This document shows positions 1 to 64,000 of a DNA stretch of 64,000 bases, in pieces. Made by a program: the position numbers and the translations under genes. The DNA comes from Gemmatimonadales bacterium. GTDB lineage: Bacteria; Gemmatimonadota; Gemmatimonadetes; Gemmatimonadales; GWC2-71-9. Under the pieces are notes generated by a model that was not told the origin of the DNA, made no database searches, and saw only the letters and a list, made by a program, of their open reading frames with translations. How positions within the stretch are numbered: position 1 is the stretch's first letter; every line of letters starts with the position of its first letter. Location: the NCBI GenBank assembly GCA_035763885.1, contig DASUAH010000034.1, forward strand, positions 104 through 64,103, given 5' to 3'.

Positions 1-123
1 CGCGTCGGGCTCGTGGCGGGCGAGCTCGCGGTACAGGAACGCGGCGTCGGCTTCGTCCTGGAGGTGGTGGAGCCAGTCGACGGGGGCGGGGGCGGGGGCG
101 GGAAGGGGGGCGGGGGCAGACAT
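1..123 (-). CDS. partial CDS (first 41 codons; continues past window start), hypothetical protein
   Basis: Reverse-strand ATG at 123-121, then an open frame to the window edge: MSAPAPLPAPAPAPVDWLHHLQDEADAAFLYRELARHEPDA. GC3 bias is strong. There is only a weak resemblance to ferritin-like/VIT-type N-termini, and the ORF is too short to appear in the ORF track. Confidence 0.4.
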   Translation of the reverse strand, partial: MSAPAPLPAPAPAPVDWLHHLQDEADAAFLYRELARHEPDA

Positions 124-136
124 GGCAGGAAGGTAG

Positions 137-178
137 ATGGACCGATGGACGGATGGACAGATCCGTCCATCTGTCCAT
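137..178. repeat. array of ATGGAC hexamers (3 direct, 2 inverted) forming alternative hairpins
   Basis: ATGGAC starts at 137, 145 and 153 (8-bp period), and its complement GTCCAT at 165 and 173. Alternative 10-bp stems are 145-154/161-170 or 151-160/171-180. It lies in the 97-bp divergent gap between the minus-strand ATG at 123 and the sigma-factor ATG at 221. Confidence 0.8.
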
Positions 179-183
179 CCTTT

Positions 184-213
184 GCGACTTTCCGACCACC
201 CGGGGCATCTTTA
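184..213 (+). promoter_or_regulatory. possible ECF-type autoregulated promoter (GCGACTT-N17-TCTTTA)
   Basis: Loose match to the ECF pattern GGAACTT-N16/17-TCnnA. The -10-like element ends 7 nt before ATG 221, implying a leaderless transcript. By-eye pattern only. Confidence 0.2.
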
Positions 214-220
214 GGCAGCC

Positions 221-778
221 ATGACCAGAGCGCTCTCGATGGACTCGTACCTGCTGGCCGACGCAAAGGGTGTCGTGGCGCAGGCGAAGGCCGGCGACCC
301 TGCCGGGTTCGAGGCCCTGTACCGCGCGTTCGAATCCCCGGTGTACAATCTCTGCCGCCGGATCTGCCGCACCGCCGAGGACGCGGAGGACGTGCTGCAG
401 GAGACCTTTCTCGAGGTCTGTCGGAGCATTGGACAGTTCCGGGAGGACGGGAGCCTTTGGGGGTGGGTCCGCACGATCGCGGCCAGCAAGGCGCTCATGC
501 GGCTGCGCCGGAACAAGTACCGCGACACCGACGAGCTGCAGGACGGGATAGTGGTGGGGCGGGCACGCGACGATCACCACCTCCGCATGGATCTGGAGGC
601 GGCCCTCGAGCGGCTTCCCGAGGTGTCCCGAGCCGTGGTCTGGCTGCACGATGTCGAGGGGTACACGCACGAGGAGATCGCGGGCATGATGGGCAAGACG
701 GCGAGCTTTTCGAAGTCGCAGCTTGCCCGTGCGCACGCCCGGCTGCGCCGCTGGCTGGGCGAGGAGCCGGTAGGATGA
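221..778 (+). CDS. ECF-family RNA polymerase sigma-70 factor
   Basis: 185 aa. Sigma region 2 (DAEDVLQETFLEV...GSLWGWVRTIA) and region 4 (VVWLHDVEGYTHEEIAGMMGKTASFSKSQLARARARL-like HTH) are recognisable. Confidence 0.9.
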   Translation: MTRALSMDSYLLADAKGVVAQAKAGDPAGFEALYRAFESPVYNLCRRICRTAEDAEDVLQETFLEVCRSIGQFREDGSLWGWVRTIAASKALMRLRRNKYRDTDELQDGIVVGRARDDHHLRMDLEAALERLPEVSRAVVWLHDVEGYTHEEIAGMMGKTASFSKSQLARAHARLRRWLGEEPVG

Positions 779-1386
779 CACATCTCACGATTGAACAGTT
801 GATCGGCCAGCGCGAGCCGGGCGTCGAGCCGGGGGATCAGGCCGCGCGGGTCCACCTCGAGGCTTGCGAGAGCTGCCGGGCCGAGCTTGACCGGTTGCAC
901 CAGCGGGTCGCGCGGCTCAAGGCCCTGCCGGCGCTCCGCCCGTCGCGAGACCGCTGGCCAGTGATCAGGGCGCGGCTGGTCGCGGAACGGCGGGCGCTGC
1001 GGATGCAGCGCATCCGCCGTGTGGCGCTCGCGGGACTGGCCGCCGCGGCTTCCGTCACGCTGGTAGTGACCCTCCGCGACGTGGCCGCGCCGGAGCCGGC
1101 CAGCGCGGCCACGGAAATCTCCCGCGCGATGGAACGTTCCCGCGCGCTTGAGCGGACCATAGACCTGTATCACCCGGAGTCCCGGGTGCTGGACGGGCGG
1201 ACCGCCCGGATTGCCCAGGAGATCGAGGACCGGATCGCGGCCCTCGACCGGGAGCTGGAGTTGCTCGACGTGGCCGAGGACGCGGCCCGCGACACCCGGC
1301 AGCTCCGGCTCTGGCGCGAGCGCGTCGGACTCCTCGATGCGCTGGTGGACGTTCACCTCACCCGGGCCAGCAACGTGGGGCTGTGA
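775..1386 (+). CDS. zinc-binding (ZAS/zf-HC2) anti-sigma factor, single-pass membrane protein
   Basis: ATG 775 overlaps the sigma stop (ATGA). HLEACESC matches H-x3-C-x2-C. One hydrophobic helix (VALAGLAAAASVTLVVTL). It is the in-frame C-terminal part of the 13..1386 track ORF. Confidence 0.8.
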   Translation: MTHLTIEQLIGQREPGVEPGDQAARVHLEACESCRAELDRLHQRVARLKALPALRPSRDRWPVIRARLVAERRALRMQRIRRVALAGLAAAASVTLVVTLRDVAAPEPASAATEISRAMERSRALERTIDLYHPESRVLDGRTARIAQEIEDRIAALDRELELLDVAEDAARDTRQLRLWRERVGLLDALVDVHLTRASNVGL

Positions 1387-2285
1387 TGAGGCATCGGGCG
1401 AGGGGGTACCGGGGCGTGGCGGCGGTCGCCGCGGCGCTGCTGGCGATACCCGCCGGTGTCGGCGCGCAGGAGGGTCCCCGGCGGGGCGGACAGCCGGAGG
1501 CCGCGCCGCCCCGCGACCGGGCCGAGATCGTGATCACCCGGCGCGCGCGGCTGGGACTCAAGGTCAACCTCCAGGCGCGGCAGACCGATTCGACCGGGGC
1601 GTACGTGGATCTCGTCACGCCCGGCGGCCCGGCCGATGTCGCCGGCCTGAGAGCTGGCGACGTCATCACCCAACTCGACGGCCAGTCGCTGAACGAGGGC
1701 TCCCGCACGGCCCAGCCTGGCCGGTCTCTCCCGGGCCTCCGGCTGATTCGCCTGGCTGCCCGGCTCGACCCCGGCGACACTGTCGCGGTCGAATACCTGC
1801 GCGGTGCGGAGCGTCGGAGGACCTCGCTGGTCACGGGAGACGACCATCTCGTGCACCTGGAGCAGCATCGCATCGCCCGTGGCATTGCCCGCGCGATGGA
1901 CGGGGTCGCGCCCTGGATCCAGCTCCGGGACAGCCCTGCCTACGCCGAGCGGCGGTTCGAGTTCCCCGCACCCGCCTTCGAGCTCTTTCTCGCCGGCGAC
2001 CTGGGCGAGCTCGAGCTCGCTCCGCTCAACCCCGATCTGGGCCAGTACTTCGGGACCGGCGATGGGGTGCTCGTGATCAGCGCGCCGAAGGGCTCGCCTC
2101 TCAGGCTCCGTGGCGGCGACGTTGTCCTCGCCGTGGACGGCCGGAGACCGGCCGGCCCGCCGCACCTCCTGCGGATCCTGCGCAGCTACGATGGCGGCGA
2201 GACCTTCACGCTCGAAATCATGCGCAACCGCCGCCGGGAGCGCATGTCCGCAAGCATCAACAGCCCGGAGAGCGCCGACCGGTAG
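1383..2285 (+). CDS. PDZ domain-containing periplasmic protein
   Basis: GTG 1383 overlaps the anti-sigma stop (GTGA). The N-terminus is signal-like (VAAVAAALLAIPAGVGAQE). Two PDZ-like segments are present (GAYVDLVTPGGPADVAGLRAGDVITQLDG; GVLVISAPKGSPLRLRGGDVVLAVDG). Confidence 0.8.
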   Translation: MMRHRARGYRGVAAVAAALLAIPAGVGAQEGPRRGGQPEAAPPRDRAEIVITRRARLGLKVNLQARQTDSTGAYVDLVTPGGPADVAGLRAGDVITQLDGQSLNEGSRTAQPGRSLPGLRLIRLAARLDPGDTVAVEYLRGAERRRTSLVTGDDHLVHLEQHRIARGIARAMDGVAPWIQLRDSPAYAERRFEFPAPAFELFLAGDLGELELAPLNPDLGQYFGTGDGVLVISAPKGSPLRLRGGDVVLAVDGRRPAGPPHLLRILRSYDGGETFTLEIMRNRRRERMSASINSPESADR

Positions 2286-2356
2286 CCGCGTGTGCGCCCG
2301 CTCACAGAGGAGCGGGGCCGGGTGCCATATATTCAGGTCCAATCCCGGAGGGAATT

Positions 2357-2623
2357 ATGGGCTTCCTGTGGACCTTGATCATTGGTCTGGTCGTTGGTGC
2401 GATCGCCAAGCTGCTCATGCCCGGAAAGGATCCGGGCGGCTTCATTGTGACGATGCTGTTGGGTGTGGCAGGTGCTCTGCTTGCCGGCTTCCTGGGCCGC
2501 GCCCTCGGCTGGTACGCCGACCCGGGTTCGGGTCCCGGGATCATCGCGTCGGTGCTCGGCGCGATGCTGCTGCTGTTCCTGTACCGGCTCTTCGTGGGTC
2601 GCCTCAGGACGACGGTTCCCTGA
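2357..2623 (+). CDS. GlsB/YeaQ/YmgE family small membrane stress protein
   Basis: MGFLWTLIIGLVVGAIAKLLMPGKDPGGFIVTMLLGVAGALLAGFLG is typical of the family. GGAGGG Shine-Dalgarno lies 5 nt upstream of ATG 2357. Confidence 0.85.
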   Translation: MGFLWTLIIGLVVGAIAKLLMPGKDPGGFIVTMLLGVAGALLAGFLGRALGWYADPGSGPGIIASVLGAMLLLFLYRLFVGRLRTTVP

Positions 2624-2627
2624 AGAT

Positions 2628-2683
2628 GAGTGAGAAGTAAGAAGTGAGAAGACCTCTCACTTCTCACTTCTTACTTCTCACTC
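2628..2683. terminator. perfect 24-bp inverted repeat (bidirectional terminator candidate)
   Basis: GAGTGAGAAGTAAGAAGTGAGAAG (2628-2651), 8-nt loop, then its exact reverse complement (2660-2683). It fills the 61-nt gap between the convergent stops at 2623 (+) and 2685 (-). No U-tract on either side. Confidence 0.6.
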
Positions 2684-2684
2684 C

Positions 2685-4418
2685 TCACACGACCTCCAGC
2701 CTGGCCGCCCGCCCCGCGCTGCCGGGGTGCACCTGCCGTGCCAGTGCCCCGAACTGCTCCGGGTTCAGGCTCTGGTATCCGTCGCTCAGCGCCTTTGCCG
2801 GGTCCGGGTGGACCTCCACGATCAGACCGCACGCTCCGGCCGCGAGCGCCGCGACGCTCAGCGGGGCCACCAGCGACGCGATGCCGGCGGCGTGGCTGGG
2901 ATCAACGACCACCGGCAGATGGGTCCGCTCGCGCACCAGGGCCACTGCGTTGAGGTCGAGGGTGTGCCGCGTCGCCCGCTCGAACGTGCGGATGCCCCGC
3001 TCGCAGAGCACCACGTGGGGATTGCCCTCCGCCAGGACGTACTCCGCCGCCATGAGCCACTCCTCGACGGTGGCGCCGGCGCCCCGTTTGAGCAGGATCG
3101 GCTTGCCGCTCCGGCTCGCCGCGCGCAGCAGCGAGAAGTTCTGCATGTTCCGCGCGCCGATCTGGAGCATGTCGGCGAAGTGGGCGACCACCGGCACCTC
3201 TTCCCAGCTCAGCACCTCGGTGACCACCGGCAGTCCGGTCCGCTCGCGCGCCTGCGCGAGGTAGCGGAGCCCCTTCACCCCGAGACCCTGGAAATCGTAC
3301 GGCGAGGTCCGTGGCTTGTAGGCGCCGCCCCGGAGCATGTCGCCGCCCGCCTGCGCCACCACCTGCGCGGTCTCCAGGATCATCGCCTCGCTCTCGACCG
3401 AGCACGGCCCGCCGATGAGCACCGGCTGCGGGCCGCCGAAATCGAGGTGGCCGACCCTCACCACCGTGCCCTCCGGATTCCGGCGGCGATCCACCAGCGG
3501 CACATCCGGCTTCTTCCCGTGGTGGGCCGGGGTGGGAACGGGCGTCGCGAAACGGAGCGCGCCGTCCGGCCAGGCCTCGTAGCTCCCCAGCACGATGACC
3601 TGAACCGCCAGAGCCTCGACCTCCTCCAGCGCTTCGGCCACGCGCGGGTCCGTGGCCGCGCCGGCCACGTCGACGTAGAAGCGATAGGTCCACGGCTTGG
3701 ACCGCTCCGGCCGGGACTGCAACGCGGTCATGTTTACGCCTCGGGCGCCGAACGCCTGCAGCGTGAGCGCGAGCATCCCGGGCTTGTGGTCCACGCAGGC
3801 GATGATCGACGTCTTGAACGGCACCCCCGGATTCTGCGGCAGCGGCGCGGCGGCGCGCGAGAAGGCCAGAAACCGGGTCTGATTGGTGGGATCGTCCTCG
3901 ATCCGCTCGGCGAGGGGGACCAGGCCATGCGCGTCCGCCGCATGTCGCGCGGCGATCGCCGCCCACGCCGGGTTGGCCTCGCGCGCGACGATTTCCGCGC
4001 TGCCGGCGGTGTCCCACGCGCTCACCAGTTCGGCGTCGGGCAGGTGCTTCCCGAGCCAGATCCGGCATTGCCCCAGCGCCACGGGGTGCGAGAGCACGCG
4101 GCGGACCTGCGCGAGGTCCGCGCCGGGCAGTCCCATCAGGGTGTGATGGACCGGCAGCAGGATCTCGTGGGTGAGCCGGAGCTCCCCGTCGCCGAACGCC
4201 TCGTGTAGCAGGTCGTAGGTGGTGGTCACCGATCCGATGAGCGAGTTCTCGATCGGCAGGATGCCCGCATCGGCGCGGCCCTCCCGCACGGCCGCGACCA
4301 CGTCCTGCACCTCGCGGCAGGGTACCGGCTCGAGCTCGCGCCAGCGCCGCCGCGCGGCTGCCTCGCTGAAGGAGCCGACGGCTCCCTGAATTGCTACGCG
4401 CATCGGGGTGTGCTCCAT
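2685..4418 (-). CDS. bifunctional prephenate dehydratase (PDT+ACT) / 3-deoxy-7-phosphoheptulonate (DAHP) synthase type I-beta fusion
   Basis: The N-terminal ~290 aa look PheA-like ([16 protein letters not shown]...[12 protein letters not shown]; ESRP-type ACT region [18 protein letters not shown]). The C-terminal ~280 aa look AroF/KdsA-like ([15 protein letters not shown]...[13 protein letters not shown]...LLKRG...VDPSH). An alternative start is ATG 4403. Confidence 0.9.
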
Positions 4419-4424
4419 GGGGTG

Positions 4425-4466
4425 GAAAAAACACGACGCCCCGCCGGCAAGGCCCGGCAGGGCGTC
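4425..4466 (-). terminator. intrinsic terminator / attenuator hairpin directly upstream of the pheA-DAHPS start
   Basis: Minus-strand RNA GACGCCCUGCCGG-GCCUUG-CCGGCGGGGCGUC gives a 13-bp stem with one G-U, followed by GUGUUUUUUCC. It ends 6 nt before ATG 4418. Confidence 0.7.
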
Positions 4467-4498
4467 GAAGGGTCCGTTCTGGGGTCAGGCCTGCGCGA

Positions 4499-4573
4499 CT
4501 ACTCCCCGAACCGGACGCGTCGAGCCGCGCCGGAGGCGGTAAAGTAGAAGAACCAGTACGCGCGCATTGCCAT
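4499..4573 (-). CDS. 24-aa aromatic-rich leader peptide MAMRAYWFFYFTASGAARRVRFGE
   Basis: ATG 4573 to TAG 4499 on the minus strand. Six consecutive aromatic codons (Y W F F Y F) lie between the promoter-like element and the terminator, upstream of an aromatic amino-acid biosynthesis gene. Confidence 0.6.
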   Translation of the reverse strand: MAMRAYWFFYFTASGAARRVRFGE

Positions 4574-4581
4574 GATCCGGG

Positions 4582-4610
4582 AGTGTACCCGTCGCCGCGC
4601 CGGCCGTCAA
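4582..4610 (-). promoter_or_regulatory. sigma70-like promoter TTGACG-N17-TACACT for the leader/pheA-DAHPS transcript
   Basis: -35 at 4610-4605 and -10 at 4587-4582 on the minus strand, with exactly 17-nt spacing. The leader ATG begins 9 nt after the -10, so the transcript is near-leaderless. Confidence 0.5.
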
Positions 4611-4650
4611 GGCAGGGGGTAGTCCAAAGTCCGGCGCCCCGCCGCCGTCG

Positions 4651-4656
4651 TATAAT
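4651..4656 (+). promoter_or_regulatory. perfect TATAAT -10 box upstream of the DUF3187-like gene
   Basis: TATAAT is rare at this GC content and lies in the divergent intergenic region. No convincing -35 was found. Confidence 0.3.
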
Positions 4657-4664
4657 TTGGGAGA

Positions 4665-5678
4665 GTGTTCCCATCGCCACGCCCGCTGCCGGAGACCCGC
4701 GTGCATCCCTTCACGAGCGGCCGACCCGAAGCCGTCATCGTCGCCTGCTGCCTGGCGACCGCTGCCCCGGCACGAGCACAGGGGCTCCCACCGTGGGGCC
4801 CGATCAACCCGGCCGCCGGGTCGCGCAGCGGACTGTACTTTCAGCCCACCGTGGATTCGGCGCCGGGCCGATGGCGGGCGGCGGTCTCCGTGGACTACGG
4901 CAGCGCGATCGAGTACAACCTCCCCGCCGTGCGGCCGAGCTACCTGCTGGACGTCGAGCTCCTGCGGGTCAACCTGGCGGTCCAGCGCCAGCTCGGCCCG
5001 CGCACCTTCGCGCTTGCCGAGCTGCCCCTGCTCGGGGCGTACGGCGGGTTCCTGGACGGGTTCCTCAAGTGGTACCACGACCTGCTCGGCGTCCCGATGC
5101 CGGAGCGGGATCTCCGGCCGAACAACGCGTTCGCCTACGAGCTTACCCCGCCCAACGGCGTGCAGGTGACCCGGGAGCAGTCGGACCTCTTTATCGGCGA
5201 CCTGCGACTGGGCGCGGCGTACCGGCTCACGCCGGACCTGCAGACCGTGCTCTCGGTCACGTTCCCCACCAGTACGGGGCCTGCCGGGTACGGCCGGGGA
5301 ACCCTTTCGCTCAGCTCGATCAACACCGTGCGCGTGCCCTTCGCGTCCCGGTTCGTGTACGAGGGGAGCCTGGGCCTCGGGGTCACGCCCAGCCACGGAG
5401 AGACGGCGGAGTTTCAGCGTGAGGTCTTCCTGGCGGCGACCTCCGGACTCCGGTTTCGATTCTGGGGGCGCCAGTCGGTCTTCGTGAACTTCCTGTATCA
5501 CTCGCCGTACTATGACGGGGTCGCCCTGCCCGCGCTCGACCAGCGTGAACTGTCGCTCGATTTCGGCTGGATTCTCGCAGCCAGCCACGGGCGCGAATGG
5601 CGGCTGGGGATGGTGGAAGACCTGGAGCCGAGCGGGCCGGGAATCGATCTGGTATTTCGGGTGGGGGTGAGCTTCTAG
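4665..5678 (+). CDS. putative outer-membrane beta-barrel protein (DUF3187-like)
   Basis: Signal-like AVIVACCLATAAPARAQG, alternating beta-strand pattern and C-terminal ...VFRVGVSF. A more likely start is GTG 4701, preceded by GGAG at 4691. The family call is from memory only. Confidence 0.65.
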   Translation: MFPSPRPLPETRVHPFTSGRPEAVIVACCLATAAPARAQGLPPWGPINPAAGSRSGLYFQPTVDSAPGRWRAAVSVDYGSAIEYNLPAVRPSYLLDVELLRVNLAVQRQLGPRTFALAELPLLGAYGGFLDGFLKWYHDLLGVPMPERDLRPNNAFAYELTPPNGVQVTREQSDLFIGDLRLGAAYRLTPDLQTVLSVTFPTSTGPAGYGRGTLSLSSINTVRVPFASRFVYEGSLGLGVTPSHGETAEFQREVFLAATSGLRFRFWGRQSVFVNFLYHSPYYDGVALPALDQRELSLDFGWILAASHGREWRLGMVEDLEPSGPGIDLVFRVGVSF

Positions 5679-5697
5679 CTAGCCCATAGCCCATCGC

Positions 5698-5943
5698 TCA
5701 TCGCCCACTGCGCACCTCAAAGAGGAACTGTTCCATCTGCTGATAGAGGAATTCCTTCGCCTGGGCGTCGCGGAGGTTGAGCGCGTAATGGTTGATGAGC
5801 TGCTGCTGCAACTTCAGCCAGTCGCCCCAGCAGACGCCGCAGATCTGCTCGAACGCGCGGCGGCCCAGGTCGGTTGGAAACGGCTGGAACGCCATCGAGG
5901 CCCGATCCTGACCGCAGCGCACGCAGTGCACGGTGCTCGCCAT
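5698..5943 (-). CDS. yggX: Fe(2+)-trafficking / oxidative-damage protection protein YggX
   Basis: 81 aa. VHCVRCGQD...FQPFPTDLGRRAFEQIC...W..WLKLQQQLINHYALNL...EFLYQQMEQFLF matches the YggX pattern. Confidence 0.85.
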   Translation of the reverse strand: MASTVHCVRCGQDRASMAFQPFPTDLGRRAFEQICGVCWGDWLKLQQQLINHYALNLRDAQAKEFLYQQMEQFLFEVRSGR

Positions 5944-6014
5944 GAGCGAATCTTACCATTGCCGGCGCGGGTGTGACAGCGCGCACCGCAGGCGCGTCTC
6001 GGTGGGTATAACGG

Positions 6015-6305
6015 TCAGGGGAGGAGTTGGCGCTGGCTCCATTCCGCGCGATCGAGCGCGCGCACGGCGCTTGCAGTTCCGAAGCCGGTGCCGAGGGCGA
6101 ACGCGGCCACCGCACCGGCGCCGACCAGCGGCAGCAGCATGAACGGGCTGGCGACCACCGCCGCGGCGGCGCCGGCGATCCACGGCGCCCACGGAGACCG
6201 CACGGCGTCCACGAAACGGAGCCGCCGGGTCACGAAATCGCGAGCGAGGCGAAACCCGCCGTACCCGGCGGCGATGGTCAGGATGAGGGCGAGCGTAGCA
6301 TACAT
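6015..6305 (-). CDS. small hypothetical membrane protein (96 aa, 2-3 TM helices)
   Basis: MYATLALILTIAAGYGGF...WIAGAAAAVVASPFMLLPLVGAGAVAAFALGTGFG. ATG at 6305 within the longer track ORF 6015..6776. Confidence 0.5.
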   Translation of the reverse strand: MYATLALILTIAAGYGGFRLARDFVTRRLRFVDAVRSPWAPWIAGAAAAVVASPFMLLPLVGAGAVAAFALGTGFGTASAVRALDRAEWSQRQLLP

Positions 6306-6393
6306 GAGCGGCTCTCGTTCACGAGCTGAAGTTGTCATGTTACAGTACGGAACGCCCGGTGCCCGGGATTCAAGGGACCCAACGGAGGCTGCC

Positions 6394-6822
6394 ATGCTCA
6401 AGCACCCCACCGTCCTGGTGCCCAATATCGGACCGATGGACCATGCCTGGGACCTGCTGGGCGAGTGGCGCACCGAGCTGGAGCTGCCCAACGGGGAGGA
6501 CACCGTCCACGGGAGGGTGACCTTCCGAAGCTGGGCCGACGCGGAGCTGGAGTTCGATCCGCTAGAGGCGGCGCTCGCAGGCATCCCGGCGACCGTGCCG
6601 CTCGAGCGGGCCAGCGACATCCACCTCACCGACGCCGGTGGTGGCGCGCTCCAGTGGGTGCTGCTCGCCCCCTCGTGCAACTGGGCCCTGCAGGCCACGA
6701 TGTGGCCCGGCTCGCTGCACCTGTTCGTGCACGATGCCGAGGATGACGACGAGGAGCTGTACCGGGCGAGAGCCACGCGGACGGCGGAGTACTACGCCCG
6801 GAAATACCCGGTCGAGCGATGA
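6394..6822 (+). CDS. hypothetical protein (142 aa)
   Basis: ATG 6394 is preceded by AACGGAGG. GC3 is high. No family recognised. The upstream part of track ORF 6088..6822 is antisense to the membrane-protein gene. Confidence 0.55.
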   Translation: MLKHPTVLVPNIGPMDHAWDLLGEWRTELELPNGEDTVHGRVTFRSWADAELEFDPLEAALAGIPATVPLERASDIHLTDAGGGALQWVLLAPSCNWALQATMWPGSLHLFVHDAEDDDEELYRARATRTAEYYARKYPVER

Positions 6823-6826
6823 GCGG

Positions 6827-7822
6827 TCACCATCTGAGCGCGGCGCTCCCCCACGTGAAGCCGCTCCCGAACGCCGTCAGTATCACCAGGTCCCCACGGC
6901 GCAGCCGTCCCGCCCGCACGCACTCGTCCAGGGCGATCGGGATCGTGGCGGCCGTGGTGTTGCCGTAGCGGTCGATGTTGTTGTAAACCTGGTCGTCGCG
7001 CAGGGCGAGCGAGCGCTGGACCATCTCCGAGATCCGCAGGTTCGCCTGGTGGGCGAGCAGCAGTGCCACGTCCTCCAGCCGCTCCCCGGTCGCGGCGAGC
7101 ACCGCCCGCACCGACTCCGGCATCCGCACCACCGCATGGCGGAACACCTCCTTGCCGTCCATTTCCAGGAAGTGCCGTCCTTCCGCGAGGTGCCGCTCGG
7201 TGATCCGGGGATGATACATCGAGCCCGGACAGTCGACCCACAGCTTTTCGGCGTAGGCGCCGTCGGAGTGGAGGTCGAAGCCGAGGAGCCCGCGCCCCTG
7301 CTCCTCGGTCGGGGCGAGCACCACTGCGCCCGCTCCATCGGCGAAGATCACCGCGGTGTTACGTCCCCGGGTGGACACGTCCATTCCGGTGGACTGGATC
7401 TCTCCCCCGACGAGGAGCACCCGTCGGTACTGCCCGGTGCGGACCCACGCGTCGGCTACCGAGAGAGCGTAGATGAAGCCGCTGCACTGGGTGCGGACGT
7501 CCAGTGCGGGGATCGCGCCGCAGCCGAGCAGCCGTTGGAGGTACACCCCGTTGCCCGGGGCGAAATGGTCTGGAGTCGAGGTCGCGTAGACGATGGCGTC
7601 GAGCTCCGCGGCACGGAGGCCGGCCATCTCGAGGGCGCATTGCGCGGCCCGGGCGCCGAGCTCGGCTCCGGTCTCACCCTCCCGGGCCCAGCGACGTTCG
7701 GCGATCCCCGTGCGGGCGCGGATCCACTCGTCGCTCGTGTCCATTACGCGGGCGAGATCCTCGTTGGTCACGACCCGGTCGGGCACGGCGAACCCGGTGC
7801 CAAGGAAGCAGGTGCGGGGCAT
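6827..7822 (-). CDS. fabH: 3-oxoacyl-ACP synthase III (KAS III)
   Basis: VVTNEDLARVMDTSDEWIRARTGI, active-site QCSGFIYAL, HQANLRI and GNTTAATIPIAL motifs. Start taken at MPRTCFLG. Confidence 0.9.
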   Translation of the reverse strand: MPRTCFLGTGFAVPDRVVTNEDLARVMDTSDEWIRARTGIAERRWAREGETGAELGARAAQCALEMAGLRAAELDAIVYATSTPDHFAPGNGVYLQRLLGCGAIPALDVRTQCSGFIYALSVADAWVRTGQYRRVLLVGGEIQSTGMDVSTRGRNTAVIFADGAGAVVLAPTEEQGRGLLGFDLHSDGAYAEKLWVDCPGSMYHPRITERHLAEGRHFLEMDGKEVFRHAVVRMPESVRAVLAATGERLEDVALLLAHQANLRISEMVQRSLALRDDQVYNNIDRYGNTTAATIPIALDECVRAGRLRRGDLVILTAFGSGFTWGSAALRW

Positions 7823-7921
7823 GGAACTCCCGGGACGGAGAATCGTGGGGAGGCCCGGTATCTTCTCGTCTGGACAGTGGCTTCGCAAGTGAGGGGACCG
7901 GCTCGGCGACGGCTGCGCCCG

Positions 7922-8623
7922 ATGCCCGGTGCCTTTGCCGTCCTCGCGCTTGGCGCCGCGGTCGCGTGCGCGCAGTCCGGACCGCCGGCGGCCGCCGATT
8001 CGGTGGCCCTTCCGGCTCCCCGGCGGCCGGTCGCGGCGGTCGTGTCGCCCTCGTGGGACGACGAGTCGCGCCGCGATGGGGTGGGCGAGGCGGACCGCGT
8101 GTTCCAGCTCCTCTCGCTGGGGCCCGGCACTCGCGTGGCCGACATCGGCGCGGGGAGCGGCTACTACACGCTGCGTCTCGCACGGCGCCTCGGCCCGCGC
8201 GCGACGATCTACGCCGAGGACATCGACTCAGGCGTCGTGGCCCGGCTGGGGGCGCGGCTCGCGCGGGAGCAGGTGCGGGGCGTCCGGCTCGTTCTGGGCG
8301 ATCCGGCGGACCCTCGGCTTCCCGCCGGAACCGTGGATCTTGCGCTCCTCTCCCACATGTATCACGAGATCGCGCGACCGTACGACTTCCTCTACAATCT
8401 TCACCGCGCGCTCGCGCCGGGCGCGCGGGTTGCGATCATCGACTCCGACCGGCCTACCGGTTCGCACGGGACGCCGCCCGCGCTGCTCCGCTGCGAGCTT
8501 GGCGCCGTCGGCTACCGCGAGACGGCCTTCCATCGGCTCGCGCCGGCCGACGGCTACCTCGCGGTGTTCGCGGCCCCGCAGACGCTGCCGCCGATCGACT
8601 CCATCGCCGCCTGTCAGGCGTGA
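7922..8623 (+). CDS. class I SAM-dependent methyltransferase with N-terminal signal peptide
   Basis: MPGAFAVLALGAAVACAQS signal. Motif I is VADIGAGSGYYTLRLA. It is the in-frame 3-prime part of track ORF 6638..8623. Confidence 0.8.
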   Translation: MPGAFAVLALGAAVACAQSGPPAAADSVALPAPRRPVAAVVSPSWDDESRRDGVGEADRVFQLLSLGPGTRVADIGAGSGYYTLRLARRLGPRATIYAEDIDSGVVARLGARLAREQVRGVRLVLGDPADPRLPAGTVDLALLSHMYHEIARPYDFLYNLHRALAPGARVAIIDSDRPTGSHGTPPALLRCELGAVGYRETAFHRLAPADGYLAVFAAPQTLPPIDSIAACQA

Positions 8624-9921
8624 TCGCGGCCGGCCGCAGCGGTGGCCAGCACCTCCCGCGCCGCCCGCTCGCCGCTCGCGAGCGCGCCATGCACCGACGC
8701 GTGCTCGCCGGCCGCATCGGTCGCCTCGCCCGCGAAGAACAGCGTGTGCTCGATCGGCGCCGCCAGTCGCGCGGGCGCGTCCTCCCATCCGGCTACCGGG
8801 TAGCTGTACGCCCCGCGGGACCACCGGTCTTCCGACCAGTCGTGGGTGAACGCTCCCGCGAGCAGGCGTTCCAGCCTCACCGGTGGCACCCCGAACACCC
8901 GTGCGAGCGTGCCGAGCCCCGCCTGCACCAGCTCGTCCGCAGGGCATCCGGCCAGGCGCGCCGCCGCCGGGCCGCCCGCCCAGCCCGTCAGCAGCGGCGC
9001 GCGGACCGGCGACGGGGTCCACCAGGTCGGGATGTCCGCGCCCGGCACGTGCACGAAGCCTAGCGGTTCGTCACCCCGCTCTGTGCCGGGCAGCCCTTCC
9101 CACCAGGGCTCGCGGAAGCGGAGCACCAGGCGGAGCGCCGTGCCCATTGCGAGCCCCCGCAGCGCTGAGTCCAGCTCGGCGGGACGCGGATCGAGCTCCG
9201 GCCAATCACCCAGTGCGAGGACGCCCGCCGGCACGGTGATCACCACGGCGCGACTCCCGATCTCGGCTCCGTCGGGGGTCGACACCTCGACCGAGCCGGG
9301 CTGCCAGCGGACCCTCGCGACCGGCGCGCCGAGCCGCACCTCGCAGCCGGCGGCTCGGCGGAGCCACTCGGCCAGCGTGTCATAGCCGTCGAGGATGCGG
9401 TACCCCGCGCCGGTGCCGGAGCTCTGCCCCCGCTCGACCCGCGCGATCGCGCGGGCGCTGGCGCGATCGGCGTCCACGGCATGAAAGCCTTCCACGTAGC
9501 TCCGGAGCATCGCGGCCTGGTCGGGCGGCAGCGTCATCGCCCGCAGCACGGCTCCCACCGGCCGATCCTCCGGAAGCTCGCCGGCGCGCCGCACCAGCTC
9601 GCGAAGCGGCGTCTCCAGCTCGGGAGCGGGCGCGAGGCCCCGGTCGCGGGCGAGGTCGTGGCGCTCGCCCACCTTGACCACGGAGAGCCCGGCCGCGCGC
9701 ACGACGTTCCATACCGCCCGGGCGCGGCCGTGCACGAACTCGGCGCCGAGCTCGATGGGGAGGGGGAAGCCGGGGAGGTGACGGGTCAGGATCCGGCCGC
9801 CGATCCGCTCCCGCGCCTCGAGGACCACGACCCGCAGCCCCGCGGTACCGAGCGTGCGTGCGGCGGCCAGCCCCGCGACGCCGGCCCCGACGACAGTCAC
9901 GTCGGCCGCGGACGGCCTCAC
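8614..9921 (-). CDS. FAD-dependent amine oxidase (flavin monoamine/polyamine oxidase family)
   Basis: DVTVVGAGVAGLAAARTL...VVVLEARERIGGRI dinucleotide-binding fold and C-terminal FFAGEAT. The GTG start overlaps the upstream permease stop (GTGA). Confidence 0.85.
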   Translation of the reverse strand: MRPSAADVTVVGAGVAGLAAARTLGTAGLRVVVLEARERIGGRILTRHLPGFPLPIELGAEFVHGRARAVWNVVRAAGLSVVKVGERHDLARDRGLAPAPELETPLRELVRRAGELPEDRPVGAVLRAMTLPPDQAAMLRSYVEGFHAVDADRASARAIARVERGQSSGTGAGYRILDGYDTLAEWLRRAAGCEVRLGAPVARVRWQPGSVEVSTPDGAEIGSRAVVITVPAGVLALGDWPELDPRPAELDSALRGLAMGTALRLVLRFREPWWEGLPGTERGDEPLGFVHVPGADIPTWWTPSPVRAPLLTGWAGGPAAARLAGCPADELVQAGLGTLARVFGVPPVRLERLLAGAFTHDWSEDRWSRGAYSYPVAGWEDAPARLAAPIEHTLFFAGEATDAAGEHASVHGALASGERAAREVLATAAAGRDHA

Positions 9922-11132
9922 TCGTATCGCAACGCCACCACCGGATCCATCCTCGCCGCGCGGCGCGCCGGCCAGATACCGAAGAAAAGTCCCACGGCGG
10001 CACTGAACCCGAAGGCGATCGCGACGGAGAAGGGGGAGATGAGCGTGTTCCAGTGCAGGAAGCGCGAGAGCGCGATCGCCGTGCCCGCCCCCACCAGGAT
10101 GCCGACGAGTCCGCCCGCCAGGCAGAGCGCGAGTGCTTCGATGAGAAACTGCAGCTGGATGTTGGCGCGGGTGGCGCCGAGCGCCATGCGCACGCCGATC
10201 TCGCGGGTGCGCTCGGTGACGGACACCAGCATGATGTTCATGATCCCGATGCCGCCCACGACCAGGCTCACCGCGGCGATGCTCGCCAGCAGATAGGTGA
10301 ACACCTCGGTGGCCTGCTGCTGCGTCGCCAGCAGCTCCCGCTGGTCCCGGATCGTGAAGTCGTTGGGCTCACCCGGCCGGATCCGGTGCTCCCGCCGCAG
10401 CACGCGCTCCAGGTCGACCATCCCCTGCTCCACGGGCACGCCGTCCGCCACCTGGATCGACATGGACCGCAGCCGCTTGGTGCCGAAGAGGCGGTACTGC
10501 CCCGTCTCGAGGGGGACCAGGATCTGCTCGTCGGGATTGAACCACCCTCCCGCCGCTCCCTTCTCGCTCAGCACGCCGATGATCTCGAACGGCACGCCGC
10601 CGATGTCGAGCGTCTGGTGGATCATCGCGGCCGCGTTGCCGCCGAGCATCCCGGGCACCGACGCCCCGAGCACGGCGTACCGGCGGCGGGACCCGTTCTC
10701 GCCGGCCGTGAACATCCGCCCGAGCGGAACCGTAAAGTTCCGGACGCTGGTGTACTCGGGGGTGGTGCCGACGACCGGCAGGTTGGCGTTCTGGTTGCCG
10801 TACACCACCTGCATCGGCTGCTGCATCTCCGGCACCACCGCCGCGAGCAGCCGGGCGTCGCGGCGGAGCGCCTCGTAGTCGTCCGTGGTGAGCACGGTCA
10901 CGTCGGTGATCCGCACCATGCCGGCCCGCGCCTGGCCTGCGAAGACCGTGAAGACGTTGGCGCCGAGCGCGGCGATCCGCTCCTCCACCGCCTTCTGCGC
11001 GCCCCGCCCCAGCGCGAGCATGGTGATCACCGCGCCGACGCCGATGATGATGCCCAGCATCGTGAGGGCCGAGCGGAGCCCGTTGGCCCGGATCGATCGG
11101 AGCGCGGCGGCCAGGGTCTCCGCGAGCGGCAT
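9918..11132 (-). CDS. ABC transporter permease, MacB/FtsX family
   Basis: 404 aa. N-terminal TM, a large periplasmic domain, and C-terminal FtsX-type helices (GIMNIMLVSVTERTREIGVRMALGA). Confidence 0.9.
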   Translation of the reverse strand: MPLAETLAAALRSIRANGLRSALTMLGIIIGVGAVITMLALGRGAQKAVEERIAALGANVFTVFAGQARAGMVRITDVTVLTTDDYEALRRDARLLAAVVPEMQQPMQVVYGNQNANLPVVGTTPEYTSVRNFTVPLGRMFTAGENGSRRRYAVLGASVPGMLGGNAAAMIHQTLDIGGVPFEIIGVLSEKGAAGGWFNPDEQILVPLETGQYRLFGTKRLRSMSIQVADGVPVEQGMVDLERVLRREHRIRPGEPNDFTIRDQRELLATQQQATEVFTYLLASIAAVSLVVGGIGIMNIMLVSVTERTREIGVRMALGATRANIQLQFLIEALALCLAGGLVGILVGAGTAIALSRFLHWNTLISPFSVAIAFGFSAAVGLFFGIWPARRAARMDPVVALRYE

Positions 11133-11135
11133 CGG

Positions 11136-12488
11136 TCAGCGGGGGGTCTGGGCGCCCTGCTGGCGCATGCCGGGCACGGCGCCGCCGCCCGTCACGCGGG
11201 TCACCCGCTCGCGCATCTCCTGCCGCGACTCCACCAGGCTCGCGCTGGGCAGCAGCAGCACCGAGTCCCCGGCGGCCACGCCGTCCAGCACCTCGGTGTA
11301 GTCGAGGTCCGTGAGGCCGGTCCGGATCCAGACCGGCGTGGGCCGGCCCGCACGGAGGACGAAGACCACGTAGCGGCCGGCTTCGCGGACGGCTGGTCGG
11401 ACGGAGAGCTGCTCGGTCCGCAGGCCGGCGGAATCCCGCTTTGCGCCTCCCGGCGCCGGGGTGCGGGCGCGGTCTGCTCGCCCGGCGGTATCCGGCCGTC
11501 CGGCCGTCGGGCCCTCCGCGAGCTGCTCCCGCACCTGCGCCGGGTCGAGCCCGAGGACGGTGGCCGCCGAGCCCGCGTCACGGGCCGTGCGCAGCGCCGC
11601 GTTGGGTACCGCGAGCACGTCGCGCCGCTCGCCCACGTGGATCTCCACGTCGGCGTTCATGCCGGGTCGCAACAGGCCGTTCCGGTTGTCGATCCGGATG
11701 CGGACCGGGAACGTCGTCACGTTCTGCTGGACCACCGCCTGCGGCTCGATCTTGAGCACCGTGCCTTCGAACGGACGGTTGGGATACGCGTCCACCGTCA
11801 CCGTGGCGCTCAGTCCCGCGGCCACCTTGCCGATGTCGGTCTCGTCCACCTGGGAGGTGACCTGTACCAGCTGGAGGTCCGCCATCTTGAGCAGCGTGGT
11901 GCCGCCGCCCACGTTCTGGGTGGCCGATGCGATCACCTGGCCCCGCTCCACGCCCTTCTCGATGATCGTGCCCGAGATGGGGGCGCGCACGTCGGTGTCC
12001 TGGAGCTGGATCCGCGCGTTCTCCAGCGCCACGCGCGCTTTCACCACCGCCGCCTTCGCGTTGGCGTGGCTCAGGAGCACGTTCTCCCGGTCCTGCGCCG
12101 TGATCGCGCCGGTCCGGAACAGTTCCTCGGCACGCCCACGCTGCGCTTCGGTCGTGGTCAGCTGCGCCTTGGCCACGTCGAGGTCGGCCTGCGCCTGCGC
12201 CACCGCGTTCCGCGGCTGGCGGGGGTCGATGCGGAGCAGCAGCGTGCCCCGCCGCACCGTCTGCCCGGTTTCCACCTTCACCTCGAGCACCTCGCCGGCT
12301 GCGCGCGTCTTGACCTCCACCGTGGTGTCGGGCTGCACCGTCCCGCTCGCGCGGGCCGAGACGACGATGTCCCGCGGCGCGACCGCGACCGCCTGGTACA
12401 CCGGTGGGGCCGGCTCCTTGCGGCAGCCCACCACCAGGGCCATCCCGACGCCGATGCCGATCCGCGCGCCTGCCCGTGCCCTTGTCAT
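11136..12488 (-). CDS. efflux periplasmic adaptor (HlyD/MacA-type membrane fusion protein)
   Basis: Lipoyl, hairpin and beta-barrel signature ([18 protein letters not shown]; coiled-coil [13 protein letters not shown]). ATGA overlap with the ATPase gene. Confidence 0.9.
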
Positions 12489-13234
12489 CGCGGGGTCGCG
12501 AAGTCGCGTTCCACGCGCCCGTCCTTCAGGTGGATCTGCCGCCCGGCGTGTGCGGCGATCTCGGCCTCGTGCGTGACCACCATGATGGTCTGACCCTCCC
12601 CGTGCAGCTCCTCGAACAGTCGCATGATCTCGTGGCTGGTCGTCGAGTCCAGGTTGCCGGTCGGCTCGTCGGCGAGGAGCAGGCTGGGCCGGTTCACCAG
12701 CGCCCGCGCGATCGCGACCCGCTGCCGCTGCCCGCCCGAGAGCTCGTTCGGGCGGTGGTGCATCCGGTCGCCGAGCCCCACGTGCTCCAGGGCAGTTTCC
12801 GCCTGCCCTCGCCGGTCGCGGCTCCCTATCCCGGCGTAGACGAGCGGAAGCTCCACGTTGTGAAGCGCCGTTGCGCGGGGGAGCAGGTTGAAGGTCTGGA
12901 ACACGAAGCCGATCTCGCGGTTCCGGATGCGGGCAAGCTCGTTGTCACCCAGCTCCGACACCCGGTGTCCGTTCAGCCAGTACTCGCCGGCGGTGGGGCT
13001 GTCCAGACAGCCGATCAGGTTCATCAGGGTGGACTTGCCCGAGCCGGACGGGCCCATGATCGCCACGAACTCGTTCCGGCGGATCACCAGGTCCACGCCC
13101 GCCAGCGCGTGGACCACCTCGCCGCCCATGTCGTAGTCGCGGCGCAGGTTCCGGGTGACGATGATGGCGTCCCGCGGGATATCCGGCGGGAGCTGGGCCA
13201 TGCGTTCGGCGGTGGTTTCGAGCGTCGCGCTCAT
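12485..13234 (-). CDS. ABC transporter ATP-binding protein (MacB/LolD-type)
   Basis: Walker [10 protein letters not shown], signature [15 protein letters not shown], Walker [13 protein letters not shown]. Confidence 0.95.
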
Positions 13235-13305
13235 TGGCGTAGGATGTCCGGGTCGGGGCCCTGGTCGCGTGCCTCACTGGGGTGAAAGCTAACGACGCGA
13301 AGCAG

Positions 13306-14700
13306 TCATCCCCCGCGCCGCTGGAACGCCTCGATCCCCGCGGCCATCGCGAGCCACACGCATACGGCGCCGAACACGTACGCCGTGGTCCGCGGCAGCA
13401 GCAGGAAGAGCCCTCCGAGCACAATGAGCGCGGCGCTGATCGGGGCGTACACCGAGCGCCGAGCGGCGCTGATCAACGTGCGGGTCGCGATCGCGGCGCG
13501 GCCCCGGAGCTGGCGGGAGCTCCGCGCGCGCCCGCCCCGTTGGGGCCCCGACGGCCGGCGCTGTAGCCCGGACGGCAGCACCTGCCGCAGCCGCGGCGGC
13601 CCCCGGAGCCGTCGCTCCACCTCGACAGTCTGCTCCAGGTCGCGCCGAAAGAGCGCCTCCATCTCGCGCGCGAAGCCGACGTCCTCGATCAGCACGTCGA
13701 TCTCGTAGTTGCCGAGCAGGCTTGAGGCATTCAGGTTGCTCGTGCCGATCCGGGCCCAGCGCCCGTCCGCGACCATCGTCTTGGCGTGCAGCATGGGGCC
13801 GTCCCACTCGTAGATCCGGATGCCCGCGCGGAGCAGGCGGCGGTAGCCGATGCGGGTGAGGTTCCGGACCACCGGAATGTCGCTCGTGCCGGGCACGAGC
13901 AGCCGGATGTCGGCGCCGTCGCGCGCCGCGTCCACCAGCGCCTGGAACAGCCGCGGCGGCGGGACGAGGTAGGCGTCGGTGATCCACAGCCGGTCGACGC
14001 TGCCCGCCGTGAGGTACTCCAGCGTGCGGTAGGCGCGCTCGCGCCCGGGTTCGCCGGCGACCACGCGGATTTCGGCGTCCCCGGCCGCCGGCACGTCCAC
14101 CCGCGACTCCGAGGCGGGCAGGGGACCGGCCGCGAGCCGCCAGGTATCGGCGAATGCGGCGTCCAGCGCGATGCCGGCGGGCCCGGCGATCTCGACGCCG
14201 GTATCGCGCCACGGCGCGAGGCCGCGCGCGGGGTCGCCCACCCATTCGTCCCCGATACACTGCCCGCCGGTCACGGCCCGCGCGCCGTCGGCCACCAGCA
14301 GCTTGCGGTGATTGCGCGACAGGTTGGCGAAGACCCGCACCAGGTGCGCCGGGTTGAACCGCCGCACGTCCACCCCCGCCTGCCGCAGCGACCGCCAGAA
14401 CCGCGCCGGAGTCGCGATCGAGCCCAGCGAGTCGTACAGGAGCCGGACCGGCAGGCCCTCGCGCGCCCGCTCCGCCAGCGCGTCGGCAACGCGGCGGCCG
14501 ATGCGGTCACCGCGCACGATGTAGTTCTCGAGGTGGATCCACCGGTCGGCCCGCGCGATCACGTCGAGCATCACTTCGTATGTCGCCGCGCCGTCCACCA
14601 GGAGCCGTACCCGGTTGCCGGGGATCGGGCGGCCGCCCGCGGCGCGGTTGATCGCGGCCTCGATGGGCCGGATCTCCCGGGCCGCAACCGAAGCCGTCAT
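13306..14700 (-). CDS. phospholipase D / cardiolipin synthase-like protein with C-terminal TM helices
   Basis: Two HKD motifs (NHRKLLVADG; LHAKTMVADGRWARIGTSNLN). Start at MTASVAA overlaps the HD-gene stop (ATGA). Confidence 0.85.
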   Translation of the reverse strand: MTASVAAREIRPIEAAINRAAGGRPIPGNRVRLLVDGAATYEVMLDVIARADRWIHLENYIVRGDRIGRRVADALAERAREGLPVRLLYDSLGSIATPARFWRSLRQAGVDVRRFNPAHLVRVFANLSRNHRKLLVADGARAVTGGQCIGDEWVGDPARGLAPWRDTGVEIAGPAGIALDAAFADTWRLAAGPLPASESRVDVPAAGDAEIRVVAGEPGRERAYRTLEYLTAGSVDRLWITDAYLVPPPRLFQALVDAARDGADIRLLVPGTSDIPVVRNLTRIGYRRLLRAGIRIYEWDGPMLHAKTMVADGRWARIGTSNLNASSLLGNYEIDVLIEDVGFAREMEALFRRDLEQTVEVERRLRGPPRLRQVLPSGLQRRPSGPQRGGRARSSRQLRGRAAIATRTLISAARRSVYAPISAALIVLGGLFLLLPRTTAYVFGAVCVWLAMAAGIEAFQRRGG

Positions 14701-15293
14701 GCCGGACCGAGGCCCAGACCCCGCTCGTGCGGGCGCAGCGCCGCGAGCACGAAGGCGACGTGCTCGTCGAGCGGCACGCCGAGCTCCTCCGCGCCACGGT
14801 ATACGTCGTCGCGGCTCACGCCCCGCGCGAACCCCTTGTCCTTGAGCTTCTTCCTGACGCTCGCGACCTCGAGATCGGCCAGGCTCCGCGAGGGCCGCAC
14901 GAGGGCGCACGCGACGAGGAAGCCCGACAGCTCGTCCACCGCGAACAGCGCCCGCGCGAGCGGCGTGTCGCGCGGGACGCCGGTGTACGTCGCGTGGCCC
15001 AGGATCGCGCGGCACAGCGGCCCCGGCAGCCCCCGCGCCGCGAGGATCCGGACCCCCTCGCTCGGATGCTCACGGTCGGGCGCGCGTGCGTCGTTGGGAA
15101 AGCGCTCGTAGTCGAAGTCGTGCAGCAGACCGACGAGCCCCCAGGTGTCCCGGTCCTCGCCGGCGCGCTCGGCCATCGCGCGCATCGCGATCTCGACGCC
15201 GTACATGTGCCGCCGGAGTGCCTCCGAGGCCGTGTACTCGTGCATCAGCGCGAGCGCGCGGCTGCGCGGCCAGTCGGGGACGGCGTGGCTCAT
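14697..15293 (-). CDS. HD/HDIG domain phosphohydrolase
   Basis: 198 aa. H..HM..VE and GLLHDFDY motifs. Confidence 0.85.
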   Translation of the reverse strand: MSHAVPDWPRSRALALMHEYTASEALRRHMYGVEIAMRAMAERAGEDRDTWGLVGLLHDFDYERFPNDARAPDREHPSEGVRILAARGLPGPLCRAILGHATYTGVPRDTPLARALFAVDELSGFLVACALVRPSRSLADLEVASVRKKLKDKGFARGVSRDDVYRGAEELGVPLDEHVAFVLAALRPHERGLGLGPA

Positions 15294-15303
15294 GTCGACC
15301 GGT

Positions 15304-15720
15304 TCACTGTTCCCCGCGTTCCTCGAACGGGTGGGCGAGTCCGGCGGTCAGCGGCACCCGGAGCGCCGGCTCGCCGTCGAGCCCGATCTCGAACGCATAC
15401 AGTCCGGGGCGCGGAAGCGGGATGTCGAACACGAGCACCGCGCCCGCCTCGACGTCGGTCACACCGGCCGGCGGCTCCCCGAACTGGACGGTCCCGTCGC
15501 CGCCCAGCAGCTCGGCGCCGGTCTCGTCCACGAACCGGATCCGGATGGTGTGCATTCCGATCTCGGTGCGCCGCCCGCGGACGCGGAGCACCAGATGCGT
15601 ACGCGGGTGCACGGCCGGGAACTCGCTCACCCACACGTGCTGGAAGATCCCGAGCACCGACAGCTTGCCCTGCTGGTCGATGAGGGCGTAATCGGCGAGG
15701 ACCGCGAAGTCGACGTGCAG
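15304..15720 (-). CDS. hypothetical protein (about 138 aa), start codon unresolved
   Basis: The frame is open with high GC3 (HVDFAVLADYALIDQQGKLSVLGIF...). There is no ATG/GTG/TTG near the conserved-looking N-terminus. The only candidate is CTG 15720-15718, 1 nt after the ppiB stop. Confidence 0.5.
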   Translation of the reverse strand: MHVDFAVLADYALIDQQGKLSVLGIFQHVWVSEFPAVHPRTHLVLRVRGRRTEIGMHTIRIRFVDETGAELLGGDGTVQFGEPPAGVTDVEAGAVLVFDIPLPRPGLYAFEIGLDGEPALRVPLTAGLAHPFEERGEQ

Positions 15721-15721
15721 C

Positions 15722-16171
15722 TCAGGACACCCGGATAGACGCGACGACGTCGTTGCGCTGGATCTGCCGCACGACGTCCATCCCCTGCGTGACCTGGCCG
15801 AATACGGTGTGCACCCCGTCGAGATGCGGCTGCGGCGCGTGACAGATGAAGAACTGGCTGCCGCCGGTGTCCCGGCCCGCGTGGGCCATCGACAGCGTCC
15901 CGGCGACGTGCTTGTGGGTATTGCGCTGAGTCTCGCACTTGATCTTGTAGCCCGGCCCGCCGGTCCCCACCCGGGGATCGTGCGGATCGCGCGACAGCGG
16001 ATCACCGCCCTGTGCGACGAAATTGGCGATCACGCGATGGAAGCGCGTCCCGTCGTAGAACTCGCTGTTGGCCAGCTTCTCGAAGTTCGCGACCGTGCCG
16101 GGGACCTCGTCGGCGTACAGCTCGGCGACGATGGTGCCCCGGCTGGTCTCGATCGTGGCGGTCTTGTTCAC
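15722..16171 (-). CDS. ppiB: cyclophilin-type peptidyl-prolyl cis-trans isomerase
   Basis: 149 aa. [31 protein letters not shown] and HTVFGQV motifs. Confidence 0.95.
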
Positions 16172-16179
16172 GGAGCCCG

Positions 16180-18273
16180 TCAGGGAGAAGGGGCTTCAAA
16201 TCTAATCCGCGGGTTTCGAGCCGATAGCGCGGCGCGCCACGCGGCGAGACTCTCCGCGGGCGCGTCACACGCAGCGCCGATGCAGGCATACCCGATCGCG
16301 CGGGGCCCGCGGCCCGCCATGGCGGCGACGGCGCGCGGGAGCGTGCGCCGTTGTGCGGTCTCCGGCGTGACCCGCTGGACCGCCCGGCGCGGCGCGAACG
16401 TCGCGAGCGCCGCGCGATGCATTTGGGCGGCTTCCGGGTTGTCGCCCGCGCCGGTCACGACGTAGTGGGTCGCGGGCTTGAGCTGCCGGTCCAGTGCCAG
16501 CAGCCAGGTGGCGGCGTGAAGCCCGAGGTCGCCCGCGCGGCCCGCGAACGCGCCGAGCAGCTCCGCCGTCCGCGCCTGCCACTCGTCCCCTCCGGTGAGC
16601 TGATGCAGGCGCCCGCAGACGATCGCGGCGACCCCGTTCGCCGACGGCGCGGGTGCGTCCTCGATCGGCTTGATGCCGGCCGGCAGCAAGCCTTCGCCGG
16701 ACCCGGTCCGGGCTCGATCGAACAGCCCGCCCGCGTCGGGGTCGCGGTACTCGCGCCAGACGCGCTCCATGATCCGCTCGGCCCACTCGAGCCAACCGTC
16801 GTCGCCGGTCGCTTCGTACGCGTCGAGCGCCGCTGCGGCCACCTGGACCTGGTCGTCCACCAGGCCGCCGCCGCCGGCCGGCGTGTGCGCCACCGCGTCC
16901 CCCTCGGGAGCTTCCGCCCGCAGCCGGGAGAGCGTCCGGAGGGCATGCTCTTCGGCCCATCGGTCGTCGAGCACCGCGCCCGCGCGCAGCAGCGCGGACG
17001 CCATCATGGCGTTCCATCCGGCGTACCGGGTCCGGTCCACGAAGGGGGTGGTGCGCCGCTCGCGCGCGGCCCGCAGCTTGGCCTCCGCCGAGCCGAGGAG
17101 CTTCGCGGCGACGTCGTCCTCGTAGCCGAGGCGGGCTGCCGCGGCCGCGAGCGGGGTGGCCACGTGCAGCACGTTCTTCGCGGGGTTGTGGTGCATCTCG
17201 CCCGCGGTCCCGATGTCGTAATACGCCGCGGCCAGGTCCAGCTCCTCCGCCGAGAGCACCGCCGCCGCCTCGTCGCGCGTCCAGGTGAAGTAGTCGCCGT
17301 CGTCGTCGAGCCCCACGTCCGCATCCTGGCTCGCCCCATAGCCGCCCTCGGGATCGGCGAGCACCTCGCGGACCCATCGGACCACGCCGCGGGCCACGTC
17401 CGCGTAGCGCGCCGTCCCGAACGACGCGTACGCGTCGAGGTAGACCCGGAGCAGCTCCGAGTTGTCGTACGACAGCTTCTCGAAGTGCGGCACGATCCAC
17501 TCGGCATCCACGCTGTAACGGTGGAACCCGCCGCCAAGGTGGTCGTGAATGCCGCCGTCGGCCATGGCATCGAGCGTTCGCTCGACGACCGCCCGGATCT
17601 CGGGCCGGGGCTCGTCCCACCAGCGCGAGAGCAACAGCGACAGGGCCGCGGGGTGAGGGAACTTCGGCTGTCGCCCGAACCCGCCGTGCACCGGGTCGAA
17701 CACCCGCAGCATCCCGTCGACCGCGTCGTCGAGAATCCCGGGCGCCGGCTCGCCCGCTCCGCGCGTCTCCGGTTGCCGGTCGAGCACGCGGCGGATCGCG
17801 CGCGCCTGCGCGTCGACCTGCGGCCGGCGGTCCCGCCAGGCCTCGAGCACGCTCGCCAGCACCGTGCGGAACCCCGGCCGCCCGTATTTCCCATCCGGCG
17901 GGAAGTAGGTCCCGCCGTAGAACACCTCGCCGTCCGGGGTGAGGAACACGGTGAGGGGCCATCCGCCCTGCTGCGTGAGCACCTGCACCGCGCGCTGATA
18001 ACGCGTGTCCACGTCCGGGCGTTCGTCGCGGTCCACCTTGATGCAGACGAAATCCCGGTTCAGCAGCTCGGCCACCGCCGGATCCTCGTACGACTCGCCG
18101 TCCATGACATGGCACCAGTGACACCAGACGGCGCCGATATCGAGCAGCACCGGCTTGCCCTCCGCCCGTGCGGCGGCGAAGGCCTCGGGCCCCCAGGGGT
18201 ACCAGTGGATCGGCTGGTGCGCCGCCGAGCGGAGATACGCGGACGCCGCGGCACCGAGGCGGTTCGCGCTCAT
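16180..18273 (-). CDS. thioredoxin-domain protein of the DUF255/YyaL (SSP411-like) family
   Basis: 697 aa. N-terminal [29 protein letters not shown], followed by an (alpha/alpha)6-barrel-like region. Confidence 0.9.
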
Positions 18274-18773
18274 GACCGGCGCGCCGTCACGATCAGCGCC
18301 TCGCGAGGCCAGTGGACCCGCCCGTCGGGGAGGCGAAACGGCCCGAAGAACCCGATCATCTCGTGGTCGAGCCGAGCCCGCTGCCCGGGGCCCAGCTCCT
18401 CATGGGCGGCCGCCACGCGCCCGGCGGCCGAACGCAGCAACTCCCAGGCTGCCTCGGGTGAGTCCGCGTCGAAGGGAACCTCGACCGGTGCGACGGCGAT
18501 CTCGGCGAACCGCGCCGGCCGGCCGGCGGCGTCCCGGGTCGCCCAGGCGATCATCTCGGCGGCGAAATCCACACCGACCACCTGCCGCCCGCCGGTCTCG
18601 AGCGCCGCGAAGGCGGCGGTGCCCGGCCCGCAGGCAATGTCGAGCACGCGGTCGTCGCCGCCGATCCCGACGACGCGGCAGAGACGGCGCGCCGCGGGCA
18701 GGAAGTCCGGCGCGATCCTGTGCCGGTACTGGCGAGCCACCCGGCTCCAGACCTGGGGCAGGCCGAGCGTCAT
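18270..18773 (-). CDS. SAM-dependent methyltransferase-like protein
   Basis: Motif I VLDIACGPGTAAFAA and VVGVDFAAEMI. Start taken at MTLGLP; the track start at 18812 is also possible. ATGA overlap with the DUF255 gene. Confidence 0.65.
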   Translation of the reverse strand: MTLGLPQVWSRVARQYRHRIAPDFLPAARRLCRVVGIGGDDRVLDIACGPGTAAFAALETGGRQVVGVDFAAEMIAWATRDAAGRPARFAEIAVAPVEVPFDADSPEAAWELLRSAAGRVAAAHEELGPGQRARLDHEMIGFFGPFRLPDGRVHWPREALIVTARRS

Positions 18774-18823
18774 GGGCCCAATGTATAGCGATGGGCGCCG
18801 GCCATCCGCCATCCGGAAAGCCG

Positions 18824-18853
18824 GAAGCCCTCCCCTGACACAGGGAGGGCTTC
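18824..18853 (-). terminator. 11-bp perfect hairpin downstream of the cytochrome c gene
   Basis: GAAGCCCTCCC (18824-18834), 8-nt loop, GGGAGGGCTTC (18843-18853). Only a weak T-run follows on the minus strand. Confidence 0.45.
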
Positions 18854-18880
18854 GGAAGGCCCCCGGTGAAGGGCTCGGGG

Positions 18881-19267
18881 CTACTTGTGACTCAGCGCGT
18901 ACACGTACGCCGCGACCTGGTTCACCTCTTCATCGCTGATCTTGGACCCGCCGCGCGGCGGCATCGGAATGCCGCTCTTCGACTCCTCCTTCGTCAGGCC
19001 CTTCTTGATGTACTCCACGATGGCGGGATACGAGCCGTCGCTGTGGAGCCACTGGGCGTCCGTGAGGTTCGTCGTGGGGCCCAACATCCCCTGCGCGTTC
19101 TGCCCATGGCAGGCGTAGCAGTTGCCAGCGCCAGCGAACACCGCCTTGCCCTTGTCCACCATCTCCTGCGTGATGCCCGCAGGCAGCTTGGCCTGCGCGT
19201 GCGCGGAAGCGGCCGGCGCCGCCGTAGCAAGGAGGACGAGCAGGCCGAGACGAATGCGGATGTCCAT
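18881..19267 (-). CDS. class I c-type cytochrome (128 aa, signal peptide)
   Basis: MDIRIRLGLLVLLATAAPAASAHA signal, CYACHG haem-binding site and distal Met (IPMPP). Start at ATG 19267 within track ORF 18881..20230. Confidence 0.85.
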   Translation of the reverse strand: MDIRIRLGLLVLLATAAPAASAHAQAKLPAGITQEMVDKGKAVFAGAGNCYACHGQNAQGMLGPTTNLTDAQWLHSDGSYPAIVEYIKKGLTKEESKSGIPMPPRGGSKISDEEVNQVAAYVYALSHK

Positions 19268-19343
19268 CAGTGGCTCCTGTACGGTTGCTGGACGCCGGCA
19301 GCCTCGGCGAATGCCGAGGAATCCCTGGTTGTGGGGAATCTCT

Positions 19344-19371
19344 AGAATAAGCCGGCGCCACACCCGGTCAA
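19344..19371 (-). promoter_or_regulatory. sigma70-like promoter TTGACC-N16-TATTCT upstream of the cytochrome c gene
   Basis: -35 at 19371-19366 and -10 at 19349-19344 on the minus strand. A 7-bp hairpin (19302-19319) and CAGGAG Shine-Dalgarno follow before ATG 19267. Confidence 0.3.
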
Positions 19372-19500
19372 CCGGCGCCCGACATGCGCAACTATCGGAC
19401 CGGCAGCGGAGCCACCAGGCTGACCTGGAACATGTTTTGCGGCAACAACTTGCGAGTGTCAGAACGAGTGGGACTGGCGGGCTGTCCCCCCGGGGCGGCG

Positions 19501-20754
19501 CTACTCCGCCGCCTCCGGTGCCCCGCTGGACACGAGGCCCAGCGCGGTGGGCTTCCGCCCGAAGATCGCCGGATCGTAGGCACTGCGCGGATTCCAGAGC
19601 ACCCACGACGTGATCCCGACGTCCTTCGCCGCCCGTATCTGGGCCCGCACCTCGGCGGGAGAGTAGCGCGGCGGTCCGAGCGTGAACGCCTGAAGGTAGG
19701 GCCGGATCTCGGCGGTCTTGCCGAGCGGCGTGGACCGCCGGAGACCATCCTCCAGCGCGCGCCGCACGATGCGGTACGGCTCGCCGTTGGGGTGGCGGCT
19801 CTGGTACATCCCGCGGTAGTAGTGACTGGGGTAGACCATCGGCAGCACGACGTCGGCCGCTGTCACGAGGTCCTCCCAGAGCTGGCCGATGCCCATGTCG
19901 CCGGTGGCCGTCGTCGTAAGCCCGAACACGTCGATCGTGAACGGCACGCCGAGCGGCTTGGTGCGCTCCCGCAGGAGCGCCAGCCCCCGCATCACCCCGT
20001 TCCGCTTGGTTTCCCCCGAGTCGCGGGCGGTGAAGACCGCCGACGCCATGCGCGATGGAGGCTCGTCGGGGAACCGTACGTAGTCGTACTGCACTTCCGC
20101 AAACCCGAGCCGCACCGCTTCCTCGGCGAGCTGGGCCGCGTAGACCCAGACCGAGTCGTTGAACCCATCGACCCACGCGAAATCCAGCCGGTCGCGCCAG
20201 AGGCCTCCGTTCACATGCCGGACGGCCCACTCCGGCTTGCGGGAGGCGAGCAGGGGATCCTTGGCGACCACGATCCGCGCGATCGGGTAGATCCCCTTCT
20301 CCTGCAACAGGCGGAGGCGCTCCTCCGCGTCACGGGCACGTCGGCGATCGTTCGCGCCGATCTCGACTGCCGTCGGCACCGCCGACCGGTAGGTCAGATA
20401 CCCGGTATCGTCCTTCACGTCGATGACGAACGCGTTGATCTCGGTCGTATCGGCCATGCGCACGAGATCATGGAACCGCCGGCCGCCGAAAGCCCAGGCG
20501 TTCACGTAGACCGCCCGGATTTCTTTCGGCGGCTCGACCAGCGGTGGCGCGGGCCAGTGCAGGGGCTGCGCCGCGGCGCCGGGGAGCGACCGCACTGGCG
20601 GCAGCGGCGAGGCAAGCTCGTCTCCCCAGCCCGCGGCAGGTGCTGAAACTTGCGCGGCCGCATGGGTCGCGAAGGAAACCGTGAGAGTCGTGCAGAAGGC
20701 GATGCGGAACATCCCAGGCCCCGGGCGGAGGTCCCGGTTGCCGGCGCGCGCCAA
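19501..20754 (-). CDS. putative TIM-barrel glycoside hydrolase (DUF4015-like), secreted
   Basis: IRAVYVNAWAFGG...INAFVIDVKDDTGYLTY...YDYVRFPDE pattern. The likely real start is MFRIAFCTTL at 20712. The family name is from memory. Confidence 0.75.
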   Translation of the reverse strand: MARAGNRDLRPGPGMFRIAFCTTLTVSFATHAAAQVSAPAAGWGDELASPLPPVRSLPGAAAQPLHWPAPPLVEPPKEIRAVYVNAWAFGGRRFHDLVRMADTTEINAFVIDVKDDTGYLTYRSAVPTAVEIGANDRRRARDAEERLRLLQEKGIYPIARIVVAKDPLLASRKPEWAVRHVNGGLWRDRLDFAWVDGFNDSVWVYAAQLAEEAVRLGFAEVQYDYVRFPDEPPSRMASAVFTARDSGETKRNGVMRGLALLRERTKPLGVPFTIDVFGLTTTATGDMGIGQLWEDLVTAADVVLPMVYPSHYYRGMYQSRHPNGEPYRIVRRALEDGLRRSTPLGKTAEIRPYLQAFTLGPPRYSPAEVRAQIRAAKDVGITSWVLWNPRSAYDPAIFGRKPTALGLVSSGAPEAAE

Positions 20755-20828
20755 CCCATGGCGTCAGAACGTGTTGGCGCCTTGCTGACAACCGCGAGCC
20801 GAATCAGGATGCTCGCTACGGGAGCAAA

Positions 20829-22292
20829 TCAGGGGCCGGTGGGAAGTGGAGTGATCTCGATACGGCGGTTCGTGGCGCGACCAGTGACCGTGGTGTCGCT
20901 GGTGATGGGAGCGGTGGCGCCGTAGAATTTCGGCACGAGCTGCTGCGGACGAATGCCCTTGTTGATGAGATACGAGCGCACCGCCTCGATGCGAAGCGTG
21001 GCGAGCTGGCGGCTGTCGGTCTGCGACCGCGAGCTCGCGGTGTGGGCGCCGACCTCGACCCGCAGCGCGGACGTTGCGAGCAGTACGTTCGCGATCGAGT
21101 CGAGCACCGGGTAGGCCTCGGCGCGCAGCCGCGCGCTGCCGAGGGCGAACGCGGCGTCGCGGAGCACCACGGGCCGGGGGGCCGCCGCAGGTGTCGGGGC
21201 GGGGGCGGGGGCCGGCGGAGGCGCGGGCGGAGGCGCGGGACGCTTCTGCGGACGCGCCCCATCTGAGGGGCAACCCTCGCGGTCGACCCGGGTAGCGGGG
21301 GGCGTATCGGGGCAGCGGTCGAGCCCGTCGAGCACCTCGTCCCCGTCGGTGTCGTTGGGGCAGCCCAGCGCGTCGACCGTGGCGCCGGGAGGTGTGTCCG
21401 GGCAGCGGTCGAGCCCGTCGGGGACCTGGTCCCGATCGGCGTCGCTGGAGCATCCGAAGGCGTTCACGGCGGCGCCAGCGGGGGTGCCCGGGCAGCGGTC
21501 GATCCCATCGGGGATCGCGTCGTTGTCTTCGTCGAGCGGGCAGCCATTCTCCCCGGTCCGCACGCCGGCGGGCGTGGCGGGACACCGGTCGATGCCATCC
21601 GCGACCCCATCGTTGTCGGCGTCGGTGGGGCAGCCCTTGCGGTTCACCAGCGCGCCCGCGCGGGTTCCCGGGCAGTCGTCGTCGGCGTCGATCACCCCGT
21701 CGCCGTCCGCATCCACGAGCGCCTTGCTGCCCAGCATGAGGCTCAGGCCCAGCGTGCCGCCGAAGTTGGAGAACTTGCGCTGCCCGAACGCGTCGCTGCT
21801 GCTGATATTGCGTTGCACGGTGCCGTCAGCTCGCACGAGCAGGGTGGGTGTGATGCCGATGCGGAAACCCGCGCCCGCACTCCACGTACCTGCGCTACCG
21901 CAAGCGCCCGCTCCTGGCGTGGACTGGGGCGCGCATTCGCCGTAGCTGATGGATCCGAGACCGGCCCTGAGGTGGAAAAAGTTTCGCTCACTGAGCGGAA
22001 TATTGTAAAGAAGCGAGCCGCCGACCGACGTCACGCCGACGGCATCGCCACCTGCCTGCGGCTTTGCGCGCACGTAGGAGAGCTCGCCCTCCAATGAGAA
22101 GCGCAGCGGCAGCCATAGGCCTAGTCGCCCGGTGCCGCCATATCCCGTTCCGTACCCGGTCGTGTCGTCGAGGGCCGTGAGCGCGCCGGCGGCGCCGAGC
22201 TCGACCAGATAGCGGCGTTGTTGAGCGGGAGCGGAGGCCGGGGCGAGGAGCAGCAGCACGAGCGGGAGGGATACGACGCGCCGGAGGGCCAT
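20829..22292 (-). CDS. OmpA-family outer-membrane protein with thrombospondin type-3 repeats
   Basis: Signal MALRRVVSLPLVLLLLAPASAPAQ, N-terminal beta-barrel, repeated D.D.DGV.D..D.CP motifs, a Pro/Ala linker, and a C-terminal OmpA peptidoglycan-binding domain (NRRIEI). Confidence 0.9.
   Translation of the reverse strand: MALRRVVSLPLVLLLLAPASAPAQQRRYLVELGAAGALTALDDTTGYGTGYGGTGRLGLWLPLRFSLEGELSYVRAKPQAGGDAVGVTSVGGSLLYNIPLSERNFFHLRAGLGSISYGECAPQSTPGAGACGSAGTWSAGAGFRIGITPTLLVRADGTVQRNISSSDAFGQRKFSNFGGTLGLSLMLGSKALVDADGDGVIDADDDCPGTRAGALVNRKGCPTDADNDGVADGIDRCPATPAGVRTGENGCPLDEDNDAIPDGIDRCPGTPAGAAVNAFGCSSDADRDQVPDGLDRCPDTPPGATVDALGCPNDTDGDEVLDGLDRCPDTPPATRVDREGCPSDGARPQKRPAPPPAPPPAPAPAPTPAAAPRPVVLRDAAFALGSARLRAEAYPVLDSIANVLLATSALRVEVGAHTASSRSQTDSRQLATLRIEAVRSYLINKGIRPQQLVPKFYGATAPITSDTTVTGRATNRRIEITPLPTGP
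21250..21720 (-). repeat. in-frame tandem TSP3 (calcium-binding) repeats inside the OmpA gene
   Basis: About five copies of (D.D.D.V.DG.DRCP.TP.G..V...GCP) can be seen at both the protein and DNA level (recurring gggcagcggtcga[gt]cc[cg]). Confidence 0.7.
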
Positions 22293-22344
22293 GGCAAATA
22301 GATACCCGCGGCCAAGGTGGGTGACAAGCCGCGGGTGCGCGGGC

Positions 22345-22373
22345 TTGGCAGCACGACGGACGGCGGGTAAGAT
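22345..22373 (+). promoter_or_regulatory. sigma70-like promoter TTGGCA-N17-TAAGAT upstream of the selW-like gene
   Basis: -35 at 22345-22350 and -10 at 22368-22373. The predicted 5-prime UTR is about 40 nt, with GGAGAG Shine-Dalgarno at 22411-22416. Confidence 0.4.
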
Positions 22374-22419
22374 GCGACGGCCCGAGTTCCCAACGGTCCG
22401 GAGCGAACCAGGAGAGCAC

Positions 22420-22653
22420 GTGCGCGTCGTGATCGAATACTGCGTCGTTTGAAACTACCAGCCACGGGCCGCCGGTCTGGCGGCCGAGCTGAAGCGGGAG
22501 TTTCCCGAGGCGGACATCCAGCTGATGCAGTCGTCGGGGGGACGATTCGAGGTCAGCGTGGACGGGCGCCTCGTCTTCTCCAAGGCGAAGCTGGGCCGGC
22601 ATGCCCAGCCGGGGGAGGTGCTGAATCTCATCCGGAGAGGGAGCGCCGAGTAA
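22420..22653 (+). CDS. selW: Rdx/SelW-like selenoprotein (77 codons) with in-frame UGA (Sec) at 22450-22452
   Basis: GTG 22420 opens MRVVIEYCVV[TGA]NYQPRAAGLAAELKREFPEADIQLMQSSGGRFEVSVDGRLVFSKAKLGRHAQPGEVLNLIRRGSAE, ending at TAA 22651. The TGA falls at the second position of the family CxxC/CxxU redox motif. Family-typical residues (RAA..LA.EL, GG.FEV.VDG) continue in frame after the TGA. Confidence 0.8.
22459..22491 (+). promoter_or_regulatory. bacterial SECIS-like stem-loop
   Basis: The upper stem GGCCGCC (22467-22473) pairs with GGCGGCC (22479-22485) around apical loop GGUCU. The lower stem is CAGC (22459-22462) with GCUG (22488-22491). The upper stem starts 14 nt after the UGA. The loop sequence resembles the E. 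coli fdhF SECIS apex (GGUCU). Confidence 0.6.
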
Positions 22654-22690
22654 GCCGTGAGCGTGGGCTGCTTACTGCACACCACCTACT

Positions 22691-23770
22691 ATGAGGATCG
22701 CGATTTCCACGGGCGGCGGCGACGCGCCGGGCCTCAATGCGGTCATCCGGGCCGTCGTGCTCTCCGCGCAGCATCGGGGCTGGCGCTCCTACGGCATCCT
22801 CCGCGGCTACGACGGGCTGCTCGCGTTCAGCGGCGTCGTGCCGCTTGGCCCGGAGCAGGTGCGGGGGATCACCCACCTGGGCGGCACCATCCTCGGCACC
22901 AGCAACCGGGGGAATCCGTTCCGTTACATCGTGAAGGACGCGGATGGGAGGGAGCGGGAGGTGGATCGCTCCGACGACCTCGTGGCGGCGTTCCATGCCA
23001 GCGGCTTTGACGCGTTGGTGGCCATCGGCGGCGACGGCAGCCTCACCATCGCCTACGAGCTCTGGAAGAAGGGGATTCCCGTCGTCTGCGTGCCCAAGAC
23101 GATCGACAACGACGTGCCCGGGACCGAGCGGACCTTCGGCTACGACACCGCCGTCGCCACCGCCACCGACGCCATCGACAAGCTCCACTCCACGGCCGAG
23201 AGCCACGAGCGCGTGATCGTGGTCGAGCTGATGGGCCGCTATGCCGGCTGGATCGCGCTGTCCAGCGGGGCGTCGGGCAGCGCCGACGTGATCCTGCTGC
23301 CCGAGATCCCGTTCGATATCGAGAAGGTCTGCGAGAAGATCCGGGCCCGCGAGGCTGCCGGGCGCCGGTTCAGCATCGTCGTGGTCGCCGAAGGGGCGCG
23401 CCCCAGGGACGGGGACATCGTGCTGCTCGAGCGCCGCAGCGCGGGCGCGGCGGACCGGCTCGGCGGGATCGGCGGCAAGGTGGCACGGGCCATCCAGGAG
23501 CGCACCGGCAAGGAAGTGCGTACGCTGGTGCTCGGGCACCTCCAGCGCGGCGGCTCGCCCACCACGTACGATCGTCTGCTGGCGTTGCGCTTCGGGGCGG
23601 CGGCGGTGCGTGCCATCGCGGACCGCGCCTTCGGCGTCATGGTCGGCCTCAACGGCCCCACCATCACCCGGGTACCGCTCGCGGAGGTCGTCGGAAGGCC
23701 GCACAACGTCCCGCTCGACTCCGACATCGTCGCCACCGTGCGCGACCTTGGCATCAGCCTCGGGGACTGA
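22691..23770 (+). CDS. pfkA: 6-phosphofructokinase (PfkA family; GGDGS + PKTIDND motifs)
   Basis: 359 aa. MRIAISTGGGDAPGLNAVIRAV, AIGGDGSL, CVPKTIDNDV, MGRYAGWIAL. Confidence 0.9.
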   Translation: MRIAISTGGGDAPGLNAVIRAVVLSAQHRGWRSYGILRGYDGLLAFSGVVPLGPEQVRGITHLGGTILGTSNRGNPFRYIVKDADGREREVDRSDDLVAAFHASGFDALVAIGGDGSLTIAYELWKKGIPVVCVPKTIDNDVPGTERTFGYDTAVATATDAIDKLHSTAESHERVIVVELMGRYAGWIALSSGASGSADVILLPEIPFDIEKVCEKIRAREAAGRRFSIVVVAEGARPRDGDIVLLERRSAGAADRLGGIGGKVARAIQERTGKEVRTLVLGHLQRGGSPTTYDRLLALRFGAAAVRAIADRAFGVMVGLNGPTITRVPLAEVVGRPHNVPLDSDIVATVRDLGISLGD

Positions 23771-25856
23771 TCTCCTGCCGCCGCCGCAGACCCGCCGCGC
23801 CGACCTGGTCGAGGTGATCCACGGCGAGTCGATCGCCGACCCCTACCGCTGGCTCGAGAACGGCGACAGCGCCGAGACCAGGGCCTGGACCGAGACGCAG
23901 AACGCGCTGACCGAGGCCTACCTTTCGGCGTCGCCCGCCCGCCCGCTCATCCGCGCGCGACTGGACGAGCTGCTGGCCATCGGCGCGCTCGGCACGCCCA
24001 CGCCGGTGCGGGGCCGCTACTTCTATCAGACCCGGGACGGCCGCCAGAATCAGCCGGTGCTCAACGTCCGCCAGGGCGTCCACGGCGCCGACCGCGTGCT
24101 CCTCGATCCGAACACCATGAACCCGGACGGGACCACCGCGCTCGACTGGTGGCACCCCAGCGAGGACGGGCGCATGCTCGCCTACGGGCTCTCGGAGGAC
24201 GGGAGCGAGGAGAGCGTGCTCCACGTGCTGGACGTCGAGAGCGGAGCGGTCGGGCCCGACCGGATCCCCGACACGCGCGCGGCGGACGTGGCGTGGCTTC
24301 CCGACGGGACGGGGTTCTACTACACGCGCTTTCCGGCGCGTGGCACCGTCGCGGACGGTGACGAGCACTATCACCGGGCCGTCTGGTTCCACCGGCTCGG
24401 CACCGACCCGGCGACGGATTCGCTGATCTTCCGTCCCGCAGAGAAGGAGTTCTGGCCGGCGGTGAGCCTCTCGCCCGACGGCCGGTGGCTCCTGATCAGC
24501 GTCTCCCGGACCTTCGAGCAGACCGACCTGTGGCTCCAGGATCTTCGCGCGGGCACTCCTGCGGTCGCGGTCGCACGCGATCTCCCCGCACTGTTCGACG
24601 GCGGCGTGGTGCGCGACCGGCTCTACGTCCGCACCAACCTCCGCGCCCCCACCTACGGCCTCTACGAGATCGACGCGGAGCGGCCGCGCCTCGACGAGAT
24701 GCGCGAGCTGGTGCCCCCCCGGGCCGACGCGGTACTCGACGGCGCGGCTATCGCGGGCGACCACCTGCTGCTCACCTATCTGGAGCGGGCCACCTCACGG
24801 CTCCGCATCGCACGCCGGGACGGGAGCGCCGTGCGCGACCACCCGCTGCCGGGCATCGGCAGCCTTTTCGGCCTCGGCGCCGAGTGGGACGGCGACGAGG
24901 CGTTCTACGGGTTCTCGTCCTACACGACGCCACCCAGCGTCTTCCGCATCGACCTGCGGACGGGCGAGGAGACCCTGTGGCGGCGGGTGGAGGCCGAGGT
25001 GCAGCCGGAGCGCTTCGAGGTGCGGCAGGTGGAGTATCGCTCGCGCGACGGTACGCCGATTACCATGTTCGTGGTCCAGCCGCGCGGGGTCGAGCTGGAC
25101 GGGAACAACCCCACCTACCTCACCGGCTACGGCGGGTTCAACATCAGCATGGCCCCCGCGTTCTCCCGCTCGCTCGTTTTCTGGCTGGAGTGGGGCGGTG
25201 TCGTCGCGGTGCCGAACCTGCGTGGCGGCGGCGAGTACGGCGAAAGCTGGCACCAGGCCGGCATGCTGGCGAACAAGCAGAACACCTTCGACGACTTCAT
25301 CGCTGCGGCGGAGTGGCTGGTCGCGAGCGGATACACCCGGCCCCGCCGGCTGGCCGTGGCCGGCGGGTCGAACGGCGGGCTCCTGATGGGGGCCGCGCTC
25401 ACGCAACGTCCGGAGCTGTTCGGGGCCGTGGTGATCCAGGTGCCGCTGCTCGACATGCTGCGCTACCACCGCTTCCTCCTCGCGCGGCTCTGGATCCCCG
25501 AGTACGGCTCGCCCGACGACCCCACGGAGTTCCGCTGGCTGAGGTCGTACTCGCCGTACCATCACGTCCGCGACGGGGTGTCCTATCCGGCGGTGCTGCT
25601 CTCCACCGCGGAGGGCGACACGCGGGTGGATCCGATGCATGCGCGGAAGATGGCCGCCCGGCTGCAGGCCGCGAGCGTCTCCGGTCGTCCGGTGCTGGTC
25701 CGGCTCGAGTCTCGCGCCGGCCATGGGGCGGGTAAGCCGCTTTCCAAGGTGCTGGACGAGCTGACGGACAGCTGGACCTTCATCAGCCGGGAGTTGGGGG
25801 TCGAGGTGGGCCCCGGTACCGCTTACCGTTCACCCGGAGGAGGACCTCACGCATGA
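23748..25856 (+). CDS. prolyl oligopeptidase (S9A family)
   Basis: N-terminal PPPQTRRADLVEVIHGESIADPYRWLE, a beta-propeller region, then the catalytic domain with the GGSNGGLL nucleophile elbow. There is no ATG near the N-terminus. The proposed start is TTG 23748 (overlapping the pfk 3-prime end); alternatives are CTG 23775 and GTG 23814. Confidence 0.85.
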   Translation: MASASGTDLLPPPQTRRADLVEVIHGESIADPYRWLENGDSAETRAWTETQNALTEAYLSASPARPLIRARLDELLAIGALGTPTPVRGRYFYQTRDGRQNQPVLNVRQGVHGADRVLLDPNTMNPDGTTALDWWHPSEDGRMLAYGLSEDGSEESVLHVLDVESGAVGPDRIPDTRAADVAWLPDGTGFYYTRFPARGTVADGDEHYHRAVWFHRLGTDPATDSLIFRPAEKEFWPAVSLSPDGRWLLISVSRTFEQTDLWLQDLRAGTPAVAVARDLPALFDGGVVRDRLYVRTNLRAPTYGLYEIDAERPRLDEMRELVPPRADAVLDGAAIAGDHLLLTYLERATSRLRIARRDGSAVRDHPLPGIGSLFGLGAEWDGDEAFYGFSSYTTPPSVFRIDLRTGEETLWRRVEAEVQPERFEVRQVEYRSRDGTPITMFVVQPRGVELDGNNPTYLTGYGGFNISMAPAFSRSLVFWLEWGGVVAVPNLRGGGEYGESWHQAGMLANKQNTFDDFIAAAEWLVASGYTRPRRLAVAGGSNGGLLMGAALTQRPELFGAVVIQVPLLDMLRYHRFLLARLWIPEYGSPDDPTEFRWLRSYSPYHHVRDGVSYPAVLLSTAEGDTRVDPMHARKMAARLQAASVSGRPVLVRLESRAGHGAGKPLSKVLDELTDSWTFISRELGVEVGPGTAYRSPGGGPHA

Positions 25857-26389
25857 ACCGGCGCCCCACCGTGTCCCTGGACCACCCCGAAGAGTGGATC
25901 GTCTTCCTGCGCGTTGTCGTTGGCCTCTACTTCGTCAAGGCGCTCTGGACCAAGCTCTCGTTCGCGCTGGTCGGCGGGTTTGTGCCGGTGCTGGTGACCC
26001 AGGAGCGGTGGATCGACACGATGCCGAAGATCGTCGCGCGTCAGGCCTCGGAAAACCCGATCCTGTGGTACAAAGGGTTCCTCGAGAACACCGTGCTCAC
26101 GCATCCGGCGTTGTTCGCCCATCTCACGGCCTGGGGGGAAACAGCTGTCGGACTCGGCCTGGTGCTGGGGTTGCTCAACGGGCTGGCGGCGGCCACCGGC
26201 ATGCTGATGGTTGCCGGGTACGGGCTGGCCACGCAGTGGATGTCCCCCGGCCAGCGGGGCTTCCACATCGTGCTCTTCGCGGTGATGGTCGTGTTCTTCT
26301 TCGCGCGCGCCGGGCGGCGCTGGGGCCTCGACGCGGTGATCGCGACCCGGAAGCCGGATTCCATGCTGGCAGGGAGGCCGTGGTCGTGA
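25853..26389 (+). CDS. DoxX/DoxD-like integral membrane protein
   Basis: 178 aa with 4 hydrophobic helices. ATGA overlap with the oligopeptidase stop. Family assignment is tentative. Confidence 0.6.
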   Translation: MNRRPTVSLDHPEEWIVFLRVVVGLYFVKALWTKLSFALVGGFVPVLVTQERWIDTMPKIVARQASENPILWYKGFLENTVLTHPALFAHLTAWGETAVGLGLVLGLLNGLAAATGMLMVAGYGLATQWMSPGQRGFHIVLFAVMVVFFFARAGRRWGLDAVIATRKPDSMLAGRPWS

Positions 26390-26419
26390 GGCCGGCGGCG
26401 GAGCAAGACGGACCCCCGA

Positions 26420-27505
26420 TCAGCTTCCGGTGCTCCGCGAGATCGCCACTCCCCACGGCGTCTCCCCGGCGGGGATCTTCTTCAGCACCTCGAGGGTCGT
26501 CGCGTCCACCACGGTGACGTCGTTGGAGGGGCCGTTCGCCGTGTAGAGCTTCTTCCCGTCACCGCTCAGCCCGATGCCCCACGGGCGCCGGCCCACCTGA
26601 ACGGTCTGCTCTACCTTCCCGCTGGTCGCGTCGATCACCGATATCGTGCCACCGCGCCCGTTGGCCACGTAGACCCGCGCGCCGTCGGGACTCACCAGGA
26701 CGCCCATCGGCTTCGAGCCCTCGGGCAGCTTGATCGTGAGGAGCGGCTTGCGGGCTGCCGCATCGATCACCCAGAGCGTGCCGTCCACCTCGGAAGTCAC
26801 ATATGCACGGCTGCCGTCGGGCGAGAACGCGAGGTCGCGCGGGCGCTTCCCCACGCTGATGGCGCCCATCTTTTTCCCCGTCCCGGTATCCAGGATGGTG
26901 ACGTCGTGATCGGTCTCCCCGGTCACCCACACCGTCCGGCCGTCCGGGTGGGTCCGCACGCCCTCGGGCTCCCTCCCGACGGGAACCGTGGCCACCACCT
27001 TGCCGCTGGCTATGTCAATGATCGAGGCGGTGTTCGCGTCCTCGTTCGACACGAACATTCTGGTGCCGTCCTTCGACAGGTCGAAGGTCTCGGGATCGGA
27101 GCCGCCCGGCAGCACCCGGGCCACCTGCCGGGAGGCCACGTCCACCAGGGCCACCCCGTCCTTGCTCTTGTCCGCCACCAGCTTCTCGCACTCCTCGTCC
27201 GGCATGGTGGGGGGGCACTTGGGCGAACCGCTGAGTGCGACGTAGACCGTCCGGCCGTCGTCGCTTACCCGCACGCCGCGGGGTCGGGTGCCCACTTCGA
27301 TCGTGGCGACGACGCTGTCGGTCCGGGTATCGATGACACTGAGGTTGCGGGAGTCCTCGTTTGTGACGTAGGCCAGCTCCGAGGGGGGAGTGCCCGTGGC
27401 CGCTGCCGACGCGGCGGTCGTCTCGGCCGGGGGGCCGCCCGCTCCAGGGCGGTCGGGGGCGCACGCGGCGAGGAGTGCCGCTGCGGCGAGAAAGCTAGTT
27501 CGCAT
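26420..27505 (-). CDS. YVTN-family beta-propeller repeat lipoprotein
   Basis: Lipobox MRTSFLAAAALLAAC. Repeated (YVTN/YVAN..d..VSVID..tgkv...i.vG..P.gv..spDG) blades. Confidence 0.8.
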   Translation of the reverse strand: MRTSFLAAAALLAACAPDRPGAGGPPAETTAASAAATGTPPSELAYVTNEDSRNLSVIDTRTDSVVATIEVGTRPRGVRVSDDGRTVYVALSGSPKCPPTMPDEECEKLVADKSKDGVALVDVASRQVARVLPGGSDPETFDLSKDGTRMFVSNEDANTASIIDIASGKVVATVPVGREPEGVRTHPDGRTVWVTGETDHDVTILDTGTGKKMGAISVGKRPRDLAFSPDGSRAYVTSEVDGTLWVIDAAARKPLLTIKLPEGSKPMGVLVSPDGARVYVANGRGGTISVIDATSGKVEQTVQVGRRPWGIGLSGDGKKLYTANGPSNDVTVVDATTLEVLKKIPAGETPWGVAISRSTGS

Positions 27506-28385
27506 CGAAGATGGCCTTGTCGCGGTTCCTGGCCTCGTCGAGCCCCTTGATCTGCGTCCGCCCGATGATGTCGCGGAAGATCGCGCCACTGACGTCGGCC
27601 TTCGCGAGATTGGCGCCGGTGAGGTCGGCCCGCGTGAAGTCGGTTTGTACCAGATCGCTGTTGCTCAGGTCGGCGTTGACCAGCTTTGCCTCGCCGAGGT
27701 TCGCGTACGAGAAATCGGCCTTGAAGAGATTGGCGCCCGTGAGATCGGCGCCGTGCAAATCGGCGCCCACGAACTGGGCCCGCATCACTCCCATGGACTG
27801 ATTACCGGGGTCGGCGCCGATGTTCGCCTCGCGCAGGTTGGCGCCGGCGAGCCTGGCGTTCTTCAGGTAGCCGATGATGCGCGTCCGCGAGAGGTTGGCG
27901 CCGCGCAGATCCGCCGCCTCGATGATCGTCGCGAAGAGGCTGGCGCCCTCCAGGTTGGCGTGCTGGAGGTCGGCTCGGCGGAGCGTGGTGACGTCGAGGT
28001 TGGCCTCGCGGAGATCGGCGTCCGCGAGGACGGCGTCGGTCAGGTCGGAGCTCAGGAGGTTCGCCTTGGCCAGTTTCGCTCCTGCCAGGCGTGAACCGGT
28101 GAGGGTCGCGCTCCGGAAGTCCAGGCCGGCCAGGTCGAGCCCGCTCAGGTCCGTTCGGCTGAGATCGGCCGGATTTTGCGCCGACCCCTTCGCGACCTCG
28201 GCCCGGACCTCGGCAACGGTGAGCTTCCGGAGTCCGGCGGTCTGGGCGCCGGCCGGGGGGACGCCGAGGCCGAGGCCCGCGGCGAGGCCGAGAAAAGCGA
28301 GCGGGAGACGCACGGCGTGCCTCCAGTCGAGATGACGGCAAGCGCGACGGGACCGCCCAGCCTGCGCGGTCCCGTAGCGCTCCAT
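27495..28385 (-). CDS. pentapeptide-repeat protein, secreted
   Basis: Start MERYG at 28385, 15 nt after the upstream stop. Signal LPLAFLGLAAGLGLGVPPAGAQ, followed by more than 35 A(D/N)LxX pentads (ADLSRTDLSGLDLAGLDFRSATLTGSRLAGAKLAKANL...). Confidence 0.85.
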   Translation of the reverse strand: MERYGTAQAGRSRRACRHLDWRHAVRLPLAFLGLAAGLGLGVPPAGAQTAGLRKLTVAEVRAEVAKGSAQNPADLSRTDLSGLDLAGLDFRSATLTGSRLAGAKLAKANLLSSDLTDAVLADADLREANLDVTTLRRADLQHANLEGASLFATIIEAADLRGANLSRTRIIGYLKNARLAGANLREANIGADPGNQSMGVMRAQFVGADLHGADLTGANLFKADFSYANLGEAKLVNADLSNSDLVQTDFTRADLTGANLAKADVSGAIFRDIIGRTQIKGLDEARNRDKAIFDAN

Positions 28386-28399
28386 CGAACGCGGTTGAG

Positions 28400-28849
28400 T
28401 CAGCTTTGGGACTTCTCCACCTTCACCGCCGGCCGTCCGATCCCGATCTTCTTGTCGGCGCGGCCCTTCACGTACTTGTAGATGTTCTCGATCTTGTCCA
28501 TCTCGAGCCCGAGCGCGCACCAGGCGGGCATCCCCTTCTCGGGGCGGCCGGCACACACCACCTGCACGAACAACTCCTTGCTCGGCACCGTCCCGTCAGG
28601 CTGCAGTGATACGATCAGGGCGGGGGCGAACGAGGTGCCCACCGCGTACTCGCCGTGGCAGCGCGCGCAGTTGAGCTCGTACTGCTTCCAGCCGTTGTAC
28701 ACGTCCTGCGCGACGGTGTCCCTGGGCGCAGTGTGATACGGATCGCGCGCCTGCGCGCCGGCGTCCCGGCCTGCCCCGGCCAGCAGAACGAAGACGGTGA
28801 CGACAGCACCGGCCAGGCGGGCGACCGGCGAGAACGAGGCGATTCGCAT
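28400..28849 (-). CDS. xoxG: c-type cytochrome (xoxG/mxaG-position electron acceptor candidate)
   Basis: MRIASFSPVARLAGAVVTVFVLLAGAG signal and CARCHG haem site, 149 aa. The symbol is based on operon position after xoxF-xoxJ, not on sequence-level proof. Confidence 0.75.
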   Translation of the reverse strand: MRIASFSPVARLAGAVVTVFVLLAGAGRDAGAQARDPYHTAPRDTVAQDVYNGWKQYELNCARCHGEYAVGTSFAPALIVSLQPDGTVPSKELFVQVVCAGRPEKGMPAWCALGLEMDKIENIYKYVKGRADKKIGIGRPAVKVEKSQS

Positions 28850-28981
28850 CTTGACGGACGGTCCTTTCAGCCTCTGAGGGCCCACGAGAAACGCCACGAC
28901 CACGGACAGACAAGCGCAACCGACGTGCCGCCCAAGGACGGACCGCCGAGGCGTGGGAACGGGGTAGTGGTAACTCGCATG

Positions 28982-29010
28982 ATTATACACCGTTGCCGCT
29001 TCGCTGTCGC
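28982..29010 (-). promoter_or_regulatory. internal promoter candidate GCGACA-N17-TATAAT at the 3-prime end of xoxJ
   Basis: A perfect TATAAT (28987-28982, minus strand) overlaps the xoxJ TAA stop, with exactly 17-nt spacing to GCGACA (29010-29005). It lies about 125 nt upstream of the cytochrome c ATG. Confidence 0.35.
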
Positions 29011-29957
29011 GGGGGACTCGACGGCGCCCCGGTCCCCGTGGCCGCCGGGGCGTCCCCCCGCGGGGCCGCTCTCGTACGCTCCTCCTCGGCCTTCTTCGGC
29101 TCGACCACCGGGAGCAGCGGCACGTGGTACTCGCGCAGGATGGCCTCGATCTCGGGTCGCTTCCGGTCGATCACCTGCTGCAGGCTGTCCCGCAGCTCCC
29201 CGTCCCGCCGCCGCACAGCCATCGACATGTTGAACGCAAACGGAATATCGGCCAGGCTGTCGTACTCGATCGGCCTGATGACGAGCGGCACCGGCGCCCG
29301 GGTGGCGAAGTAGCCGGCCAGCGGTCCCCAGACGATGGAGACATCGACCTTCTTGTCGACCACCGCGTCGATGATGGCTTCGGGGCGGTCGAGCTCGCTG
29401 TAGAAGGTGCCGAATCCCACCAGGTTGCCCACGACTCCGTGGCGGCTCAGCGCCATCGCGGGGGGCGTATTCTCCGCGTCGGAGTTGAGCAGGTTCACCC
29501 CGATCTTGAGCTTCTTCCAGTCGGGGTCATCCAGTGACTGGAGGTCGAGCCCGCTGTCCTTCCGGTAGACGATCACGTACGCCGAGCGGAAGTAGGGCTT
29601 GGTGGTCGCCGCCATGTCGAGCTCGGCGGGCGCGGTGAGGGCGATATCGCAGTAGCGGCCATTCAGGGCGCGCGAGAAGAACCCGCGGCGCACCGGCCAC
29701 CAGGCGTACTCGAGCTTCGCGTTCCATTCCTTGGCGAGGAGCTCGGCGATCTTGTTCTCGTAGCCCTCACCCTTCTCGTTCGAGGCCGGCATGTTGTCGG
29801 GGTCGGCACAGATGCGGAGCACCCCCGCCGTGGGGAGGGTCGAACGAAGGCCGCCGCCCTGCTGCGCCGGGGCGGGGGCGGGTGTCACGAGGAGCGCGAG
29901 CAGGCCAACGCTCGCGGCGGCTCGGAGCAGCATGCAGAAACGCTGGTGCGCGGTCAT
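28983..29957 (-). CDS. xoxJ: MxaJ/XoxJ-like periplasmic substrate-binding protein associated with quinoprotein dehydrogenases
   Basis: 324 aa. Signal, LRICADPDNMPASN, YENKIAELLAKEW and YCDIAL motifs typical of the MxaJ family. Pro/Ala-rich C-terminal tail. Confidence 0.85.
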   Translation of the reverse strand: MTAHQRFCMLLRAAASVGLLALLVTPAPAPAQQGGGLRSTLPTAGVLRICADPDNMPASNEKGEGYENKIAELLAKEWNAKLEYAWWPVRRGFFSRALNGRYCDIALTAPAELDMAATTKPYFRSAYVIVYRKDSGLDLQSLDDPDWKKLKIGVNLLNSDAENTPPAMALSRHGVVGNLVGFGTFYSELDRPEAIIDAVVDKKVDVSIVWGPLAGYFATRAPVPLVIRPIEYDSLADIPFAFNMSMAVRRRDGELRDSLQQVIDRKRPEIEAILREYHVPLLPVVEPKKAEEERTRAAPRGDAPAATGTGAPSSPPRQRSGNGV

Positions 29958-30025
29958 GCCTGCATCCCGGTACTGAGGGCCGGCGCGCCTTGGTTCGGTC
30001 CGGCGCGGGGGACCCGTGGTGACGA

Positions 30026-30058
30026 ACGGCGCCGGAGCGGGTCGCGCTCCGGCGCCGT
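30026..30058 (-). promoter_or_regulatory. 14-bp perfect intercistronic hairpin between xoxF and xoxJ
   Basis: ACGGCGCCGGAGCG (30026-30039), 5-nt loop, CGCTCCGGCGCCGT (30045-30058). No U-tract. Candidate mRNA-stability or partial-termination element. Confidence 0.5.
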
Positions 30059-30127
30059 CGCCGTACCTCGTGAATCTAGCCCCATCGGGCGCCGACGGCG
30101 ACGCCGCCGGGCCCGCGGGGGTGCTGC

Positions 30128-31939
30128 CTAGAGCGAGAAGACCGTCAGCACGCCACCCTGGGTGGAGAACTGACCCGCGTCGCCGAACGCGCCGAGCGCG
30201 CCCAGCCCCGCGGTCGGATCCTCGGCGCCGATCCCGGCGGCCACGCCGATGCCGGCCCAGCCACCGATGCCCGAGAGCACCGCGACGTACTGCTTGCCGC
30301 CGCTGGTGTAGGTCATCGGGTTGCCGATGATGCCCGAGGGCGTCTTGAAGCGCCAGAGCTCCTTGCCGCTCTGGGCGTCAACCGCCTTGAGCCAGCCTTC
30401 CATCGTGCCGTAGAAGACCACGCCGCCCGCCGTCGCGAGGGCGCCGCCGTACGCGGCGAGGTTCTCCTTGATCTCCCACTTCACGGTGCCCGCCATCGGA
30501 TCCCACGCGATGAACCGGCCGCGGTGACCGCCCGGGCCGGGGAACATGCGCACGATCGCGCCGACGTAGGGCTGGCCGGCCGAGTACTTCACTTCCACGC
30601 CCTCGTAGTCCATGCAGATGTGGTTCGCGGGGACGTAGAAGAGGCCGGTGGTGGGGCTGTATGCGGCGGGCTGCTGATCCTTGAAGCCGATCGCCGCCGG
30701 GCAGATGCCCTCGGTGTTCTTCTTGGAGGTGGTGCCGTACTTCGGATCGCGCACCGGGAGGCCGGTCGTCAGGTCGACGCTCTTGGCCCAGTTGACCGGG
30801 CCGAATGGCTTGGCCACGACCAGCTTGCCGTTGGTGCGGTCGAGCGTGTAGCCGAAGCCGTTACGATCGAAGTGGGCCAGCAGCTTCTGGCCGCCCTTCT
30901 CGAACAGCACCATCTCGTTGATGCCGTCGTAGTCCCACTCGTCGTGCGGCGTCATCTGGTAGGCCCAGACCACCGAGCCGTCGGCCGGCTTGCGGGCCCA
31001 GATCGTCATCGACCACTTGTTGTCGCCCGGCCGCTGGTCGGGGTTCCAGGTCCCGGGGTTGCCCGAGCCGTAATAGAAGAGATCGAGCTCGGGATCGTAC
31101 GAGTACCAGCCCCAGGTGGTGCCGCCGCCGCGCTTCCACTCGTCACCCTGCCAGGTCGACACGCCGAGGTCCTTGCCCTTGTGCGAGGCGTAGTTTGCGT
31201 TGCCGACGCCGTTCTGGATGCCGACCTCGTCGTCCGGACCGGTGGAGTACCGGGTCCAGAGATGCTTGCCGGTGTTCACGTCGAACGCCGAGACGCGGCC
31301 GCGGACGCCGAACTCACCGCCCGAAATGCCGGCAATGACGATGTCCTTGATCACGATCGGGGCGTTGGTCATCGTGGCGCCGGTCTTGTAACCGTTCGCC
31401 TCGGGACCCGCGTTCGACTTGTCCGGGTGCTTCGACTTCCACAGCTCCTTGCCGGTCTTGGCGTCGAGCGCGAGCAACTCACCCTGAAGCAGCTGGATGA
31501 AGATCTTGCCGCTGGGGTGGTACGCCGTGCCGCGGTTCACCAGGTCGCAGCACGCGATGGGAATCGCATCGGGCGACTGGTTCGGCACGTGCTTCCAGAT
31601 CTGCGGTGCACCCGGCTTGGAAAGGTCGAGCGCGTAGACGATGTTCGGGAACGAGGTGTGCACGTACATCACGTTCCCGATGATGAGCGGATTGCCCTCG
31701 TGACCTCGCAGCGTCCCGGTCGAGAACGTCCAGGCCGCTTTCAGGTTGGCCACGTTGGCAGTCGTGATCTGCTTGAGCGGGCTGAACCGCTGCATGCCGT
31801 AATCAATGCCCGTCATGTGCACCTCGCCCGCGGGCGCATTCAGGGTCCAAGCCCCTGACTTCGCCTGGGCGTTGGCGACGGTCGCGAGCGTGCAACTCGC
31901 GGCGACGCCACCCACCACCATCCGAGTAAAGCGGTTCAT
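30128..31939 (-). CDS. xoxF: PQQ-dependent methanol dehydrogenase, XoxF (lanthanide) type
   Basis: 603 aa from ATG 31939 (GAGG Shine-Dalgarno 6 nt upstream). Signal MNRFTRMVVGGVAASCTLATVANA, vicinal Cys IACCDLVNRG, PHDEWDYDGINEMV (D336-Y337-D338 at 30926-30934), and the MDH-type C-terminus GGVLTVFSL. Confidence 0.95.
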   Translation of the reverse strand: MNRFTRMVVGGVAASCTLATVANAQAKSGAWTLNAPAGEVHMTGIDYGMQRFSPLKQITTANVANLKAAWTFSTGTLRGHEGNPLIIGNVMYVHTSFPNIVYALDLSKPGAPQIWKHVPNQSPDAIPIACCDLVNRGTAYHPSGKIFIQLLQGELLALDAKTGKELWKSKHPDKSNAGPEANGYKTGATMTNAPIVIKDIVIAGISGGEFGVRGRVSAFDVNTGKHLWTRYSTGPDDEVGIQNGVGNANYASHKGKDLGVSTWQGDEWKRGGGTTWGWYSYDPELDLFYYGSGNPGTWNPDQRPGDNKWSMTIWARKPADGSVVWAYQMTPHDEWDYDGINEMVLFEKGGQKLLAHFDRNGFGYTLDRTNGKLVVAKPFGPVNWAKSVDLTTGLPVRDPKYGTTSKKNTEGICPAAIGFKDQQPAAYSPTTGLFYVPANHICMDYEGVEVKYSAGQPYVGAIVRMFPGPGGHRGRFIAWDPMAGTVKWEIKENLAAYGGALATAGGVVFYGTMEGWLKAVDAQSGKELWRFKTPSGIIGNPMTYTSGGKQYVAVLSGIGGWAGIGVAAGIGAEDPTAGLGALGAFGDAGQFSTQGGVLTVFSL

Positions 31940-32161
31940 AACTGACCTCAGGATGAAGGGTGATACTACCGCACCTGCACCTTCGGGATAGTGCCTTGTG
32001 GTGCCCCGGCCGGGCCCCCGGTCCTCCGTCGCTCCGGAAGCCCAGGCCCGCCGAGAAGGGCGCTCACGCGCGCGCGCCAGGTGGGCCACGCTCGATCGTG
32101 CACGCCATCCAGAAACCCCCGGCACAGGGGCTCCGAACCCGGATACGCGGGAAACTGATCC

Positions 32162-32187
32162 TTTGCATGTACGCCCAAAATCGCAAA
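32162..32187. promoter_or_regulatory. inverted repeat TTTGC-N16-GCAAA in the AT-richer patch upstream of xoxF
   Basis: TTTGC at 32162-32166 and GCAAA at 32183-32187, about 225-250 nt upstream of the xoxF ATG. It is short and could be chance. Confidence 0.2.
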
Positions 32188-32629
32188 AGCGCCAGACGGG
32201 GCGCCCGGCACCCGCCGGACCGACGGCGGGGCAGATCTGAGATGACCGGGGCGGGGGAGATACCGACATGACCATGTGGGTGAAGCGCGACGGGGCACCG
32301 CCACTTGACCCACGGGCGTTGGGACCGCAGCCATGCGGTCGCAGCGAACGGGAAAGATCCCATCATGGACATCGGCCAGGCCGTCGTCCCTCGCCGGGTT
32401 GTCTCGGAGGAATAGACCACCGCAACGGAGCGATCCGTCGGGCGGCGTCGCCAGGAGTTCCTGGACTGTTGTTGCGGCGCGGCTCGGCCGCCGCGGAGCG
32501 CGACCGGTGCGCAGTGCCGTTCGCCCTCACCAGTCGCACCACCCGGCAGCCGCGGCGCGAGTTCCCACGCGGAGATCCTGGGTCCGACTGGAAGGCGGGC
32601 GGAAACTATACCGCTCGCATTCTCAACTG

Positions 32630-33616
32630 TCAATCACGCAACGCCTTCGTCACCGCCCTCCAGACCCGGGCGCCCTCCGCCGCAAACGCGCCGGTCGAGA
32701 CCTGTCCGGTCGTACCGAGCCACTCCCTCGCGCACCGCGCCAGCCGCTCGGCCTCGGCATCACCGCGAACGATGGCGTAAGCTGTTGGACCCCAAGAGCT
32801 TTGGCCAACCCCCGGAGCCCCAGCCCCGGCGAATCGCTCGATCAGCATTCCGGTCGGGCCCGGCGCGAAGACGCCCCCCTGGCTCGCTGCGAACCAGCCG
32901 CCGGTTATGCGCTGGATCTCGCTCAGCGCCGCGCCGAAGGCCGCCAGGTCTCCATCGACGAGCGCCGGGAGAAGTCCCATGAGCGCCAGATGGGCCACGC
33001 GCTCCACCTCGCGGGCGGCCGGCGGGGGCAGGCGCCGGAACGCCGCGGCCTCGGCGTCGCCGCTCAGGCCCGGTGGACCCTCGGGGATCGCGAGCACGTA
33101 CCGCCACGAGGCCGGCAGCGGATACCGCGCGAGCAGCGGGGCGATGGCGTCGGACTCCGGCGGACGGCCGCCCTCGACGATGAACCCCCCGGACGCGAAC
33201 GCGTGCGTGCCGATGGCTGACCGGCGCCCGCGTCCCGCTGCGCGGGCGAGCTCCGGCGCCGCTGCGTCGATGCCGTGGAGCTCGGCGAGCGCCCGTGCCA
33301 CTGCGAGGCCGAGCTGGGTGCCCGAGCCGAGCCCCGCGTGGGCGGGGATCGCGCGGTGCACGCGGATGCGTGCCGCCCCCTGAAGGCCCCATCGCGCCGT
33401 CACGCGCCGGGCGAAGCTCGCCGCGCGCCTGGCGTCCGGCCCGGCGGCGGCGAACTCCGCCGCGCGCCCCACTTCGACGAGCAGCGACGGGGTGGGGATC
33501 GCCGCGCCCAGTCCGCCGAACCGGCGCCCCAGATCCCCCCTGAGGTCGAGCACGCCGAAGTGGAGACGCGCCGGCGCCTCCACGAACACCGCGTCCGCAT
33601 CGCCAGGCCCCGTCAC
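32630..33616 (-). CDS. beta-ribofuranosylaminobenzene 5-phosphate (beta-RFAP) synthase, H4MPT biosynthesis (GHMP-kinase fold)
   Basis: APARLHFGVLDL.G..GRRFGGLG, IPAHAGLGSGTQLGLAVA and SSWGPT motifs. The GTG 33616 start overlaps the DUF447 stop (GTGA). Confidence 0.85.
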   Translation of the reverse strand: MTGPGDADAVFVEAPARLHFGVLDLRGDLGRRFGGLGAAIPTPSLLVEVGRAAEFAAAGPDARRAASFARRVTARWGLQGAARIRVHRAIPAHAGLGSGTQLGLAVARALAELHGIDAAAPELARAAGRGRRSAIGTHAFASGGFIVEGGRPPESDAIAPLLARYPLPASWRYVLAIPEGPPGLSGDAEAAAFRRLPPPAAREVERVAHLALMGLLPALVDGDLAAFGAALSEIQRITGGWFAASQGGVFAPGPTGMLIERFAGAGAPGVGQSSWGPTAYAIVRGDAEAERLARCAREWLGTTGQVSTGAFAAEGARVWRAVTKALRD

Positions 33617-34203
33617 TTGCCCGCCCCCGCGCCCGCTTCCGCCCCCCCGGCCAGCCGCTCCGCCACGTAGCCCCGCAGCAGCTCCCAGGCCTCCTGCTCC
33701 CGGGGGCCGGCGGTCTTCTCCACCAGAACCGCGAGCCGCGCGAGCTCGTCGCGGACCTGGGCACCGGGCAGCAGGTGCACCCGGGTGGCGAGGATGGCGG
33801 CCTCGAGCACGGCGTGGCGGGCGCGATTGAACCCGATGAAATCGCGGCGGGTGCCCCGGTGGACCACCCGCGTGACGATGCGCGAGCGCGGGGGTGTGCC
33901 GTCGAGGTGCACCACTTCGAGCTCGCGCCAGGAGCACGCGGCGTCGAGGACCGCGCCCGGTACCGCCGACGCCGGCGACCAGGGAAACTCCGGGCTGGCG
34001 ATCGCGCTCCGGGCGAACAGCAGCACGTCGTCGGTCAGGTTGACCACGGCCGCGCGCGTGGCGCTCACGTTGCGGAAGGTCGTCGTGTCGAGAAACGGCT
34101 TGAGCACGATCGTCTCCTCGTCCCATTCGACACCCATGGGCGCGAAGTTGACCCGCCCGTCGGGCGCCAGCGACGTGACGATCGACTCGATGATGAGGGG
34201 CAT
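33613..34203 (-). CDS. DUF447 family protein (H4MPT-biosynthesis associated, flavin-reductase-like fold)
   Basis: 196 aa. MPLIIESIVTS...G.VNFAPMGV...T.T..N pattern. The family call is from memory and gene context. Confidence 0.7.
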   Translation of the reverse strand: MPLIIESIVTSLAPDGRVNFAPMGVEWDEETIVLKPFLDTTTFRNVSATRAAVVNLTDDVLLFARSAIASPEFPWSPASAVPGAVLDAACSWRELEVVHLDGTPPRSRIVTRVVHRGTRRDFIGFNRARHAVLEAAILATRVHLLPGAQVRDELARLAVLVEKTAGPREQEAWELLRGYVAERLAGGAEAGAGAGK

Positions 34204-34225
34204 GGTCGTCGCTGCCGGCTATCCG

Positions 34226-34930
34226 CTATCCGCCGGTGTACCATGGCGCTTCGTGCGCACGCGAGGCCCGGCGCCGGTCCAGGCCCTCGGCCGACAGCTG
34301 ATAGCCGATGGCGGAGAGCCCGAGGCCGCCGTCCGCCGCCGCCGGTGCCTCGGCCGCGCGGGCCGCATCGGCGCCGAGGAACCGGGCCAGCATCCGGTAC
34401 CCATGCTCGGTCAGCACCGATTCGGGGTGGAACTGCACTCCCACCACCGGGTGCTCCGCGTGGCGGACCGCCATGATCTCGCCGTCATCCGACGTCGCCG
34501 TCACCCTGAGCCACGGCGGCACCGATCCCGGCGCGATCACGAGCGAATGGTACCGTGTGGCGAGCAGCGGGTTGGGGAGCCCCTGGAAGATGCCGGTGCC
34601 GTCGTGCCGCACGAGGGATGTCTTGCCGTGCATCGGCCGGCGGGCGCGCACGATCTCGGCGCCGTACGCCTCCCCGATGCACTGATGTCCCAGGCACACG
34701 CCCAGGATCGGGATCGTGGCGCCGAGCCGGCGCACCAGCTCGGTGGAGATGCCCGCCTCCTTCGGCGAACACGGGCCCGGCGAGATGATGATGTGCGACG
34801 GGCCGAGCCGCGCAACCTCCTCGATCGTGATCGCGTCGTGGCGGCGGACCACCGGCGTCTCGCCGAGCTCGCGCACGTAGCGTGCGAGGTTGTAGACGAA
34901 GGAGTCGTAGTTGTCGATGAGTAAGATCAT
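34226..34930 (-). CDS. pabA: aminodeoxychorismate/anthranilate synthase glutamine amidotransferase component
   Basis: MILLIDNYDSFVYNL, catalytic GVCLGHQ and GVQFHPES. About 45 aa of C-terminal extension. Confidence 0.85.
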   Translation of the reverse strand: MILLIDNYDSFVYNLARYVRELGETPVVRRHDAITIEEVARLGPSHIIISPGPCSPKEAGISTELVRRLGATIPILGVCLGHQCIGEAYGAEIVRARRPMHGKTSLVRHDGTGIFQGLPNPLLATRYHSLVIAPGSVPPWLRVTATSDDGEIMAVRHAEHPVVGVQFHPESVLTEHGYRMLARFLGADAARAAEAPAAADGGLGLSAIGYQLSAEGLDRRRASRAHEAPWYTGG

Positions 34931-34948
34931 GAGCTATGAGCAGCCACC

Positions 34949-36424
34949 TCAGACATGCGCCAGCGCCCGGATGATCCCCCGCGCCTTGTCCAGCGTCTCG
35001 CGGTACTCCTGCTCGGGGTCCGAATCCGCCACGATCCCGCCGCCGGCCTGAAAATACACCCGCCCGCCGAGCGCCACGGCGGTGCGGATCGCGATGCTGG
35101 TATCCATCTCGCCCGTGAGGCCCAGGTACCCGAGCGAGCCGCAGTACACGCCGCGCCGCGTCGGCTCCAGCTCGGCGATGATCTCCATCGCGCGCACCTT
35201 GGGGGCACCGGTGATCGAGCCGCCGGGAAACGCGGCGCGGATGAGTGCGACCGGATCGGCCCCGGGCTCGAGCTCGCCGACCACGGTCGAGACCAGGTGG
35301 TGCACGGTCGGATGGTGCTCGAGGGCGAAGAGCTCGGGTACGCGGACCGTCCCGGGCCGGCAGACGCGCGAGAGGTCGTTCCGGAGCAGATCCACGATCA
35401 TCACGTTCTCCGCGCGGTCCTTGTCGCTCTCGGCCAGCACCTGGCTGAGCAGGGCGTCGTGCATGGGGCCCAGCCCGCGCGGGCGGGTGCCCTTGATCGG
35501 GCGGGTCTCGACATGGGTGCCGGAGAGGCGGAGGAATCGCTCCGGTGAGACGCTGAGAATCTGATGGTCGCCGGCGTCGAACCACGCCCCGAACGCGGCC
35601 GGGTTCTGCCGCCGGAGGCGGCGATAGAGCGACCATGGGTGCTCTCCGAGCGGCGCCTCGAACCGCTGCGACAGATTGGCCTGGAAGATGTCGCCCGCGA
35701 GGATGTACTCGCGCACCCGCGCGACGGCGGACAGATAGCCGCGATGGGTGAACGTGGAGCGGAGTCCGATCTGCTCGGCGCTCTCGACGCCGTAGACCGG
35801 GAACGATGGGGCGCCGTCGGAGGAGGCGACCAGCCGAGGAGCGGGAGGGAGCTGCGGGGTACGGCTCGTCCGCTCGCCGCTCGCCAAGCGCCCGCGCACG
35901 AGTGCCAGTCGTTCCCCGGCCCTCCGGGTGCGTGCGGCCCCGTCGAGCGGCATTCCGGTCGACACGATCCACGCCGACCCCTCGCAGTGGTCCCAGGCGA
36001 TCACCCAGTCGTACACGCCCAGCAGCACGTCGGGCATTGCGAGGTCGTCGTAGCGCGGCGCCGGCAGCCGCTCGAGGGTGCTGCCCCAGTCGTACGCGAT
36101 GTAGCCCGCCGCCCCGCCCTGGAACGGCGGCAGACCCGCCACCCCGGGCGCGGCGAACGGGGCCAGCTCGGCGGCGATCGCGGCGAGGGCGTCCCCGCCG
36201 CTGCGGGTCCGGCGCCCGCCGGCATCCATCCTCTCGGTGGCGGAGCCCTTGCTGCGGACGACGACACACGGGTCCGCGCAGAGGAAGCTGTAGCGCCCGG
36301 TGCGCTCGTGATCGGCGGTGCTGTCGAGGAGGAGCACCAGCGGAAGGTCGGCGAAGCGCTCCGCCGCGTCGGCCGGATCCGGCACGGAGGCGAGCGGCTC
36401 GACCAACGGCACCGCGCGGCTCAC
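34949..36424 (-). CDS. pabB: aminodeoxychorismate synthase component I
   Basis: 491 aa chorismate-binding enzyme (GDIFQANLSQRF, PGGSITGAPK, RGVYCGSLGY). The pab rather than trp assignment is from context next to beta-RFAP synthase, which uses pABA. Confidence 0.8.
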   Translation of the reverse strand: MSRAVPLVEPLASVPDPADAAERFADLPLVLLLDSTADHERTGRYSFLCADPCVVVRSKGSATERMDAGGRRTRSGGDALAAIAAELAPFAAPGVAGLPPFQGGAAGYIAYDWGSTLERLPAPRYDDLAMPDVLLGVYDWVIAWDHCEGSAWIVSTGMPLDGAARTRRAGERLALVRGRLASGERTSRTPQLPPAPRLVASSDGAPSFPVYGVESAEQIGLRSTFTHRGYLSAVARVREYILAGDIFQANLSQRFEAPLGEHPWSLYRRLRRQNPAAFGAWFDAGDHQILSVSPERFLRLSGTHVETRPIKGTRPRGLGPMHDALLSQVLAESDKDRAENVMIVDLLRNDLSRVCRPGTVRVPELFALEHHPTVHHLVSTVVGELEPGADPVALIRAAFPGGSITGAPKVRAMEIIAELEPTRRGVYCGSLGYLGLTGEMDTSIAIRTAVALGGRVYFQAGGGIVADSDPEQEYRETLDKARGIIRALAHV

Positions 36425-37902
36425 TCGGTTTCCGCGGCGCGCGCGGCCCGGCGCGACCGCTGGGTGAGCTTGACGTGCTCGGCGCGGGGATCGTCCGGGG
36501 GCGTCAGATAGCCCCAGCTGAGTGCCCCTTCCTGCCGGTAGGTCTTGCCCAGCTGCAGCGCGAGCCTGGCCTTCATCAGCTCCCGGCCGAGGTAGAAGGC
36601 GTGCATGGGCTCATCGACGCCCAGCTGGGCGAAGATGGCCTGGACGTCGGTGCCGCGCACGAAGATCTCGTTGTTGAAGACGGTGATCGCGTCGCGGTCG
36701 GCGAAGATCCGGAAGTTCGGGTCCTTCACCGCGGCGTGCAGCTCGCGCAGCTCGGCCTCGCTGTAGCCGAGCACCTCGGGATCCTTCACCGTGACCAGCC
36801 GGTCGTCCACCCCCTTGGGGACCCGCCGTTCTCGCACGGCGTAGTGCATCAGGCGTCGCGCGACGTCGAGCTCGCGCACCGACCCGCGGGCCCACGGGAT
36901 CACCTCGGTCGTGAGCACGGCGCGGACGCCGACCTCCTCCGCGATCGCCATCAATACGGCGTTCACGCCGGTGGTGTCCGCCGCAGTGAGCTCGGTGATG
37001 TTGCCCACTCCCATGAGCTGCGCCGCGTCCGGATGGCGCCGGCGCACCTCGGCGTACCGCTCCAGGGACGCCATGAAGCCGAAGCCGATCGGCTCGATGA
37101 CCGGATCGACCAAATACGGCACCCCCCAACGCTCGAGCGCCGCGATGCTCCGGTCGAGCGTATCGAGTCCCGCGCCGAAGTCCGGGATCACCACGACCTT
37201 CCCGCCACCCTCGGCGACGTCCTGCGCCACGTCGAGGTTCGTGGCGTTCACGCTGAGCACGAGCTCGGCGCCGGCCGCGACCGCGGTCCGGATCTCGTCC
37301 GGATCGAAGGAATCGATGCTCACGCGGAGCCCCGCGCCGCGGAGCTCGCGCACCGACTCGCCGAGGTGCGGGAAGGACGCACCCGGGGTGCACCCGAGAT
37401 CGATGATGTCGGCGCCGTCCGCGCGGTACCGCTCCGCGGCGGCGCGGATCGCGTCGCGCGACAACTTCGCCGCGTTGTTGATCTCGGCCAGGATCTCGAT
37501 GCTGTAGGCGCCGTAATCGGGCGCCGCGGCGGCGCGGCCGAAGTAGGCGGGAATCTCGCGCAGGTCCTTCGGTCCCTTCTCCACGCGCACCCCGAACCGC
37601 TCCGCGATGACGGCCGGATCGCCCTCGCAGAGCCCCGGAATGAGCACGAGGTCCGTGCCGTCGGGCACCTGCAGGAAGCGCGCGATCCACGGCGCGGTCA
37701 TCAGGGCGGCCACCGTGATCTTGAGGACGGCGACATGCGCCTCGAAGGGCGGGTGCATGTCCGCCAGGGTGCGGCGGAGGGCCGGCTCGGCCAGCGTGCC
37801 GGTGACGAAGAGGACGCGGCGGATGGCCGGACGGCCGGACGGCGGGACGGCCGGGTGGCCGGTCCGCTCTTCGCTACGAGGACCGTCTGCCCCGGGGAGC
37901 AC
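36421..37902 (-). CDS. H4MPT-type dihydropteroate-synthase-like protein (MJ0301-like, with N- and C-terminal extra domains)
   Basis: Pterin-binding barrel (GADIIDLGCTPG...SIDSFDP...VLSVNA...DPVIEPIGFGF). The proposed start is GTG 37902. The track ORF 36421..39249 is a run-on through upstream genes. Confidence 0.8.
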   Translation of the reverse strand: MLPGADGPRSEERTGHPAVPPSGRPAIRRVLFVTGTLAEPALRRTLADMHPPFEAHVAVLKITVAALMTAPWIARFLQVPDGTDLVLIPGLCEGDPAVIAERFGVRVEKGPKDLREIPAYFGRAAAAPDYGAYSIEILAEINNAAKLSRDAIRAAAERYRADGADIIDLGCTPGASFPHLGESVRELRGAGLRVSIDSFDPDEIRTAVAAGAELVLSVNATNLDVAQDVAEGGGKVVVIPDFGAGLDTLDRSIAALERWGVPYLVDPVIEPIGFGFMASLERYAEVRRRHPDAAQLMGVGNITELTAADTTGVNAVLMAIAEEVGVRAVLTTEVIPWARGSVRELDVARRLMHYAVRERRVPKGVDDRLVTVKDPEVLGYSEAELRELHAAVKDPNFRIFADRDAITVFNNEIFVRGTDVQAIFAQLGVDEPMHAFYLGRELMKARLALQLGKTYRQEGALSWGYLTPPDDPRAEHVKLTQRSRRAARAAETE

Positions 37903-37934
37903 TGACCGGCCGGCCGTCCGCCCGTCTGTCCGTT

Positions 37935-38315
37935 CTATCGCGGCTCCCCCGACCGCACCCACTTGTTGGGCGTCCCCTCCAGCGCGCCTCCGCTGGGCCG
38001 CCAGAGCACGTGCTCTTCGATCTTCCGGGCAAGCTCGAAGTCTTTGTCCGTGATCCCCCCGGCGGCGTGGTTCTGGAGCTTCACGATGACCCGACCCCAC
38101 GTCACCGTGAGGTCCGGGTGATGATAGGCCGCTTCCGCGAGATAGCCGATCGTATTGACGAGCATCAGCGTGGTGGGCCAACCGTCGGTCTTGTACACCC
38201 GCCGGATCCAGCCGTCCTCCAGATACCAGCCGGGGAGCTCCTTGAGCTTCTCGTTGATCTCGGCGTCGGTGTAGGTGCGTTCCTTGGTAGCAGGCATCGA
38301 TCCTCCTCGTGGCAT
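37935..38315 (-). CDS. pterin-4a-carbinolamine dehydratase (PCD/DCoH family)
   Basis: LPGW...F.....A..F...V...AE...HHPD....W..V...L.TH pattern (LPGWYLEDGWIRRVYKTDGW...AEAAYHHPDLTVTWGRVIVKLQNH). An alternative start is ATG 38297. Confidence 0.85.
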   Translation of the reverse strand: MPRGGSMPATKERTYTDAEINEKLKELPGWYLEDGWIRRVYKTDGWPTTLMLVNTIGYLAEAAYHHPDLTVTWGRVIVKLQNHAAGGITDKDFELARKIEEHVLWRPSGGALEGTPNKWVRSGEPR

Positions 38316-38402
38316 CTATCCGCCATCCGCCGCCGCCGGGTCCGCCGCCGATCGTTGCCGCGCCGCGCGGAGCGGCCGCACCCCGACCGATGGCGGATGG
38401 CT

Positions 38403-39197
38403 TCACATGACGACCCCGCCGTTCACTACGATCATCTGCCCGGTGACGAACGCCGCCTCGTCGGATACGAGATAGACCGCCGCGGCGGCGACATCCTCCG
38501 GTGTGCCCCAGCGGCCGAGCGGCGTCCGCTCCATGACTTCCTGGCGCCAGGCAGGGTCGGCGTTGGCGCCAAACGCGGTCTCGATGAACCCGGGGGCGAG
38601 CAGGTTCACCCGGATGCGGGGCGCGACGTCCCGCGCGAGCGACGTGCTGAAGCTCGCCACCCCGCCCTTGGCCGCGGCGTAGAGCCCGGGGTTCTCCCCC
38701 GCCATCCCGAACGATACGTGGTCCCAGGCCATATTGACGATCGTACCGCCGGCCGGCTGCTCCCGCATCAGCTCGACCGCGGCCCAGGAGGCGAGAATCG
38801 TCGCGCGGAGGTCGATGGCGAGCACGAGGTCGAGCTTCTCGCGCCGGGACAGCCTGCCGAACTCCGCGGTCAGGATGTCGGCGCCGGCATTGTTGATCCA
38901 CCCGTCGACGCGGCCGAACGCTGCTCGGGCCGCGGCACCCAGGCCGGTGACCTGCGCGTCGTTCGAGAGCTCGAGGGGCAGCACCTCCGCCCGCCGCCCG
39001 AATGCGCGCACGTCGGCAGCGGTCCGGTCGGCGCCCGGGAGGTTGCGGCGGTACGTGAGCGCGACATCGGCTCCTTCCCGTGCGCAGGCGAGCGCGATCG
39101 CCCGGCCGATGCCGCTCGATCCGCCGGTCACCAGCACGACCTTGCCGGCCAGGCGCCCCCCGCAGGCCTCCGCCGCGCCCCCCTCCCGTTGCGCCAC
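38403..39197 (-). CDS. short-chain dehydrogenase/reductase (SDR), possible pteridine/dihydropteridine reductase
   Basis: GKVVLVTGGSSGIGRAIA, NNAG and YAAAKGG catalytic motifs. GTG start. The functional guess is from operon context only. Confidence 0.85.
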   Translation of the reverse strand: MAQREGGAAEACGGRLAGKVVLVTGGSSGIGRAIALACAREGADVALTYRRNLPGADRTAADVRAFGRRAEVLPLELSNDAQVTGLGAAARAAFGRVDGWINNAGADILTAEFGRLSRREKLDLVLAIDLRATILASWAAVELMREQPAGGTIVNMAWDHVSFGMAGENPGLYAAAKGGVASFSTSLARDVAPRIRVNLLAPGFIETAFGANADPAWRQEVMERTPLGRWGTPEDVAAAAVYLVSDEAAFVTGQMIVVNGGVVM

Positions 39198-39522
39198 GCC
39201 GCCTCCCCCCTTGACCGGTTCCAGTGTGCCAACCCCTAACCGCTAACATATCTTGACGTTAGCATCTCACAAGGGAGCCGCGCCGATGGTCGTTGCGCGG
39301 CAGTCATCCGGACGGGCAGCCCCGCTTGCGAACGGCGGCCGCGATTGCAGGAGCGCCGGGGCGTGCCGCGAAGCACCAGACGGAGCCGGGCGACCCGGCC
39401 CCGCGGACATCGGCAAGTATCGCTGCGCCAACAACCTGCGCCACACCGCCGGCAGGGCATAGCGTTTGCCACTGTCAGGCACATCTCCCGGTCGTCAACT
39501 ACCTCGTCAGCTCTGGATCTCC

Positions 39523-42500
39523 ATGACGCTCGGTCGGGGCCTGCTGCGCAGCCGATTCGGTCGCCGTCTGGTGCTGCTGTTCGTCGGCTGCGCGGTGGTC
39601 CCGATGGCGCTGCTCGCGGTCCTGTCCTGGCGGCACATGACCCGCCAGCTCGAGCGCCAGAGCCAGTTGCGGCTCCATCAGGCGAACCGCGCCCTCGGTC
39701 GCGCGGTCTTCGAGCGGCTGCTGCTGCTCGAGGCGACGCTCAAGAACATCCCCCCCACGGCCATCGCCGAGCTGGCGCGCAGCGCGCTCGTCCCGGAGCC
39801 ACCCGCCGCCGGGCCGCCGGCTCGTACCGGCGGCGTCACGGGCGCAGTGACCCGCGCGCCGGTAGACGGGCGGGTCGCGCTCGGGGGGCTGAAAGACCGC
39901 CGAGGTCGGGCCGGGGACCCGCCAGCGCCTCCGGCCCCGAGCCACGATCCGGAGGCGAGCCGTGCGCTCGCCGTCGGGCTCGATCTCCTCGCCCGCAGCC
40001 GCTTCGCCGCACTCGAGTTCCAACCCGACGTCGGCCGCCGCCTGCCGGTCTTCGGCCGGCTTGACCGGGTCCCCGCCCTCACGCCCGCGGAGAGCGCGTT
40101 CGTCGGGGAGAGCCATACGCTCGTCGTCACCGAGCACGCCGACACCGGCGCCGCGCGGATCTATCTCGTGCGTCGCATGGATCGGCGTGAGGCGCGGGGT
40201 TTCTTCGTCGGGGAGGTGAGCCCGGCTTACCTGTGGGGCACGCGCGAGCAGGGCATGCCGTCGCCGGCGACGCATCTGGCGGTCGTGGATGACTCGGGTC
40301 ACGTGCTGTTCGGCCCGCCGCCGGTGACATCGGCGTGGGGGGGACCGGTGGACGATACGGCCGCAACGGATCCGGCCGAGGCGGGGCTGTCCTCGACTCG
40401 CGTGGAACCCGAGGTGGTCGCCAGCTACTGGCCGGTGCCGATCGAGAGCGTGTTCGGCGCTCCCGACTGGATCATCGTGCTGAGCGAGCCGAGGGAGGCT
40501 GTGGTCGGGCCGATGACCGATTTTGCGTCGACCTTCGCGCTCATCATCGCACTCTGCACCGGCGTCGTGCTGCTCCTCAGCATGAGCCAGATCCGGCGGA
40601 GTCTGATGCCGCTCGAGGAGCTGCAGGAGGGGACCCGCCGCATCGCGCTCCGTGACTTCGACACCCGTGTGGCGGTCACCAGCCACGACGAGTTCGCCGA
40701 GCTGGCGGAGTCGTTCAACTCGATGGCCACACGGCTCGGCCGGCAGTTCCGGGCGCTGGACACGGCCGCCGACATCGATCGTGCCGTGCTCAGCGCCACC
40801 GATGCCACCACCATCGTCCGGGCGGTGCTCGCGCGGCTCCCCGACGTCTATCCGTGCGCCGGCGCCTGCATCACCCTGTTCCCGGCCGACCGGGGCGGTG
40901 CCGGGCCGAGCTGGGTGAGGAGCTTCGGGGCCGCCGGGGTCCCGGAGCTGAGGCGGGTCGAGTTCGCGCCGGGTGAGCTGCGCGCGCTGGCCGCGCTTCC
41001 CGAGGTGCTCGAACTCGGCGACGGCGATCCGCTCCCCGCGTGCGTGCGGCCCCTCGCCGAACTGGGGCTCCGCTCCTTCGTCGTGCTGCCGCTCGCCTAC
41101 CAGCAGCAGCTTGCCGGCGTGCTGGTGCTCGGCGCCGCCGACGCGTCGCGGACGCCGGACGACCTGCTGCACGCCCGGCGGCTGGCCGACCAGGTCGCCG
41201 TGGCGCTGTCCAACGCGCGCATGATCGATCAGGTGCGCACGCTGGCGTACTTCGACAGCCTCACCGGGCTGCTCAACCGCGCGGCCTACAAGGAGCGCCT
41301 CGCGCGGGCGCTCGCGCTGGCGAAGCGGGACCGGCGGTCTGCGGCGGCGTTCTTCATCGACCTCGACAACTTCGGCCGCATCAACGACACGCTGGGACAT
41401 GAGCTGGGGGACGAGCTGCTCCGCCAGGTGGCCGGCCGCCTGCGCGCCTGCTGCGAGGCTGAGGAAAGTGGGCCGGGCCCCCGGGCGCGGCCCGAGGTGG
41501 CGCGCATCGGCGGTGACGAGTTCACCGTCCTCGTGGGCGGCCTGCCCCGGCCGGAAGACGCGGTCGGGCTGGCCCGGCGCATTCTCGCCGTGTTCGCGCC
41601 CTCCTTCCAGCTCGGCCAGCACGACATGTTCACGACGGCGAGTGTCGGCGTCGCGGTCTACCCGGAGGACGGCGAGGAGGTGGAGACCCTGCTCGCCCAC
41701 GCCGACACGGCGATGTACGAGGCGAAGCATCAGGGCGGCAATGGCTACCAGCTTTACTCGCGCTCCATGAACGCGACCGCGCTGCAGCGCCTCACCCTGG
41801 AGAACGATCTCCGGCGGGCGCTGGAGCGCGACGAGCTGGTGCTCCACTATCAGCCCATCGTCGAGGCCGCGACCGGCGTCATCGTCGGCGCGGAGGCGCT
41901 GGTGCGCTGGCGCCACCCCTCGCTGGGACTCCTGCTCCCGGGCGAGTTCATCGCCATCGCGGAGGAGAACGGGCTGATCGTGCCGCTGGGGGAGTGGGTG
42001 CTGCGCACGGCGTGCGCCCAGAACCGCGGGTGGCAGAGCGCGGGCCTGCCCCCGATCCGGGTCGTGGTCAACCTCTCCGGTCGGCAGCTCCGGCAAGGCA
42101 ACCTGATCGCCGGCGTGCGGGACGCGCTGGAAGCCGCGGGACTGGAGCCGGAGTGGCTCGGCCTCGAGCTCACCGAGAGCATGCTCATGGAACGCCAGCA
42201 CGAGGGCGTGTCGGCGCTGCAGGCGCTCCGGGCCATGGGCATCCAGCTCTCCATCGACGACTTCGGGACCGGCTATTCCTCCCTCAGTTACCTCAAGCAC
42301 TTCCCGGTCGATACGCTGAAGATCGATCGCTGCTTCGTGCGGGACCTCGCCAGCGTGCCCGACGACGCCGCGATCACAGCGGCGATCATCGCGATGGCGC
42401 ACGCGCTCGATCTCCTGGTGGTCGCCGAAGGCGTCGAGACCGAGGAGCACCTCGGCTTTCTCCGGGCGCAGGGATGCGACGAGGTCCAGGGACACCTGCT

Positions 42501-42600
42501 GGGCCGGCCGGTCCTGCCGGAGCGGTTCGCGGAATGGCTGGCGCGACCCCGGCCGGTGATCCGGAGCTCCAGGCGCACGACCGGGATCCGCTCGGCCTGA
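39523..42600 (+). CDS. membrane sensor diguanylate cyclase/phosphodiesterase (periplasmic domain-HAMP-GAF-GGDEF-EAL)
   Basis: Two TM helices flank a ~300-aa periplasmic region. HAMP (LMPLEELQEGTRRIALRDFD), intact RIGGDEFTV, and EAL motifs (EALVRW, ELTES, DDFGTGYSSL). The start may instead be at 39466. Confidence 0.9.
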   Translation: MTLGRGLLRSRFGRRLVLLFVGCAVVPMALLAVLSWRHMTRQLERQSQLRLHQANRALGRAVFERLLLLEATLKNIPPTAIAELARSALVPEPPAAGPPARTGGVTGAVTRAPVDGRVALGGLKDRRGRAGDPPAPPAPSHDPEASRALAVGLDLLARSRFAALEFQPDVGRRLPVFGRLDRVPALTPAESAFVGESHTLVVTEHADTGAARIYLVRRMDRREARGFFVGEVSPAYLWGTREQGMPSPATHLAVVDDSGHVLFGPPPVTSAWGGPVDDTAATDPAEAGLSSTRVEPEVVASYWPVPIESVFGAPDWIIVLSEPREAVVGPMTDFASTFALIIALCTGVVLLLSMSQIRRSLMPLEELQEGTRRIALRDFDTRVAVTSHDEFAELAESFNSMATRLGRQFRALDTAADIDRAVLSATDATTIVRAVLARLPDVYPCAGACITLFPADRGGAGPSWVRSFGAAGVPELRRVEFAPGELRALAALPEVLELGDGDPLPACVRPLAELGLRSFVVLPLAYQQQLAGVLVLGAADASRTPDDLLHARRLADQVAVALSNARMIDQVRTLAYFDSLTGLLNRAAYKERLARALALAKRDRRSAAAFFIDLDNFGRINDTLGHELGDELLRQVAGRLRACCEAEESGPGPRARPEVARIGGDEFTVLVGGLPRPEDAVGLARRILAVFAPSFQLGQHDMFTTASVGVAVYPEDGEEVETLLAHADTAMYEAKHQGGNGYQLYSRSMNATALQRLTLENDLRRALERDELVLHYQPIVEAATGVIVGAEALVRWRHPSLGLLLPGEFIAIAEENGLIVPLGEWVLRTACAQNRGWQSAGLPPIRVVVNLSGRQLRQGNLIAGVRDALEAAGLEPEWLGLELTESMLMERQHEGVSALQALRAMGIQLSIDDFGTGYSSLSYLKHFPVDTLKIDRCFVRDLASVPDDAAITAAIIAMAHALDLLVVAEGVETEEHLGFLRAQGCDEVQGHLLGRPVLPERFAEWLARPRPVIRSSRRTTGIRSA

Positions 42601-42622
42601 CGGCCGACCGCCCCCGCAGCCG

Positions 42623-43297
42623 TCACCCCGGCCCTGCAGCCCTTCCGCTCATCCGCTCTTCGATGAGCGCTCCCAGCCGCTCCACCTCATACGCCGCGAT
42701 CACCGCCACTGGCAGCCGTTCCGGCACGACCGTCGGGAAGCAGGGATCCGTCAGCTCGCCCGGCGCGCCGGACACCGGCTTGACCAGCACGAGGAGCCCG
42801 GCATCGAGCGCCCCCGCCAGAAACGCGGCCACGCTGTCGCTCGTCGCGTTCCAGCTGTGGGGCAGGACGTCCGCGGCCAGCATCCAGTCCGACGGCGCGA
42901 GCACCGGCACCTTCCCGGCCCGGTGCGCCGCGCCGATCTCCTCCGCGCTCCGCACCACGACCGATCCCGGCACCCGATCCGCCAGCGCGTACGCGTACTG
43001 ATCCATCGCGAGGATCGCCATCCAGTGTGCGGCGGCCGGGGTGAGACCATGGGTCCGCTCGAACTCCCGCACCGCGTCCGCGAACGGTCCGCCGCCGGGG
43101 ACGACGACGACCGGACGGCGGCCGGCGGCGGCGGCCACGGCGCGGCCGACCCGCTCGAGCGCCTCGCGCGCCGTCGCGAGCCCGCCCCCGACCTTGACGA
43201 TCGCGAGCAACGAGGCGCCCTCAGGTTGACGCCGCCGATCGGCCTGCCGATCATCGTCGGAGCCGTGGTCACTAGCCAGGGAGCGCATGGAGATCAT
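42623..43297 (-). CDS. amino-acid-kinase-fold protein (aspartate/glutamate/uridylate kinase family) of the H4MPT/MFR cluster
   Basis: LLAIVKVGGGLA, VVVPGGGPFAD. The start is ambiguous: ATG 43297, ATG 43288, or TTG 43210 (GAGGG Shine-Dalgarno 7 nt upstream), which would free a 76-bp intergenic region. Confidence 0.75.
   Translation of the reverse strand: MISMRSLASDHGSDDDRQADRRRQPEGASLLAIVKVGGGLATAREALERVGRAVAAAAGRRPVVVVPGGGPFADAVREFERTHGLTPAAAHWMAILAMDQYAYALADRVPGSVVVRSAEEIGAAHRAGKVPVLAPSDWMLAADVLPHSWNATSDSVAAFLAGALDAGLLVLVKPVSGAPGELTDPCFPTVVPERLPVAVIAAYEVERLGALIEERMSGRAAGPG
43226..43254 (+). promoter_or_regulatory. possible promoter TTGACG-N17-GATCAT for the HisA-like gene
   Basis: -35 at 43226-43231 and -10 at 43249-43254. 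This only makes sense if the divergent kinase gene starts at TTG 43210. Confidence 0.25.
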
Positions 43298-44084
43298 TCC
43301 CGTAGTGGATGTGGCGCGTGGCGTGGCCGTCCACGCGCAGGGCGGCGACCGGTCGGCCTACGCCCCGGTGAAGTCTGCCGTGGCGCCGGAGCACCCCGGC
43401 GACCCGCTCGCGCTGGTCCGGGCCTACCGTGACGTGCTGGGCGCGCGGGTGTGTTATGCGGCCGACCTCGACGCCCTGCAGGGCGGCCCCATTCAGCGGG
43501 GGCTCATCCGGGACCTGGCCGCGTTCCAGACCGGCTTCGCCGGCGAGCTGCTGGTGGATGCCGGCGCGTGCGATGCGGACGGCGTGCTGGAGGTGCTCTC
43601 CTGCGGGGCGTCCGATGCCGTCGTCGGCCTGGAGACCCTGCACGCGTTCGCCGACCTGCGGGCGATCGTGGACGCGGCCGGGGCGAGCCGGGTGATCTTC
43701 GGGCTGGACCTGCGGCTCGGCACGCCGATGATCCATCCGCAGCTGCAGGACGTGTGCGGGGCGCCGGATCCCGTGAGCCTGGCCGGGCAGGCGGCCGACT
43801 GCGGTGTGACGAGCATGCTGGTGCTCGACCTCGGCCGGATCGGCACGGGCTGCGGCGTGGACCTCTCCCTGGTCGAGGCCCTGCGACGGCGATGCCCGGA
43901 CGCGCGACTGCTGGCCGGTGGCGGGGTGCTGACGCGCCGGGATCTCGAGCGGATGGCGGGCGCGGGGTGCGACGGGGCCCTCGTCGCGAGCGCGGTTCAC
44001 GCCGGCCGGATCACCGCGGAGGACGTGGCCGCGCTGCGGCACCGCCGGCCGGCGGCTCAATCCGGGGCGAGCGTCTCCCGGTAG
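43287..44084 (+). CDS. HisA/HisF-family (beta/alpha)8-barrel protein, H4MPT-biosynthesis associated
   Basis: MEIIPVVDVARGVAV....GD, AADLDAL, GGGV motifs. GGGAG Shine-Dalgarno. The 3-prime end overlaps the convergent PTPS-like gene by 28 nt. Confidence 0.8.
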   Translation: MEIIPVVDVARGVAVHAQGGDRSAYAPVKSAVAPEHPGDPLALVRAYRDVLGARVCYAADLDALQGGPIQRGLIRDLAAFQTGFAGELLVDAGACDADGVLEVLSCGASDAVVGLETLHAFADLRAIVDAAGASRVIFGLDLRLGTPMIHPQLQDVCGAPDPVSLAGQAADCGVTSMLVLDLGRIGTGCGVDLSLVEALRRRCPDARLLAGGGVLTRRDLERMAGAGCDGALVASAVHAGRITAEDVAALRHRRPAAQSGASVSR

Positions 44085-44560
44085 GTCGCTGACTGCCCGA
44101 AGTTCTCCTCCACTTCGAGCTCGAGCTGCGTCAGGTGGGTGTGCCCCTCGCGGGCGAGCTGGTCGCGCACCGCCGTGCCGAGGTACTGCGCGAGCATTTC
44201 GGCCGTACTGTTCGGGATCGGCAGCAGCGCACAGTCGCCCCGCGGAAACATGTATGTCGCCTTGCCGAAGTAGTCGACGTGCAGCATCCCGTCCTGCTCG
44301 CGGTACGACAGCTTCGGGTTCCGGGTGGGCAGCAGGACCTTGTGGTCGATCTCGTCCACCAGCCCCCGTACCATCCGCTTCAGCACGCTGAAATCGAGCA
44401 CGAACAGGCACTCGGCGTCGACCGTGCCCTCGACCGCGACGCCGACGCGATAGTTGTGGCCGTGAAGCGACTCACACTGGTGGCCGCGGAAGGTGATGAA
44501 GTGCGCCGAGGCGAAGACCAGGTAGTCCTTGCTGACCTCGACGCGGAACTTACTCTGCAC
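44057..44560 (-). CDS. 6-pyruvoyl-tetrahydropterin synthase / QueD-family protein
   Basis: FASAHFITFRGHQCESLHGHNYRV (the C-x-x-x-HGH zinc/catalytic motif). GTG 44560 start within track ORF 44057..44929. Confidence 0.8.
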   Translation of the reverse strand: MQSKFRVEVSKDYLVFASAHFITFRGHQCESLHGHNYRVGVAVEGTVDAECLFVLDFSVLKRMVRGLVDEIDHKVLLPTRNPKLSYREQDGMLHVDYFGKATYMFPRGDCALLPIPNSTAEMLAQYLGTAVRDQLAREGHTHLTQLELEVEENFGQSATYRETLAPD

Positions 44561-45419
44561 GAGCCTGCGCTCCCGATGAGTGCCACCCGTCTTCCAAGAT
44601 AACGGCACAGATCGCCGCCGCGGCGAGGTCGGCGCTGGTGCCGGGGTTGCGGGTGTTTCGCTCGTCCCGCAACTCGGCATCGAACGCGACGAGTGCCGCC
44701 CGCCCCTCGGGGGTCCGCACTCCGCCCGCGGCGCGCACCGCCGCGGCGCGGCGCGAGATCGCTGCTGCCGCCGCCGGCCCCAGCTTCCGGCCCACGTGGC
44801 TGTCGGGCACCGCGGCGAGGATGCCAAGGTAAGCCTCCACGACCGCGTCCGTCCAGGCGAGCCCGGCGCCGCGCGCCGCCCGGAGCGCGGGGGCCCCGAG
44901 CTCGAACGTGATCGCGAAATCGGTGACATACTCCCGGGCCACGCTGTCCCGGTCGGCCGCGAGCGCCATCGCCTCCCGCAGTGTGACCGTCGGCTCGGTG
45001 GCGACGTCCTGGCTGCCGGTGGAGCCCAGCCCGCTGGGGGCCGCGAGACGGATCGCCGCGTACGCCTCGGCCGCGTCGGCGACGCTGGTCTCCGCGAGCA
45101 CGCCCCGGACCCGCTCCCGCAGGGTCCCGCCGGTGCGGAGCGCCGCCCGGCACAGCGGGGCGAGAAGCAGGACGATGCCGAGGTTCGTGTTGCGGCCGGT
45201 GACCCGGCGGGTGGCCTCCACCCCGGCGCGGATGGTCGCGCCGAGGCACCGCTCGCCCGCAGCCGCCATCGCCGGAGCGATGGCGACTGCGCTGGCGAGG
45301 AAGTCCTCGTAGCGGGTGTCGTGGAAATGGAGCCCGGGCGACACGTTGCCGGGCTTCGGCGCGCTCGCCTCGAGCAGGCAGGCGAGCTGGGCGGCGGCGG
45401 CGGCTTCGGCCGGGGTCAT
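44550..45419 (-). CDS. triphosphoribosyl-dephospho-CoA synthase (CitG/MdcB)-like protein of the H4MPT/MFR cluster
   Basis: LEASAPKPGNVSP...HDTRYEDFLASA...TNLGIVLLLAPL pattern typical of the CitG family. Confidence 0.8.
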   Translation of the reverse strand: MTPAEAAAAAQLACLLEASAPKPGNVSPGLHFHDTRYEDFLASAVAIAPAMAAAGERCLGATIRAGVEATRRVTGRNTNLGIVLLLAPLCRAALRTGGTLRERVRGVLAETSVADAAEAYAAIRLAAPSGLGSTGSQDVATEPTVTLREAMALAADRDSVAREYVTDFAITFELGAPALRAARGAGLAWTDAVVEAYLGILAAVPDSHVGRKLGPAAAAAISRRAAAVRAAGGVRTPEGRAALVAFDAELRDERNTRNPGTSADLAAAAICAVILEDGWHSSGAQARAE

Positions 45420-45445
45420 CGGGCCCGCGCGCGCGCCGCGGGGCG

Positions 45446-46237
45446 CTACTGCTGTACGCCGATGAGCGCGGTGAGCCCGCCGCTTGCGAAGTTCGCGAGA
45501 TCGTCGCCCACCTTCTTGAACGCCGGAGTGGCGGTCCCCTTCGCCACGGCCTCGGACGACTCGAAGCAGAGCTCGGCCTGCCGGTACTTTGCCGCCGGGC
45601 TCCCGTCGAGGTTCGACTCGAACTTCGTGAGATCGGCACGGACGAAGCCGATCTCGCCCTGGCCGGCGCTCACCAGGGGGAGGTGGGTGTCGGCGTAGTA
45701 GCGCTCGAACACGGCGTGGTCCTTCGGGTGCTCGTAGATCACCGTGACCAGCGCGCGGCAGGCGGCCGGACTCTCTTCTCCGGTTTCAGTCGCGATCATG
45801 GCGATCAGACCGCCGGTCGCGAAGTTCGCGAGATCGTCGCCCACCTTCTTGAATGCGGGGGTGGCGGTTCCCTTCCTGAGGTCGTCCATCGAGCCGAAGT
45901 ACAGCTCCGCCTGGCGGTAGAACGTCGGCTCCTTGCCATCCAGTGTCGACACGAACTTCGTCAGCTCCGCGGTGGTGAACCCGATCTCACCCTGGCCGCC
46001 GCTCACCAGCGGCAGGTGCACCTCCCGGTAGTATTTCTCGAACGCCGCCGTGTCCTTCGGCTGCAGGTAGATCACCGTCACGATCGCCCGCGGGCCCGCC
46101 GCGGCCGCCGGGGCCGGCGCGGAGTCGGCCGAGGCGGCGGGCTTGTCAGCGGTTCGGCCGCAGGCGAGGGCGAGGGCCACGAGGACGACGGGGGCGGGGC
46201 GCATCTGGTCTCTCCGCTGATGATGGTGAGCATTCAC
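45446..46237 (-). CDS. tandem EthD-domain lipoprotein
   Basis: Lipobox VVLVALALAC (likely start MRPAP at 46204). Two ~105-aa EthD-like modules each begin IVTVIY/LVTVIYxxPKDxxxFExYY and end KGTATPAFKKVGDDLANFA(T/S)GGL. Confidence 0.8.
   Translation of the reverse strand: MNAHHHQRRDQMRPAPVVLVALALACGRTADKPAASADSAPAPAAAAGPRAIVTVIYLQPKDTAAFEKYYREVHLPLVSGGQGEIGFTTAELTKFVSTLDGKEPTFYRQAELYFGSMDDLRKGTATPAFKKVGDDLANFATGGLIAMIATETGEESPAACRALVTVIYEHPKDHAVFERYYADTHLPLVSAGQGEIGFVRADLTKFESNLDGSPAAKYRQAELCFESSEAVAKGTATPAFKKVGDDLANFASGGLTALIGVQQ
45486..45853 (-). repeat. internal tandem duplication (period 333 bp) within the EthD gene
   Basis: An identical 35-nt string, gcgaagttcgcgagatcgtcgcccaccttcttgaa, occurs at 45486-45520 and 45819-45853. 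The flanks are similar but diverged. Confidence 0.85.
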
Positions 46238-46238
46238 C

Positions 46239-47225
46239 CTACTCGGGATAGCACGACGCCGTCAGCACCGCGGGATCCAGGTTGCCCGCGCTGAAGGTGC
46301 GCCCGGTCGTCGTGCTGGTGAGCCGCACCTGGGCCGGGCTGAACAACAGCGGGTCGATCTTGTAGAAGTCGCCGTCGTAGCGCTGGAAGATCTCGTAGAA
46401 CGGTGTGCCACAATCGGGCGAGGAGGACGCCGGCACCTTCGGCGCCAGCTCGGCGAGTTCCTCGTCGCCGGCGCGCACGGTGAAGTGCGCCTGGGCGCCG
46501 TAGAGGATGCAGTCGTTGGTGCGGCCGATCGCGCGGATGTCGTTCTTTGCGACCGGAGGAATCGGCGCCATGCCCATGCCGCTGACCACCTTTCGCACAT
46601 CGAACCCCAGCGTCTCCATCTTGTGGAGCCCGGTCTCGAGCACCCGCGCCGCGATCTGGACGCCACCCGCGAGGCTGGCGGTGGGGGCGATGACGAACGT
46701 GAGCTGGGAGGGCTGGAGACCGGCCTTCGCCGCCACCCATGCCGCGACTGCGTCGGTAGGGAGCCGGCGGCCCTCGAGCACGAGCACGCCCTGCTCGGCC
46801 TGCTCGGCGTACTCCAGCTTCTCGAACAGCTCCTTCTCGACGCGGGCGTGCGCCCGCAACGGGCCGGACCCCATCGCGAAGAATTCCCCGACCGAGATCG
46901 CCCAGCCGGCGTACTGCGAGGCCATGCACGCCACCGCGGGGTGGTCCGTCCACACCGTGACCCCCGGCCAGGTGCGGTCGCCGATGGGCAGCGGGCTGTA
47001 GACGACGTTGCCCAGGCCGCCCATGCAGATCTTGGCGAGAGCGAGGCCGGCGTCGAAGCCACCGTCCACCTCCACTCCGGCGTCGATCACCCGTGCCCCG
47101 CCGGGCAGGCGATGGACCCGGACGCGGAGCCGCGCGGCATTCTCCTCCACGGCGTCCGCGATCTCCACCGCCAGCTCGTTGAGACCCAGCGCGTCGAGAC
47201 TGGGTGACGTCGTTCCGATGGTCAT
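46239..47225 (-). CDS. mch: methenyl-tetrahydromethanopterin cyclohydrolase
   Basis: 328 aa. Mch-typical ...VIDAGV...GG..AGL.LA.ICMGGLG.V...; SQYAGW; GSGP.RA. ATGA overlap with the upstream ftr. Confidence 0.9.
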   Translation of the reverse strand: MTIGTTSPSLDALGLNELAVEIADAVEENAARLRVRVHRLPGGARVIDAGVEVDGGFDAGLALAKICMGGLGNVVYSPLPIGDRTWPGVTVWTDHPAVACMASQYAGWAISVGEFFAMGSGPLRAHARVEKELFEKLEYAEQAEQGVLVLEGRRLPTDAVAAWVAAKAGLQPSQLTFVIAPTASLAGGVQIAARVLETGLHKMETLGFDVRKVVSGMGMAPIPPVAKNDIRAIGRTNDCILYGAQAHFTVRAGDEELAELAPKVPASSSPDCGTPFYEIFQRYDGDFYKIDPLLFSPAQVRLTSTTTGRTFSAGNLDPAVLTASCYPE

Positions 47226-48133
47226 GCGTGCGCCTCCGTGCTCTCCGCCATGATCTGCCGAAGGTGGAAGTGATGGGGGCCGAGCTTGCCGCCGTAGTTG
47301 CCCGCCGTGATCGACACCACGCCGTCGCGGCAGGCGGCGCCGATCCCGGCTCGCATCGCCCGGCTGATCGCGCCGGCGTCGAGGCCGTTGATCACGATCT
47401 CGAGCACCGAGTTGACCCCCTCGGGCAGCGCGGTCTGCGTGGCGGCCCGGAGCGTCGGGCAGAAGGCGTCGTTGGTCGAGGCGATCATCTTCTTCGAGCG
47501 GCGCGAGCCGACCTTGCTCCCGCTGCGCACCACGCCTCCGGGAAAGGGGAGAATGACTCCTGCCGCCGGCGTCATCGCCGCCACCGCCGCCTCCGCCGCG
47601 TCCAGCGCGGCGTCTGCGCTCCGGGCGAGGATCAGGAAGTTCCCCCCGCCCACGCCCTTCTGCATGCCGAACTTCTCCTGCACCAGGAACTCCCCTTCCA
47701 TGACCGGGATCCGCCAGAACCGCTCGCCGCGGAGCACCTTGCTCGCCTGAAAGCCGTCCCCGAAGAACCGGAGCACCGACCCGACGCCGATCCGGTCCGG
47801 GGCATCGGGCAGCCCGTCGAAGCAGGCGGTGGTCGGGCAGGTGAGCACCGTCTGACCCACGCGCTCGACCAGCCGGTTGGAGAGGTCGTCCTTTCCCATG
47901 GTCATGACGAGCACGCTCACGCCCGGCCGGCCGTCCGGCGTCTCCGCCGGAGCGAGCTCGCGCTCGATGCCCGCCTCGCACTTGCACCCGATGACCGATG
48001 TCGCGAAGCCCGTGAGCTTGAGCGCCGCCTCCCGGGCCCAGCGGAGCGTGCGCGCCGTGATGAGCACGCGCGCTACGCGGACGGTGAACGCCTCGGCAAA
48101 GGTGTCATCGATGAAGACGCCGCGCAGATACAT
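47222..48133 (-). CDS. ftr: formylmethanofuran:H4MPT N-formyltransferase (Ftr/FhcD), copy 1
   Basis: 303 aa. IDDTFAEAF..R.AR.LITA......A....TGFATSVIGC.CEAGIE, FFGDGFQ.SK, WRIPVMEGEF, GGGNFL. Confidence 0.9.
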   Translation of the reverse strand: MYLRGVFIDDTFAEAFTVRVARVLITARTLRWAREAALKLTGFATSVIGCKCEAGIERELAPAETPDGRPGVSVLVMTMGKDDLSNRLVERVGQTVLTCPTTACFDGLPDAPDRIGVGSVLRFFGDGFQASKVLRGERFWRIPVMEGEFLVQEKFGMQKGVGGGNFLILARSADAALDAAEAAVAAMTPAAGVILPFPGGVVRSGSKVGSRRSKKMIASTNDAFCPTLRAATQTALPEGVNSVLEIVINGLDAGAISRAMRAGIGAACRDGVVSITAGNYGGKLGPHHFHLRQIMAESTEAHA

Positions 48134-48160
48134 GATCAGCCCTCCGTGGCCGCCCCGCGC

Positions 48161-48976
48161 TCAGACCCAGACCAGGATCTCGCCCCGGCCGTCGTTGCCG
48201 AGGTCCCCCATGTACCGCCGCGCCCGCAGCCGCCCGTCGGGGAGCGTTCCGAACCGGCCGGGGAGCGTCCGCCAGGAGCGCACCAGCAGGGTGAGGAACA
48301 GGTTCGGGTGCTCGCCGCAGTCGTTGAAGGTGGCGACGAGCGCGGCGGGCGGCTGCAGCAGCAGCAGCGTGCCGCGCCGCATGGCCAGGCCCGGGAAGCC
48401 GCCCACCCGGCCGGCCACCGCGATGGTGCCGGCCACCATGCGGGACGCGCAATAGTCTCCTGCGTCGCCTTCGATCAGCACCATGCCCCGGCGCATGCGA
48501 TCGCCCACCCGGTCGCCGGCATTGCCGCCCACGACGACGGTGCCCCCGCGCATGCCGCGCCGCTCGCCCGCAAGCGCCGACGCCAGGAAGTCTCCGGCGT
48601 CGGCCGTCACGTGGAGCACGCCGCCCCGCATTGCGCATGCGGCACGGGCGCCGACGCTCCCGTGCACCTCGACAACCCCCCCGCGCATCCCGGCTCCGAC
48701 GTACGCGCCCGCGTCGCCCCGGACGATGACGTGTCCGTGCGTCATTCCCGCGCCGATCCGATCCAGCTTCTCGCATCCGCCCCGGATCTCGAGCTCCGAT
48801 CCGAAATCGCCGGCAATGGTGAACAGGTCGTCCACCCGAATCTTGCGGTTGCCGGTCGCGAGCTCGATTGCGGCCACCTGCGCCGGGGTCTTGCCGGCGA
48901 GGTGGTCGGCAGACAGCGGCGACAGGTCGACACGCTGGGCGGGCGGCTCGCGCAGCGTCAGGCGGAGCGTGCTCAT
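48161..48976 (-). CDS. fhcC: formylmethanofuran dehydrogenase subunit C-like (FwdC/FhcC), copy adjacent to ftr
   Basis: 271 aa. Gly-rich beta-helix repeats (GDAG..VGAGM.GG...V.G..G). Assignment to Fhc rather than Fwd is by position only. Confidence 0.85.
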   Translation of the reverse strand: MSTLRLTLREPPAQRVDLSPLSADHLAGKTPAQVAAIELATGNRKIRVDDLFTIAGDFGSELEIRGGCEKLDRIGAGMTHGHVIVRGDAGAYVGAGMRGGVVEVHGSVGARAACAMRGGVLHVTADAGDFLASALAGERRGMRGGTVVVGGNAGDRVGDRMRRGMVLIEGDAGDYCASRMVAGTIAVAGRVGGFPGLAMRRGTLLLLQPPAALVATFNDCGEHPNLFLTLLVRSWRTLPGRFGTLPDGRLRARRYMGDLGNDGRGEILVWV

Positions 48977-49015
48977 GCGGGGTCCTGGAGCGGCGGCGGT
49001 GCGGCCGCGGACAGC

Positions 49016-49846
49016 TCAGTTCGGCGCCGAGGGTGCCGCGGCGTCGAGCAGCAGCACCTCGCCGCGATTCAGCTCCACCGCGTCGCCGCACCAGCGCTGG
49101 TACGTCCCGTCCAGCATCGCGTCGGTGATGCCAAAGCCGAGCCGGCGAAGGTAGTGAAGATACGGGCGGAGGAAAGGGGGCTGGTAGGTGCACGAGTAGC
49201 TGAACGTCGGCAGCAGCTCCGCGGGGTGCATGGCCACGATCGAGCCGCGCCGCAGGCCCGCCCCCGCCCGCCAGCCGAGCGAGCCCAGGACGACGACCGT
49301 CCCGGCGAGCATGTTCACGCCGGCGAAATCGGCGCAATCGCCGCCTACGGCGATGAGCCCGCGCCGCATGCCGGCGCCGACCTCGTTCCCCGCGCTGCCG
49401 AAGACGAGGATCTCGCCGCCCCGGATCCCAACCGCGCTGCCCCGGCAGGCGCTGCCGACCATGTGCCCGGCGTTGCCCCGGACGACGATGCGTCCGCCCG
49501 TCATGTCCGGGCCCACCCAGTCGCCGGCGTCGCCCTCCACGATGATCTCGCCGCCGCTCATGCCCGCTCCGAGGTGCATGCCGACCGGCCCGTGCACCAG
49601 CACCCGGCCGGCAGCCATCCCCGCGCCAACCTGCTTGATCCGCGAGAGGTCGCCGGTGAGGCGCAGCTCGCCGTTGGCCGAGCCGGTCACGCGGAAGAAC
49701 TCGCCCAGCTCCGCGCGCTGGTTGCCATATACGACGCCCAGCTTCGCGACGTCGCGCCCGGACAGCCCGGACAGCCGGGCCGGGCTCAGAACCTCGGCCT
49801 CGAGCGGCACCGCCGGAGCGGTGTGGAGGGTGAGCTCCAGCGTCAC
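49016..49846 (-). CDS. fwdC: formylmethanofuran dehydrogenase subunit C (FwdC), copy coupled to fwdA
   Basis: 276 aa from GTG 49846 (GTGA overlap with the fwdA stop). Same Gly-rich repeats (GAGMAAGRVLVHGPVGMHLGAGMSGGEIIVEGDAGDW...). Confidence 0.85.
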   Translation of the reverse strand: MTLELTLHTAPAVPLEAEVLSPARLSGLSGRDVAKLGVVYGNQRAELGEFFRVTGSANGELRLTGDLSRIKQVGAGMAAGRVLVHGPVGMHLGAGMSGGEIIVEGDAGDWVGPDMTGGRIVVRGNAGHMVGSACRGSAVGIRGGEILVFGSAGNEVGAGMRRGLIAVGGDCADFAGVNMLAGTVVVLGSLGWRAGAGLRRGSIVAMHPAELLPTFSYSCTYQPPFLRPYLHYLRRLGFGITDAMLDGTYQRWCGDAVELNRGEVLLLDAAAPSAPN

Positions 49847-51525
49847 GGCCGGGCGGCCCCGGCGGCAGCCGCCTGCTGCATCGTGGGAACCACCTCGCCG
49901 TGGGGCACGTACCGGTCGTCCACGGCGTAGTTCCGGAACTGGATGGTGTAGTAGTCGTCGAAGAACGGCTCGATCACCTGCTCGATGCCGGCGTCGTAGT
50001 CGGGCGCCACGTGGTACACCCGCCCCTCGTGGTCGGCGCGGAACTCGTGGTCCTCGATGATCACGACGCCGTCCTTGAGCACGTACCGCGGGGCCGCGAA
50101 CATCTTCTCCTTGTCCGCGTCCTCCTCGTAGATGGTCACGTCGGCGTCGGCCCCGACGCCGAGATGGCCCTTGCTCGCGAGGCCGAGGAGCCGCGCCGGG
50201 CCGGCCCGGGTGACGATCGCGATCTCGTAGAGCGAGTACTCGCGGTCCTGGCAGTCGCGCAACCCGCTGTGTTCGAGAGCCTTCTGGTTCACCACGGCCA
50301 TCTGCTCCTTGCGGTACTCGCGGTCCATGAGCAGCCGGATGAGCCGGGGATAGCTGGTGAAGGATCCTCCGTTGGGGTGGTCGGTGGAGAACACCATGCG
50401 CCAGGGATCGTCCGACAGCAGGAACAGCTCGAGGCCGATCGCCCACTGGAGCGCGTTGGTGTAGACCCGGTCCTGATAGGTGAACGGGATGATCCCGCAC
50501 CCGCTCTCGTGCTCGGTGTCGGCGTTTACCCACTTCGCGCCGCCGAACTGCCGCAGCATGTAGACGGCGGGGGCGTCCGCGGTCATGATCGTCGCCCGCC
50601 CGAACATGACCGCGCCCACATCGGCGCTGATGTTCGGATGCGTGTTTATGTACTCGGCGATGTCCCGCGCCCGCGAGGTTGGGTTGTCGTGGCTCTTGCC
50701 GGCGACGGAGCCGTAGCTGTGGAACTGGATGTGGGCGATGTGGGCACGCCGGCCGTCGGCGATCCGCATCGTCTCGAGCGTCGTGTCAGCGTTGCCGCTG
50801 TGGCCCAGATTGTTGCAGTGGATGTGCACCGGGTGGGGCAGCCCCAGCTCGTTGGCGGCCTCGATGAACGCGCCGATCACAGTGCTCGGGGTGAGGTCGA
50901 AGGGGCCGATCTTGTCGTCCAGCCGGGTGATGTTCCCGTGCCCCTGGCCCTTCCACAGCTCGTCGCCGCCCGGATTCACCAGCTTCGGTGCGTATGCCTT
51001 CGTGGCGTTCAGCCACCAGGCGAGCGCGTGCCGGAACTCCTCCCGCCGTCCCTCCTGCAGGAGTCGGTAGAGGAGCACGCTGTTGCCCACCAGAACGTAG
51101 AACCCCTTGTCGATCACCGGCGTGTCGTGCAGCTCCTCGAGGGTGTGGCGCGCGCCCAGCGGAGTGACGGCCGCCTCCATTGCCGCGGTGTAGCCCAGCG
51201 CGGCGTAGCGGTAGCCCGTCGCGAAGGTGGAGGGCACCGTGCCGCCGGTTCCCGAGCGGGTGAACCGGGTGCGCGGATGCACGTCGCGCCGGTGATCTTC
51301 GGGCTGGACCTTGCGGGCGAGATTGACCTTGGGGCCGGCGATGTGGCAATGGATGTCCACGCCGCCGGGCATCACGACCATGCCGCGGGCATCGATCGTC
51401 TTCGCGTCCGGCGGCGCATCGGCGGCGATCCTGCCGTCGCGGATGCAGATGTCCCGCACGGCGCCGTCCACGCCGTTGGCCGGGTCGTAGACCCGGCCGT
51501 TGATGATGCGGAGCGACGATCCCAT
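49843..51525 (-). CDS. fwdA: formylmethanofuran dehydrogenase subunit A (amidohydrolase), copy 1
   Basis: 560 aa. PGGVDIHCHIAGPKVN (HxH metal site) and the metallo-dependent hydrolase fold throughout. Confidence 0.9.
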   Translation of the reverse strand: MGSSLRIINGRVYDPANGVDGAVRDICIRDGRIAADAPPDAKTIDARGMVVMPGGVDIHCHIAGPKVNLARKVQPEDHRRDVHPRTRFTRSGTGGTVPSTFATGYRYAALGYTAAMEAAVTPLGARHTLEELHDTPVIDKGFYVLVGNSVLLYRLLQEGRREEFRHALAWWLNATKAYAPKLVNPGGDELWKGQGHGNITRLDDKIGPFDLTPSTVIGAFIEAANELGLPHPVHIHCNNLGHSGNADTTLETMRIADGRRAHIAHIQFHSYGSVAGKSHDNPTSRARDIAEYINTHPNISADVGAVMFGRATIMTADAPAVYMLRQFGGAKWVNADTEHESGCGIIPFTYQDRVYTNALQWAIGLELFLLSDDPWRMVFSTDHPNGGSFTSYPRLIRLLMDREYRKEQMAVVNQKALEHSGLRDCQDREYSLYEIAIVTRAGPARLLGLASKGHLGVGADADVTIYEEDADKEKMFAAPRYVLKDGVVIIEDHEFRADHEGRVYHVAPDYDAGIEQVIEPFFDDYYTIQFRNYAVDDRYVPHGEVVPTMQQAAAAGAARP

Positions 51526-51544
51526 GATCCGCTCGGCCGTCCGG

Positions 51545-52894
51545 CTAGGCGGATGCGCCGGGCAGACTCACCGCGGGCGGGAGGCGGTTGCCGCCGAGGA
51601 GCGCACGCACCCGGTCACGGATGCCGGTGAGGATCTCCTGGTCGCTCGGGTACGGCGAGTCGAACGCCGGCCGCAGCGTGATCGGCACGTCATCCATGCG
51701 GTACACCGTCCCGGTCACGTTGATGCCGTAGGTGGCCGTGGTGAACGCCACCCGTGCCAGCTGGCTCGTGTGGGTGACCTTGGGGTCGAGCGTGATGACG
51801 GGGATATGCCGGAGGTGCTCGATCGCCGCCTTCGGGAAATTGGACGCGGGATCGCTCGCGATGATCAGCGCCGCGTCGGCGTCGCCGCGCGACAGGGTGT
51901 CCACCGTGGTGAACTCGCCCGGGTTGAACCGGGGGAAGCCGCGGCTGAAGTTCACCCCGAACGGGAAGCCGGTCTGCCACGACACCACGTTGTCCGCCCC
52001 GGTCACGTTGCCGTGCCCCCGCACGGGCTTGGCAACCCAGTGCGCGAACTCGTTGAGGTCCGTCGCCAGCGCGAGCAGCGCACCGGAGTTGAAGTGCCGC
52101 CCGCGGTTCATCGTGAGACCCATGCCGAACAGCAGCGCGCCGTAGCGGCAGCTCTTCATCCGCGCGACGAGATCCTCGAGGACGGCGAGCGACACGCCGG
52201 TCCGCCGCTCGATCGACGGATCGACCTTGCGCCCCCTGACCAGGGCGCGGAGCGCCCACAGCACCTCGAAATCGGTCCGGGGCTTGACCTGGATGAAGAT
52301 GTCGGCCACCGGCGTGCTCGCCGTGCGACGCACGTCGACCAGCACCACCGTCCGGTCCTTCCGGCCGTTGGGCGTGTACAGGCCCTTCGCGGTCACCGCG
52401 TAGCGGGTGAAGAGCCGCGGGTGCGCCTCGGCCGGGTTCCCTCCCCAGAAGACGACCATGTCGGCGCGGTTCTTGATCTCGCCCAGCGAGGCGGTGCTCT
52501 CGCCCACGCCCTGGAACGCGATCCCCGACGGGCCGTGGCAGACCGAGGTCGTGGTGTCCACCGTGCCCCCGATCATGTCGCCGATGGACACGGCGACCCG
52601 CTGCGCCTCGCAGGTCGTATCCGAGAGCCCGTAGATGATGGGGAACCGGGCCGTGGCGAGGATCTGCGCCGCTTCCTCGATCGCGTCCTCGACCGTGGCC
52701 TCCCGGCCCCCGATCAGCGCTGCCGGGCGCGCCTCCACGCCGTGCTCCCGGAACCACGCCTTCCCGAGCACGCAGGCGTTTTCGGCCTTGGTGATGCGCT
52801 TGTGCTCGAGGTCCACGGTCAGCACCATGTCGTCGCACACGCAGCCGCAGAACGTGCAGGTGGCGTTCTCGACCACCCGGGTGTTTTCGCTCAT
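51545..52894 (-). CDS. fwdB: formylmethanofuran dehydrogenase subunit B, catalytic-type (Mo/W-bisPGD fold with Cys-His ligand motif)
   Basis: 449 aa. N-terminal Cys cluster ATCTFCGCVCDD, TSVCHGPSG (Cys119 = TGC at 52538-52540, His120) and VRGHGNVTGADN. ATGA overlap with the fwdD stop. Confidence 0.9.
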   Translation of the reverse strand: MSENTRVVENATCTFCGCVCDDMVLTVDLEHKRITKAENACVLGKAWFREHGVEARPAALIGGREATVEDAIEEAAQILATARFPIIYGLSDTTCEAQRVAVSIGDMIGGTVDTTTSVCHGPSGIAFQGVGESTASLGEIKNRADMVVFWGGNPAEAHPRLFTRYAVTAKGLYTPNGRKDRTVVLVDVRRTASTPVADIFIQVKPRTDFEVLWALRALVRGRKVDPSIERRTGVSLAVLEDLVARMKSCRYGALLFGMGLTMNRGRHFNSGALLALATDLNEFAHWVAKPVRGHGNVTGADNVVSWQTGFPFGVNFSRGFPRFNPGEFTTVDTLSRGDADAALIIASDPASNFPKAAIEHLRHIPVITLDPKVTHTSQLARVAFTTATYGINVTGTVYRMDDVPITLRPAFDSPYPSDQEILTGIRDRVRALLGGNRLPPAVSLPGASA

Positions 52895-53268
52895 CCCGCT
52901 ACTCCTCCAGAGGGCGACGCGTCCTCCCGCACCGGCTCCACCTCCACCTCGAGGTTCTTGGAGATGGGCATCCCGCTCGCCGCCGTGTCACTCGCCATGA
53001 GCTCGCTGGACGCGGGCCCGTAGGCCATGAACAGGACGCCAGGCGGCAAGTCCTTGGTCTCGCGACTCTTGCACCGTACGACGGTCTCCCCGCCCGGCGT
53101 CCGCAGCCGCACCCGGCTGTTGTTCGCCAGCCCGAGACGGGCCATGTCCTCGACGTTCATCTCGACGGTGGTCGTCAGGTCCACGTATTCCGCGCCGAGC
53201 TTTCCGGCGCACAGGGAGGTCCCCTGCTTGCTGGAGCGCCCGCCGATCAGGGTCATCACCTCAGGCAT
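52891..53268 (-). CDS. fwdD: formylmethanofuran dehydrogenase subunit D (molybdopterin dinucleotide-binding beta-barrel domain)
   Basis: 125 aa. LIGGRSSKQG......K...Y......VEMN.EDM..LG......V.L....G..VV.C...........G..FM pattern typical of FwdD/FmdD. Confidence 0.85.
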   Translation of the reverse strand: MPEVMTLIGGRSSKQGTSLCAGKLGAEYVDLTTTVEMNVEDMARLGLANNSRVRLRTPGGETVVRCKSRETKDLPPGVLFMAYGPASSELMASDTAASGMPISKNLEVEVEPVREDASPSGGVAG

Positions 53269-53320
53269 ACGCCCCGCGGGTGGTGGATGATTCCCTACTT
53301 ACACCCGGGTTTCCCCGGTA

Positions 53321-54705
<1,385 letters not shown>

Positions 54706-54709
<4 letters not shown>

Positions 54710-55602
54710 GCGAGGATCTGGTGGAGGCGGAAATGGTGCCGGCCGAGCTTGCCGCCGTAGTCGCCGGCGCTGACCCGGCGGATCCCGTGCTCTGCGCCGA
54801 GCTTCAGGACCGCCTGGATGCCGGTCCGCATCGCGGCGGCGACATCGGGCGGCCGGAGGCCATCGATGACGATCTCCATGACCGCTCCGACGTCGGGGGT
54901 GAGCTGGGTGGCGGTCACGCCCCGGATGGTGGGGCAGAACGCGTCGTTGGTGGACGCACGGAGCGTCGCGTATTTCGAGCCCAGCTTCGAGCCCGAGCGG
55001 ACCACCCCGCCGGGGAATGGCATGATCACGTTCGGAATCTGCCGCATCGCGGCCACCGCCGCCTCGCACGCGCCGAGCGCCTGCGCCTGCGACTCGGCCA
55101 GCACGAGGAAGTTGCCGCCGCCCACCCCATTCACCATGCTGGTCGTATCCTGGATCAGGAAATCTCCGTCCATCACGGGAATCCGCCAGTACCGCTGGCC
55201 GCCGATCAGCTTCGAGGTCTGGAACCCGTCCCCGAAGAAGCGAAGGTACTTGCCGAGCGGCAGCGGCTCGCCCCCCTCCACGCCCGCGAAGACCGCGCTC
55301 GTCGGGGAGGTCAACACGCACTGCCCGACCCGGCGCTCGAGCTGCTTCGTCAGCTCTTTGGCAGACACCGCGAAGAGCAGCACCGAGATCCCGGGGCGAC
55401 CGTCGGGCGTCTCCTCGGCCGTCAGCTCGCGCTCGATGCCGGCCTCGCAGCCGCATCCGATCACCGAGGTCGCGAAGCCCGTGGCCGCGGTCGCGGCATG
55501 GTAGGCCCACTCCAGGTCCTGGGCGGTGATGAGAAACCGCGTGGCCTTCATGTCGAAGGCCTCCGCGAACGCGTCGTCGATCGTGACACCGTTGATGATC
55601 AT
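54706..55602 (-). CDS. fhcD: formylmethanofuran:H4MPT N-formyltransferase (Ftr/FhcD), copy 2
   Basis: 298 aa. MIINGVTIDDAFAEAFDMKATRFLITA...TGFATSVIGCGCEAGIE...FFGDGFQTSK...WRIPVMDGDF. Start at ATG 55602. Confidence 0.9.
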
Positions 55603-55607
55603 CGGGG

Positions 55608-57269
55608 TCAGCGCCGGCAGGGGTGAGTGACCACGCCGGCGCCGTGCCCGAAGGCCAACATCTCCTCCTCGGCGATGCGGAAGTTCTCCGCGCGAATGGT
55701 GTGAAACCGCTCGAAGTAGCTCTGGAGGCGCCGCTCGATGCCACGGTCGAACCCCGGCGCCACGGTGTGGAATCGTCCCCAGGTGACGCCCACGATGGTC
55801 CCGTTGCGAGCCACCAGCTCGCCGTCCTTGAACACGTACTCGGGCGCCGCGAACATCCGCTCGCGGTCGGGCTGGTCGCGATAGACCGTGATGTCGGCCG
55901 CGGCGCCGGGACCCAGATGGCCGCGGTCGCTCAGGCCGAGGATCCGCGCCGGCGCCGCCCGCGTGAGGATCGCGATCTCGTACAGGGAGTACTCGCGGTC
56001 GATGGTGCCCAGCGTGGTCATGGCCCGCGCGTCCGGCTGAATGAGCGCCAGCCGCTCGTTCCGGAAGGACCGGTCCATGAGCAGGCGGATGAGCTCGGGG
56101 TAGCTGGTGAACGGCGCGCCGTTGGGGTGATCGGTCGTGAGGAACACGCGCCAGGGGTCGCTCACCAGGAGGAAGATCTCGAGTCCGACCGCCCACTGGA
56201 GCGCGTTGACGAAGTTCTTGTCGCGGTAGCGGAACGGTACGACTCCACACCCGGCATCGCACTCGATGTCCATGATGACGGCTTTGCGGGGATGGCCGTG
56301 GGGGACGTTGCGATACTGGGCCATCGTGTCGCCCGAGGCGGTCACCGTCTGGCCGAACATGATCTGCCCCACGTCGCAGCTCACGTTCGGCTGGCGGTTG
56401 ATCGCCTCGGCGACGCGCGCGGCTCCCGAAGAGAATTTCCGGTCCCCCTCGGTGCCGTAGCTGTGGAACTGGATGTGGGTGAGGTGGATGGGGAGCCCCT
56501 CCGCCGCGCGCATCGTGTCCAGCGTCGTCGCGAGGTTGCCGGGCACGCCGAGGTTGCTGGCGTGCACGTGGAGCGGGTGCGGCACGCCCAGGTCGTCAAC
56601 CGCGCGGGCGAGCACGCGAACGATGTCCCGGGGCGTAACCTGGTAGTAAACGTGCCGCTCGTCGAGGTCCAGCTTCCGCTGGTTGAACTTGAACGCCGAG
56701 ATGCCGCCCGGGTTCACGACCTTGATGCCGATACAGCGCGTCGCGTGGAGGGTCCACGCCACGTAATCGTTGATCACGGCCTGCTCCTCGCCGGCCGCGA
56801 GCAGGCGCAACAGGAAGTCGTCGCTCCCCAGCATGGCGTAGCCGCCCTTGTCCACGATCGGCGTGTCCCCCATCTCCAGATGCGCCTGGCGGGCGTTGAC
56901 CGGCAGGATCGCGGGCTCGAAGCAGGTGGTGTATCCCATCGTGGCGTAGCGATAGCCCGCGGCGAAGGTTCCGGGCGCCGCGTGCCCGCTGGACGCACGG
57001 GTCAGCTCGGCGCGCGCCACCGGGTCGGCCCGGTGGTCCTCCGGCAGCATGGCCCGTGCGAGATTGACCTTGCCGCCGCCGATGTGCGTATGGATGTCGA
57101 TCGCGCCTGGCATCACGATCCGGCCGGTCAGGTCGTACTCGCGGTCGATCCGCTGCCTCGCCCCCGGCGGCGGGACGATGCGGTCCCCGCGCACGTAGAC
57201 GTCGCGCACCTGGCCGGCGACCGCATGCGCCGGGTCGTACAGCCGGCCACCCTTCAGTTTCAGCAGCAT
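55608..57269 (-). CDS. fhcA: formylmethanofuran dehydrogenase subunit A homologue (FhcA-type amidohydrolase), copy 2
   Basis: 553 aa. PGAIDIHTHIGGGKVN. Collinear with copy 1 but clearly diverged. Confidence 0.9.
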   Translation of the reverse strand: MLLKLKGGRLYDPAHAVAGQVRDVYVRGDRIVPPPGARQRIDREYDLTGRIVMPGAIDIHTHIGGGKVNLARAMLPEDHRADPVARAELTRASSGHAAPGTFAAGYRYATMGYTTCFEPAILPVNARQAHLEMGDTPIVDKGGYAMLGSDDFLLRLLAAGEEQAVINDYVAWTLHATRCIGIKVVNPGGISAFKFNQRKLDLDERHVYYQVTPRDIVRVLARAVDDLGVPHPLHVHASNLGVPGNLATTLDTMRAAEGLPIHLTHIQFHSYGTEGDRKFSSGAARVAEAINRQPNVSCDVGQIMFGQTVTASGDTMAQYRNVPHGHPRKAVIMDIECDAGCGVVPFRYRDKNFVNALQWAVGLEIFLLVSDPWRVFLTTDHPNGAPFTSYPELIRLLMDRSFRNERLALIQPDARAMTTLGTIDREYSLYEIAILTRAAPARILGLSDRGHLGPGAAADITVYRDQPDRERMFAAPEYVFKDGELVARNGTIVGVTWGRFHTVAPGFDRGIERRLQSYFERFHTIRAENFRIAEEEMLAFGHGAGVVTHPCRR

Positions 57270-57333
57270 CGGGTCAACCCGGGTTGGGCGGGAACCTGGG
57301 ACGGGGGACGAGCGGAACCGGTCGCGCCGACGG

Positions 57334-58626
57334 CTAGAGCGCGGCCTCGATGGCGTCCAGTACCTGTGCTACGCTCGGCAGCGCCGAATCGCGCAGCCGG
57401 CGGAGAGGCAGGGTCACCACCCGGTCGGTGCGAAAGAGATGGCCGGCATGGTCGATCCCGGGCGTCCCCACCGGGACGAACACCTCCGGCTCGCGATCGA
57501 GCGCCATCCCGGCGCGGCCCAGTACCACAGTCGGGACCGTGCTGCGGGGCGGCCCCCGGGTCGGGTCGAAGCTGGAGATCCACACCAGCACGTCGGCCTC
57601 GCCGCCCTCCAGCAGGCGCGGAGCCGAATAGAGGTACGCGTCGGCTTCCGGAAACCCGCAGCCGAACGAGGTCCGGAAGCCGTAGCCGGTCTGCCACACG
57701 TGCACGTTGTCGCTCGTGATGTCGCCGTCGCTGCCGCCCAGCGGCAGTCCGCTGAATCGCGTCGTGCGATTGAGATCCATGACCAGCTCACAGATCGCCT
57801 GCACCGCGAGGTCGGCGTGCGGAAAGTCGAGATCGGCGGCGGCCCACGCCACCACGCCGTAGCGGGCGGATCGCATCCGGCCGGCGAGCTCCATCCAGAC
57901 CGGAAGCGGCACGCCCGCCACCTCGCGCGCCTGCACCGCGCGTCCGGCGACCAGCGCGCGCAGCAGCCCGAACGCCTCGGGCAGCCGCGCCGGCGCACAG
58001 GGGATGGCCGCCGGAGCGGGGCCCGGGAGGGTCAGCCCCTCCGGCACGTCGCTCCCGACGAACACCACCTCGCAGCGGCGGTCGGTGCCGAACAGGGTCT
58101 CGCGGTTGGCGATGCACCGCTCGAAGAAGCGGGGAAACCGGCGGGTGATGTCGCTGCCGGCCACGACGAGGAGGTCGGCGCGGTTGCGGACCTCCGACAG
58201 CGTAGTCGTCATCCAGCCGCCGTCCTGCAGCACCAGTATGTTCCGCAGCACCGCGGGGGAGTTCATGTGATCCAGCACCCCGCCGCACCGGTCGGCGAGG
58301 CGCCCGGCCGCGCGCGCGCCGGCGACATCGGTCGCGAGGCCGGCGAAGAGCGGCTGCCGTGCGCCCCGCAGCAGCCGGGCCGCCTCGGCCGCGGCCTCCG
58401 GCAGCGTCGCCGCCCGCCCGCCTACGCGGGGCTCGGCGTCGCGAGGCAGCGACGCCTGCTCGAACGCGGACACGCTGATGGGACAGCCGTTGGCGCGCAC
58501 GCACAGCCGCCCCCCGTCTCGCGCGACGACGAGATCGTCGCACGTGAGCCCGCAGAACGGGCACGCGACGTTGCCGATTTCGTGCGACGGGGAAGGCGCG
58601 GACGTGCTCGCGGAGGACATAAACAC
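57334..58626 (-). CDS. fhcB: formylmethanofuran dehydrogenase subunit B homologue lacking the catalytic Cys-His (FhcB-type), copy 2
   Basis: 430 aa. It keeps the N-terminal Cys cluster (VACPFCGLTCDD). At the positions aligned by eye to copy 1 it has ...GGVLDHMNSPAVLRN (Ala-Val in place of Cys-His) and SGLPLGGSDGDITSDN (in place of VRGHGNVTGADN). The start may be ATG 58620. Confidence 0.85.
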   Translation of the reverse strand: MFMSSASTSAPSPSHEIGNVACPFCGLTCDDLVVARDGGRLCVRANGCPISVSAFEQASLPRDAEPRVGGRAATLPEAAAEAARLLRGARQPLFAGLATDVAGARAAGRLADRCGGVLDHMNSPAVLRNILVLQDGGWMTTTLSEVRNRADLLVVAGSDITRRFPRFFERCIANRETLFGTDRRCEVVFVGSDVPEGLTLPGPAPAAIPCAPARLPEAFGLLRALVAGRAVQAREVAGVPLPVWMELAGRMRSARYGVVAWAAADLDFPHADLAVQAICELVMDLNRTTRFSGLPLGGSDGDITSDNVHVWQTGYGFRTSFGCGFPEADAYLYSAPRLLEGGEADVLVWISSFDPTRGPPRSTVPTVVLGRAGMALDREPEVFVPVGTPGIDHAGHLFRTDRVVTLPLRRLRDSALPSVAQVLDAIEAAL

Positions 58627-58646
58627 TCACTAAGATGTATAGTTCC
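58621..58646. promoter_or_regulatory. AT-rich patch between/over divergent starts (candidate bidirectional -10 region)
   Basis: aaacactcactaagatgtatagttcc contains TAAGAT (+, 58631-58636) and ATACAT/TATACA (-). Only 8-14 nt separate the annotated divergent start codons. Confidence 0.3.
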
Positions 58647-59798
58647 GCCGCCATCGCAATGCCGAATCGCACCGCTGTCGGATCCCATCCGTACCTCGTC
58701 GCCGCGGTGACCGGCCGCGCGCTGGCCGCCTCCGCCGCGCGGGGCGGGCATGCCACCGTCGTGCTCGACTGCTTCGCAGACCAGGACACCCGCGCGCTCG
58801 CCGCCGCCTCTCGCGCTGTGATGAGCCCGCGCGGGATCCGTTTCGACGGCACTGCGCTGCTCGGCGCCGCGGGCACGCTGGCCCCGCCCGCACGGTGTGC
58901 CGGCCTGGTGTACGGCTCCGGATTCGAGGGTCGCACGGCGCTGCTCGGGCGACTCGCCGCCGGTCGCCGGCTGTACGGGAACCAGCCCGCGGTGGTCGCC
59001 GCCGTGAAGGACCCGCGGCGATTCTTTCCGCTCCTCGACCGCCTCGGCATCCGCTATCCCCCGGTGCGGTTCCGGCCGCCGGCCAGCCCCGCGGCATGGC
59101 TGGTCAAGGAGCCGGGTGGAGCCGGGGGCGCGCACGTGCGCCGGGCCGACCGGGGTCGGGCGCCGGCCGGCGCGTACTTCCAGCGCTTCGCGCGGGGCCG
59201 GTCCCTCTCGGCGCTCTTTCTGGCCGACGGCCGACGCGCCTGCGTCCTCGGGTTCAGCGCGCAGTGGACGATGGCCGCGCGGCCCGGACGGCCGTTTCTT
59301 TACGGTGGCGCGATCGGCGGCGTTGGTCTCCCGGCCGCGGTCGAGTCCGATCTGCGGGCCCGACTCGACCGGCTGGTGGCGGCGACCGGTCTGGTCGGGC
59401 TGAACGGCCTGGATTTTCTCCAGCGGGGCGATGCCTGGCTCGCGCTCGAGGTGAACCCGCGCCCCACCGCCACGCTGGAGCTCTACGATGCGGATTACTC
59501 CCGCGGGCTGTTCGACTGGCACCTTCGCGCCTGCCGGGGCGAGCTGCCGGAGCGTGCCGCGCGTCCGCGCGCGGTGCGCGCCCACGCCGTCGTCTACCTC
59601 AGCGGCCCCGGGCGCGTGAGCCGGGCGTTCAGCTTTCCCGACTGGTGCCGCGACGTCCCGGCGCCGGGGACGCGGTTCGACCCGGGCGACCCGGTGTGTA
59701 CCGTCCACGGGGCGGCCCCCAACGCCGAGCGGGCGTTGGCGCTGGTCCATCGCCGCCGGACCATCATCCAGACCGCGCTGCTCGGCCGGGCGGCATGA
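58635..59798 (+). CDS. ATP-grasp domain protein of the H4MPT/MFR cofactor-biosynthesis cluster
   Basis: 387 aa. ATP-grasp core (WLVKEPGGAGGAHV...FQRF..G...S..F..DG....LG.S.Q...........Y.G........LVGLNGLDF......W..LEVNPRP). An alternative start is ATG 58659. Confidence 0.8.
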   Translation: MYSSAAIAMPNRTAVGSHPYLVAAVTGRALAASAARGGHATVVLDCFADQDTRALAAASRAVMSPRGIRFDGTALLGAAGTLAPPARCAGLVYGSGFEGRTALLGRLAAGRRLYGNQPAVVAAVKDPRRFFPLLDRLGIRYPPVRFRPPASPAAWLVKEPGGAGGAHVRRADRGRAPAGAYFQRFARGRSLSALFLADGRRACVLGFSAQWTMAARPGRPFLYGGAIGGVGLPAAVESDLRARLDRLVAATGLVGLNGLDFLQRGDAWLALEVNPRPTATLELYDADYSRGLFDWHLRACRGELPERAARPRAVRAHAVVYLSGPGRVSRAFSFPDWCRDVPAPGTRFDPGDPVCTVHGAAPNAERALALVHRRRTIIQTALLGRAA

Positions 59799-59811
59799 CA
59801 GGAGGGATCGC

Positions 59812-60741
59812 GTGACGCTGCGCGTCGCCATCATCACGGACGATCCCGGCTGGCACGGCGCCCGGCTGCGGCGCGCGTTCGAGGCCCGCCACGGAGAGGT
59901 GCGCTACGTCAGCCTGCGCGACTGCCGCATCGACCTGCAACACGGCTGCCACGGCCTGTTCATCCCCGGGTTCGAGCAGCGCCTGCCGGACGGCGTATTC
60001 GTCCGCGGGGTCCCGGGCGGCACACTGGAGCAGGTCGTGCTGCGCCTGGACGTGCTGCACGCGCTCCGGGCGCTGGGCATTCCGGTGTACAACGACGGCC
60101 GCGCCATCGAGCGGACCGTCGACAAGGGAATGACCAGCTTCCTGCTCGCCCGCGCGGGCCTGCCTACCCCCGCCACCTGCGTCACCGAGACGCCCGACCA
60201 CGCGCGCGCGTTCCTGCGGCGTGAAACCGCCGCGGGCCAGGAGGTCGTCGCCAAGCCCCTGTTCGGCTCGCAGGGCGTGGGGCTGAGGCGCCTGGTGGCC
60301 GGCATGGACATCCCCGACGCGTCGGAATGCAATGGCGTCTGGTACCTCCAACGCTACGTCGAGACCGGCCCCGCCAACGAGGGATGGCACGACTGGCGGG
60401 TGTTCGTCATCGCCGGCGCGGCGGTGGCCGCGATGGTGCGGCGCGGTACCAGCTGGGTCAACAACGTGGCCCAGGGGGCGCGCTGCGAGGCGGCCGAGCT
60501 CGAGCACGAGCTGGAACGCCTCGCGGTGGCCGCCTGTCGCGCGGTCGGGGCCGACTACGCCGGCGTGGATCTGGTGCGCGGCGGCGACGGCCGGCTGCAG
60601 GTGCTGGAGGTCAATGGCGTCCCCGCGTGGAAGGGCCTGCAGGGCGTGACCCAAGTCGATATCGCCGACTGTCTGGTCGACGATTTCGTCTCGCGGCGGC
60701 TCGGCGACCGGCCGCGAGCGGCGGCGGCCGCCAGCGCGTGA
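59812..60741 (+). CDS. mptN: RimK-family alpha-L-glutamate ligase (MptN-like, H4MPT:glutamate ligase candidate)
   Basis: GTG start after GGAGGG. VVAKPLFGSQGVGL, WRVFVIAG, GADYAGVDL and LEVNGVPAWKG motifs. Confidence 0.8.
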   Translation: MTLRVAIITDDPGWHGARLRRAFEARHGEVRYVSLRDCRIDLQHGCHGLFIPGFEQRLPDGVFVRGVPGGTLEQVVLRLDVLHALRALGIPVYNDGRAIERTVDKGMTSFLLARAGLPTPATCVTETPDHARAFLRRETAAGQEVVAKPLFGSQGVGLRRLVAGMDIPDASECNGVWYLQRYVETGPANEGWHDWRVFVIAGAAVAAMVRRGTSWVNNVAQGARCEAAELEHELERLAVAACRAVGADYAGVDLVRGGDGRLQVLEVNGVPAWKGLQGVTQVDIADCLVDDFVSRRLGDRPRAAAAASA

Positions 60742-61733
60742 AGATCTTCGTCTACGAGTTCATCACCGGAGGCGGGCTCGCCCGGCAGCCGCTGCCGCCG
60801 AGCCTGGCGCGCGAGGGCGGGATGATGCTGCGCGCGCTGCTCGACGATCTGGCGGAGCTGCCGGGCATCGTCCTGCTGGCGAGCCGGGATTCGCGGCTGG
60901 CCCCGGTGCCCGGTGTCGAGACCATCGTGGCAGCCCCGGGCGATGATCCGCTCGCGGTCTATACGCGCGGGCTGGACGCGTCGGACGCGACCTGGCCGAT
61001 CGCGCCGGAGGCCGGCGGGGCGCTCGAGCGCCTGGCCCGCGCCACCGTCCGCTCGGGGCGGCGCCTGCTCGGCTGCGGGCCCGATGCCGTTCGCCTCGCG
61101 GCCAGCAAGCGCGCGACGGCGGCCGTGCTGAGCGCCGCGGGCGTTCCCGTCGTCCCGACCTTCGCGGCTTCCGAGGAGTTGCCGCGCCTCCCCGGGCCGT
61201 GGGTTGTGAAGCCCGACGACGGAGCCGGGTGCGACGACACGTTCGTCGTTCCCGACCGGCGCGCCGCGCGTGAGCGCCTCGCCGCCGACCCCCACAGGCT
61301 GGTAGCGCAGCCCTGGATCGACGGCGCCCCGGCGAGCCTCTCGCTCCTCTGCGGCGATGGCGGGGCGCTCCTGCTCGCGTGCAACCGTCAGGACGTGCGC
61401 ATCGCGGACGGGCGGATCATCCTCGACGGTCTTGGGGTGAACGCAATCCGCGACCCCGCGGGGCGGTTGGCCGCGCTGGGCGAAGCCGTCGCAGCCGCCA
61501 TCCCGGGGCTCTGGGGCTACGTGGGGATCGACCTGATTCACACCAGCGGCGGCCCGGTCGTGCTGGAGATCAACCCGCGAGTCACCACCTCCTACTGCGG
61601 CCTGCGCGCAGCCCTGGGCATCAATGCCGCCGCCCTGGTGCTCGACCTCCTGCGGCCGCACGGCCGCCGGTCCGGCTGGCGGCGGCCGGCGCGCGGCAGG
61701 CCGGTGCAGATCGCGCTCGCGGCCCGGACGTGA
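60738..61733 (+). CDS. ATP-grasp ligase (MfnD-like, tyramine-glutamate ligase candidate for methanofuran/methylofuran synthesis)
   Basis: GTG 60738 overlaps the previous stop (GTGA). VKIFVYEFITGGG, PWVVKPDDGAGC, VGIDLI......VVLEINPRVTTSY. Confidence 0.75.
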   Translation: MKIFVYEFITGGGLARQPLPPSLAREGGMMLRALLDDLAELPGIVLLASRDSRLAPVPGVETIVAAPGDDPLAVYTRGLDASDATWPIAPEAGGALERLARATVRSGRRLLGCGPDAVRLAASKRATAAVLSAAGVPVVPTFAASEELPRLPGPWVVKPDDGAGCDDTFVVPDRRAARERLAADPHRLVAQPWIDGAPASLSLLCGDGGALLLACNRQDVRIADGRIILDGLGVNAIRDPAGRLAALGEAVAAAIPGLWGYVGIDLIHTSGGPVVLEINPRVTTSYCGLRAALGINAAALVLDLLRPHGRRSGWRRPARGRPVQIALAART

Positions 61734-62788
61734 ACGCCGAGCCCGTGATCGGCTGGGATCTCGGCGGCGCCCACCTCAAGGCCGCGCGCCTGGGTGGCTC
61801 GGGCGCGGTCGAGCGGGTGCTGCAGATCCCCTGCCCCCTGTGGCAGGGGATGCACCATCTCGATGCCGCCCTGGAGCGGGCGGCAGCGGAGCTGGGCCGC
61901 GCCTCCGTCCACGCCGTGACGATGACGGGCGAGATGGTCGATCTCTTCGGCGACCGCCGGGAGGGCGTGGCCCGGCTGGTCACGGCGATGCGCGAGCACG
62001 TGTCCACTGCCGCCCTGTGGCTGTACGCGGGTGCCGATGGCTTCCTCGAGGCCGACCGGGCCGGCACCGCGGCCGGCCGGATCGCTTCCGCGAACTGGAT
62101 GGCGAGCGCCTCGCTGGTCGCCGCGCGCGTCCCTGCCGCGCTGCTCGTCGACATCGGCAGCACGACTACCGATCTGGTGCTCGTGGAGGGCGGCTGCGTC
62201 CGGGCGCGCGGCCGCGACGACGGCGAGCGCCTGGCTGCGGGGGAGCTGCTCTACACCGGCGTCGTGCGCACGCCGGTCATGGCTTTGGTCCCCCACGTCC
62301 CGTTCGGGGGCGAGTGGGTGCCCCTGATGGCCGAGTGCTTCGCGACCACCGCCGACGTCCACCGACTGGGTGGACGGCTGCCCGATGGCGCCGACCAGCA
62401 CCCGGCCGCCGACGGGGGCGAGAAGACCATCCCCGGCAGCGCGCGGCGCCTGGCGCGCATGATCGGTCGCGACCTGGATTCGGCGCCGCCTGGCGCGTGG
62501 CGCGCCCTCGCGGACTGGCTGGCTCGCGCGCAAACCCGCGCGATCGGGGACGCAGCCGACCGGCTGCTCTCACGGGGGCTCCTCGCCGATGACGCCCCCA
62601 TGGTCGGCGCGGGGATCGGCCGGTTCGTCGCGGCGGAGCTCGCGCGGGGTCGCGACCGCCCGTACCTGGACTTCGGAAGCCTGGTGTCCGGCAGCGACCC
62701 CGAGCGCGTTCGGGCGTCGGACTGCGCGCCCGCGGTCGCGGTGGCGTGGCTGGCCCAGCGGGCGCGGCCGGGTCAGAGACCGGTCTAG
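61730..62788 (+). CDS. hydantoinase/oxoprolinase-fold 'H4MPT-linked C1 transfer pathway' protein
   Basis: GTG 61730 (GTGA overlap). VIGWDLGGAHLKAA, LVDIGSTTTDLV, GELLYTGVVRTPV. ASKHA-type phosphate motifs. Confidence 0.8.
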   Translation: MNAEPVIGWDLGGAHLKAARLGGSGAVERVLQIPCPLWQGMHHLDAALERAAAELGRASVHAVTMTGEMVDLFGDRREGVARLVTAMREHVSTAALWLYAGADGFLEADRAGTAAGRIASANWMASASLVAARVPAALLVDIGSTTTDLVLVEGGCVRARGRDDGERLAAGELLYTGVVRTPVMALVPHVPFGGEWVPLMAECFATTADVHRLGGRLPDGADQHPAADGGEKTIPGSARRLARMIGRDLDSAPPGAWRALADWLARAQTRAIGDAADRLLSRGLLADDAPMVGAGIGRFVAAELARGRDRPYLDFGSLVSGSDPERVRASDCAPAVAVAWLAQRARPGQRPV

Positions 62789-63480
62789 CTGAGGGCGAGA
62801 GCCGGCCGCGGGATCCGCCGCCGCACATCGGCCAGGGATCCGGGATCGAGCACCGAGCCGCGCACTCCTCCCGAGCACAGCGCGCCGCGGAATCCGAGAT
62901 AGTCGGGACCCAGCCGAAGCAGCGGCGGGATGTCGCTCGGCGTCAGCGACCCCGCGAGGCCGGCGAACAGCCCTGCCGCCCGCGCCGCGCGGACGAACCG
63001 GGCCAGGTCCTCGTCGGCTGCGTGCGTCCGCAGCCCGCCCGACCGCTTGTCGGCGGTGTCGAGCATGACGCCGCGCAGCCCCGCGGCCGCGATCCGATCG
63101 AGCCGCGAGAGGTCCGGTCGCTGATCGGCGAACAGCACCGCCACCACCCTCACGCCCGCTCGCGCGGCCCGGGCCAGCGCATCGAGGCAAGGGTCGAACG
63201 GCCCGCCGCCGAACAGTCCGACCTTCACGAACGACACACCGGTGGCGGCCATCTCGGCGATGGCCGGGGCGAGGAGCAGGGGCTGCATCGGCAGGTCGCC
63301 GACCGTGGCGCTCACGGGCACGCGGCCGTCCACGAATCGCACGACGTCCGCGGCGACATCGACCGCTACCGCGCCCAGCGCGCCGGCAGACGGTTCCTTG
63401 AGATCGAGGATGTCGGCCCCGCCCGCGAGCGCCATGCGCGCTTCCGTGATGGTCCGGACGCTGGCCAGGAGGAGGGTCAC
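62785..63480 (-). CDS. mfnB: (5-formylfuran-3-yl)methyl phosphate synthase (MfnB, DUF556), methanofuran biosynthesis
   Basis: 231 aa from GTG 63480. LLASVRTITEARMALAGGADILDLKEP..GALGA, SATVGD, FVKVGL, VMLDTADK, GLAGSL and YLGFRGALC parallel the archaeal MfnB pattern. Confidence 0.85.
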   Translation of the reverse strand: MTLLLASVRTITEARMALAGGADILDLKEPSAGALGAVAVDVAADVVRFVDGRVPVSATVGDLPMQPLLLAPAIAEMAATGVSFVKVGLFGGGPFDPCLDALARAARAGVRVVAVLFADQRPDLSRLDRIAAAGLRGVMLDTADKRSGGLRTHAADEDLARFVRAARAAGLFAGLAGSLTPSDIPPLLRLGPDYLGFRGALCSGGVRGSVLDPGSLADVRRRIPRPALALS

Positions 63481-64000
63481 CGGGCGAGCCCCACGCGACG
63501 GCGCGCGGCCGCGGGAGTGATCACCGCGAGGTGATCGAGCACGGTGCCCGCCGCCGCGCGGATGCGCATCCCGTCCACCAGCGGCTGAAAGGCGCCGCCG
63601 GCCAGCCCGTCGGCGAGGATTGCCGCGCCCTGCGCCGCCGCCTTGGCCGTTCGGGCGAAGCCGTCGAGCCGGCGCACCGGCGCGATGGCGCGGAGGCCCG
63701 GCTCCAGCCGCTCGCCAACGCCCGGCTCGGCGAGAGAGCGGCCGGACAGCAGGATCTCTCGGGGCGCGGGCAGCGAGACGAGCAGGCTGCGAACCGCCTT
63801 GAGCGCCCCCTCCGCGAACGCGTCCAGCGCCAGTTCCCGTTGCGAGGGGTCCTGCTCCGCCACGAATCCGGCCCCGCCGCGAAAGAGCATGGCCTTGGTC
63901 ACCTCTCCCGCGAGGTAGGCCACCTCGCCGTCCAACGCCCCGCACGAACGCCAGCCGATCGGGCCGCTCGTGCCGCCGACACCATCGACGACCCGGCCCT
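63477..64000 (-). CDS. partial CDS (C-terminal ~174 codons; open to window end), DUF1464/ASKHA-like protein
   Basis: The frame stays open from 63477 to base 63998, the last complete codon before the window edge at 64000 (…GRVVDGVGGTSGPIGWRSCGALDGEVAYLAGEVTKAMLF…). GTGA overlap with the mfnB start. The family call is tentative. Confidence 0.6.
   Translation of the reverse strand, partial: GRVVDGVGGTSGPIGWRSCGALDGEVAYLAGEVTKAMLFRGGAGFVAEQDPSQRELALDAFAEGALKAVRSLLVSLPAPREILLSGRSLAEPGVGERLEPGLRAIAPVRRLDGFARTAKAAAQGAAILADGLAGGAFQPLVDGMRIRAAAGTVLDHLAVITPAAARRRVGLAR

Follow-up and report, generated by a model that had tools for sequence, protein, structure and literature searches.

The single gene for a prephenate dehydratase-ACT-DAHP synthase fusion (PDT-ACT-DAHP synthase) on the minus strand of the window, i.e., the whole stretch of 64,000 nucleotides from a Gemmatimonadales bacterium that was analyzed here, is probably controlled by a ribosome-mediated leader-peptide transcription attenuator, a reading to which we assign a probability of about 80%. 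The attenuator very probably switches the gene on only when charged aromatic tRNAs are low. This reading follows from an ORF with cognate codons, an intrinsic terminator, a covarying antiterminator that overlaps it, and a downstream gene of the matching pathway, and these four sequence-level hallmarks, found in the window as well as in 52 related loci, support the attenuator that an earlier note on this DNA had proposed. Classical attenuators such as trpL, pheL, and hisL use the mechanism that is proposed here. Gemmatimonadota are a widespread, little-studied soil phylum, for which the element would be the first well-supported cis-regulatory RNA for amino-acid biosynthesis.

The closest protein relatives of the fusion (72-93% identity) all come from metagenome-assembled Gemmatimonadales or Gemmatimonadaceae genomes. 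In 21 of 21 genome loci the same set of elements is found in the same order, namely TTGACA, a spacer of 17-18 nt, TAnnnT, ATG, an aromatic ORF, UUU-ACC, a GC-rich region, a terminator, GGAG, and ATG. Scanning metagenome contigs with a 19-base leader motif yielded 80 loci, 31 of which are recognized by a covariance model of the antiterminator; these 31 have a matching leader layout, and in all 27 with a readable start after the U run the downstream gene begins with MR[VI]AIQG. The family has at least 53 members and always precedes a PDT-ACT-DAHP synthase gene, and both the aromatic codon run and the hairpin, on whose conservation upstream of orthologous genes the earlier proposal depended, are kept in 21 genomes and 31 metagenome contigs. 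Upstream of the fusion gene at 14 loci of Spirochaetes, Firmicutes, Anaerolineae, and WOR-3, the covariance model gave no match, and the element is apparently lineage-specific in sequence and structure. The 53 sequences with their covariation can serve as a seed for a new RNA family.

Putatively regulated gene, predicted promoter and leader ORF

The regulated gene (2685-4403, minus strand, as are all features below unless stated otherwise) encodes a type I-beta DAHP synthase fused to prephenate dehydratase, as had been recognized from the translation; Pfam assigns PDT to residues 8-189, ACT to residues 205-268, and DAHP_synth_1 to residues 329-561, and among NCBIfam models the protein also matches those of prephenate dehydratase and of the Bacillus-type DAHP synthase. 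The longest ORF begins at 4418, the ATG that had been taken as the start of the structural gene. This is probably wrong, because the proteins of all relatives begin with MR[VI]AIQG, 4-9 nt after an invariant GGAG (consensus GGAG, then ATG CGN GTN GCN ATY CAR GG, for MRVAIQG), and in the window this Shine-Dalgarno sequence lies at 4413-4416 (G200 G201 A202 G203, invariant in the 22-sequence alignment), which places the probable start at ATG 4403. The likely start of the regulated gene is thus corrected. The upstream neighbor, a DUF3187 gene on the plus strand from about 4665, is divergent, and the genes beyond 2685 are convergent, so that the regulated unit consists of a single gene.

The promoter-like TTGACG-N17-TACACT that had been pointed out at 4610-4582 is present and is the sole sigma-70-like site within 2400-6000 (3.6 kb; 0.1 expected from shuffles). 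Its -35 box TTGACG (4605-4610) contains the TTGAC that is invariant in 22 of 22 aligned loci and that is seen in nearly all 31 metagenome loci. The -10 box TACACT (4582-4587), after a spacer of 17 nt, has TAnnnT-type hexamers at the equivalent site in relatives, such as TAGGTT, TACGTT, and TAGCGT, of which the T, the A, and the last T are invariant in the 22-sequence alignment. When a start codon is added to the pattern (TTGACN-N16-18-TAnnnT-N4-9-start codon), 4610-4582 is its single occurrence across the 64-kb window, which has a G+C content of 71%. The leader ATG follows the -10 box after 8 nt in the window and after 5-8 nt in most relatives; a Shine-Dalgarno sequence is absent before it, and the -10 spacing leaves no room for one. 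Counted to the A of the ATG, the distance from the -10 hexamer is 6-9 nt in most loci and 9 nt in the window. From this promoter geometry alone, a leaderless or almost leaderless leader mRNA is predicted. The 8-nt gap of the window is rather long for a strictly leaderless start, and two relatives have an additional in-frame ATG immediately 3' of the -10 box.

The divergent DUF3187 gene has a -10-like hexamer 5-9 nt before its start codon in 17 of 22 loci, as found with a permissive scan pattern, and this start codon opens a signal-peptide-like N-terminus. The copy in the window combines TATAAT (4651-4656) with a GTG start codon at 4665.

The leader ORF (4499-4573; 24 codons plus UAG, the stop codon being 4501-4499) encodes MAMRAYWFFYFTASGAARRVRFGE, and the earlier description of it as a 24-codon ORF with six aromatic codons in a row is confirmed, with orthologous ORFs in 21 genome and 31 metagenome loci. 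Six of its 24 codons are consecutive aromatics at 4558-4541, forming the putative regulatory run UAC UGG UUC UUC UAC UUU (Y W F F Y F), and given that aromatic codons make up only about 6% of the codons in eight genes of the window, such a run is not expected by chance. It is closed by a near-invariant UUU-ACC (Phe-Thr; 4538-4543), of which T73-T75 and A76 are invariant in the alignment and C77 and C78 nearly so. The leader ORFs of relatives have 24-30 codons, those of the 21 genome loci 26-29, and 3-6 of the codons are aromatic. Several features of the comparison point to selection on the reading frame of the leader ORF, and not at the RNA level only: the spacing of the ATG is conserved; the ATG and UUU-ACC share a reading frame in every case, in spite of a separation of 8-13 codons; the aromatic run lengthens and shortens by whole codons (YWFFYF, YWFLF, WFFGYF, WFYFFF, FGFFF, FFFFSF, and others); and Tyr, Trp, and Phe are exchanged for one another among the leader peptides of relatives. 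The leader reading frame is open as far as the apical region of the antiterminator stem.

A mixed Tyr/Trp/Phe sensor, as had been suggested, holds for the window leader, which contains codons for all three amino acids, but family-wide only Phe is invariant. The run codons of the 22 genome leaders include 107 aromatic ones (Phe 73, Tyr 19, and Trp 15), with 2-5 Phe codons in each leader, and six of the 22 leaders are Phe-only, mostly in a Gemmatimonadaceae-like clade whose leaders are missing both Trp and Tyr codons. Since Phe is invariant across the family, it is the apparent core signal, in keeping with the prephenate dehydratase part of the fusion, and Trp and Tyr are putative additions in the clade that includes the window. 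All 22 genome leaders have UUU as their final Phe codon, a rare codon that accounts for only 14% of the Phe codons in genes of the window. This invariant terminal UUU could be a slow codon at a critical position, and it could equally reflect a constraint from the pairing UUUACC:GGUAG.

Predicted terminator, antiterminator and ribosome position

Between the leader and the gene stands a predicted intrinsic terminator, a hairpin at 4434-4467 (-32.8 kcal/mol) with 14 pairs, 12 of them G-C, and the 6-nt loop GCCUUG, followed by TGTTTTTT. The U-rich tail UGUUUUUU occupies 4426-4433, with the T6 run at 4431-4426. The GC-rich stem with U6 is thus as had been described; its dimensions differ, with 14 instead of 13 pairs, and with a hairpin at 4467-4434 and T6 at 4431-4426 in place of 4466-4425 for the whole. 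Hairpin and U run are found in 22 of 22 genome loci, those of relatives having energies of -11.5 to -33.4 kcal/mol, and the distance from the U run to GGAG is 10-20 nt in the genome loci. That the hairpin is the terminator of another gene was considered and rejected, the upstream gene (DUF3187) being divergent. An overlapping 367-aa minus-strand ORF at 4485-5588 is without a Pfam match.

The antiterminator was sought by folding the transcript up to the terminator loop, i.e., minus the terminator 3' arm. Under this condition the minimum free energy (MFE) fold of the window is a single long stem with interruptions (-43.6 kcal/mol), which gives 4534-4504 with 4484-4453 as the pairing that the earlier note had left open; the competing pairings which that note did name both occur in the computed folds. 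The 5' strand (4504-4534), placed from folds and covariation, comprises leader codons 14-23 (basal CCGGCGC.GGC, middle UCGA, and distal GUCCG.UUCGGGG), and the 3' strand (4453-4484) reads CCCC.AGAACGGAC..UCGA.GCC.UGCCGGG. The two form a basal helix (4534-4525 with 4462-4453; CCGGCGC.GGC with GCC.UGCCGGG), a middle helix (4526-4523 with 4474-4471; UCGA with UCGA), and a distal helix (4516-4504 with 4484-4472; GUCCGGUUCGGGG/CCCCAGAACGGAC, a pairing named before), topped by a small apical hairpin that opens with the G of the UAG stop codon. The last 14 nt of the 3' strand (4467-4454) are the terminator 5' arm, and the two stems are therefore mutually exclusive.

This architecture is the MFE fold in 22 of 22 genome sequences (-42 to -52 kcal/mol, terminator 3' arm omitted), and its stability far exceeds that of dinucleotide shuffles in 11 relatives (z of -2.9 to -5.7). 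By energy alone, the antiterminator of the window does not rise above its GC-rich background (z = -1.22; 24 of 200 shuffles equally good), and the significance of the predicted stem comes from its conservation, not from its own energy. A covariance model was built from the hand-mapped structure, and 52 sequences (48 distinct) were realigned to it. Pairing is seen in 82.8% of the cells of the 48 distinct sequences, compared to 35-47% in slid controls, with 14 pairs changed on both sides (3-8 when slid) and 66 cells changed on both sides (5-23 when slid), counts that are biased toward the tested structure because the alignment was fitted to it. The covariation score of 0.129 compares with at most 0.037 for the slid controls and was reached by none of 500 shuffles, and an analysis of 22 sequences gives the same picture. 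Covariation in relatives, which had been named as a check of the attenuator, accordingly takes the form of compensatory changes at 14 antiterminator pairs. The middle helix, with compensatory changes at four of four pairs, is the most informative, and the basal helix is almost invariant and hence uninformative on covariation. When RNAalifold was run on plain MAFFT alignments, it returned the terminator and the self-hairpin described below but not the antiterminator, because the 3' strand of the latter was misaligned.

About 7 nt separate the last aromatic codon from the antiterminator 5' strand, which lies wholly within the leader ORF, with the stop codon at the top of the stem. In order to follow the effect of translation, the ribosome was represented by a 28-nt mask that was moved codon by codon along the leader. 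In masked folds of truncated transcripts the antiterminator stem stays intact as long as the A site falls on the aromatic codons, and with the A site on later codons the terminator 5' arm is less paired in 20 of 21 relatives and in the window, where its pairing probability is 0.8 for codons 2-10, 0.5-0.6 for codons 11-23, and 0.8 again for the last sense codon and the stop codon. These folds indicate that a stalled ribosome would permit the antiterminator, and that a translating one would remove its 5' strand during synthesis of the terminator. Without a ribosome, the transcript lacking the terminator 3' arm still prefers the antiterminator. For the full leader at equilibrium the terminator is favored at every ribosome position in most sequences, so that the switch must be kinetic. 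Such a preference for the terminator at equilibrium is common to many attenuators.

A further hairpin within the leader (4499-4547), consisting of CCGGCGCG/CGCG-UCCGG (4533-4511) with a closing helix, is proposed as an anti-antiterminator; it appears in the full-length MFE fold and in nascent-leader folds of most relatives. In the window the closing helix joins CUACUUU.CCG (4547-4537) with CGG.GGAGUAG (4508-4499), and in nascent leaders, before the 3' strand exists, CCGGCG.GGC pairs with GCC.CGUCCGG and is closed by UUUACC with GGUAG. The UUU-ACC at 4538-4543 forms the 5' side of the proposed closing helix, with GGUAG or GGAGUAG as its partner, and in the Phe-only clade the Phe codons pair, as read by eye, with GGGAGAAG or with a GAAGCC segment near the end of the ORF. 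The pairing potential of the self-hairpin is 79.7%, compared to 34-49% in slid controls, and its covariation does not exceed that of controls. Heuristic findpath estimates, which are not kinetic simulations, put the barrier from self-hairpin to antiterminator at a median of 14.3 kcal/mol without a ribosome and 6.6 kcal/mol with a ribosome on the aromatic codons, and for the window the same heuristic gives a drop from 27.4 to 12-16 kcal/mol. The folding models weakly suggest that the self-hairpin may act as an anti-antiterminator.

In the mechanism that we propose, transcription would start at the leader AUG (4573) or within 1-2 nt of it, and the AUG at the 5' end would allow a ribosome to load without a Shine-Dalgarno sequence. 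When Phe-tRNA is abundant (and in this leader Tyr- and Trp-tRNA too), the ribosome would pass the aromatic codons and traverse leader codons 13-24, the antiterminator 5' strand, to reach the UAG atop the stem. With the 5' strand occupied while the polymerase makes 4467-4426, the 14-bp terminator would form and transcription would stop at the U run. When aromatic tRNA is scarce, the ribosome would stall on 4558-4541, just upstream of the antiterminator, and would also mask UUUACC, which may otherwise help to lock the 5' strand in the self-hairpin. The segment 4534-4504 would then pair with 4484-4453 and capture the terminator 5' arm, resulting in read-through into the gene.

Alternative readings of the element

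The long, conserved, and covarying antiterminator would also be expected of a real terminator/antiterminator switch that responds to a ligand or to an RNA-binding protein (a riboswitch, or a TRAP- or PyrR-like system), in which the small ORF would be incidental or untranslated. Translation of the leader is a prediction, and the pyrimidine-rich aromatic codons join the predicted pairings, so that RNA constraint could aid their conservation. Such a switch is nevertheless unlikely, as it would leave unexplained why the ATG keeps a short and constant spacing to the -10 box and shares the frame of UUU-ACC in essentially all 53 loci, why changes in run length amount to whole codons, and why the aromatic swaps (UAC, UGG, UUC) do not preserve base pairing. 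Moreover, the target gene makes exactly the amino acids of the Phe/Tyr/Trp pathway, and the element matches no riboswitch or leader family in Rfam.

If the ORF is translated, its product might instead act by its amino-acid sequence, either through a TnaC-like arrest that senses a free amino acid or as a trans-acting small protein, for which peTrpL provides a precedent elsewhere (PMC7298713). The C-terminal part of the peptide indeed looks conserved (A-G-A-A-R-x-P-S-G-x-G), but the codons concerned are the paired 5' strand of the antiterminator, where changes are compensatory at the RNA level, and the tail in the window, ASGAARRVRFGE, departs from the family consensus and yet keeps the pairing; we therefore give this option very little weight. 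Just as improbable is control at the level of translation or mRNA stability, with a hairpin that does not act as a terminator. Mycobacterial leaderless polycysteine uORFs have been reported as attenuators of operonic expression (bioRxiv 10.1101/834739), and terminator function in Gemmatimonadota is a prediction, but the U run is conserved after the hairpin in 22 of 22 genome loci, and the GGAG, 10-20 nt past it, is unsequestered in the predicted folds. Ribosome-mediated attenuation at an intrinsic terminator is the reading that we prefer.

Known attenuators and distribution across phyla

The predicted element resembles several known leaders in part. In E. coli, a run of Phe codons in pheL controls the prephenate dehydratase gene (PMC3082878), and pheL-pheA shares with the Gemmatimonadales element a leader ORF with a Phe run, an intrinsic terminator, a competing antiterminator, and a prephenate dehydratase gene. 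The start of pheL is preceded by a Shine-Dalgarno sequence, however, whereas the Gemmatimonadales leader has none, and the Gemmatimonadales ORF spans the whole antiterminator 5' strand, stops apically, and mixes in Trp and Tyr codons. In Corynebacterium glutamicum, the aroR leader, with its Phe-Tyr-Phe, precedes the operon of the DAHP synthase gene aroF (Neshat et al., 2014, as cited in PMC11802643), and read-through increases when ribosomes stall under Phe limitation (PMC11802643). Consecutive aromatic residues before a DAHP synthase gene are thus common to both systems, and this leader is the nearest functional analogue of the putative Gemmatimonadales attenuator. The C. glutamicum gene is a plain aroF in the phylum Actinobacteria, in contrast to the PDT-ACT-DAHPS fusion and the longer run (3-6 aromatic codons) of the Gemmatimonadales.

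For leaderless leader peptides the closest precedent is Deinococcus deserti, in which 14 attenuation leader peptides have been predicted in front of genes for tRNA synthetases and for the biosynthesis of amino acids; mapping put the 5' end of the transcript exactly at the AUG for 13 of these leaders, and 1 nt upstream of it for the trpEGD leader (PMC4007540). The 5' ends were mapped experimentally in that species, whereas the Gemmatimonadales start is deduced from promoter spacing, and the phyla differ. The mycobacterial polycysteine uORFs are likewise leaderless and short and sense an amino acid by means of their codons, but it is cysteine that is sensed (bioRxiv 10.1101/834739).

An Rfam cmscan of 3900-5200 with E up to 10 returned four chance-level matches and no amino-acid leader such as Phe_leader, Trp_leader, or His_leader, and no T-box. 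The literature searched contains no report of attenuation or leaderless transcription in Gemmatimonadetes or Gemmatimonas, and an earlier prediction may be included in a 2010 survey by Lopatovskaya and colleagues (cited in PMC4833913). The view that such an element would be informative outside Proteobacteria and Actinobacteria stands insofar as the literature search gave no prior report for the phylum, but leaderless leaders (PMC4007540) and a DAHP-synthase attenuator (PMC11802643) are known in other phyla, which makes the finding less unusual than the earlier note implied. The putative Gemmatimonadales element is a known type of regulator that is absent from Rfam, useful rather than surprising to specialists, and it adds evidence that leaderless-peptide attenuation extends beyond Proteobacteria, Actinobacteria, and Deinococcus.

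It is conceivable, and we advance it tentatively, that leaderless aromatic attenuators before type I-beta DAHP synthase genes, the Gemmatimonadales element being one case, constitute a broader, uncatalogued pattern in multiple phyla outside the classical range of attenuation. If so, an AUG right at the 5' end would allow ribosome loading once the RNA emerges, providing a built-in coupling of transcription and translation without a dedicated pause hairpin.

About ten loci of Chloroflexota/Limnocylindria type have analogous leaders before DAHP synthase that look unrelated to the Gemmatimonadales element, for example MSHYFYFRCPA, for which the layout is TTGACA-N17-cACACT, 7-8 nt, ATG, and then a strong terminator. 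With similar leaders present in Chloroflexota, the charging of aromatic tRNAs may commonly control entry into the shikimate pathway. Further leaders of this analogous kind are found at one Anaerolineae locus and at two Syntrophobacter-type loci.

Probable start of the fusion gene and the final Phe codon of the leader

The proposed leader-peptide attenuator lies on the minus strand, 5' of the gene for the PDT-ACT-DAHP synthase (DAHPS) fusion. ATG 4418 (minus strand) is the first codon of the longest ORF for this gene and was taken as its start in the earlier note, a placement that probably does not hold (region 4401-4418, minus strand): in all relatives the gene begins at the equivalent of ATG 4403 (MRVAIQG), just 3' of a GGAG that never varies (4416-4413). 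As judged from this comparison, the five codons at the 5' end of the long ORF are probably untranslated.

Within the leader, the final Phe codon of the aromatic run (4541-4543) is UUU in the window and in all 21 related genome loci (22/22), and in 21 of these 22 leaders it is followed directly by ACC. Across eight genes of the window, only 14% of Phe codons are UUU. The invariant UUU may serve as a deliberately slow codon, or it may reflect a constraint from the pairing UUUACC:GGUAG, which would close the proposed anti-antiterminator. The window copy (4452-4543, minus strand) belongs to the more divergent part of the family, scoring 50 bits against the covariance model of the Gemmatimonadales antiterminator vs. 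68-100 bits in most relatives. Its leader is the shortest (24 codons) and its gap between -10 box and ATG the longest (8 nt), GGUAG is replaced by GGGGAGUAG, and the stability of its antiterminator is not above that of shuffled sequence (z = -1.22).

Long ORFs of 367-592 aa, in other reading frames or antisense, run across the leader region and the real genes (4485-5588 and 2902-4680 on the minus strand, 2727-4208 on the plus strand). The one searched against Pfam, ORF 4485-5588, had no match, and we rejected these ORFs as genes conflicting with the attenuator; they are the usual spurious ORFs in a genome with 71% G+C.

Leaderless geometry of the divergent gene

Upstream of the element, the divergent DUF3187 gene (plus strand) has TATAAT at 4651-4656, followed after 8 nt by GTG 4665 (within 4646-4670). 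In relatives, TATCTT precedes ATG or GTG by 5-8 nt and the N-termini are signal-peptide-like; a scan with a permissive search pattern found the leaderless geometry in 17 of 22 loci. Since this gene also has such a geometry, these Gemmatimonadales may commonly produce leaderless mRNAs.

Fusion genes and aromatic leaders in other phyla

The fusion (2685-4403) is present beyond the Gemmatimonadales, with full-length matches of 56-61% identity in Anaerolineae, Spirochaetes, Syntrophomonas, Desulfotomaculum-type and WOR-3 genomes (loci L028, L034, L036, L042, L052, L054, L055, L059, L061, L065, L068, L072-L074). Other type I-beta DAHP synthases carry N-terminal regulatory domains; in the fusion an ACT domain directly precedes the DAHPS barrel and, by analogy with these enzymes, might mediate Phe feedback on both activities.

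Short aromatic leader ORFs are also located upstream of DAHP synthase genes of Chloroflexota/Limnocylindria-type genomes, ~330-445 nt 5' of the match to DAHPS (L030, L033, L039, L043, L046, L049, L060, L066, L077, L079), with peptides such as MSTFFFYRTPA, MSHYFYFRCPA, MTTYFWYPSPA and MERIFFFYRYPA. Each is preceded by TTGACA-N17 and a -10-like box, and the distance from this box to the ATG is 7-8 nt, a predicted geometry that is leaderless, as in the Gemmatimonadales element. Downstream of each leader come a long hairpin and a strong predicted terminator (GCAGAGGC..GCCTCTGCTTTTTTGTT). Further aromatic leaders occur in other genomes (L028:2427, L047:2588, L067:2445): an Anaerolineae fusion-gene locus has the leader MKGYWSFFYAYFYGAPKAAVASR and a predicted terminator, and CFWCWW leaders are found at two Syntrophobacter-type loci. 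Of all these leader loci in other phyla, L028 was the one scanned with the Gemmatimonadales covariance model, and it gave no match.

Follow-up and report, generated by a model that had tools for sequence, protein, structure and literature searches.

A predicted SelW-like selenoprotein gene with an in-frame UGA and a conserved hairpin within its coding sequence in Gemmatimonadales

The window, i.e., the whole stretch of 64,000 nucleotides from a Gemmatimonadales bacterium that was analyzed, contains on its forward strand, at 22420–22653, what is best explained as a selenoprotein gene of the SelW-like/Rdx family with a functional SECIS within the open reading frame. From the comparison of sequences, this reading is given a probability of about 0.9. 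Translation would begin at GTG 22420 and, with the ribosome at the UGA of 22450–22452, the mRNA hairpin 22467–22485, lying ahead within the coding region, would bind the specialized elongation factor SelB carrying Sec-tRNA(Sec). Selenocysteine would be inserted, termination would be avoided, and translation would run to the TAA at 22651. The product would be a 77-residue thiol/selenol oxidoreductase with the motif Cys8-Val-Val-Sec11, the CxxU being placed between strand 1 and helix 1 of a thioredoxin-like fold and presumably alternating between the selenol/thiol and the selenenylsulfide states. This reading implies that UGA is decoded as selenocysteine in the source organism and in at least 80 related Gemmatimonadales species.

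The coding sequence consists of 77 codons plus the stop codon. A Shine-Dalgarno-like sequence, AGGAGAG or GGAGAG as read off the DNA (22410–22416, forward strand), lies 3–5 nt 5′ of the start codon, and the TAA stop occupies 22651–22653. Codon 8 is TGC (22441–22443), coding for the cysteine that opens the CxxU redox motif, and codon 11 is the in-frame TGA (22450–22452), the predicted selenocysteine codon; the motif is thus Cys8-Val-Val-TGA11. Translated in the frame of GTG 22420, the gene gives VRVVIEYCVV, the TGA, NYQPRAAGLAAELKREF...RRGSAE and the TAA. Start codon, Shine-Dalgarno sequence, TGA, stop codon and translation had all been proposed in a preliminary description of the region, and each of them was confirmed in the sequence.

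Standard ORF calling splits this gene. In the ORF list, no entry covers it whole; there are an in-frame 5′ piece (22291–22452), an in-frame 3′ piece (22525–22653, 42 amino acids) and an out-of-frame ORF that starts with TTG (22449–22694, 81 amino acids). The latter is the only one to survive a cut-off of 60 amino acids, and at this cut-off the list agrees with the earlier remark that the gene had no ORF and that only the TTG ORF was displayed. Recognizing the selenoprotein mends the annotation.

For the comparison with relatives, genomes were scanned, one per species, with a 13-sequence alignment as the query, and the best 80 of 518 relatives were taken; together with the window copy they make up the 81 sequences referred to below. 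All except one of the 80 recovered loci are labelled Gemmatimonadales, Gemmatimonadota or Gemmatimonadetes, and the closest genome match to the selenoprotein among these best 80 of 518 is 81% identical. The start codon is ATG in 74 of the 81 sequences and GTG in seven, and only 35 of the 81 show a Shine-Dalgarno-like motif.

Concerning the protein family, the profile searches were run on the 77-residue translation with Cys in place of the TGA. The assignment to the Rdx/SelW family, made earlier from the sequence alone, was borne out by Pfam Rdx (PF10262), which was matched over profile positions 1–74 of 74 with E = 1.6e-22 and 79.9 bits (cut-off 22.6). The NCBIfam models NF041051, for SelT/SelW/SelH family (seleno)proteins, and TIGR02174 (CXXU_selWTH) were matched with 100.8 bits (cut-off 88) and 66.3 bits (cut-off 34.2), respectively. 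Curated NCBI models already cover SelW-like selenoproteins. Among solved structures, the matches ranged from E = 1.9e-10, for human MIEN1 (2ljk), to 2.8e-3, and included A. tumefaciens Atu0228 (2fa8), S. avermitilis SAV_2001 (3dex), the bacterial SelW-related structures 2obk, 2p0g, 2oka and 2ojl, and mouse SelW (2npb). Cys8 falls on the first Cys of CxxC in the solved Rdx proteins, and the TGA codon on the second one (CEPC in MIEN1, CTQC in Atu0228). These alignments with 2ljk and 2fa8 agree with the placement of the TGA at the second residue of a CxxC/CxxU motif in the preliminary description.

The fold was judged on the AlphaFold model of P0002, a Cys-form homologue 76% identical to the window protein, which was used in place of the window's own sequence. 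This model (pLDDT 92.8) displays strand 1 at residues 2–8, CxxC at 8–11, helix 1 at 14–27, three more strands and a C-terminal helix, so that the redox motif is located at the end of strand 1, ahead of helix 1. Its best PDB matches were 2fa8 (TM 0.90), 2obk, 3dex, 2ojl, 2oka and 2p0g, with TM values of 0.84–0.90; MIEN1 and mouse SelW came next, and thioredoxins after them. According to this model, the window protein is predicted to be of the thioredoxin-like beta-alpha-beta-beta-beta-alpha fold. In 2FA8, 3DEX, 2LJK and 2NPB, the redox motif occupies the same place in the fold as in the window protein, but MIEN1 and the solved bacterial proteins carry Cys (CxxC) and have about 100 residues or more, while the window protein is shorter and of the Sec form.

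Considering the 81 sequences (best 80 of 518 relatives plus the window), codon 11 is an in-frame TGA in every one of them, hence in 80 of 80 species genomes, and the protein is conserved on both sides of it. The conservation in frame 3′ of the TGA, to which attention had been drawn earlier, is strong: it extends to 81/81 sequences, and the 66 residues 3′ of the TGA still match Pfam Rdx on their own (E = 3.1e-15). On the 5′ side, Cys8 is invariant in the 81 (TGC in 77, TGT in four), and the ten codons that precede the TGA are conserved in amino acids and variable at synonymous sites, with Val10 encoded by GTC in 56 sequences, GTT in 18, GTG in five and GTA in one, and Tyr7 by TAC in 64 and TAT in 12. 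Amino-acid conservation combined with synonymous variation indicates that these first ten codons are translated in the frame of the gene.

These facts are difficult to reconcile with a TGA that is a genuine stop. The locus would then be a decayed or split Rdx pseudogene, or else an upstream ORF of 10 codons and, after it, a C-terminal fragment with its own initiation, starting for instance at ATG 22525, and it is true that mechanical ORF calling yields exactly such a picture and that many public calls in relatives are fragments of 52–59 residues starting after the TGA. However, the TGA and the frame are kept in 80 species, and the ten codons 5′ of it are conserved as protein. The next ATG of the window gene (codon 36) is replaced by Leu, Ile or Val codons in relatives, no start codon being conserved 3′ of the TGA, and the active site of the fold would be missing from a fragment devoid of strand 1 and of CxxU. 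A genuine stop is considered extremely improbable.

The search for homologous proteins gave 88 sequences of three classes. Two of them are full-length, with either Trp or Cys at the critical position (CVVC or CVGC in the Cys class, which includes one protein with Ser), and the third one is formed by the many calls of 52–59 residues that begin just 3′ of that position. The Trp was rejected as an artefact, the gene of P0001 having TGA at this point and the pipeline having used a code in which TGA means Trp. Public pipelines mis-call the relatives: some become 5′-truncated 'Rdx family proteins', and others are given at full length with Trp in the place of Sec. Codons other than TGA occur occasionally in rarer homologues, which are metagenome variants: TGT or TGC in L081–L085 and TCA (Ser) in L086. 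The interchange of Sec and Cys at the CxxC column, together with the conservation of the TGA, supports the reading of the codon as Sec.

Another explanation is that the UGA is read through without Sec, by near-cognate suppression with Trp or Cys or by a lineage-wide reassignment (code 4/25), the hairpin merely slowing the ribosome. Reassignment is ruled out by the use of TGA as a stop. It is the commonest stop of the window, where it ends 45 of the 75 confident ORFs, it ends both downstream neighbours (the genes for phosphofructokinase and for a peptidase), and it ends 67 of the 81 Rdx genes themselves (best 80 of 518 relatives plus the window). Since TGA is the commonest ordinary stop, the genetic code is not reassigned; and since UGA serves within one and the same mRNA as a sense codon and also as a stop, a local signal is required. 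Suppression could draw on the several JGI gene calls that give Trp at the codon and on the failure to find Sec machinery in the window and in about 1.3 Mb of related flanks, but Trp at codon 11 would destroy the redox motif. Moreover, the codon aligns with the catalytic Cys of CxxC and its natural variants are Cys, a pattern diagnostic of Sec/Cys exchange, and the apex of the hairpin matches the SelB-binding apex of E. coli fdhF, including the constrained GGU. Read-through without Sec is thus regarded as very unlikely.

The SECIS-like element as a whole spans 22459–22491 on the forward strand, with a lower stem enclosing an upper stem-loop, and its core is the hairpin 22467–22485. In agreement with the two-part stem described earlier, the upper stem contains 7 bp, all of them G/C (22467–22473 with 22479–22485), closing the loop GGUCU (22474–22478), and the lower stem contains 4 bp (22459–22462 with 22488–22491). 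The spacer from the TGA to the start of the upper stem at 22467 is 14 nt, and the loop starts 21 nt after the UGA. This structure is the minimum-free-energy one of the segment 22447–22500, with −21.8 kcal/mol, a value that is unexceptional in a sequence with 71% GC (z = −0.87; 33 of 200 shuffles were equal or better) and remains so in a longer context (z = +0.11). As the folding energy is unremarkable, the case for the hairpin is made by comparison.

No gaps are needed to align the 54 nt around the TGA in the 81 sequences (best 80 of 518 relatives plus the window). Among them, 96.3% of the cells of the upper helix are paired, and four of its seven pairs show changes on both sides. The covariation score was 0.216, compared to 0.101 in column shuffles, none of which (0/500) reached 0.216, and to at most 0.082 in controls in which the partner was slid by 1–3 columns. 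The pair 21–39 joins the third positions of the codons for Arg16 and Ala22, both of them synonymous, and is found as GC in 41 sequences, AU in 23, CG in eight and GU in one, being unpaired in eight. On a neighbour-joining tree of the adjacent phosphofructokinase protein (53 taxa), at least seven independent switches between GC, AU and CG took place, so the covariation does not reflect one inherited event. The pair 25–35 is an A-C mismatch in 13 relatives.

The codons that form the hairpin are nearly frozen at their synonymous sites. Ala18 is GCC in 63/63 cases, Gly19 is GGT in 62/63 and Ala21 is GCG in 76/78, while Leu20 is CTG or TTG in 81/81 (best 80 of 518 relatives plus the window). The entropy of third positions is 0–0.17 bits in the hairpin versus 1.2–1.95 bits at the other Ala and Gly codons of the gene, and GGT is a minority Gly codon at all the other Gly positions. 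Within the loop, the second base is G in 81/81 and the U after it occurs in 90% or more; the first base is A in 18 of the 81 (best 80 of 518 relatives plus the window). Some amino-acid replacements come in compensating pairs, as in L053 (AIGLMA, GCCATC/GATGGC) and in L064 and L080 (AAGLVA). When about 2.9 Mb (both strands of the window and of related loci) were searched for hairpins of at least 6 bp with a loop RGUYU, 74 were found, and 66 of these were this same SECIS-like element. Altogether, the comparison indicates that the hairpin 22467–22485 is under selection at the RNA level.

This does not extend to the 4-bp lower stem. It is 73.5% paired, with one of its pairs broken in 44 of the 81 sequences, so it is not counted as a conserved part of the element, and the lower helix is probably non-essential. 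Of the two-part stem of the preliminary description, therefore, both parts are present in the window and only the upper one is conserved.

The element was compared with the SECIS of E. coli K-12 fdhF (UGA140 region), of which the geometry and the loop had been claimed to be reminiscent. In both cases, the hairpin lies within the ORF, close to the UGA on its 3′ side. The apex is GCA-GGUCUG-CAC in fdhF and GCC-GGUCUG-GCG in the window, the hexamer being identical, and GGU CUG codes in frame for Gly-Leu in both genes. The distance from the UGA to the hexamer is 18 nt in fdhF and 21 nt in the window, which is one codon more. So, the likeness stands, with an identical apex GGUCUG and a slightly longer spacing. 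In the consensus of bSECISearch, the apical loop is reportedly situated 16–37 nt from the UGA, a range that includes the 21 nt of the window. The G and the U of the fdhF loop are the bases that contact SelB; they are constrained in fdhF and, in the window gene, they are frozen against the codon bias. There are also differences. The 5′ arm of the fdhF element contains a bulged U, while the window element is without it and has a longer, perfect 7-bp G/C stem; the bulged U characterizes the E. coli element and is not known to be general among bacterial SECIS. The window loop can be drawn with 5 nt, or with 3 nt closed by a G-U or an A-U pair, and the A found as first loop base in some relatives is unlike fdhF.

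It could also be that Sec is inserted without the hairpin acting as the SECIS; the hairpin would then be either a by-product of the palindromic codons for Ala-Ala-Gly-Leu-Ala-Ala or a structure with another role, for instance in translational pausing or in the stability of the mRNA. The high conservation of the peptide RAAGLAAE, the unremarkable folding energy and the lack of a match to an Rfam SECIS are in line with such an explanation. Nevertheless, selection on the protein cannot fix the synonymous thirds of the codons for Ala18, Gly19 and Ala21, nor can it make the third positions of Arg16 and Ala22 covary with at least seven independent double changes, and the compensating replacements of L053, L064 and L080 point in the same direction, as do the position and the apex sequence shared with the proven SECIS of fdhF.

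The Cys and Ser forms bear on this question from both sides, as Cys homologues are expected to be without the hairpin. The close Cys forms (TGT in L081 and L084, TGC in L082 and L083) and the Ser form L086 keep 7/7 pairs and the loop, which would favour a hairpin with a function other than SECIS. Each of these five is, however, one base away from TGA within an otherwise very similar gene, and they look like recent conversions or variants that carry a relic SECIS. On the other hand, the GGUCU loop is no longer present in L085, a Cys form that is more distant (CVGC...AAALAA). As a control, these forms speak neither for nor against the SECIS, and the argument is carried by the synonymous sites, the switches on the tree and the likeness to fdhF. 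Little credence is given to a hairpin unrelated to Sec insertion, and the interpretation of 22467–22485 as a SECIS is maintained.

A match to a curated covariance model was not obtained from Rfam. A scan of the whole window at the gathering scores gave no matches, and a permissive scan (E ≤ 10) of 22350–22750 gave no SECIS family. In Rfam, bacterial SECIS elements are modelled for particular lineages and genes. A sub-threshold match to chrB-a in the same segment 22350–22750, with 16 bits against the required 43.9, was judged to be due to chance.

SelB and tRNA-Sec are the signature genes of the Sec-decoding trait (PMC1273633, accessible text). ARAGORN found no tRNAs in the window and no tRNA-Sec in 60 related loci, and tblastn with the E. 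coli proteins SelA, SelB and SelD gave no match in the window or in 86 related loci, the related flanks covered by these searches amounting to about 1.3 Mb. The presence of the machinery in the host (selA/selB/selC/selD) is indicated only indirectly, by the selection that would keep the TGA and the hairpin in 80 species. A second selenoprotein gene was not found in the window, where a scan for coding sequence with in-frame TGA gave only back-to-back genes sharing a frame, and in the approximately 2.9 Mb searched no other selenoprotein gene with a hairpin of the same type appeared, bar one doubtful case of low GC3 (L037). Concerning the use of Sec in Gemmatimonadetes/Gemmatimonadota, no statement was found in the accessible portions of the literature, where papers naming both Sec and the phylum do not relate one to the other, and BSepDB leaves out unnamed 'sp.' or 'bacterium' genomes, a class to which most of these MAGs belong.

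With respect to its kind, the window protein agrees with the bacterial SelW-like/Rdx selenoproteins in size (about 75–80 residues), N-terminal CxxU and thioredoxin-like fold, and the gene agrees with theirs in having the Sec codon about 10–13 codons from the start and the SECIS within the coding region; no difference in defining features was seen. According to the accessible text of PMC1088965, PMC2398784 and PMC1794560, the SelW-like CxxU proteins are a major bacterial selenoprotein family, chiefly of the Sec form, and they are present in many sequenced bacteria (PMC1794560). The counts given there are 427 Sec versus 56 Cys forms in the GOS marine metagenomes (PMC2398784) and 48 versus seven in the Sargasso Sea (PMC1088965). 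Here, too, Sec forms are commoner than Cys forms, and in the Gemmatimonadales clade of the window copy the Sec form is universal among the 80 sampled genomes (best 80 of 518 relatives). Since the protein displays every testable defining feature, it is a member of the SelW-like kind of selenoprotein already known. This family is well known and ranks with the most abundant selenoproteins of bacteria, and the gene is a correct but ordinary annotation rescue. Mildly new are the presence of the Sec form in all the Gemmatimonadales sampled and, as the less expected feature, the tight pairing with phosphofructokinase.

The phosphofructokinase gene (pfk, 22691–23770, forward strand; Pfam PFK, E = 8.8e-103) is the downstream partner of the Rdx gene and is followed by a prolyl oligopeptidase gene (23790–25856, forward strand). 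Among the best 80 of 518 relatives, pfk immediately follows the Rdx gene, on the same strand, in 67 of the 71 loci with enough downstream sequence. In 19 loci, the end of the Rdx gene and the start of pfk share the 4 nt ATGA, and about 20 others have a spacing of −1 to +4 nt between stop and start. The two genes of the window are 37 nt apart, with no terminator-like site found between them, and they are probably co-transcribed. The adjacency in 67/71 loci, together with about 40 junctions that overlap or are within about 4 nt, suggests synthesis in a fixed proportion. As far as the accessible text of the selenoproteome papers PMC1088965, PMC2398784 and PMC1794560 goes, the linkage to pfk is not mentioned.

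That the SelW-like selenoprotein of Gemmatimonadales might serve phosphofructokinase as a dedicated redox partner, or regulate it, is a speculative proposal drawn from this gene arrangement, and on present grounds an unlikely one. If it were true, it would provide the first concrete client for the functionally uncharacterized bacterial Rdx family and, in a widespread soil phylum, would tie glycolytic flux to selenium status. The coupling to pfk can be taken as a modest, testable lead on the function of the bacterial SelW-like proteins.

On the upstream side, the neighbour is a divergent gene of the OmpA family (20829–22292, reverse strand), coding for a beta-barrel domain and thrombospondin type-3 repeats. 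The intergenic region between this gene and the Rdx gene contains, on the forward strand, a promoter-like site formed by TTGGCA, a 17-nt spacer and TAAGAT (22345–22373). It was located by a consensus scan that found this one site versus 0.1 expected, which is weak evidence for a promoter. The sequence TAAGAT occurs also 5′ of the start codon in L001, the closest relative.

The Rdx selenoprotein gene (22420–22653, plus strand, in the window) and the phosphofructokinase gene pfk (22691–23770, plus strand) were same-strand neighbours in 67 of the 71 Gemmatimonadales loci. Considering the stop region of the Rdx gene in the related, TGA-containing loci L001–L080, the stop overlapped the pfk start by 4 nt (ATGA) in nineteen loci, and the distance between them was about 4 nt or less in roughly 20 others. 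In the window, stop and start codon lie within 22651–22693, with a gap of 37 nt between them. Such overlap or near-contact of stop and start suggests that the translation of both genes is coupled. The pfk start codon is also spanned by a match to the Rfam chrB-a RNA (22688–22739, plus strand), which scored 16.2 bits, below the gathering score of 43.9, with E = 2, and is probably due to chance. On the other, upstream side of the Rdx gene lies a divergent gene (20829–22292, minus strand) for an OmpA-family protein that has an N-terminal beta-barrel domain and thrombospondin type-3 (calcium-binding) repeats; this arrangement is conserved in 54 loci.

Concerning the start of the Rdx gene, one subclade (L003, L005, L008, L009, L011–L020 and L024) shared the motif GTCAAGCGCGACTATCGTTTACG 25 nt upstream, e.g., L008:9973–10000, with the motif end 2–3 nt from the ATG. 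The motif resembles a −10 box whose placement would suit a leaderless mRNA. In contrast, the window displays a Shine-Dalgarno sequence, AGGAGAG, before the Rdx start; motifs of this kind were present in only 35 of the 81 sequences.

The complete hairpin, with its GGUCU or AGUUU loop, was kept in close homologues in which the TGA is replaced by TGT or TGC (Cys) or by TCA (Ser), i.e., L081:564–800, L082:729–959, L083:1501–1728, L084:488–715 and L086:95–322. These look like either recent conversions of Sec to Cys or Ser with a relic SECIS, or sequencing variants.

In public metagenome calls, Trp occupied the Sec position in eleven JGI proteins and one from ENA (P0001, P0003, P0005–P0009, P0012, P0023, P0024, P0028 and P0039; DNA site L090:5403–5633), because TGA was read with a code in which it means Trp. 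The codon of P0001, checked directly in the DNA, is TGA, and several Trp-form calls continue beyond a TGA stop, ending in W. Other pipelines gave 5′-truncated calls of 52–59 residues, such as P0032, ‘Rdx family protein’.

Across the approximately 2.9 Mb scanned (both strands), just one further TGA preceded a hairpin of similar RGUYU type, in L037 near 11495 (minus strand). It is unlikely to mark a selenoprotein gene, since the spacing is 29 nt, GC3 is low (0.67) and a redox motif is absent. Finally, a 1746-bp contig binned as Candidatus Methylomirabilota (L052, JAKEHP010000462.1) nevertheless carries a Gemmatimonadales-type Rdx locus, with 66% identity and the same TGA and hairpin; this contig is probably a binning contaminant.

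Follow-up and report, generated by a model that had tools for sequence, protein, structure and literature searches.

A xoxF operon of probable lanthanide type beside H4MPT genes in a Gemmatimonadales bacterium

Among the volatile compounds derived from plants, methanol is a major one, and we know of no cultured methylotroph in the Gemmatimonadota. The closest described system comes from soil, where a XoxF of Gemmatimonadetes was reported as the most abundant soil protein, encoded with H4MPT biosynthesis genes directly upstream, in genomes that also possess PQQ biosynthesis, a full H4MPT pathway and the serine cycle (Butterfield et al., 2016; PMC5103831). The MDH proteins identified by soil proteomics include one such orthologue, 13_1_20cm_4_scaffold_43_59 (PMC5103831). 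In soil metagenomics papers, the XoxF of Gemmatimonadetes, Acidobacteria and Verrucomicrobia are classed as XoxF3 (PMC10875860), and soil "XoxF3" enzymes have been described as lacking biochemical data (Voutsinos, 2024). The gene arrangement considered here is not new, the same having been reported by Butterfield et al. (2016; PMC5103831) for soil Gemmatimonadetes.

The window, i.e., the whole 64-kb stretch of DNA analysed (GCA_035763885.1, DASUAH010000034.1), very probably carries a xoxF operon from a soil-type Gemmatimonadales bacterium, with a lanthanide XoxF, a XoxJ and a c-type cytochrome encoded beside H4MPT genes (Table 1). A previous sequence-only reading of this DNA held that the taxonomy of the host could not be determined from the window, which proved too cautious: XoxF and every flanking gene have their nearest relatives in Gemmatimonadales MAGs, where the gene order is identical, and the host is therefore considered a Gemmatimonadales bacterium. 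Against its closest GTDB representatives, the window XoxF shows 84% identity along the full length and, for a fragment of 448 aa, 95%. The block composed of the DHPS-like gene, pabB, pabA, DUF447, RFAP synthase, xoxF, xoxJ, cytochrome c, pentapeptide and YVTN genes recurs in the majority of some 30 Gemmatimonadota assemblies, including locus L019, which encodes the published protein 13_1_20cm_4_scaffold_43_59 (exact substring match).

Table 1. Features of the xoxF locus, with positions counted from the first nucleotide of the window.
Feature	Position	Strand	Basis
YVTN beta-propeller lipoprotein, "PQQ-dependent catabolism-associated" type, 361 aa	26420..27505	-	TIGR03866, TIGR02276
Periplasmic pentapeptide-repeat protein, 296 aa	27495..28385	-	Pfam Pentapeptide, 146.7 bits
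xoxG-like mono-haem cytochrome c, 149 aa from ATG 28849	28400..28849	-	CARCH, GMPAW Met-ligand region
xoxJ, periplasmic MoxJ/XoxJ-type binding protein, 324 aa	28983..29957	-	TIGR03871, PDB 6ONP
xoxF, 603-aa periplasmic PQQ methanol dehydrogenase, lanthanide type (predicted)	30128..31939	-	Family, structures, ligands, tree
Codons D336-Y337-D338, catalytic and lanthanide-marker Asp	30926..30934	-	GAC TAC GAC, nt 30934..30926
Long 5' leader/intergenic region before xoxF	31940..32604	-	Without codon-position GC bias
Predicted sigma-70-type promoter, GATTGACA-N17-TATAGT	32605..32635	-	At beta-RFAP synthase stop codon
beta-RFAP synthase	32630..33568	-	H4MPT biosynthesis block upstream of xoxF (whole block 32630..37758)
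DUF447	33613..34203	-	H4MPT biosynthesis block
pabA	34226..34930	-	H4MPT biosynthesis block
pabB	34949..36424	-	H4MPT biosynthesis block
DHPS-like gene	36421..37758	-	H4MPT biosynthesis block

Translation of the xoxF ORF gives 603 aa followed by a stop codon. By inspection, the N-terminus, MNRFTRMVVGGVAASCTLATVANA/QA, resembles a Sec signal, with a hydrophobic core and ANA/Q. The protein scores 674 bits against TIGR03075, i.e., the methanol/ethanol family of PQQ dehydrogenases (cutoff 480), and 209 bits against Pfam PF01011; together with a clade at 100% bootstrap, this bears out its earlier placement in the MxaF/XoxF lineage. The two features then advanced for this placement are both present in the translation, namely the vicinal Cys130-Cys131 in IACCDLVNRG (residues 128-137), a pair common to all MDH references in the alignment, and the C-terminus GGVLTVFSL, which closes an MxaF/XoxF-specific extension aligning to MDH chains only. 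Likewise, PHDEWDYDG was found at residues 331-339, with D336-Y337-D338 at the nucleotides previously given. As also claimed, MxaF exhibits D-Y/F-A at this marker (DEWDYAG in the PDB MxaF chains, DEWDFAG in the Methylocella reference MxaF) and the extra Asp behaves as a rare-earth marker, D-x-D being present in all XoxF references; at residue 338, the alignment has Asp in all XoxF references and Ala in all MxaF. The metal ligands E209, N294, D336 and D338 correspond to E172, N256, D299 and D301 of the SolV enzyme, R359 aligns with SolV R326, and C130-C131 with SolV C104-C105. Once exported to the periplasm, XoxF would be expected to bind PQQ and a light lanthanide ion via Glu209, Asn294, Asp336 and the XoxF-specific Asp338.

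Downstream of xoxF, the expected MxaJ/XoxJ-like protein and CxxCH cytochrome were recovered, the former scoring above cutoff for TIGR03871 (269.6 bits, cutoff 212) but not for TIGR03870 MoxJ (120 bits, cutoff 258), the latter exhibiting CARCH. The best PDB match of XoxJ is the XoxJ 6ONP at 172 bits, versus 106 for the MxaJ 9ISM_B. Where the contig reaches that far, xoxJ comes next after xoxF in most loci of Gemmatimonadota and Acidobacteriota. For the cytochrome, the mechanical ORF (28400..28990) extends to a GTG at 28990, and the true start is likely the ATG at 28849, followed by a signal peptide. Its best PDB match, XoxG 6ONQ, is weak (29 bits, E 1e-5) and its TIGR03874 score (50.5 bits) lies under the cutoff of 162; it can be aligned with the XoxG cytochromes of proteobacterial XoxF5 loci, and its two extra Cys are kept among close Gemmatimonadales relatives. 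The operon had been described as xoxF-xoxJ-cytochrome c; these three genes stand, but the description left out two others, i.e., the pentapeptide-repeat and YVTN genes, which bring the operon to five. The pentapeptide gene starts at ATG 28385, 14 nt past the cytochrome stop, with a hydrophobic, signal-like N-terminus; most loci from Gemmatimonadota have it in the same place, and none was detected in the Acidobacteriota and Verrucomicrobiota loci compared. Overlapping its stop by 11 nt, the YVTN gene encodes a protein with a lipobox-like N-terminus (LAAC), which scores slightly below cutoff against TIGR03866 (265.7 bits, cutoff 287.3) and 240 bits against the TIGR02276 YVTN repeats; loci of Gemmatimonadota, and several of Acidobacteriota, retain the gene downstream. 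A MoxJ_2-type protein and a YVTN beta-propeller adjoining a PQQ dehydrogenase make up the "PQQ-dependent catabolism-associated" set (TIGR03866/TIGR03871), the partner ABC transporter genes of which were absent from the operon. By likeness to Methylorubrum, XoxJ would act as a periplasmic accessory or activator protein. The five genes are presumably co-transcribed, and the pentapeptide-repeat and YVTN proteins would be further periplasmic accessories.

Upstream of xoxF, a promoter scan returned a candidate sigma-70-type element matching 11/12 consensus positions. The pattern GATTGACA-N17-TATANT has this single match in the window and none in 100 shuffles. In the aligned Gemmatimonadales upstream regions, GATTGACA is invariant (16/16) within diverged flanks, and each time is followed by a -10-like hexamer, TAT(A/G)NT or TAAAGT (16/16); such conservation suggests that the element functions as a promoter. 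The -10 element and the ATG lie 401 to 720 nt apart in the 16 loci, where the approximately 22 nt directly before the xoxF ATG are nearly invariant; in the window, the leader ends with this conserved block, TCACCCTTCATCCTGAGGTCAG (31944-31965). An Rfam search of the leader gave no match.

As previously noted, the operon adjoins an H4MPT module, the end of the beta-RFAP synthase gene at 32630 lying 690 bp from the xoxF start. The further claim that formaldehyde feeds into a downstream island stands in part only: the H4MPT genes do adjoin, but on the coding strand the island is upstream, and it lacks fae and mtdB. Across 30 kb, it encodes mostly H4MPT and methanofuran cofactor biosynthesis, together with mch, ftr, fwd and fhc. 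Since both fae and mtdB are absent from the 64-kb window, the formaldehyde-uptake step is not encoded there; no pqq or lanthanide-uptake gene was found in the window either, and what links XoxF to H4MPT is therefore their adjacency, together with the evidence from published relatives. No methane monooxygenase gene was seen among the window genes scanned. In the scheme we favour, XoxF would oxidise methanol to formaldehyde, possibly to formate, the XoxG-like cytochrome c encoded with it would take up the electrons and hand them on to the respiratory chain, and the C1 product would be processed by the H4MPT/methanofuran pathway encoded in the upstream 30 kb. The most serious alternative, which we nonetheless regard as unlikely, is a lanthanide PQQ dehydrogenase with another job, i.e., oxidation of methanol to formate, oxidation of periplasmic formaldehyde or use of broader alcohols, with H4MPT loosely coupled. 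In its favour are a window without fae or mtdB, a clade lying outside all biochemically studied XoxF clades and a conserved promoter of its own separating xoxF from the H4MPT genes; besides, according to a passage in Butterfield et al. (2016; PMC5103831), a SolV-type XoxF is reported to convert methanol into formate, and some XoxF do so in vitro, so that H4MPT would be bypassed. It sits poorly, on the other hand, with an active site identical to those of methanol-oxidising XoxF5 and XoxF2, with the tight conservation, throughout the phylum, of H4MPT biosynthesis genes immediately before xoxF, and with published relatives that possess a complete H4MPT pathway as well as the serine cycle (PMC5103831).

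Two further readings are very improbable, namely an MxaF-like enzyme that depends on calcium and a remnant XoxF that is non-catalytic or regulatory. Nothing specific speaks for either; in Methylorubrum, XoxF does influence the expression of mxa as a regulator. Here, the ORF is unbroken and intact, with a strong third-position GC bias (0.88), and besides Asp338 in place of Ala the protein possesses the second-shell XoxF signatures GGEFG and NPGTWN where MxaF has GAELG and NPAPWN. In agreement with the sequence-only reading, no mxaF was present, in that no second PQQ dehydrogenase was found across the 64 kb, and no mxaI was matched in the window by tblastn, the latter being weak evidence because the MxaI query was an approximate sequence. 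The published orthologue was moreover detected in soil proteomes (PMC5103831). Taken with Asp338, the XoxF signatures and the intact ORF, this contradicts both the calcium enzyme and the remnant.

Comparison with solved structures and tree placement point the same way, towards a lanthanide XoxF. The best PDB matches are lanthanide XoxFs (6OC5 at 731 bits, 6DAM at 683 and 4MAE at 677; 61%, 60% and 58% identity), followed by MxaF (580-619 bits; 52% identity) and PedH/ExaA (about 340 bits). Phylogenetic placement against ethanol-type enzymes had been proposed as a check; by neighbour-joining, with other PQQ-ADH paralogues as outgroup and ExaF/PedH sequences as such absent, the window protein falls inside the MxaF/XoxF clade at 100% bootstrap. 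An ExaF/PedH-type lanthanide ethanol dehydrogenase would belong to TIGR03075 as well and have the Asp marker in common with the window protein, and according to the TIGR03866 family description a beta-propeller of this type is also annotated near ped-type clusters. This reading is effectively refuted by the tree placement, by the PDB scores and by the retained C-terminal extension, and is the least credible of all. Within the tree, the window enzyme groups with sequences from Gemmatimonadota, Acidobacteriota and Verrucomicrobiota in a clade separate from the reference XoxF1-5 groups; this clade joins XoxF4+MxaF+XoxF5 at 68%. Membership of XoxF5, closest by identity (61%), was rejected, as the XoxF5 clade containing M. 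extorquens XoxF1 and M. buryatense XoxF (17 sequences, 100% support) excludes the window protein. Membership of XoxF3 in the sense of Taubert (2015) was likewise rejected, the references forming their own 100% clade without the window clade in a neighbour-joining test with three references, partly truncated, later papers using "XoxF3" more loosely. That the enzymes of these three phyla represent a sixth XoxF lineage rather than XoxF3, with its own control and accessory set in Gemmatimonadales, as the invariant promoter, the 400-720-nt leader and the pentapeptide-repeat and YVTN genes would indicate, is a tentative proposal that we consider doubtful. On this proposal, the leader with its terminal 22-nt block could provide metal- or lanthanide-responsive post-transcriptional control, and the two accessory proteins might act in maturation or metal delivery.

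In some soils, XoxF enzymes of Gemmatimonadota rank with the most abundant proteins detected (PMC5103831), and none is known to have been purified. The window adds one more complete, well-assembled copy of a known locus in a 64-kb context; it could aid the choice of genes for heterologous expression and leaves the prevailing view of these organisms unchanged.

Among known systems, the locus of Butterfield et al. (2016; PeerJ 4:e2687; 13_1_20cm_4_scaffold_43 = MNIR01000051.1) shares the phylum and gene order of the window, with a convergent doxX, and its XoxF is 72% identical, the lanthanide Asp being present in both; it derives, however, from a different lineage of the phylum, and the contig as figured has fae and mtdB, which the window lacks. 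MxaFI (PDB 1LRW, 4TQO, 1W6S) resembles the window enzyme in fold, lineage, Cys-Cys pair and C-terminal extension at 52% identity, but differs by the residues discussed above and by a small subunit the gene of which was not found in the window. The "XoxF3" references (Solibacter usitatus, Bradyrhizobium STM3843, Methylocystis rosea) share the lanthanide Asp at 50-53% identity, with DLFDHDE or DDHDYDG around the marker; the HFDRNG of the window enzyme is replaced in them by HPGRNG or HPDRNA. In the XoxF2 of Methylacidiphilum fumariolicum SolV (4MAE; 677 bits, 58% identity), the four metal ligands map one-to-one, the enzyme belonging to another clade and its host being a verrucomicrobial methanotroph. 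XoxF1-XoxG-XoxJ of Methylorubrum extorquens AM1 (XoxF5; 6OC5, 6ONQ, 6ONP) provides the best solved match for all three window proteins. The order there is F-G-J, versus F-J-G in the window with additional pentapeptide and YVTN genes; the window cytochrome is very divergent from XoxG and carries two extra Cys, whereas the metal and PQQ ligands of XoxF1 are identical to those of the window XoxF.

The xoxF gene of the window encodes a protein of 603 aa, in which each motif quoted in the sequence-only reading was confirmed at its place by translation of the ORF, i.e., IACCDLVNRG at residues 128-137 with the pair Cys130-Cys131, PHDEWDYDG at residues 331-339, where D336-Y337-D338 is encoded by GAC TAC GAC (30934..30926), and the C-terminal GGVLTVFSL; by inspection, the N-terminus (MNRFTRMVVGGVAASCTLATVANA/QA) resembles a Sec signal peptide. 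The protein scores 674 bits against the NCBIfam model TIGR03075 (PQQ dehydrogenase, methanol/ethanol family; cutoff 480). When all PDB chains were searched, the scores were 731 bits for XoxF1 of M. extorquens (6OC5), 683 bits for XoxF of M. buryatense (6DAM), 677 bits for XoxF of Methylacidiphilum SolV (4MAE), 580-619 bits for calcium MxaF chains, 566 bits for the XoxF1-type 7O6Z, and 280-345 bits for PedH, ExaA and quinohaemoprotein ADHs, the alignment reaching the final residue of the MDH-specific C-terminal extension. The ligands E172, N256, D299 and D301 of the SolV XoxF correspond respectively to E209, N294, D336 and D338 of the window protein, R326 of SolV to R359 and the SolV Cys pair to C130-C131. 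In an alignment of 62 sequences, position 338 is Asp in all XoxF and Ala in all MxaF; likewise, the window protein exhibits the XoxF versions GGEFG and NPGTWN, whereas MxaF chains have GAELG and NPAPWN. No second PQQ dehydrogenase was found in the window, and a tblastn search of the window for mxaI gave no match, which is weak evidence. Of note, further PQQ dehydrogenase paralogues (31-36% identical) lie a few kb from xoxF in some related loci, one or two per locus, namely in L018 (5480-7351), L020 (4920-6932) and L030 (3814-8257), and a D-x-D motif (WDLDA or YDYDA) is also present in these paralogues.

More than 600 XoxF relatives were retrieved when GTDB was scanned with one genome per species, the best 30 or so of which are nearly all from Gemmatimonadales/Gemmatimonadota MAGs (69-84% identity), with a fragment of 448 aa as the closest (95%); these are followed by Acidobacteriota, Opitutales and one unclassified bacterial MAG at 60-67%, and then by Alphaproteobacteria at 55-60%. 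A fragment labelled Gemmatimonadaceae (L041) is an exception in that it groups with the Acidobacteriota sequences. The exact XoxF sequence of the window had no record among public assemblies. In a neighbour-joining tree (100 bootstraps) built from the locus proteins, five PDB sequences and nine Taubert-2015 references taken from the supplementary alignment of Butterfield et al. (2016), the MxaF/XoxF lineage as a whole is supported at 100%, and the window protein belongs to a clade of Gemmatimonadota (100%), the sister group of which is an Acidobacteriota/Opitutales clade (100%). This pair lies outside the reference clades XoxF1, XoxF3, XoxF4, XoxF5 and MxaF (100% each) and apart from XoxF2 (a single reference), its union with XoxF4+MxaF+XoxF5 being supported at 68%. 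Identity of the window protein is 61% to XoxF5, 58% to XoxF2, 54-55% to XoxF4, 50-53% to XoxF3, 49-52% to MxaF and 49% to XoxF1. Voutsinos (2024) places the enzymes of Gemmatimonadetes, Acidobacteria and Verrucomicrobia in XoxF3 and remarks on the lack of biochemical data. The XoxF3 label is rejected here as it found no support in the tree; since the latter is a neighbour-joining tree with few references, the sub-clade name is regarded as unsettled.

Most Gemmatimonadota loci share a common gene order, namely DHPS-like, pabB, pabA, DUF447, beta-RFAP synthase, xoxF, xoxJ, cytochrome c, pentapeptide and YVTN, followed 3' by a convergent doxX and then prolyl oligopeptidase, and the order in the window is identical from the DHPS-like gene through doxX and prolyl oligopeptidase. 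As the XoxF relatives, the order of flanking genes and the GC content of the window (70%, consistent with Gemmatimonadota) all point to Gemmatimonadota, the earlier view that taxonomy could not be determined was too cautious. Compared with the closest relative, locus L016, xoxF DNA is 89% identical and the adjoining H4MPT biosynthesis genes just 74%, so xoxF is far more conserved than its neighbours.

Features of the xoxF locus and adjoining island, with their positions in the window
Feature	Position	Strand	Remark
YVTN beta-propeller lipoprotein	26420..27505		11-nt overlap with pentapeptide gene
Pentapeptide-repeat protein	27495..28385	-	periplasmic; begins 14 nt past cytochrome stop
Cytochrome c start codon	28849		ATG, most likely start, signal peptide after
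Promoter-like GCGACA-17-TATAAT	28982-29010	-	xoxJ 3' end, ~130 nt before cytochrome start codon
xoxJ	28983..29957		MoxJ/XoxJ-type periplasmic binding protein
xoxF	30128..31939	-	603 aa
Segment compared with L016	30596-34194		xoxF and adjoining genes
xoxF leader	31940-32604	-
xoxF promoter element	32605-32635		coding strand; hexamers 32633..32605
GGDEF-EAL signalling protein	39466-42600	+	1044 aa
Double-EthD protein	45446-46237	-
First formyl-MFR enzyme set	47222-53268	-
FwdB-like protein	51545-52894
FwdD-like subunit	52891-53268	-	directly upstream of FwdB-like gene
GltD-like FAD/NAD(P) oxidoreductase	53321-54709		between the two formyl-MFR sets
Second tandem set (ftr/fhcD2, fhcA2, fhcB2)	54706-58626	-

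Downstream of xoxF, the three-gene operon originally proposed, i.e., xoxF-xoxJ-cytochrome c, was recovered in full but is too short, the pentapeptide and YVTN genes being part of the same tight unit. XoxJ scores 270 bits against TIGR03871, above cutoff, versus 120 bits against the MxaJ model TIGR03870 (cutoff 258), and its top PDB match is XoxJ 6ONP (172 bits; MxaJ 106). The cytochrome displays CARCH and a GMPAW Met-ligand region; its top PDB match, XoxG 6ONQ, reaches just 29 bits and its TIGR03874 score is under cutoff. Aligned with the cytochromes encoded in the other fetched loci, it nonetheless has in common with proteobacterial XoxG the framework Y-x-G-W/F-K/R ... C-x-x-C-H-G ... A-P-x-L ... 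M-P ... Y-x-Y-x-K/R-A/G-R, and is for this reason treated as a putative divergent XoxG orthologue. The YVTN protein scores 266 bits against TIGR03866 (“PQQ-dependent catabolism-associated”), slightly below the cutoff of 287. In most Gemmatimonadota loci, the pentapeptide gene is kept between the XoxG-like cytochrome and YVTN genes; none was detected in the xoxF loci of Acidobacteriota/Verrucomicrobiota.

Upstream of xoxF, a putative near-consensus sigma-70 promoter, TTGACA-17-TATAGT, is found at the stop codon of the RFAP synthase gene; the window contains a single copy of its extended form, GATTGACA-N17-TATANT, versus none in 100 shuffles. The GATTGACA -35 box is invariant and followed by a -10-like hexamer in 16/16 aligned Gemmatimonadales upstream regions, where the DNA around it is not alignable. 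This element lies 401-720 nt 5' of the xoxF ATG across the aligned loci, and the final ~22 nt before the ATG, TCACCCTTCATCCTGAGGTCAG, around the ribosome-binding site, are near-invariant; together, they suggest that xoxF has a transcript of its own, preceded by a long leader. At the gathering threshold, the Rfam scan of the entire window returned no family. A GAGG-N6-8-ATGG element in the leader aligns in most loci; a conserved upstream peptide gene was nevertheless rejected, the ORFs (51-125 aa) having unrelated sequences, the GAG being lost in the window and in L016, and codon-position GC bias being absent. A PqqA-like precursor was likewise discarded, the leader ORF of the window having no E-x-x-x-Y motif as read by eye. 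GC-rich hairpins directly before the TCACCCTTCATCCTGAGGTCAG block differ between sub-lineages, among which no common leader RNA hairpin was seen by eye.

From 32.6 kb to the window end, family scans identified genes related to H4MPT and methanofuran, encoding (i) beta-RFAP synthase, DUF447, PabA and PabB, (ii) DHPS-like, pterin-4a-carbinolamine dehydratase and SDR proteins, (iii) MfnE-like kinase, HisA/F-like and CitG-like proteins, (iv) MptN, MfnD-like, MfnF-like and MfnB-like proteins, and (v) Mch, two formyltransferases and two formyl-MFR enzyme sets; this island also encodes a large GGDEF-EAL signalling protein and a double-EthD protein in its midst. The first ‘fhc’ set appears to encode a formylmethanofuran dehydrogenase of archaeal type, not the methylotroph Fhc hydrolase: its FwdB-like protein scores 380 and 367 bits against the archaeal FwdB chains 8RJA_B and 5T5I_B, versus just 57 bits against M. 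extorquens FhcB (6S6Y_B), and its CTFCGCVCDD and SVCHGPS, interpreted as the 4Fe-4S motif and as the site of the W/Mo-ligand Cys, respectively, align identically with archaeal FwdB. The genes fwdA, fwdC and ftr come after it. In the second set, FhcB2 keeps CPFCGLTCDD and has NSPAVLRN at the position of the Cys-bearing SVCHGPS, and is in this respect similar to Fhc hydrolases of the Cys-less type. The GltD-like oxidoreductase might be an electron partner of the Fwd-type enzyme.

As to the proposal that methanol oxidation feeds this island, H4MPT genes do adjoin xoxF, but neither fae nor mtdB was found in the window. A tblastn search for fae gave no match in the window; the query is functional, as it picked up the gene in two loci of Alphaproteobacteria. 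When nearly all remaining called genes of the window were compared with family models, no pqq, TonB-receptor/lut, lanmodulin-like, fae or mtdB gene was detected, and we therefore infer the coupling of methanol via formaldehyde to H4MPT from adjacency and published relatives. Overall, the sequence-only observation is confirmed and its interpretation supported, once the taxonomy, the extent of the operon and the content of the island are corrected.

As for these relatives, locus L019 (MNIR01000051.1) corresponds to contig 13_1_20cm_4_scaffold_43 from the Angelo soil study, and its XoxF contains as an exact substring the sequence of protein _59 of the corresponding MDH alignment, which comprises MDH proteins detected by proteomics (Butterfield et al., 2016; PMC5103831). 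According to the same study, the lanthanide Asp is present in Gemmatimonadetes XoxF, and genes for PQQ biosynthesis, the complete H4MPT pathway and the serine pathway are found in those genomes (Butterfield et al., 2016). The window thus adds one more case to an arrangement known from the literature, its locus being an ordinary, previously described feature of soil Gemmatimonadota.
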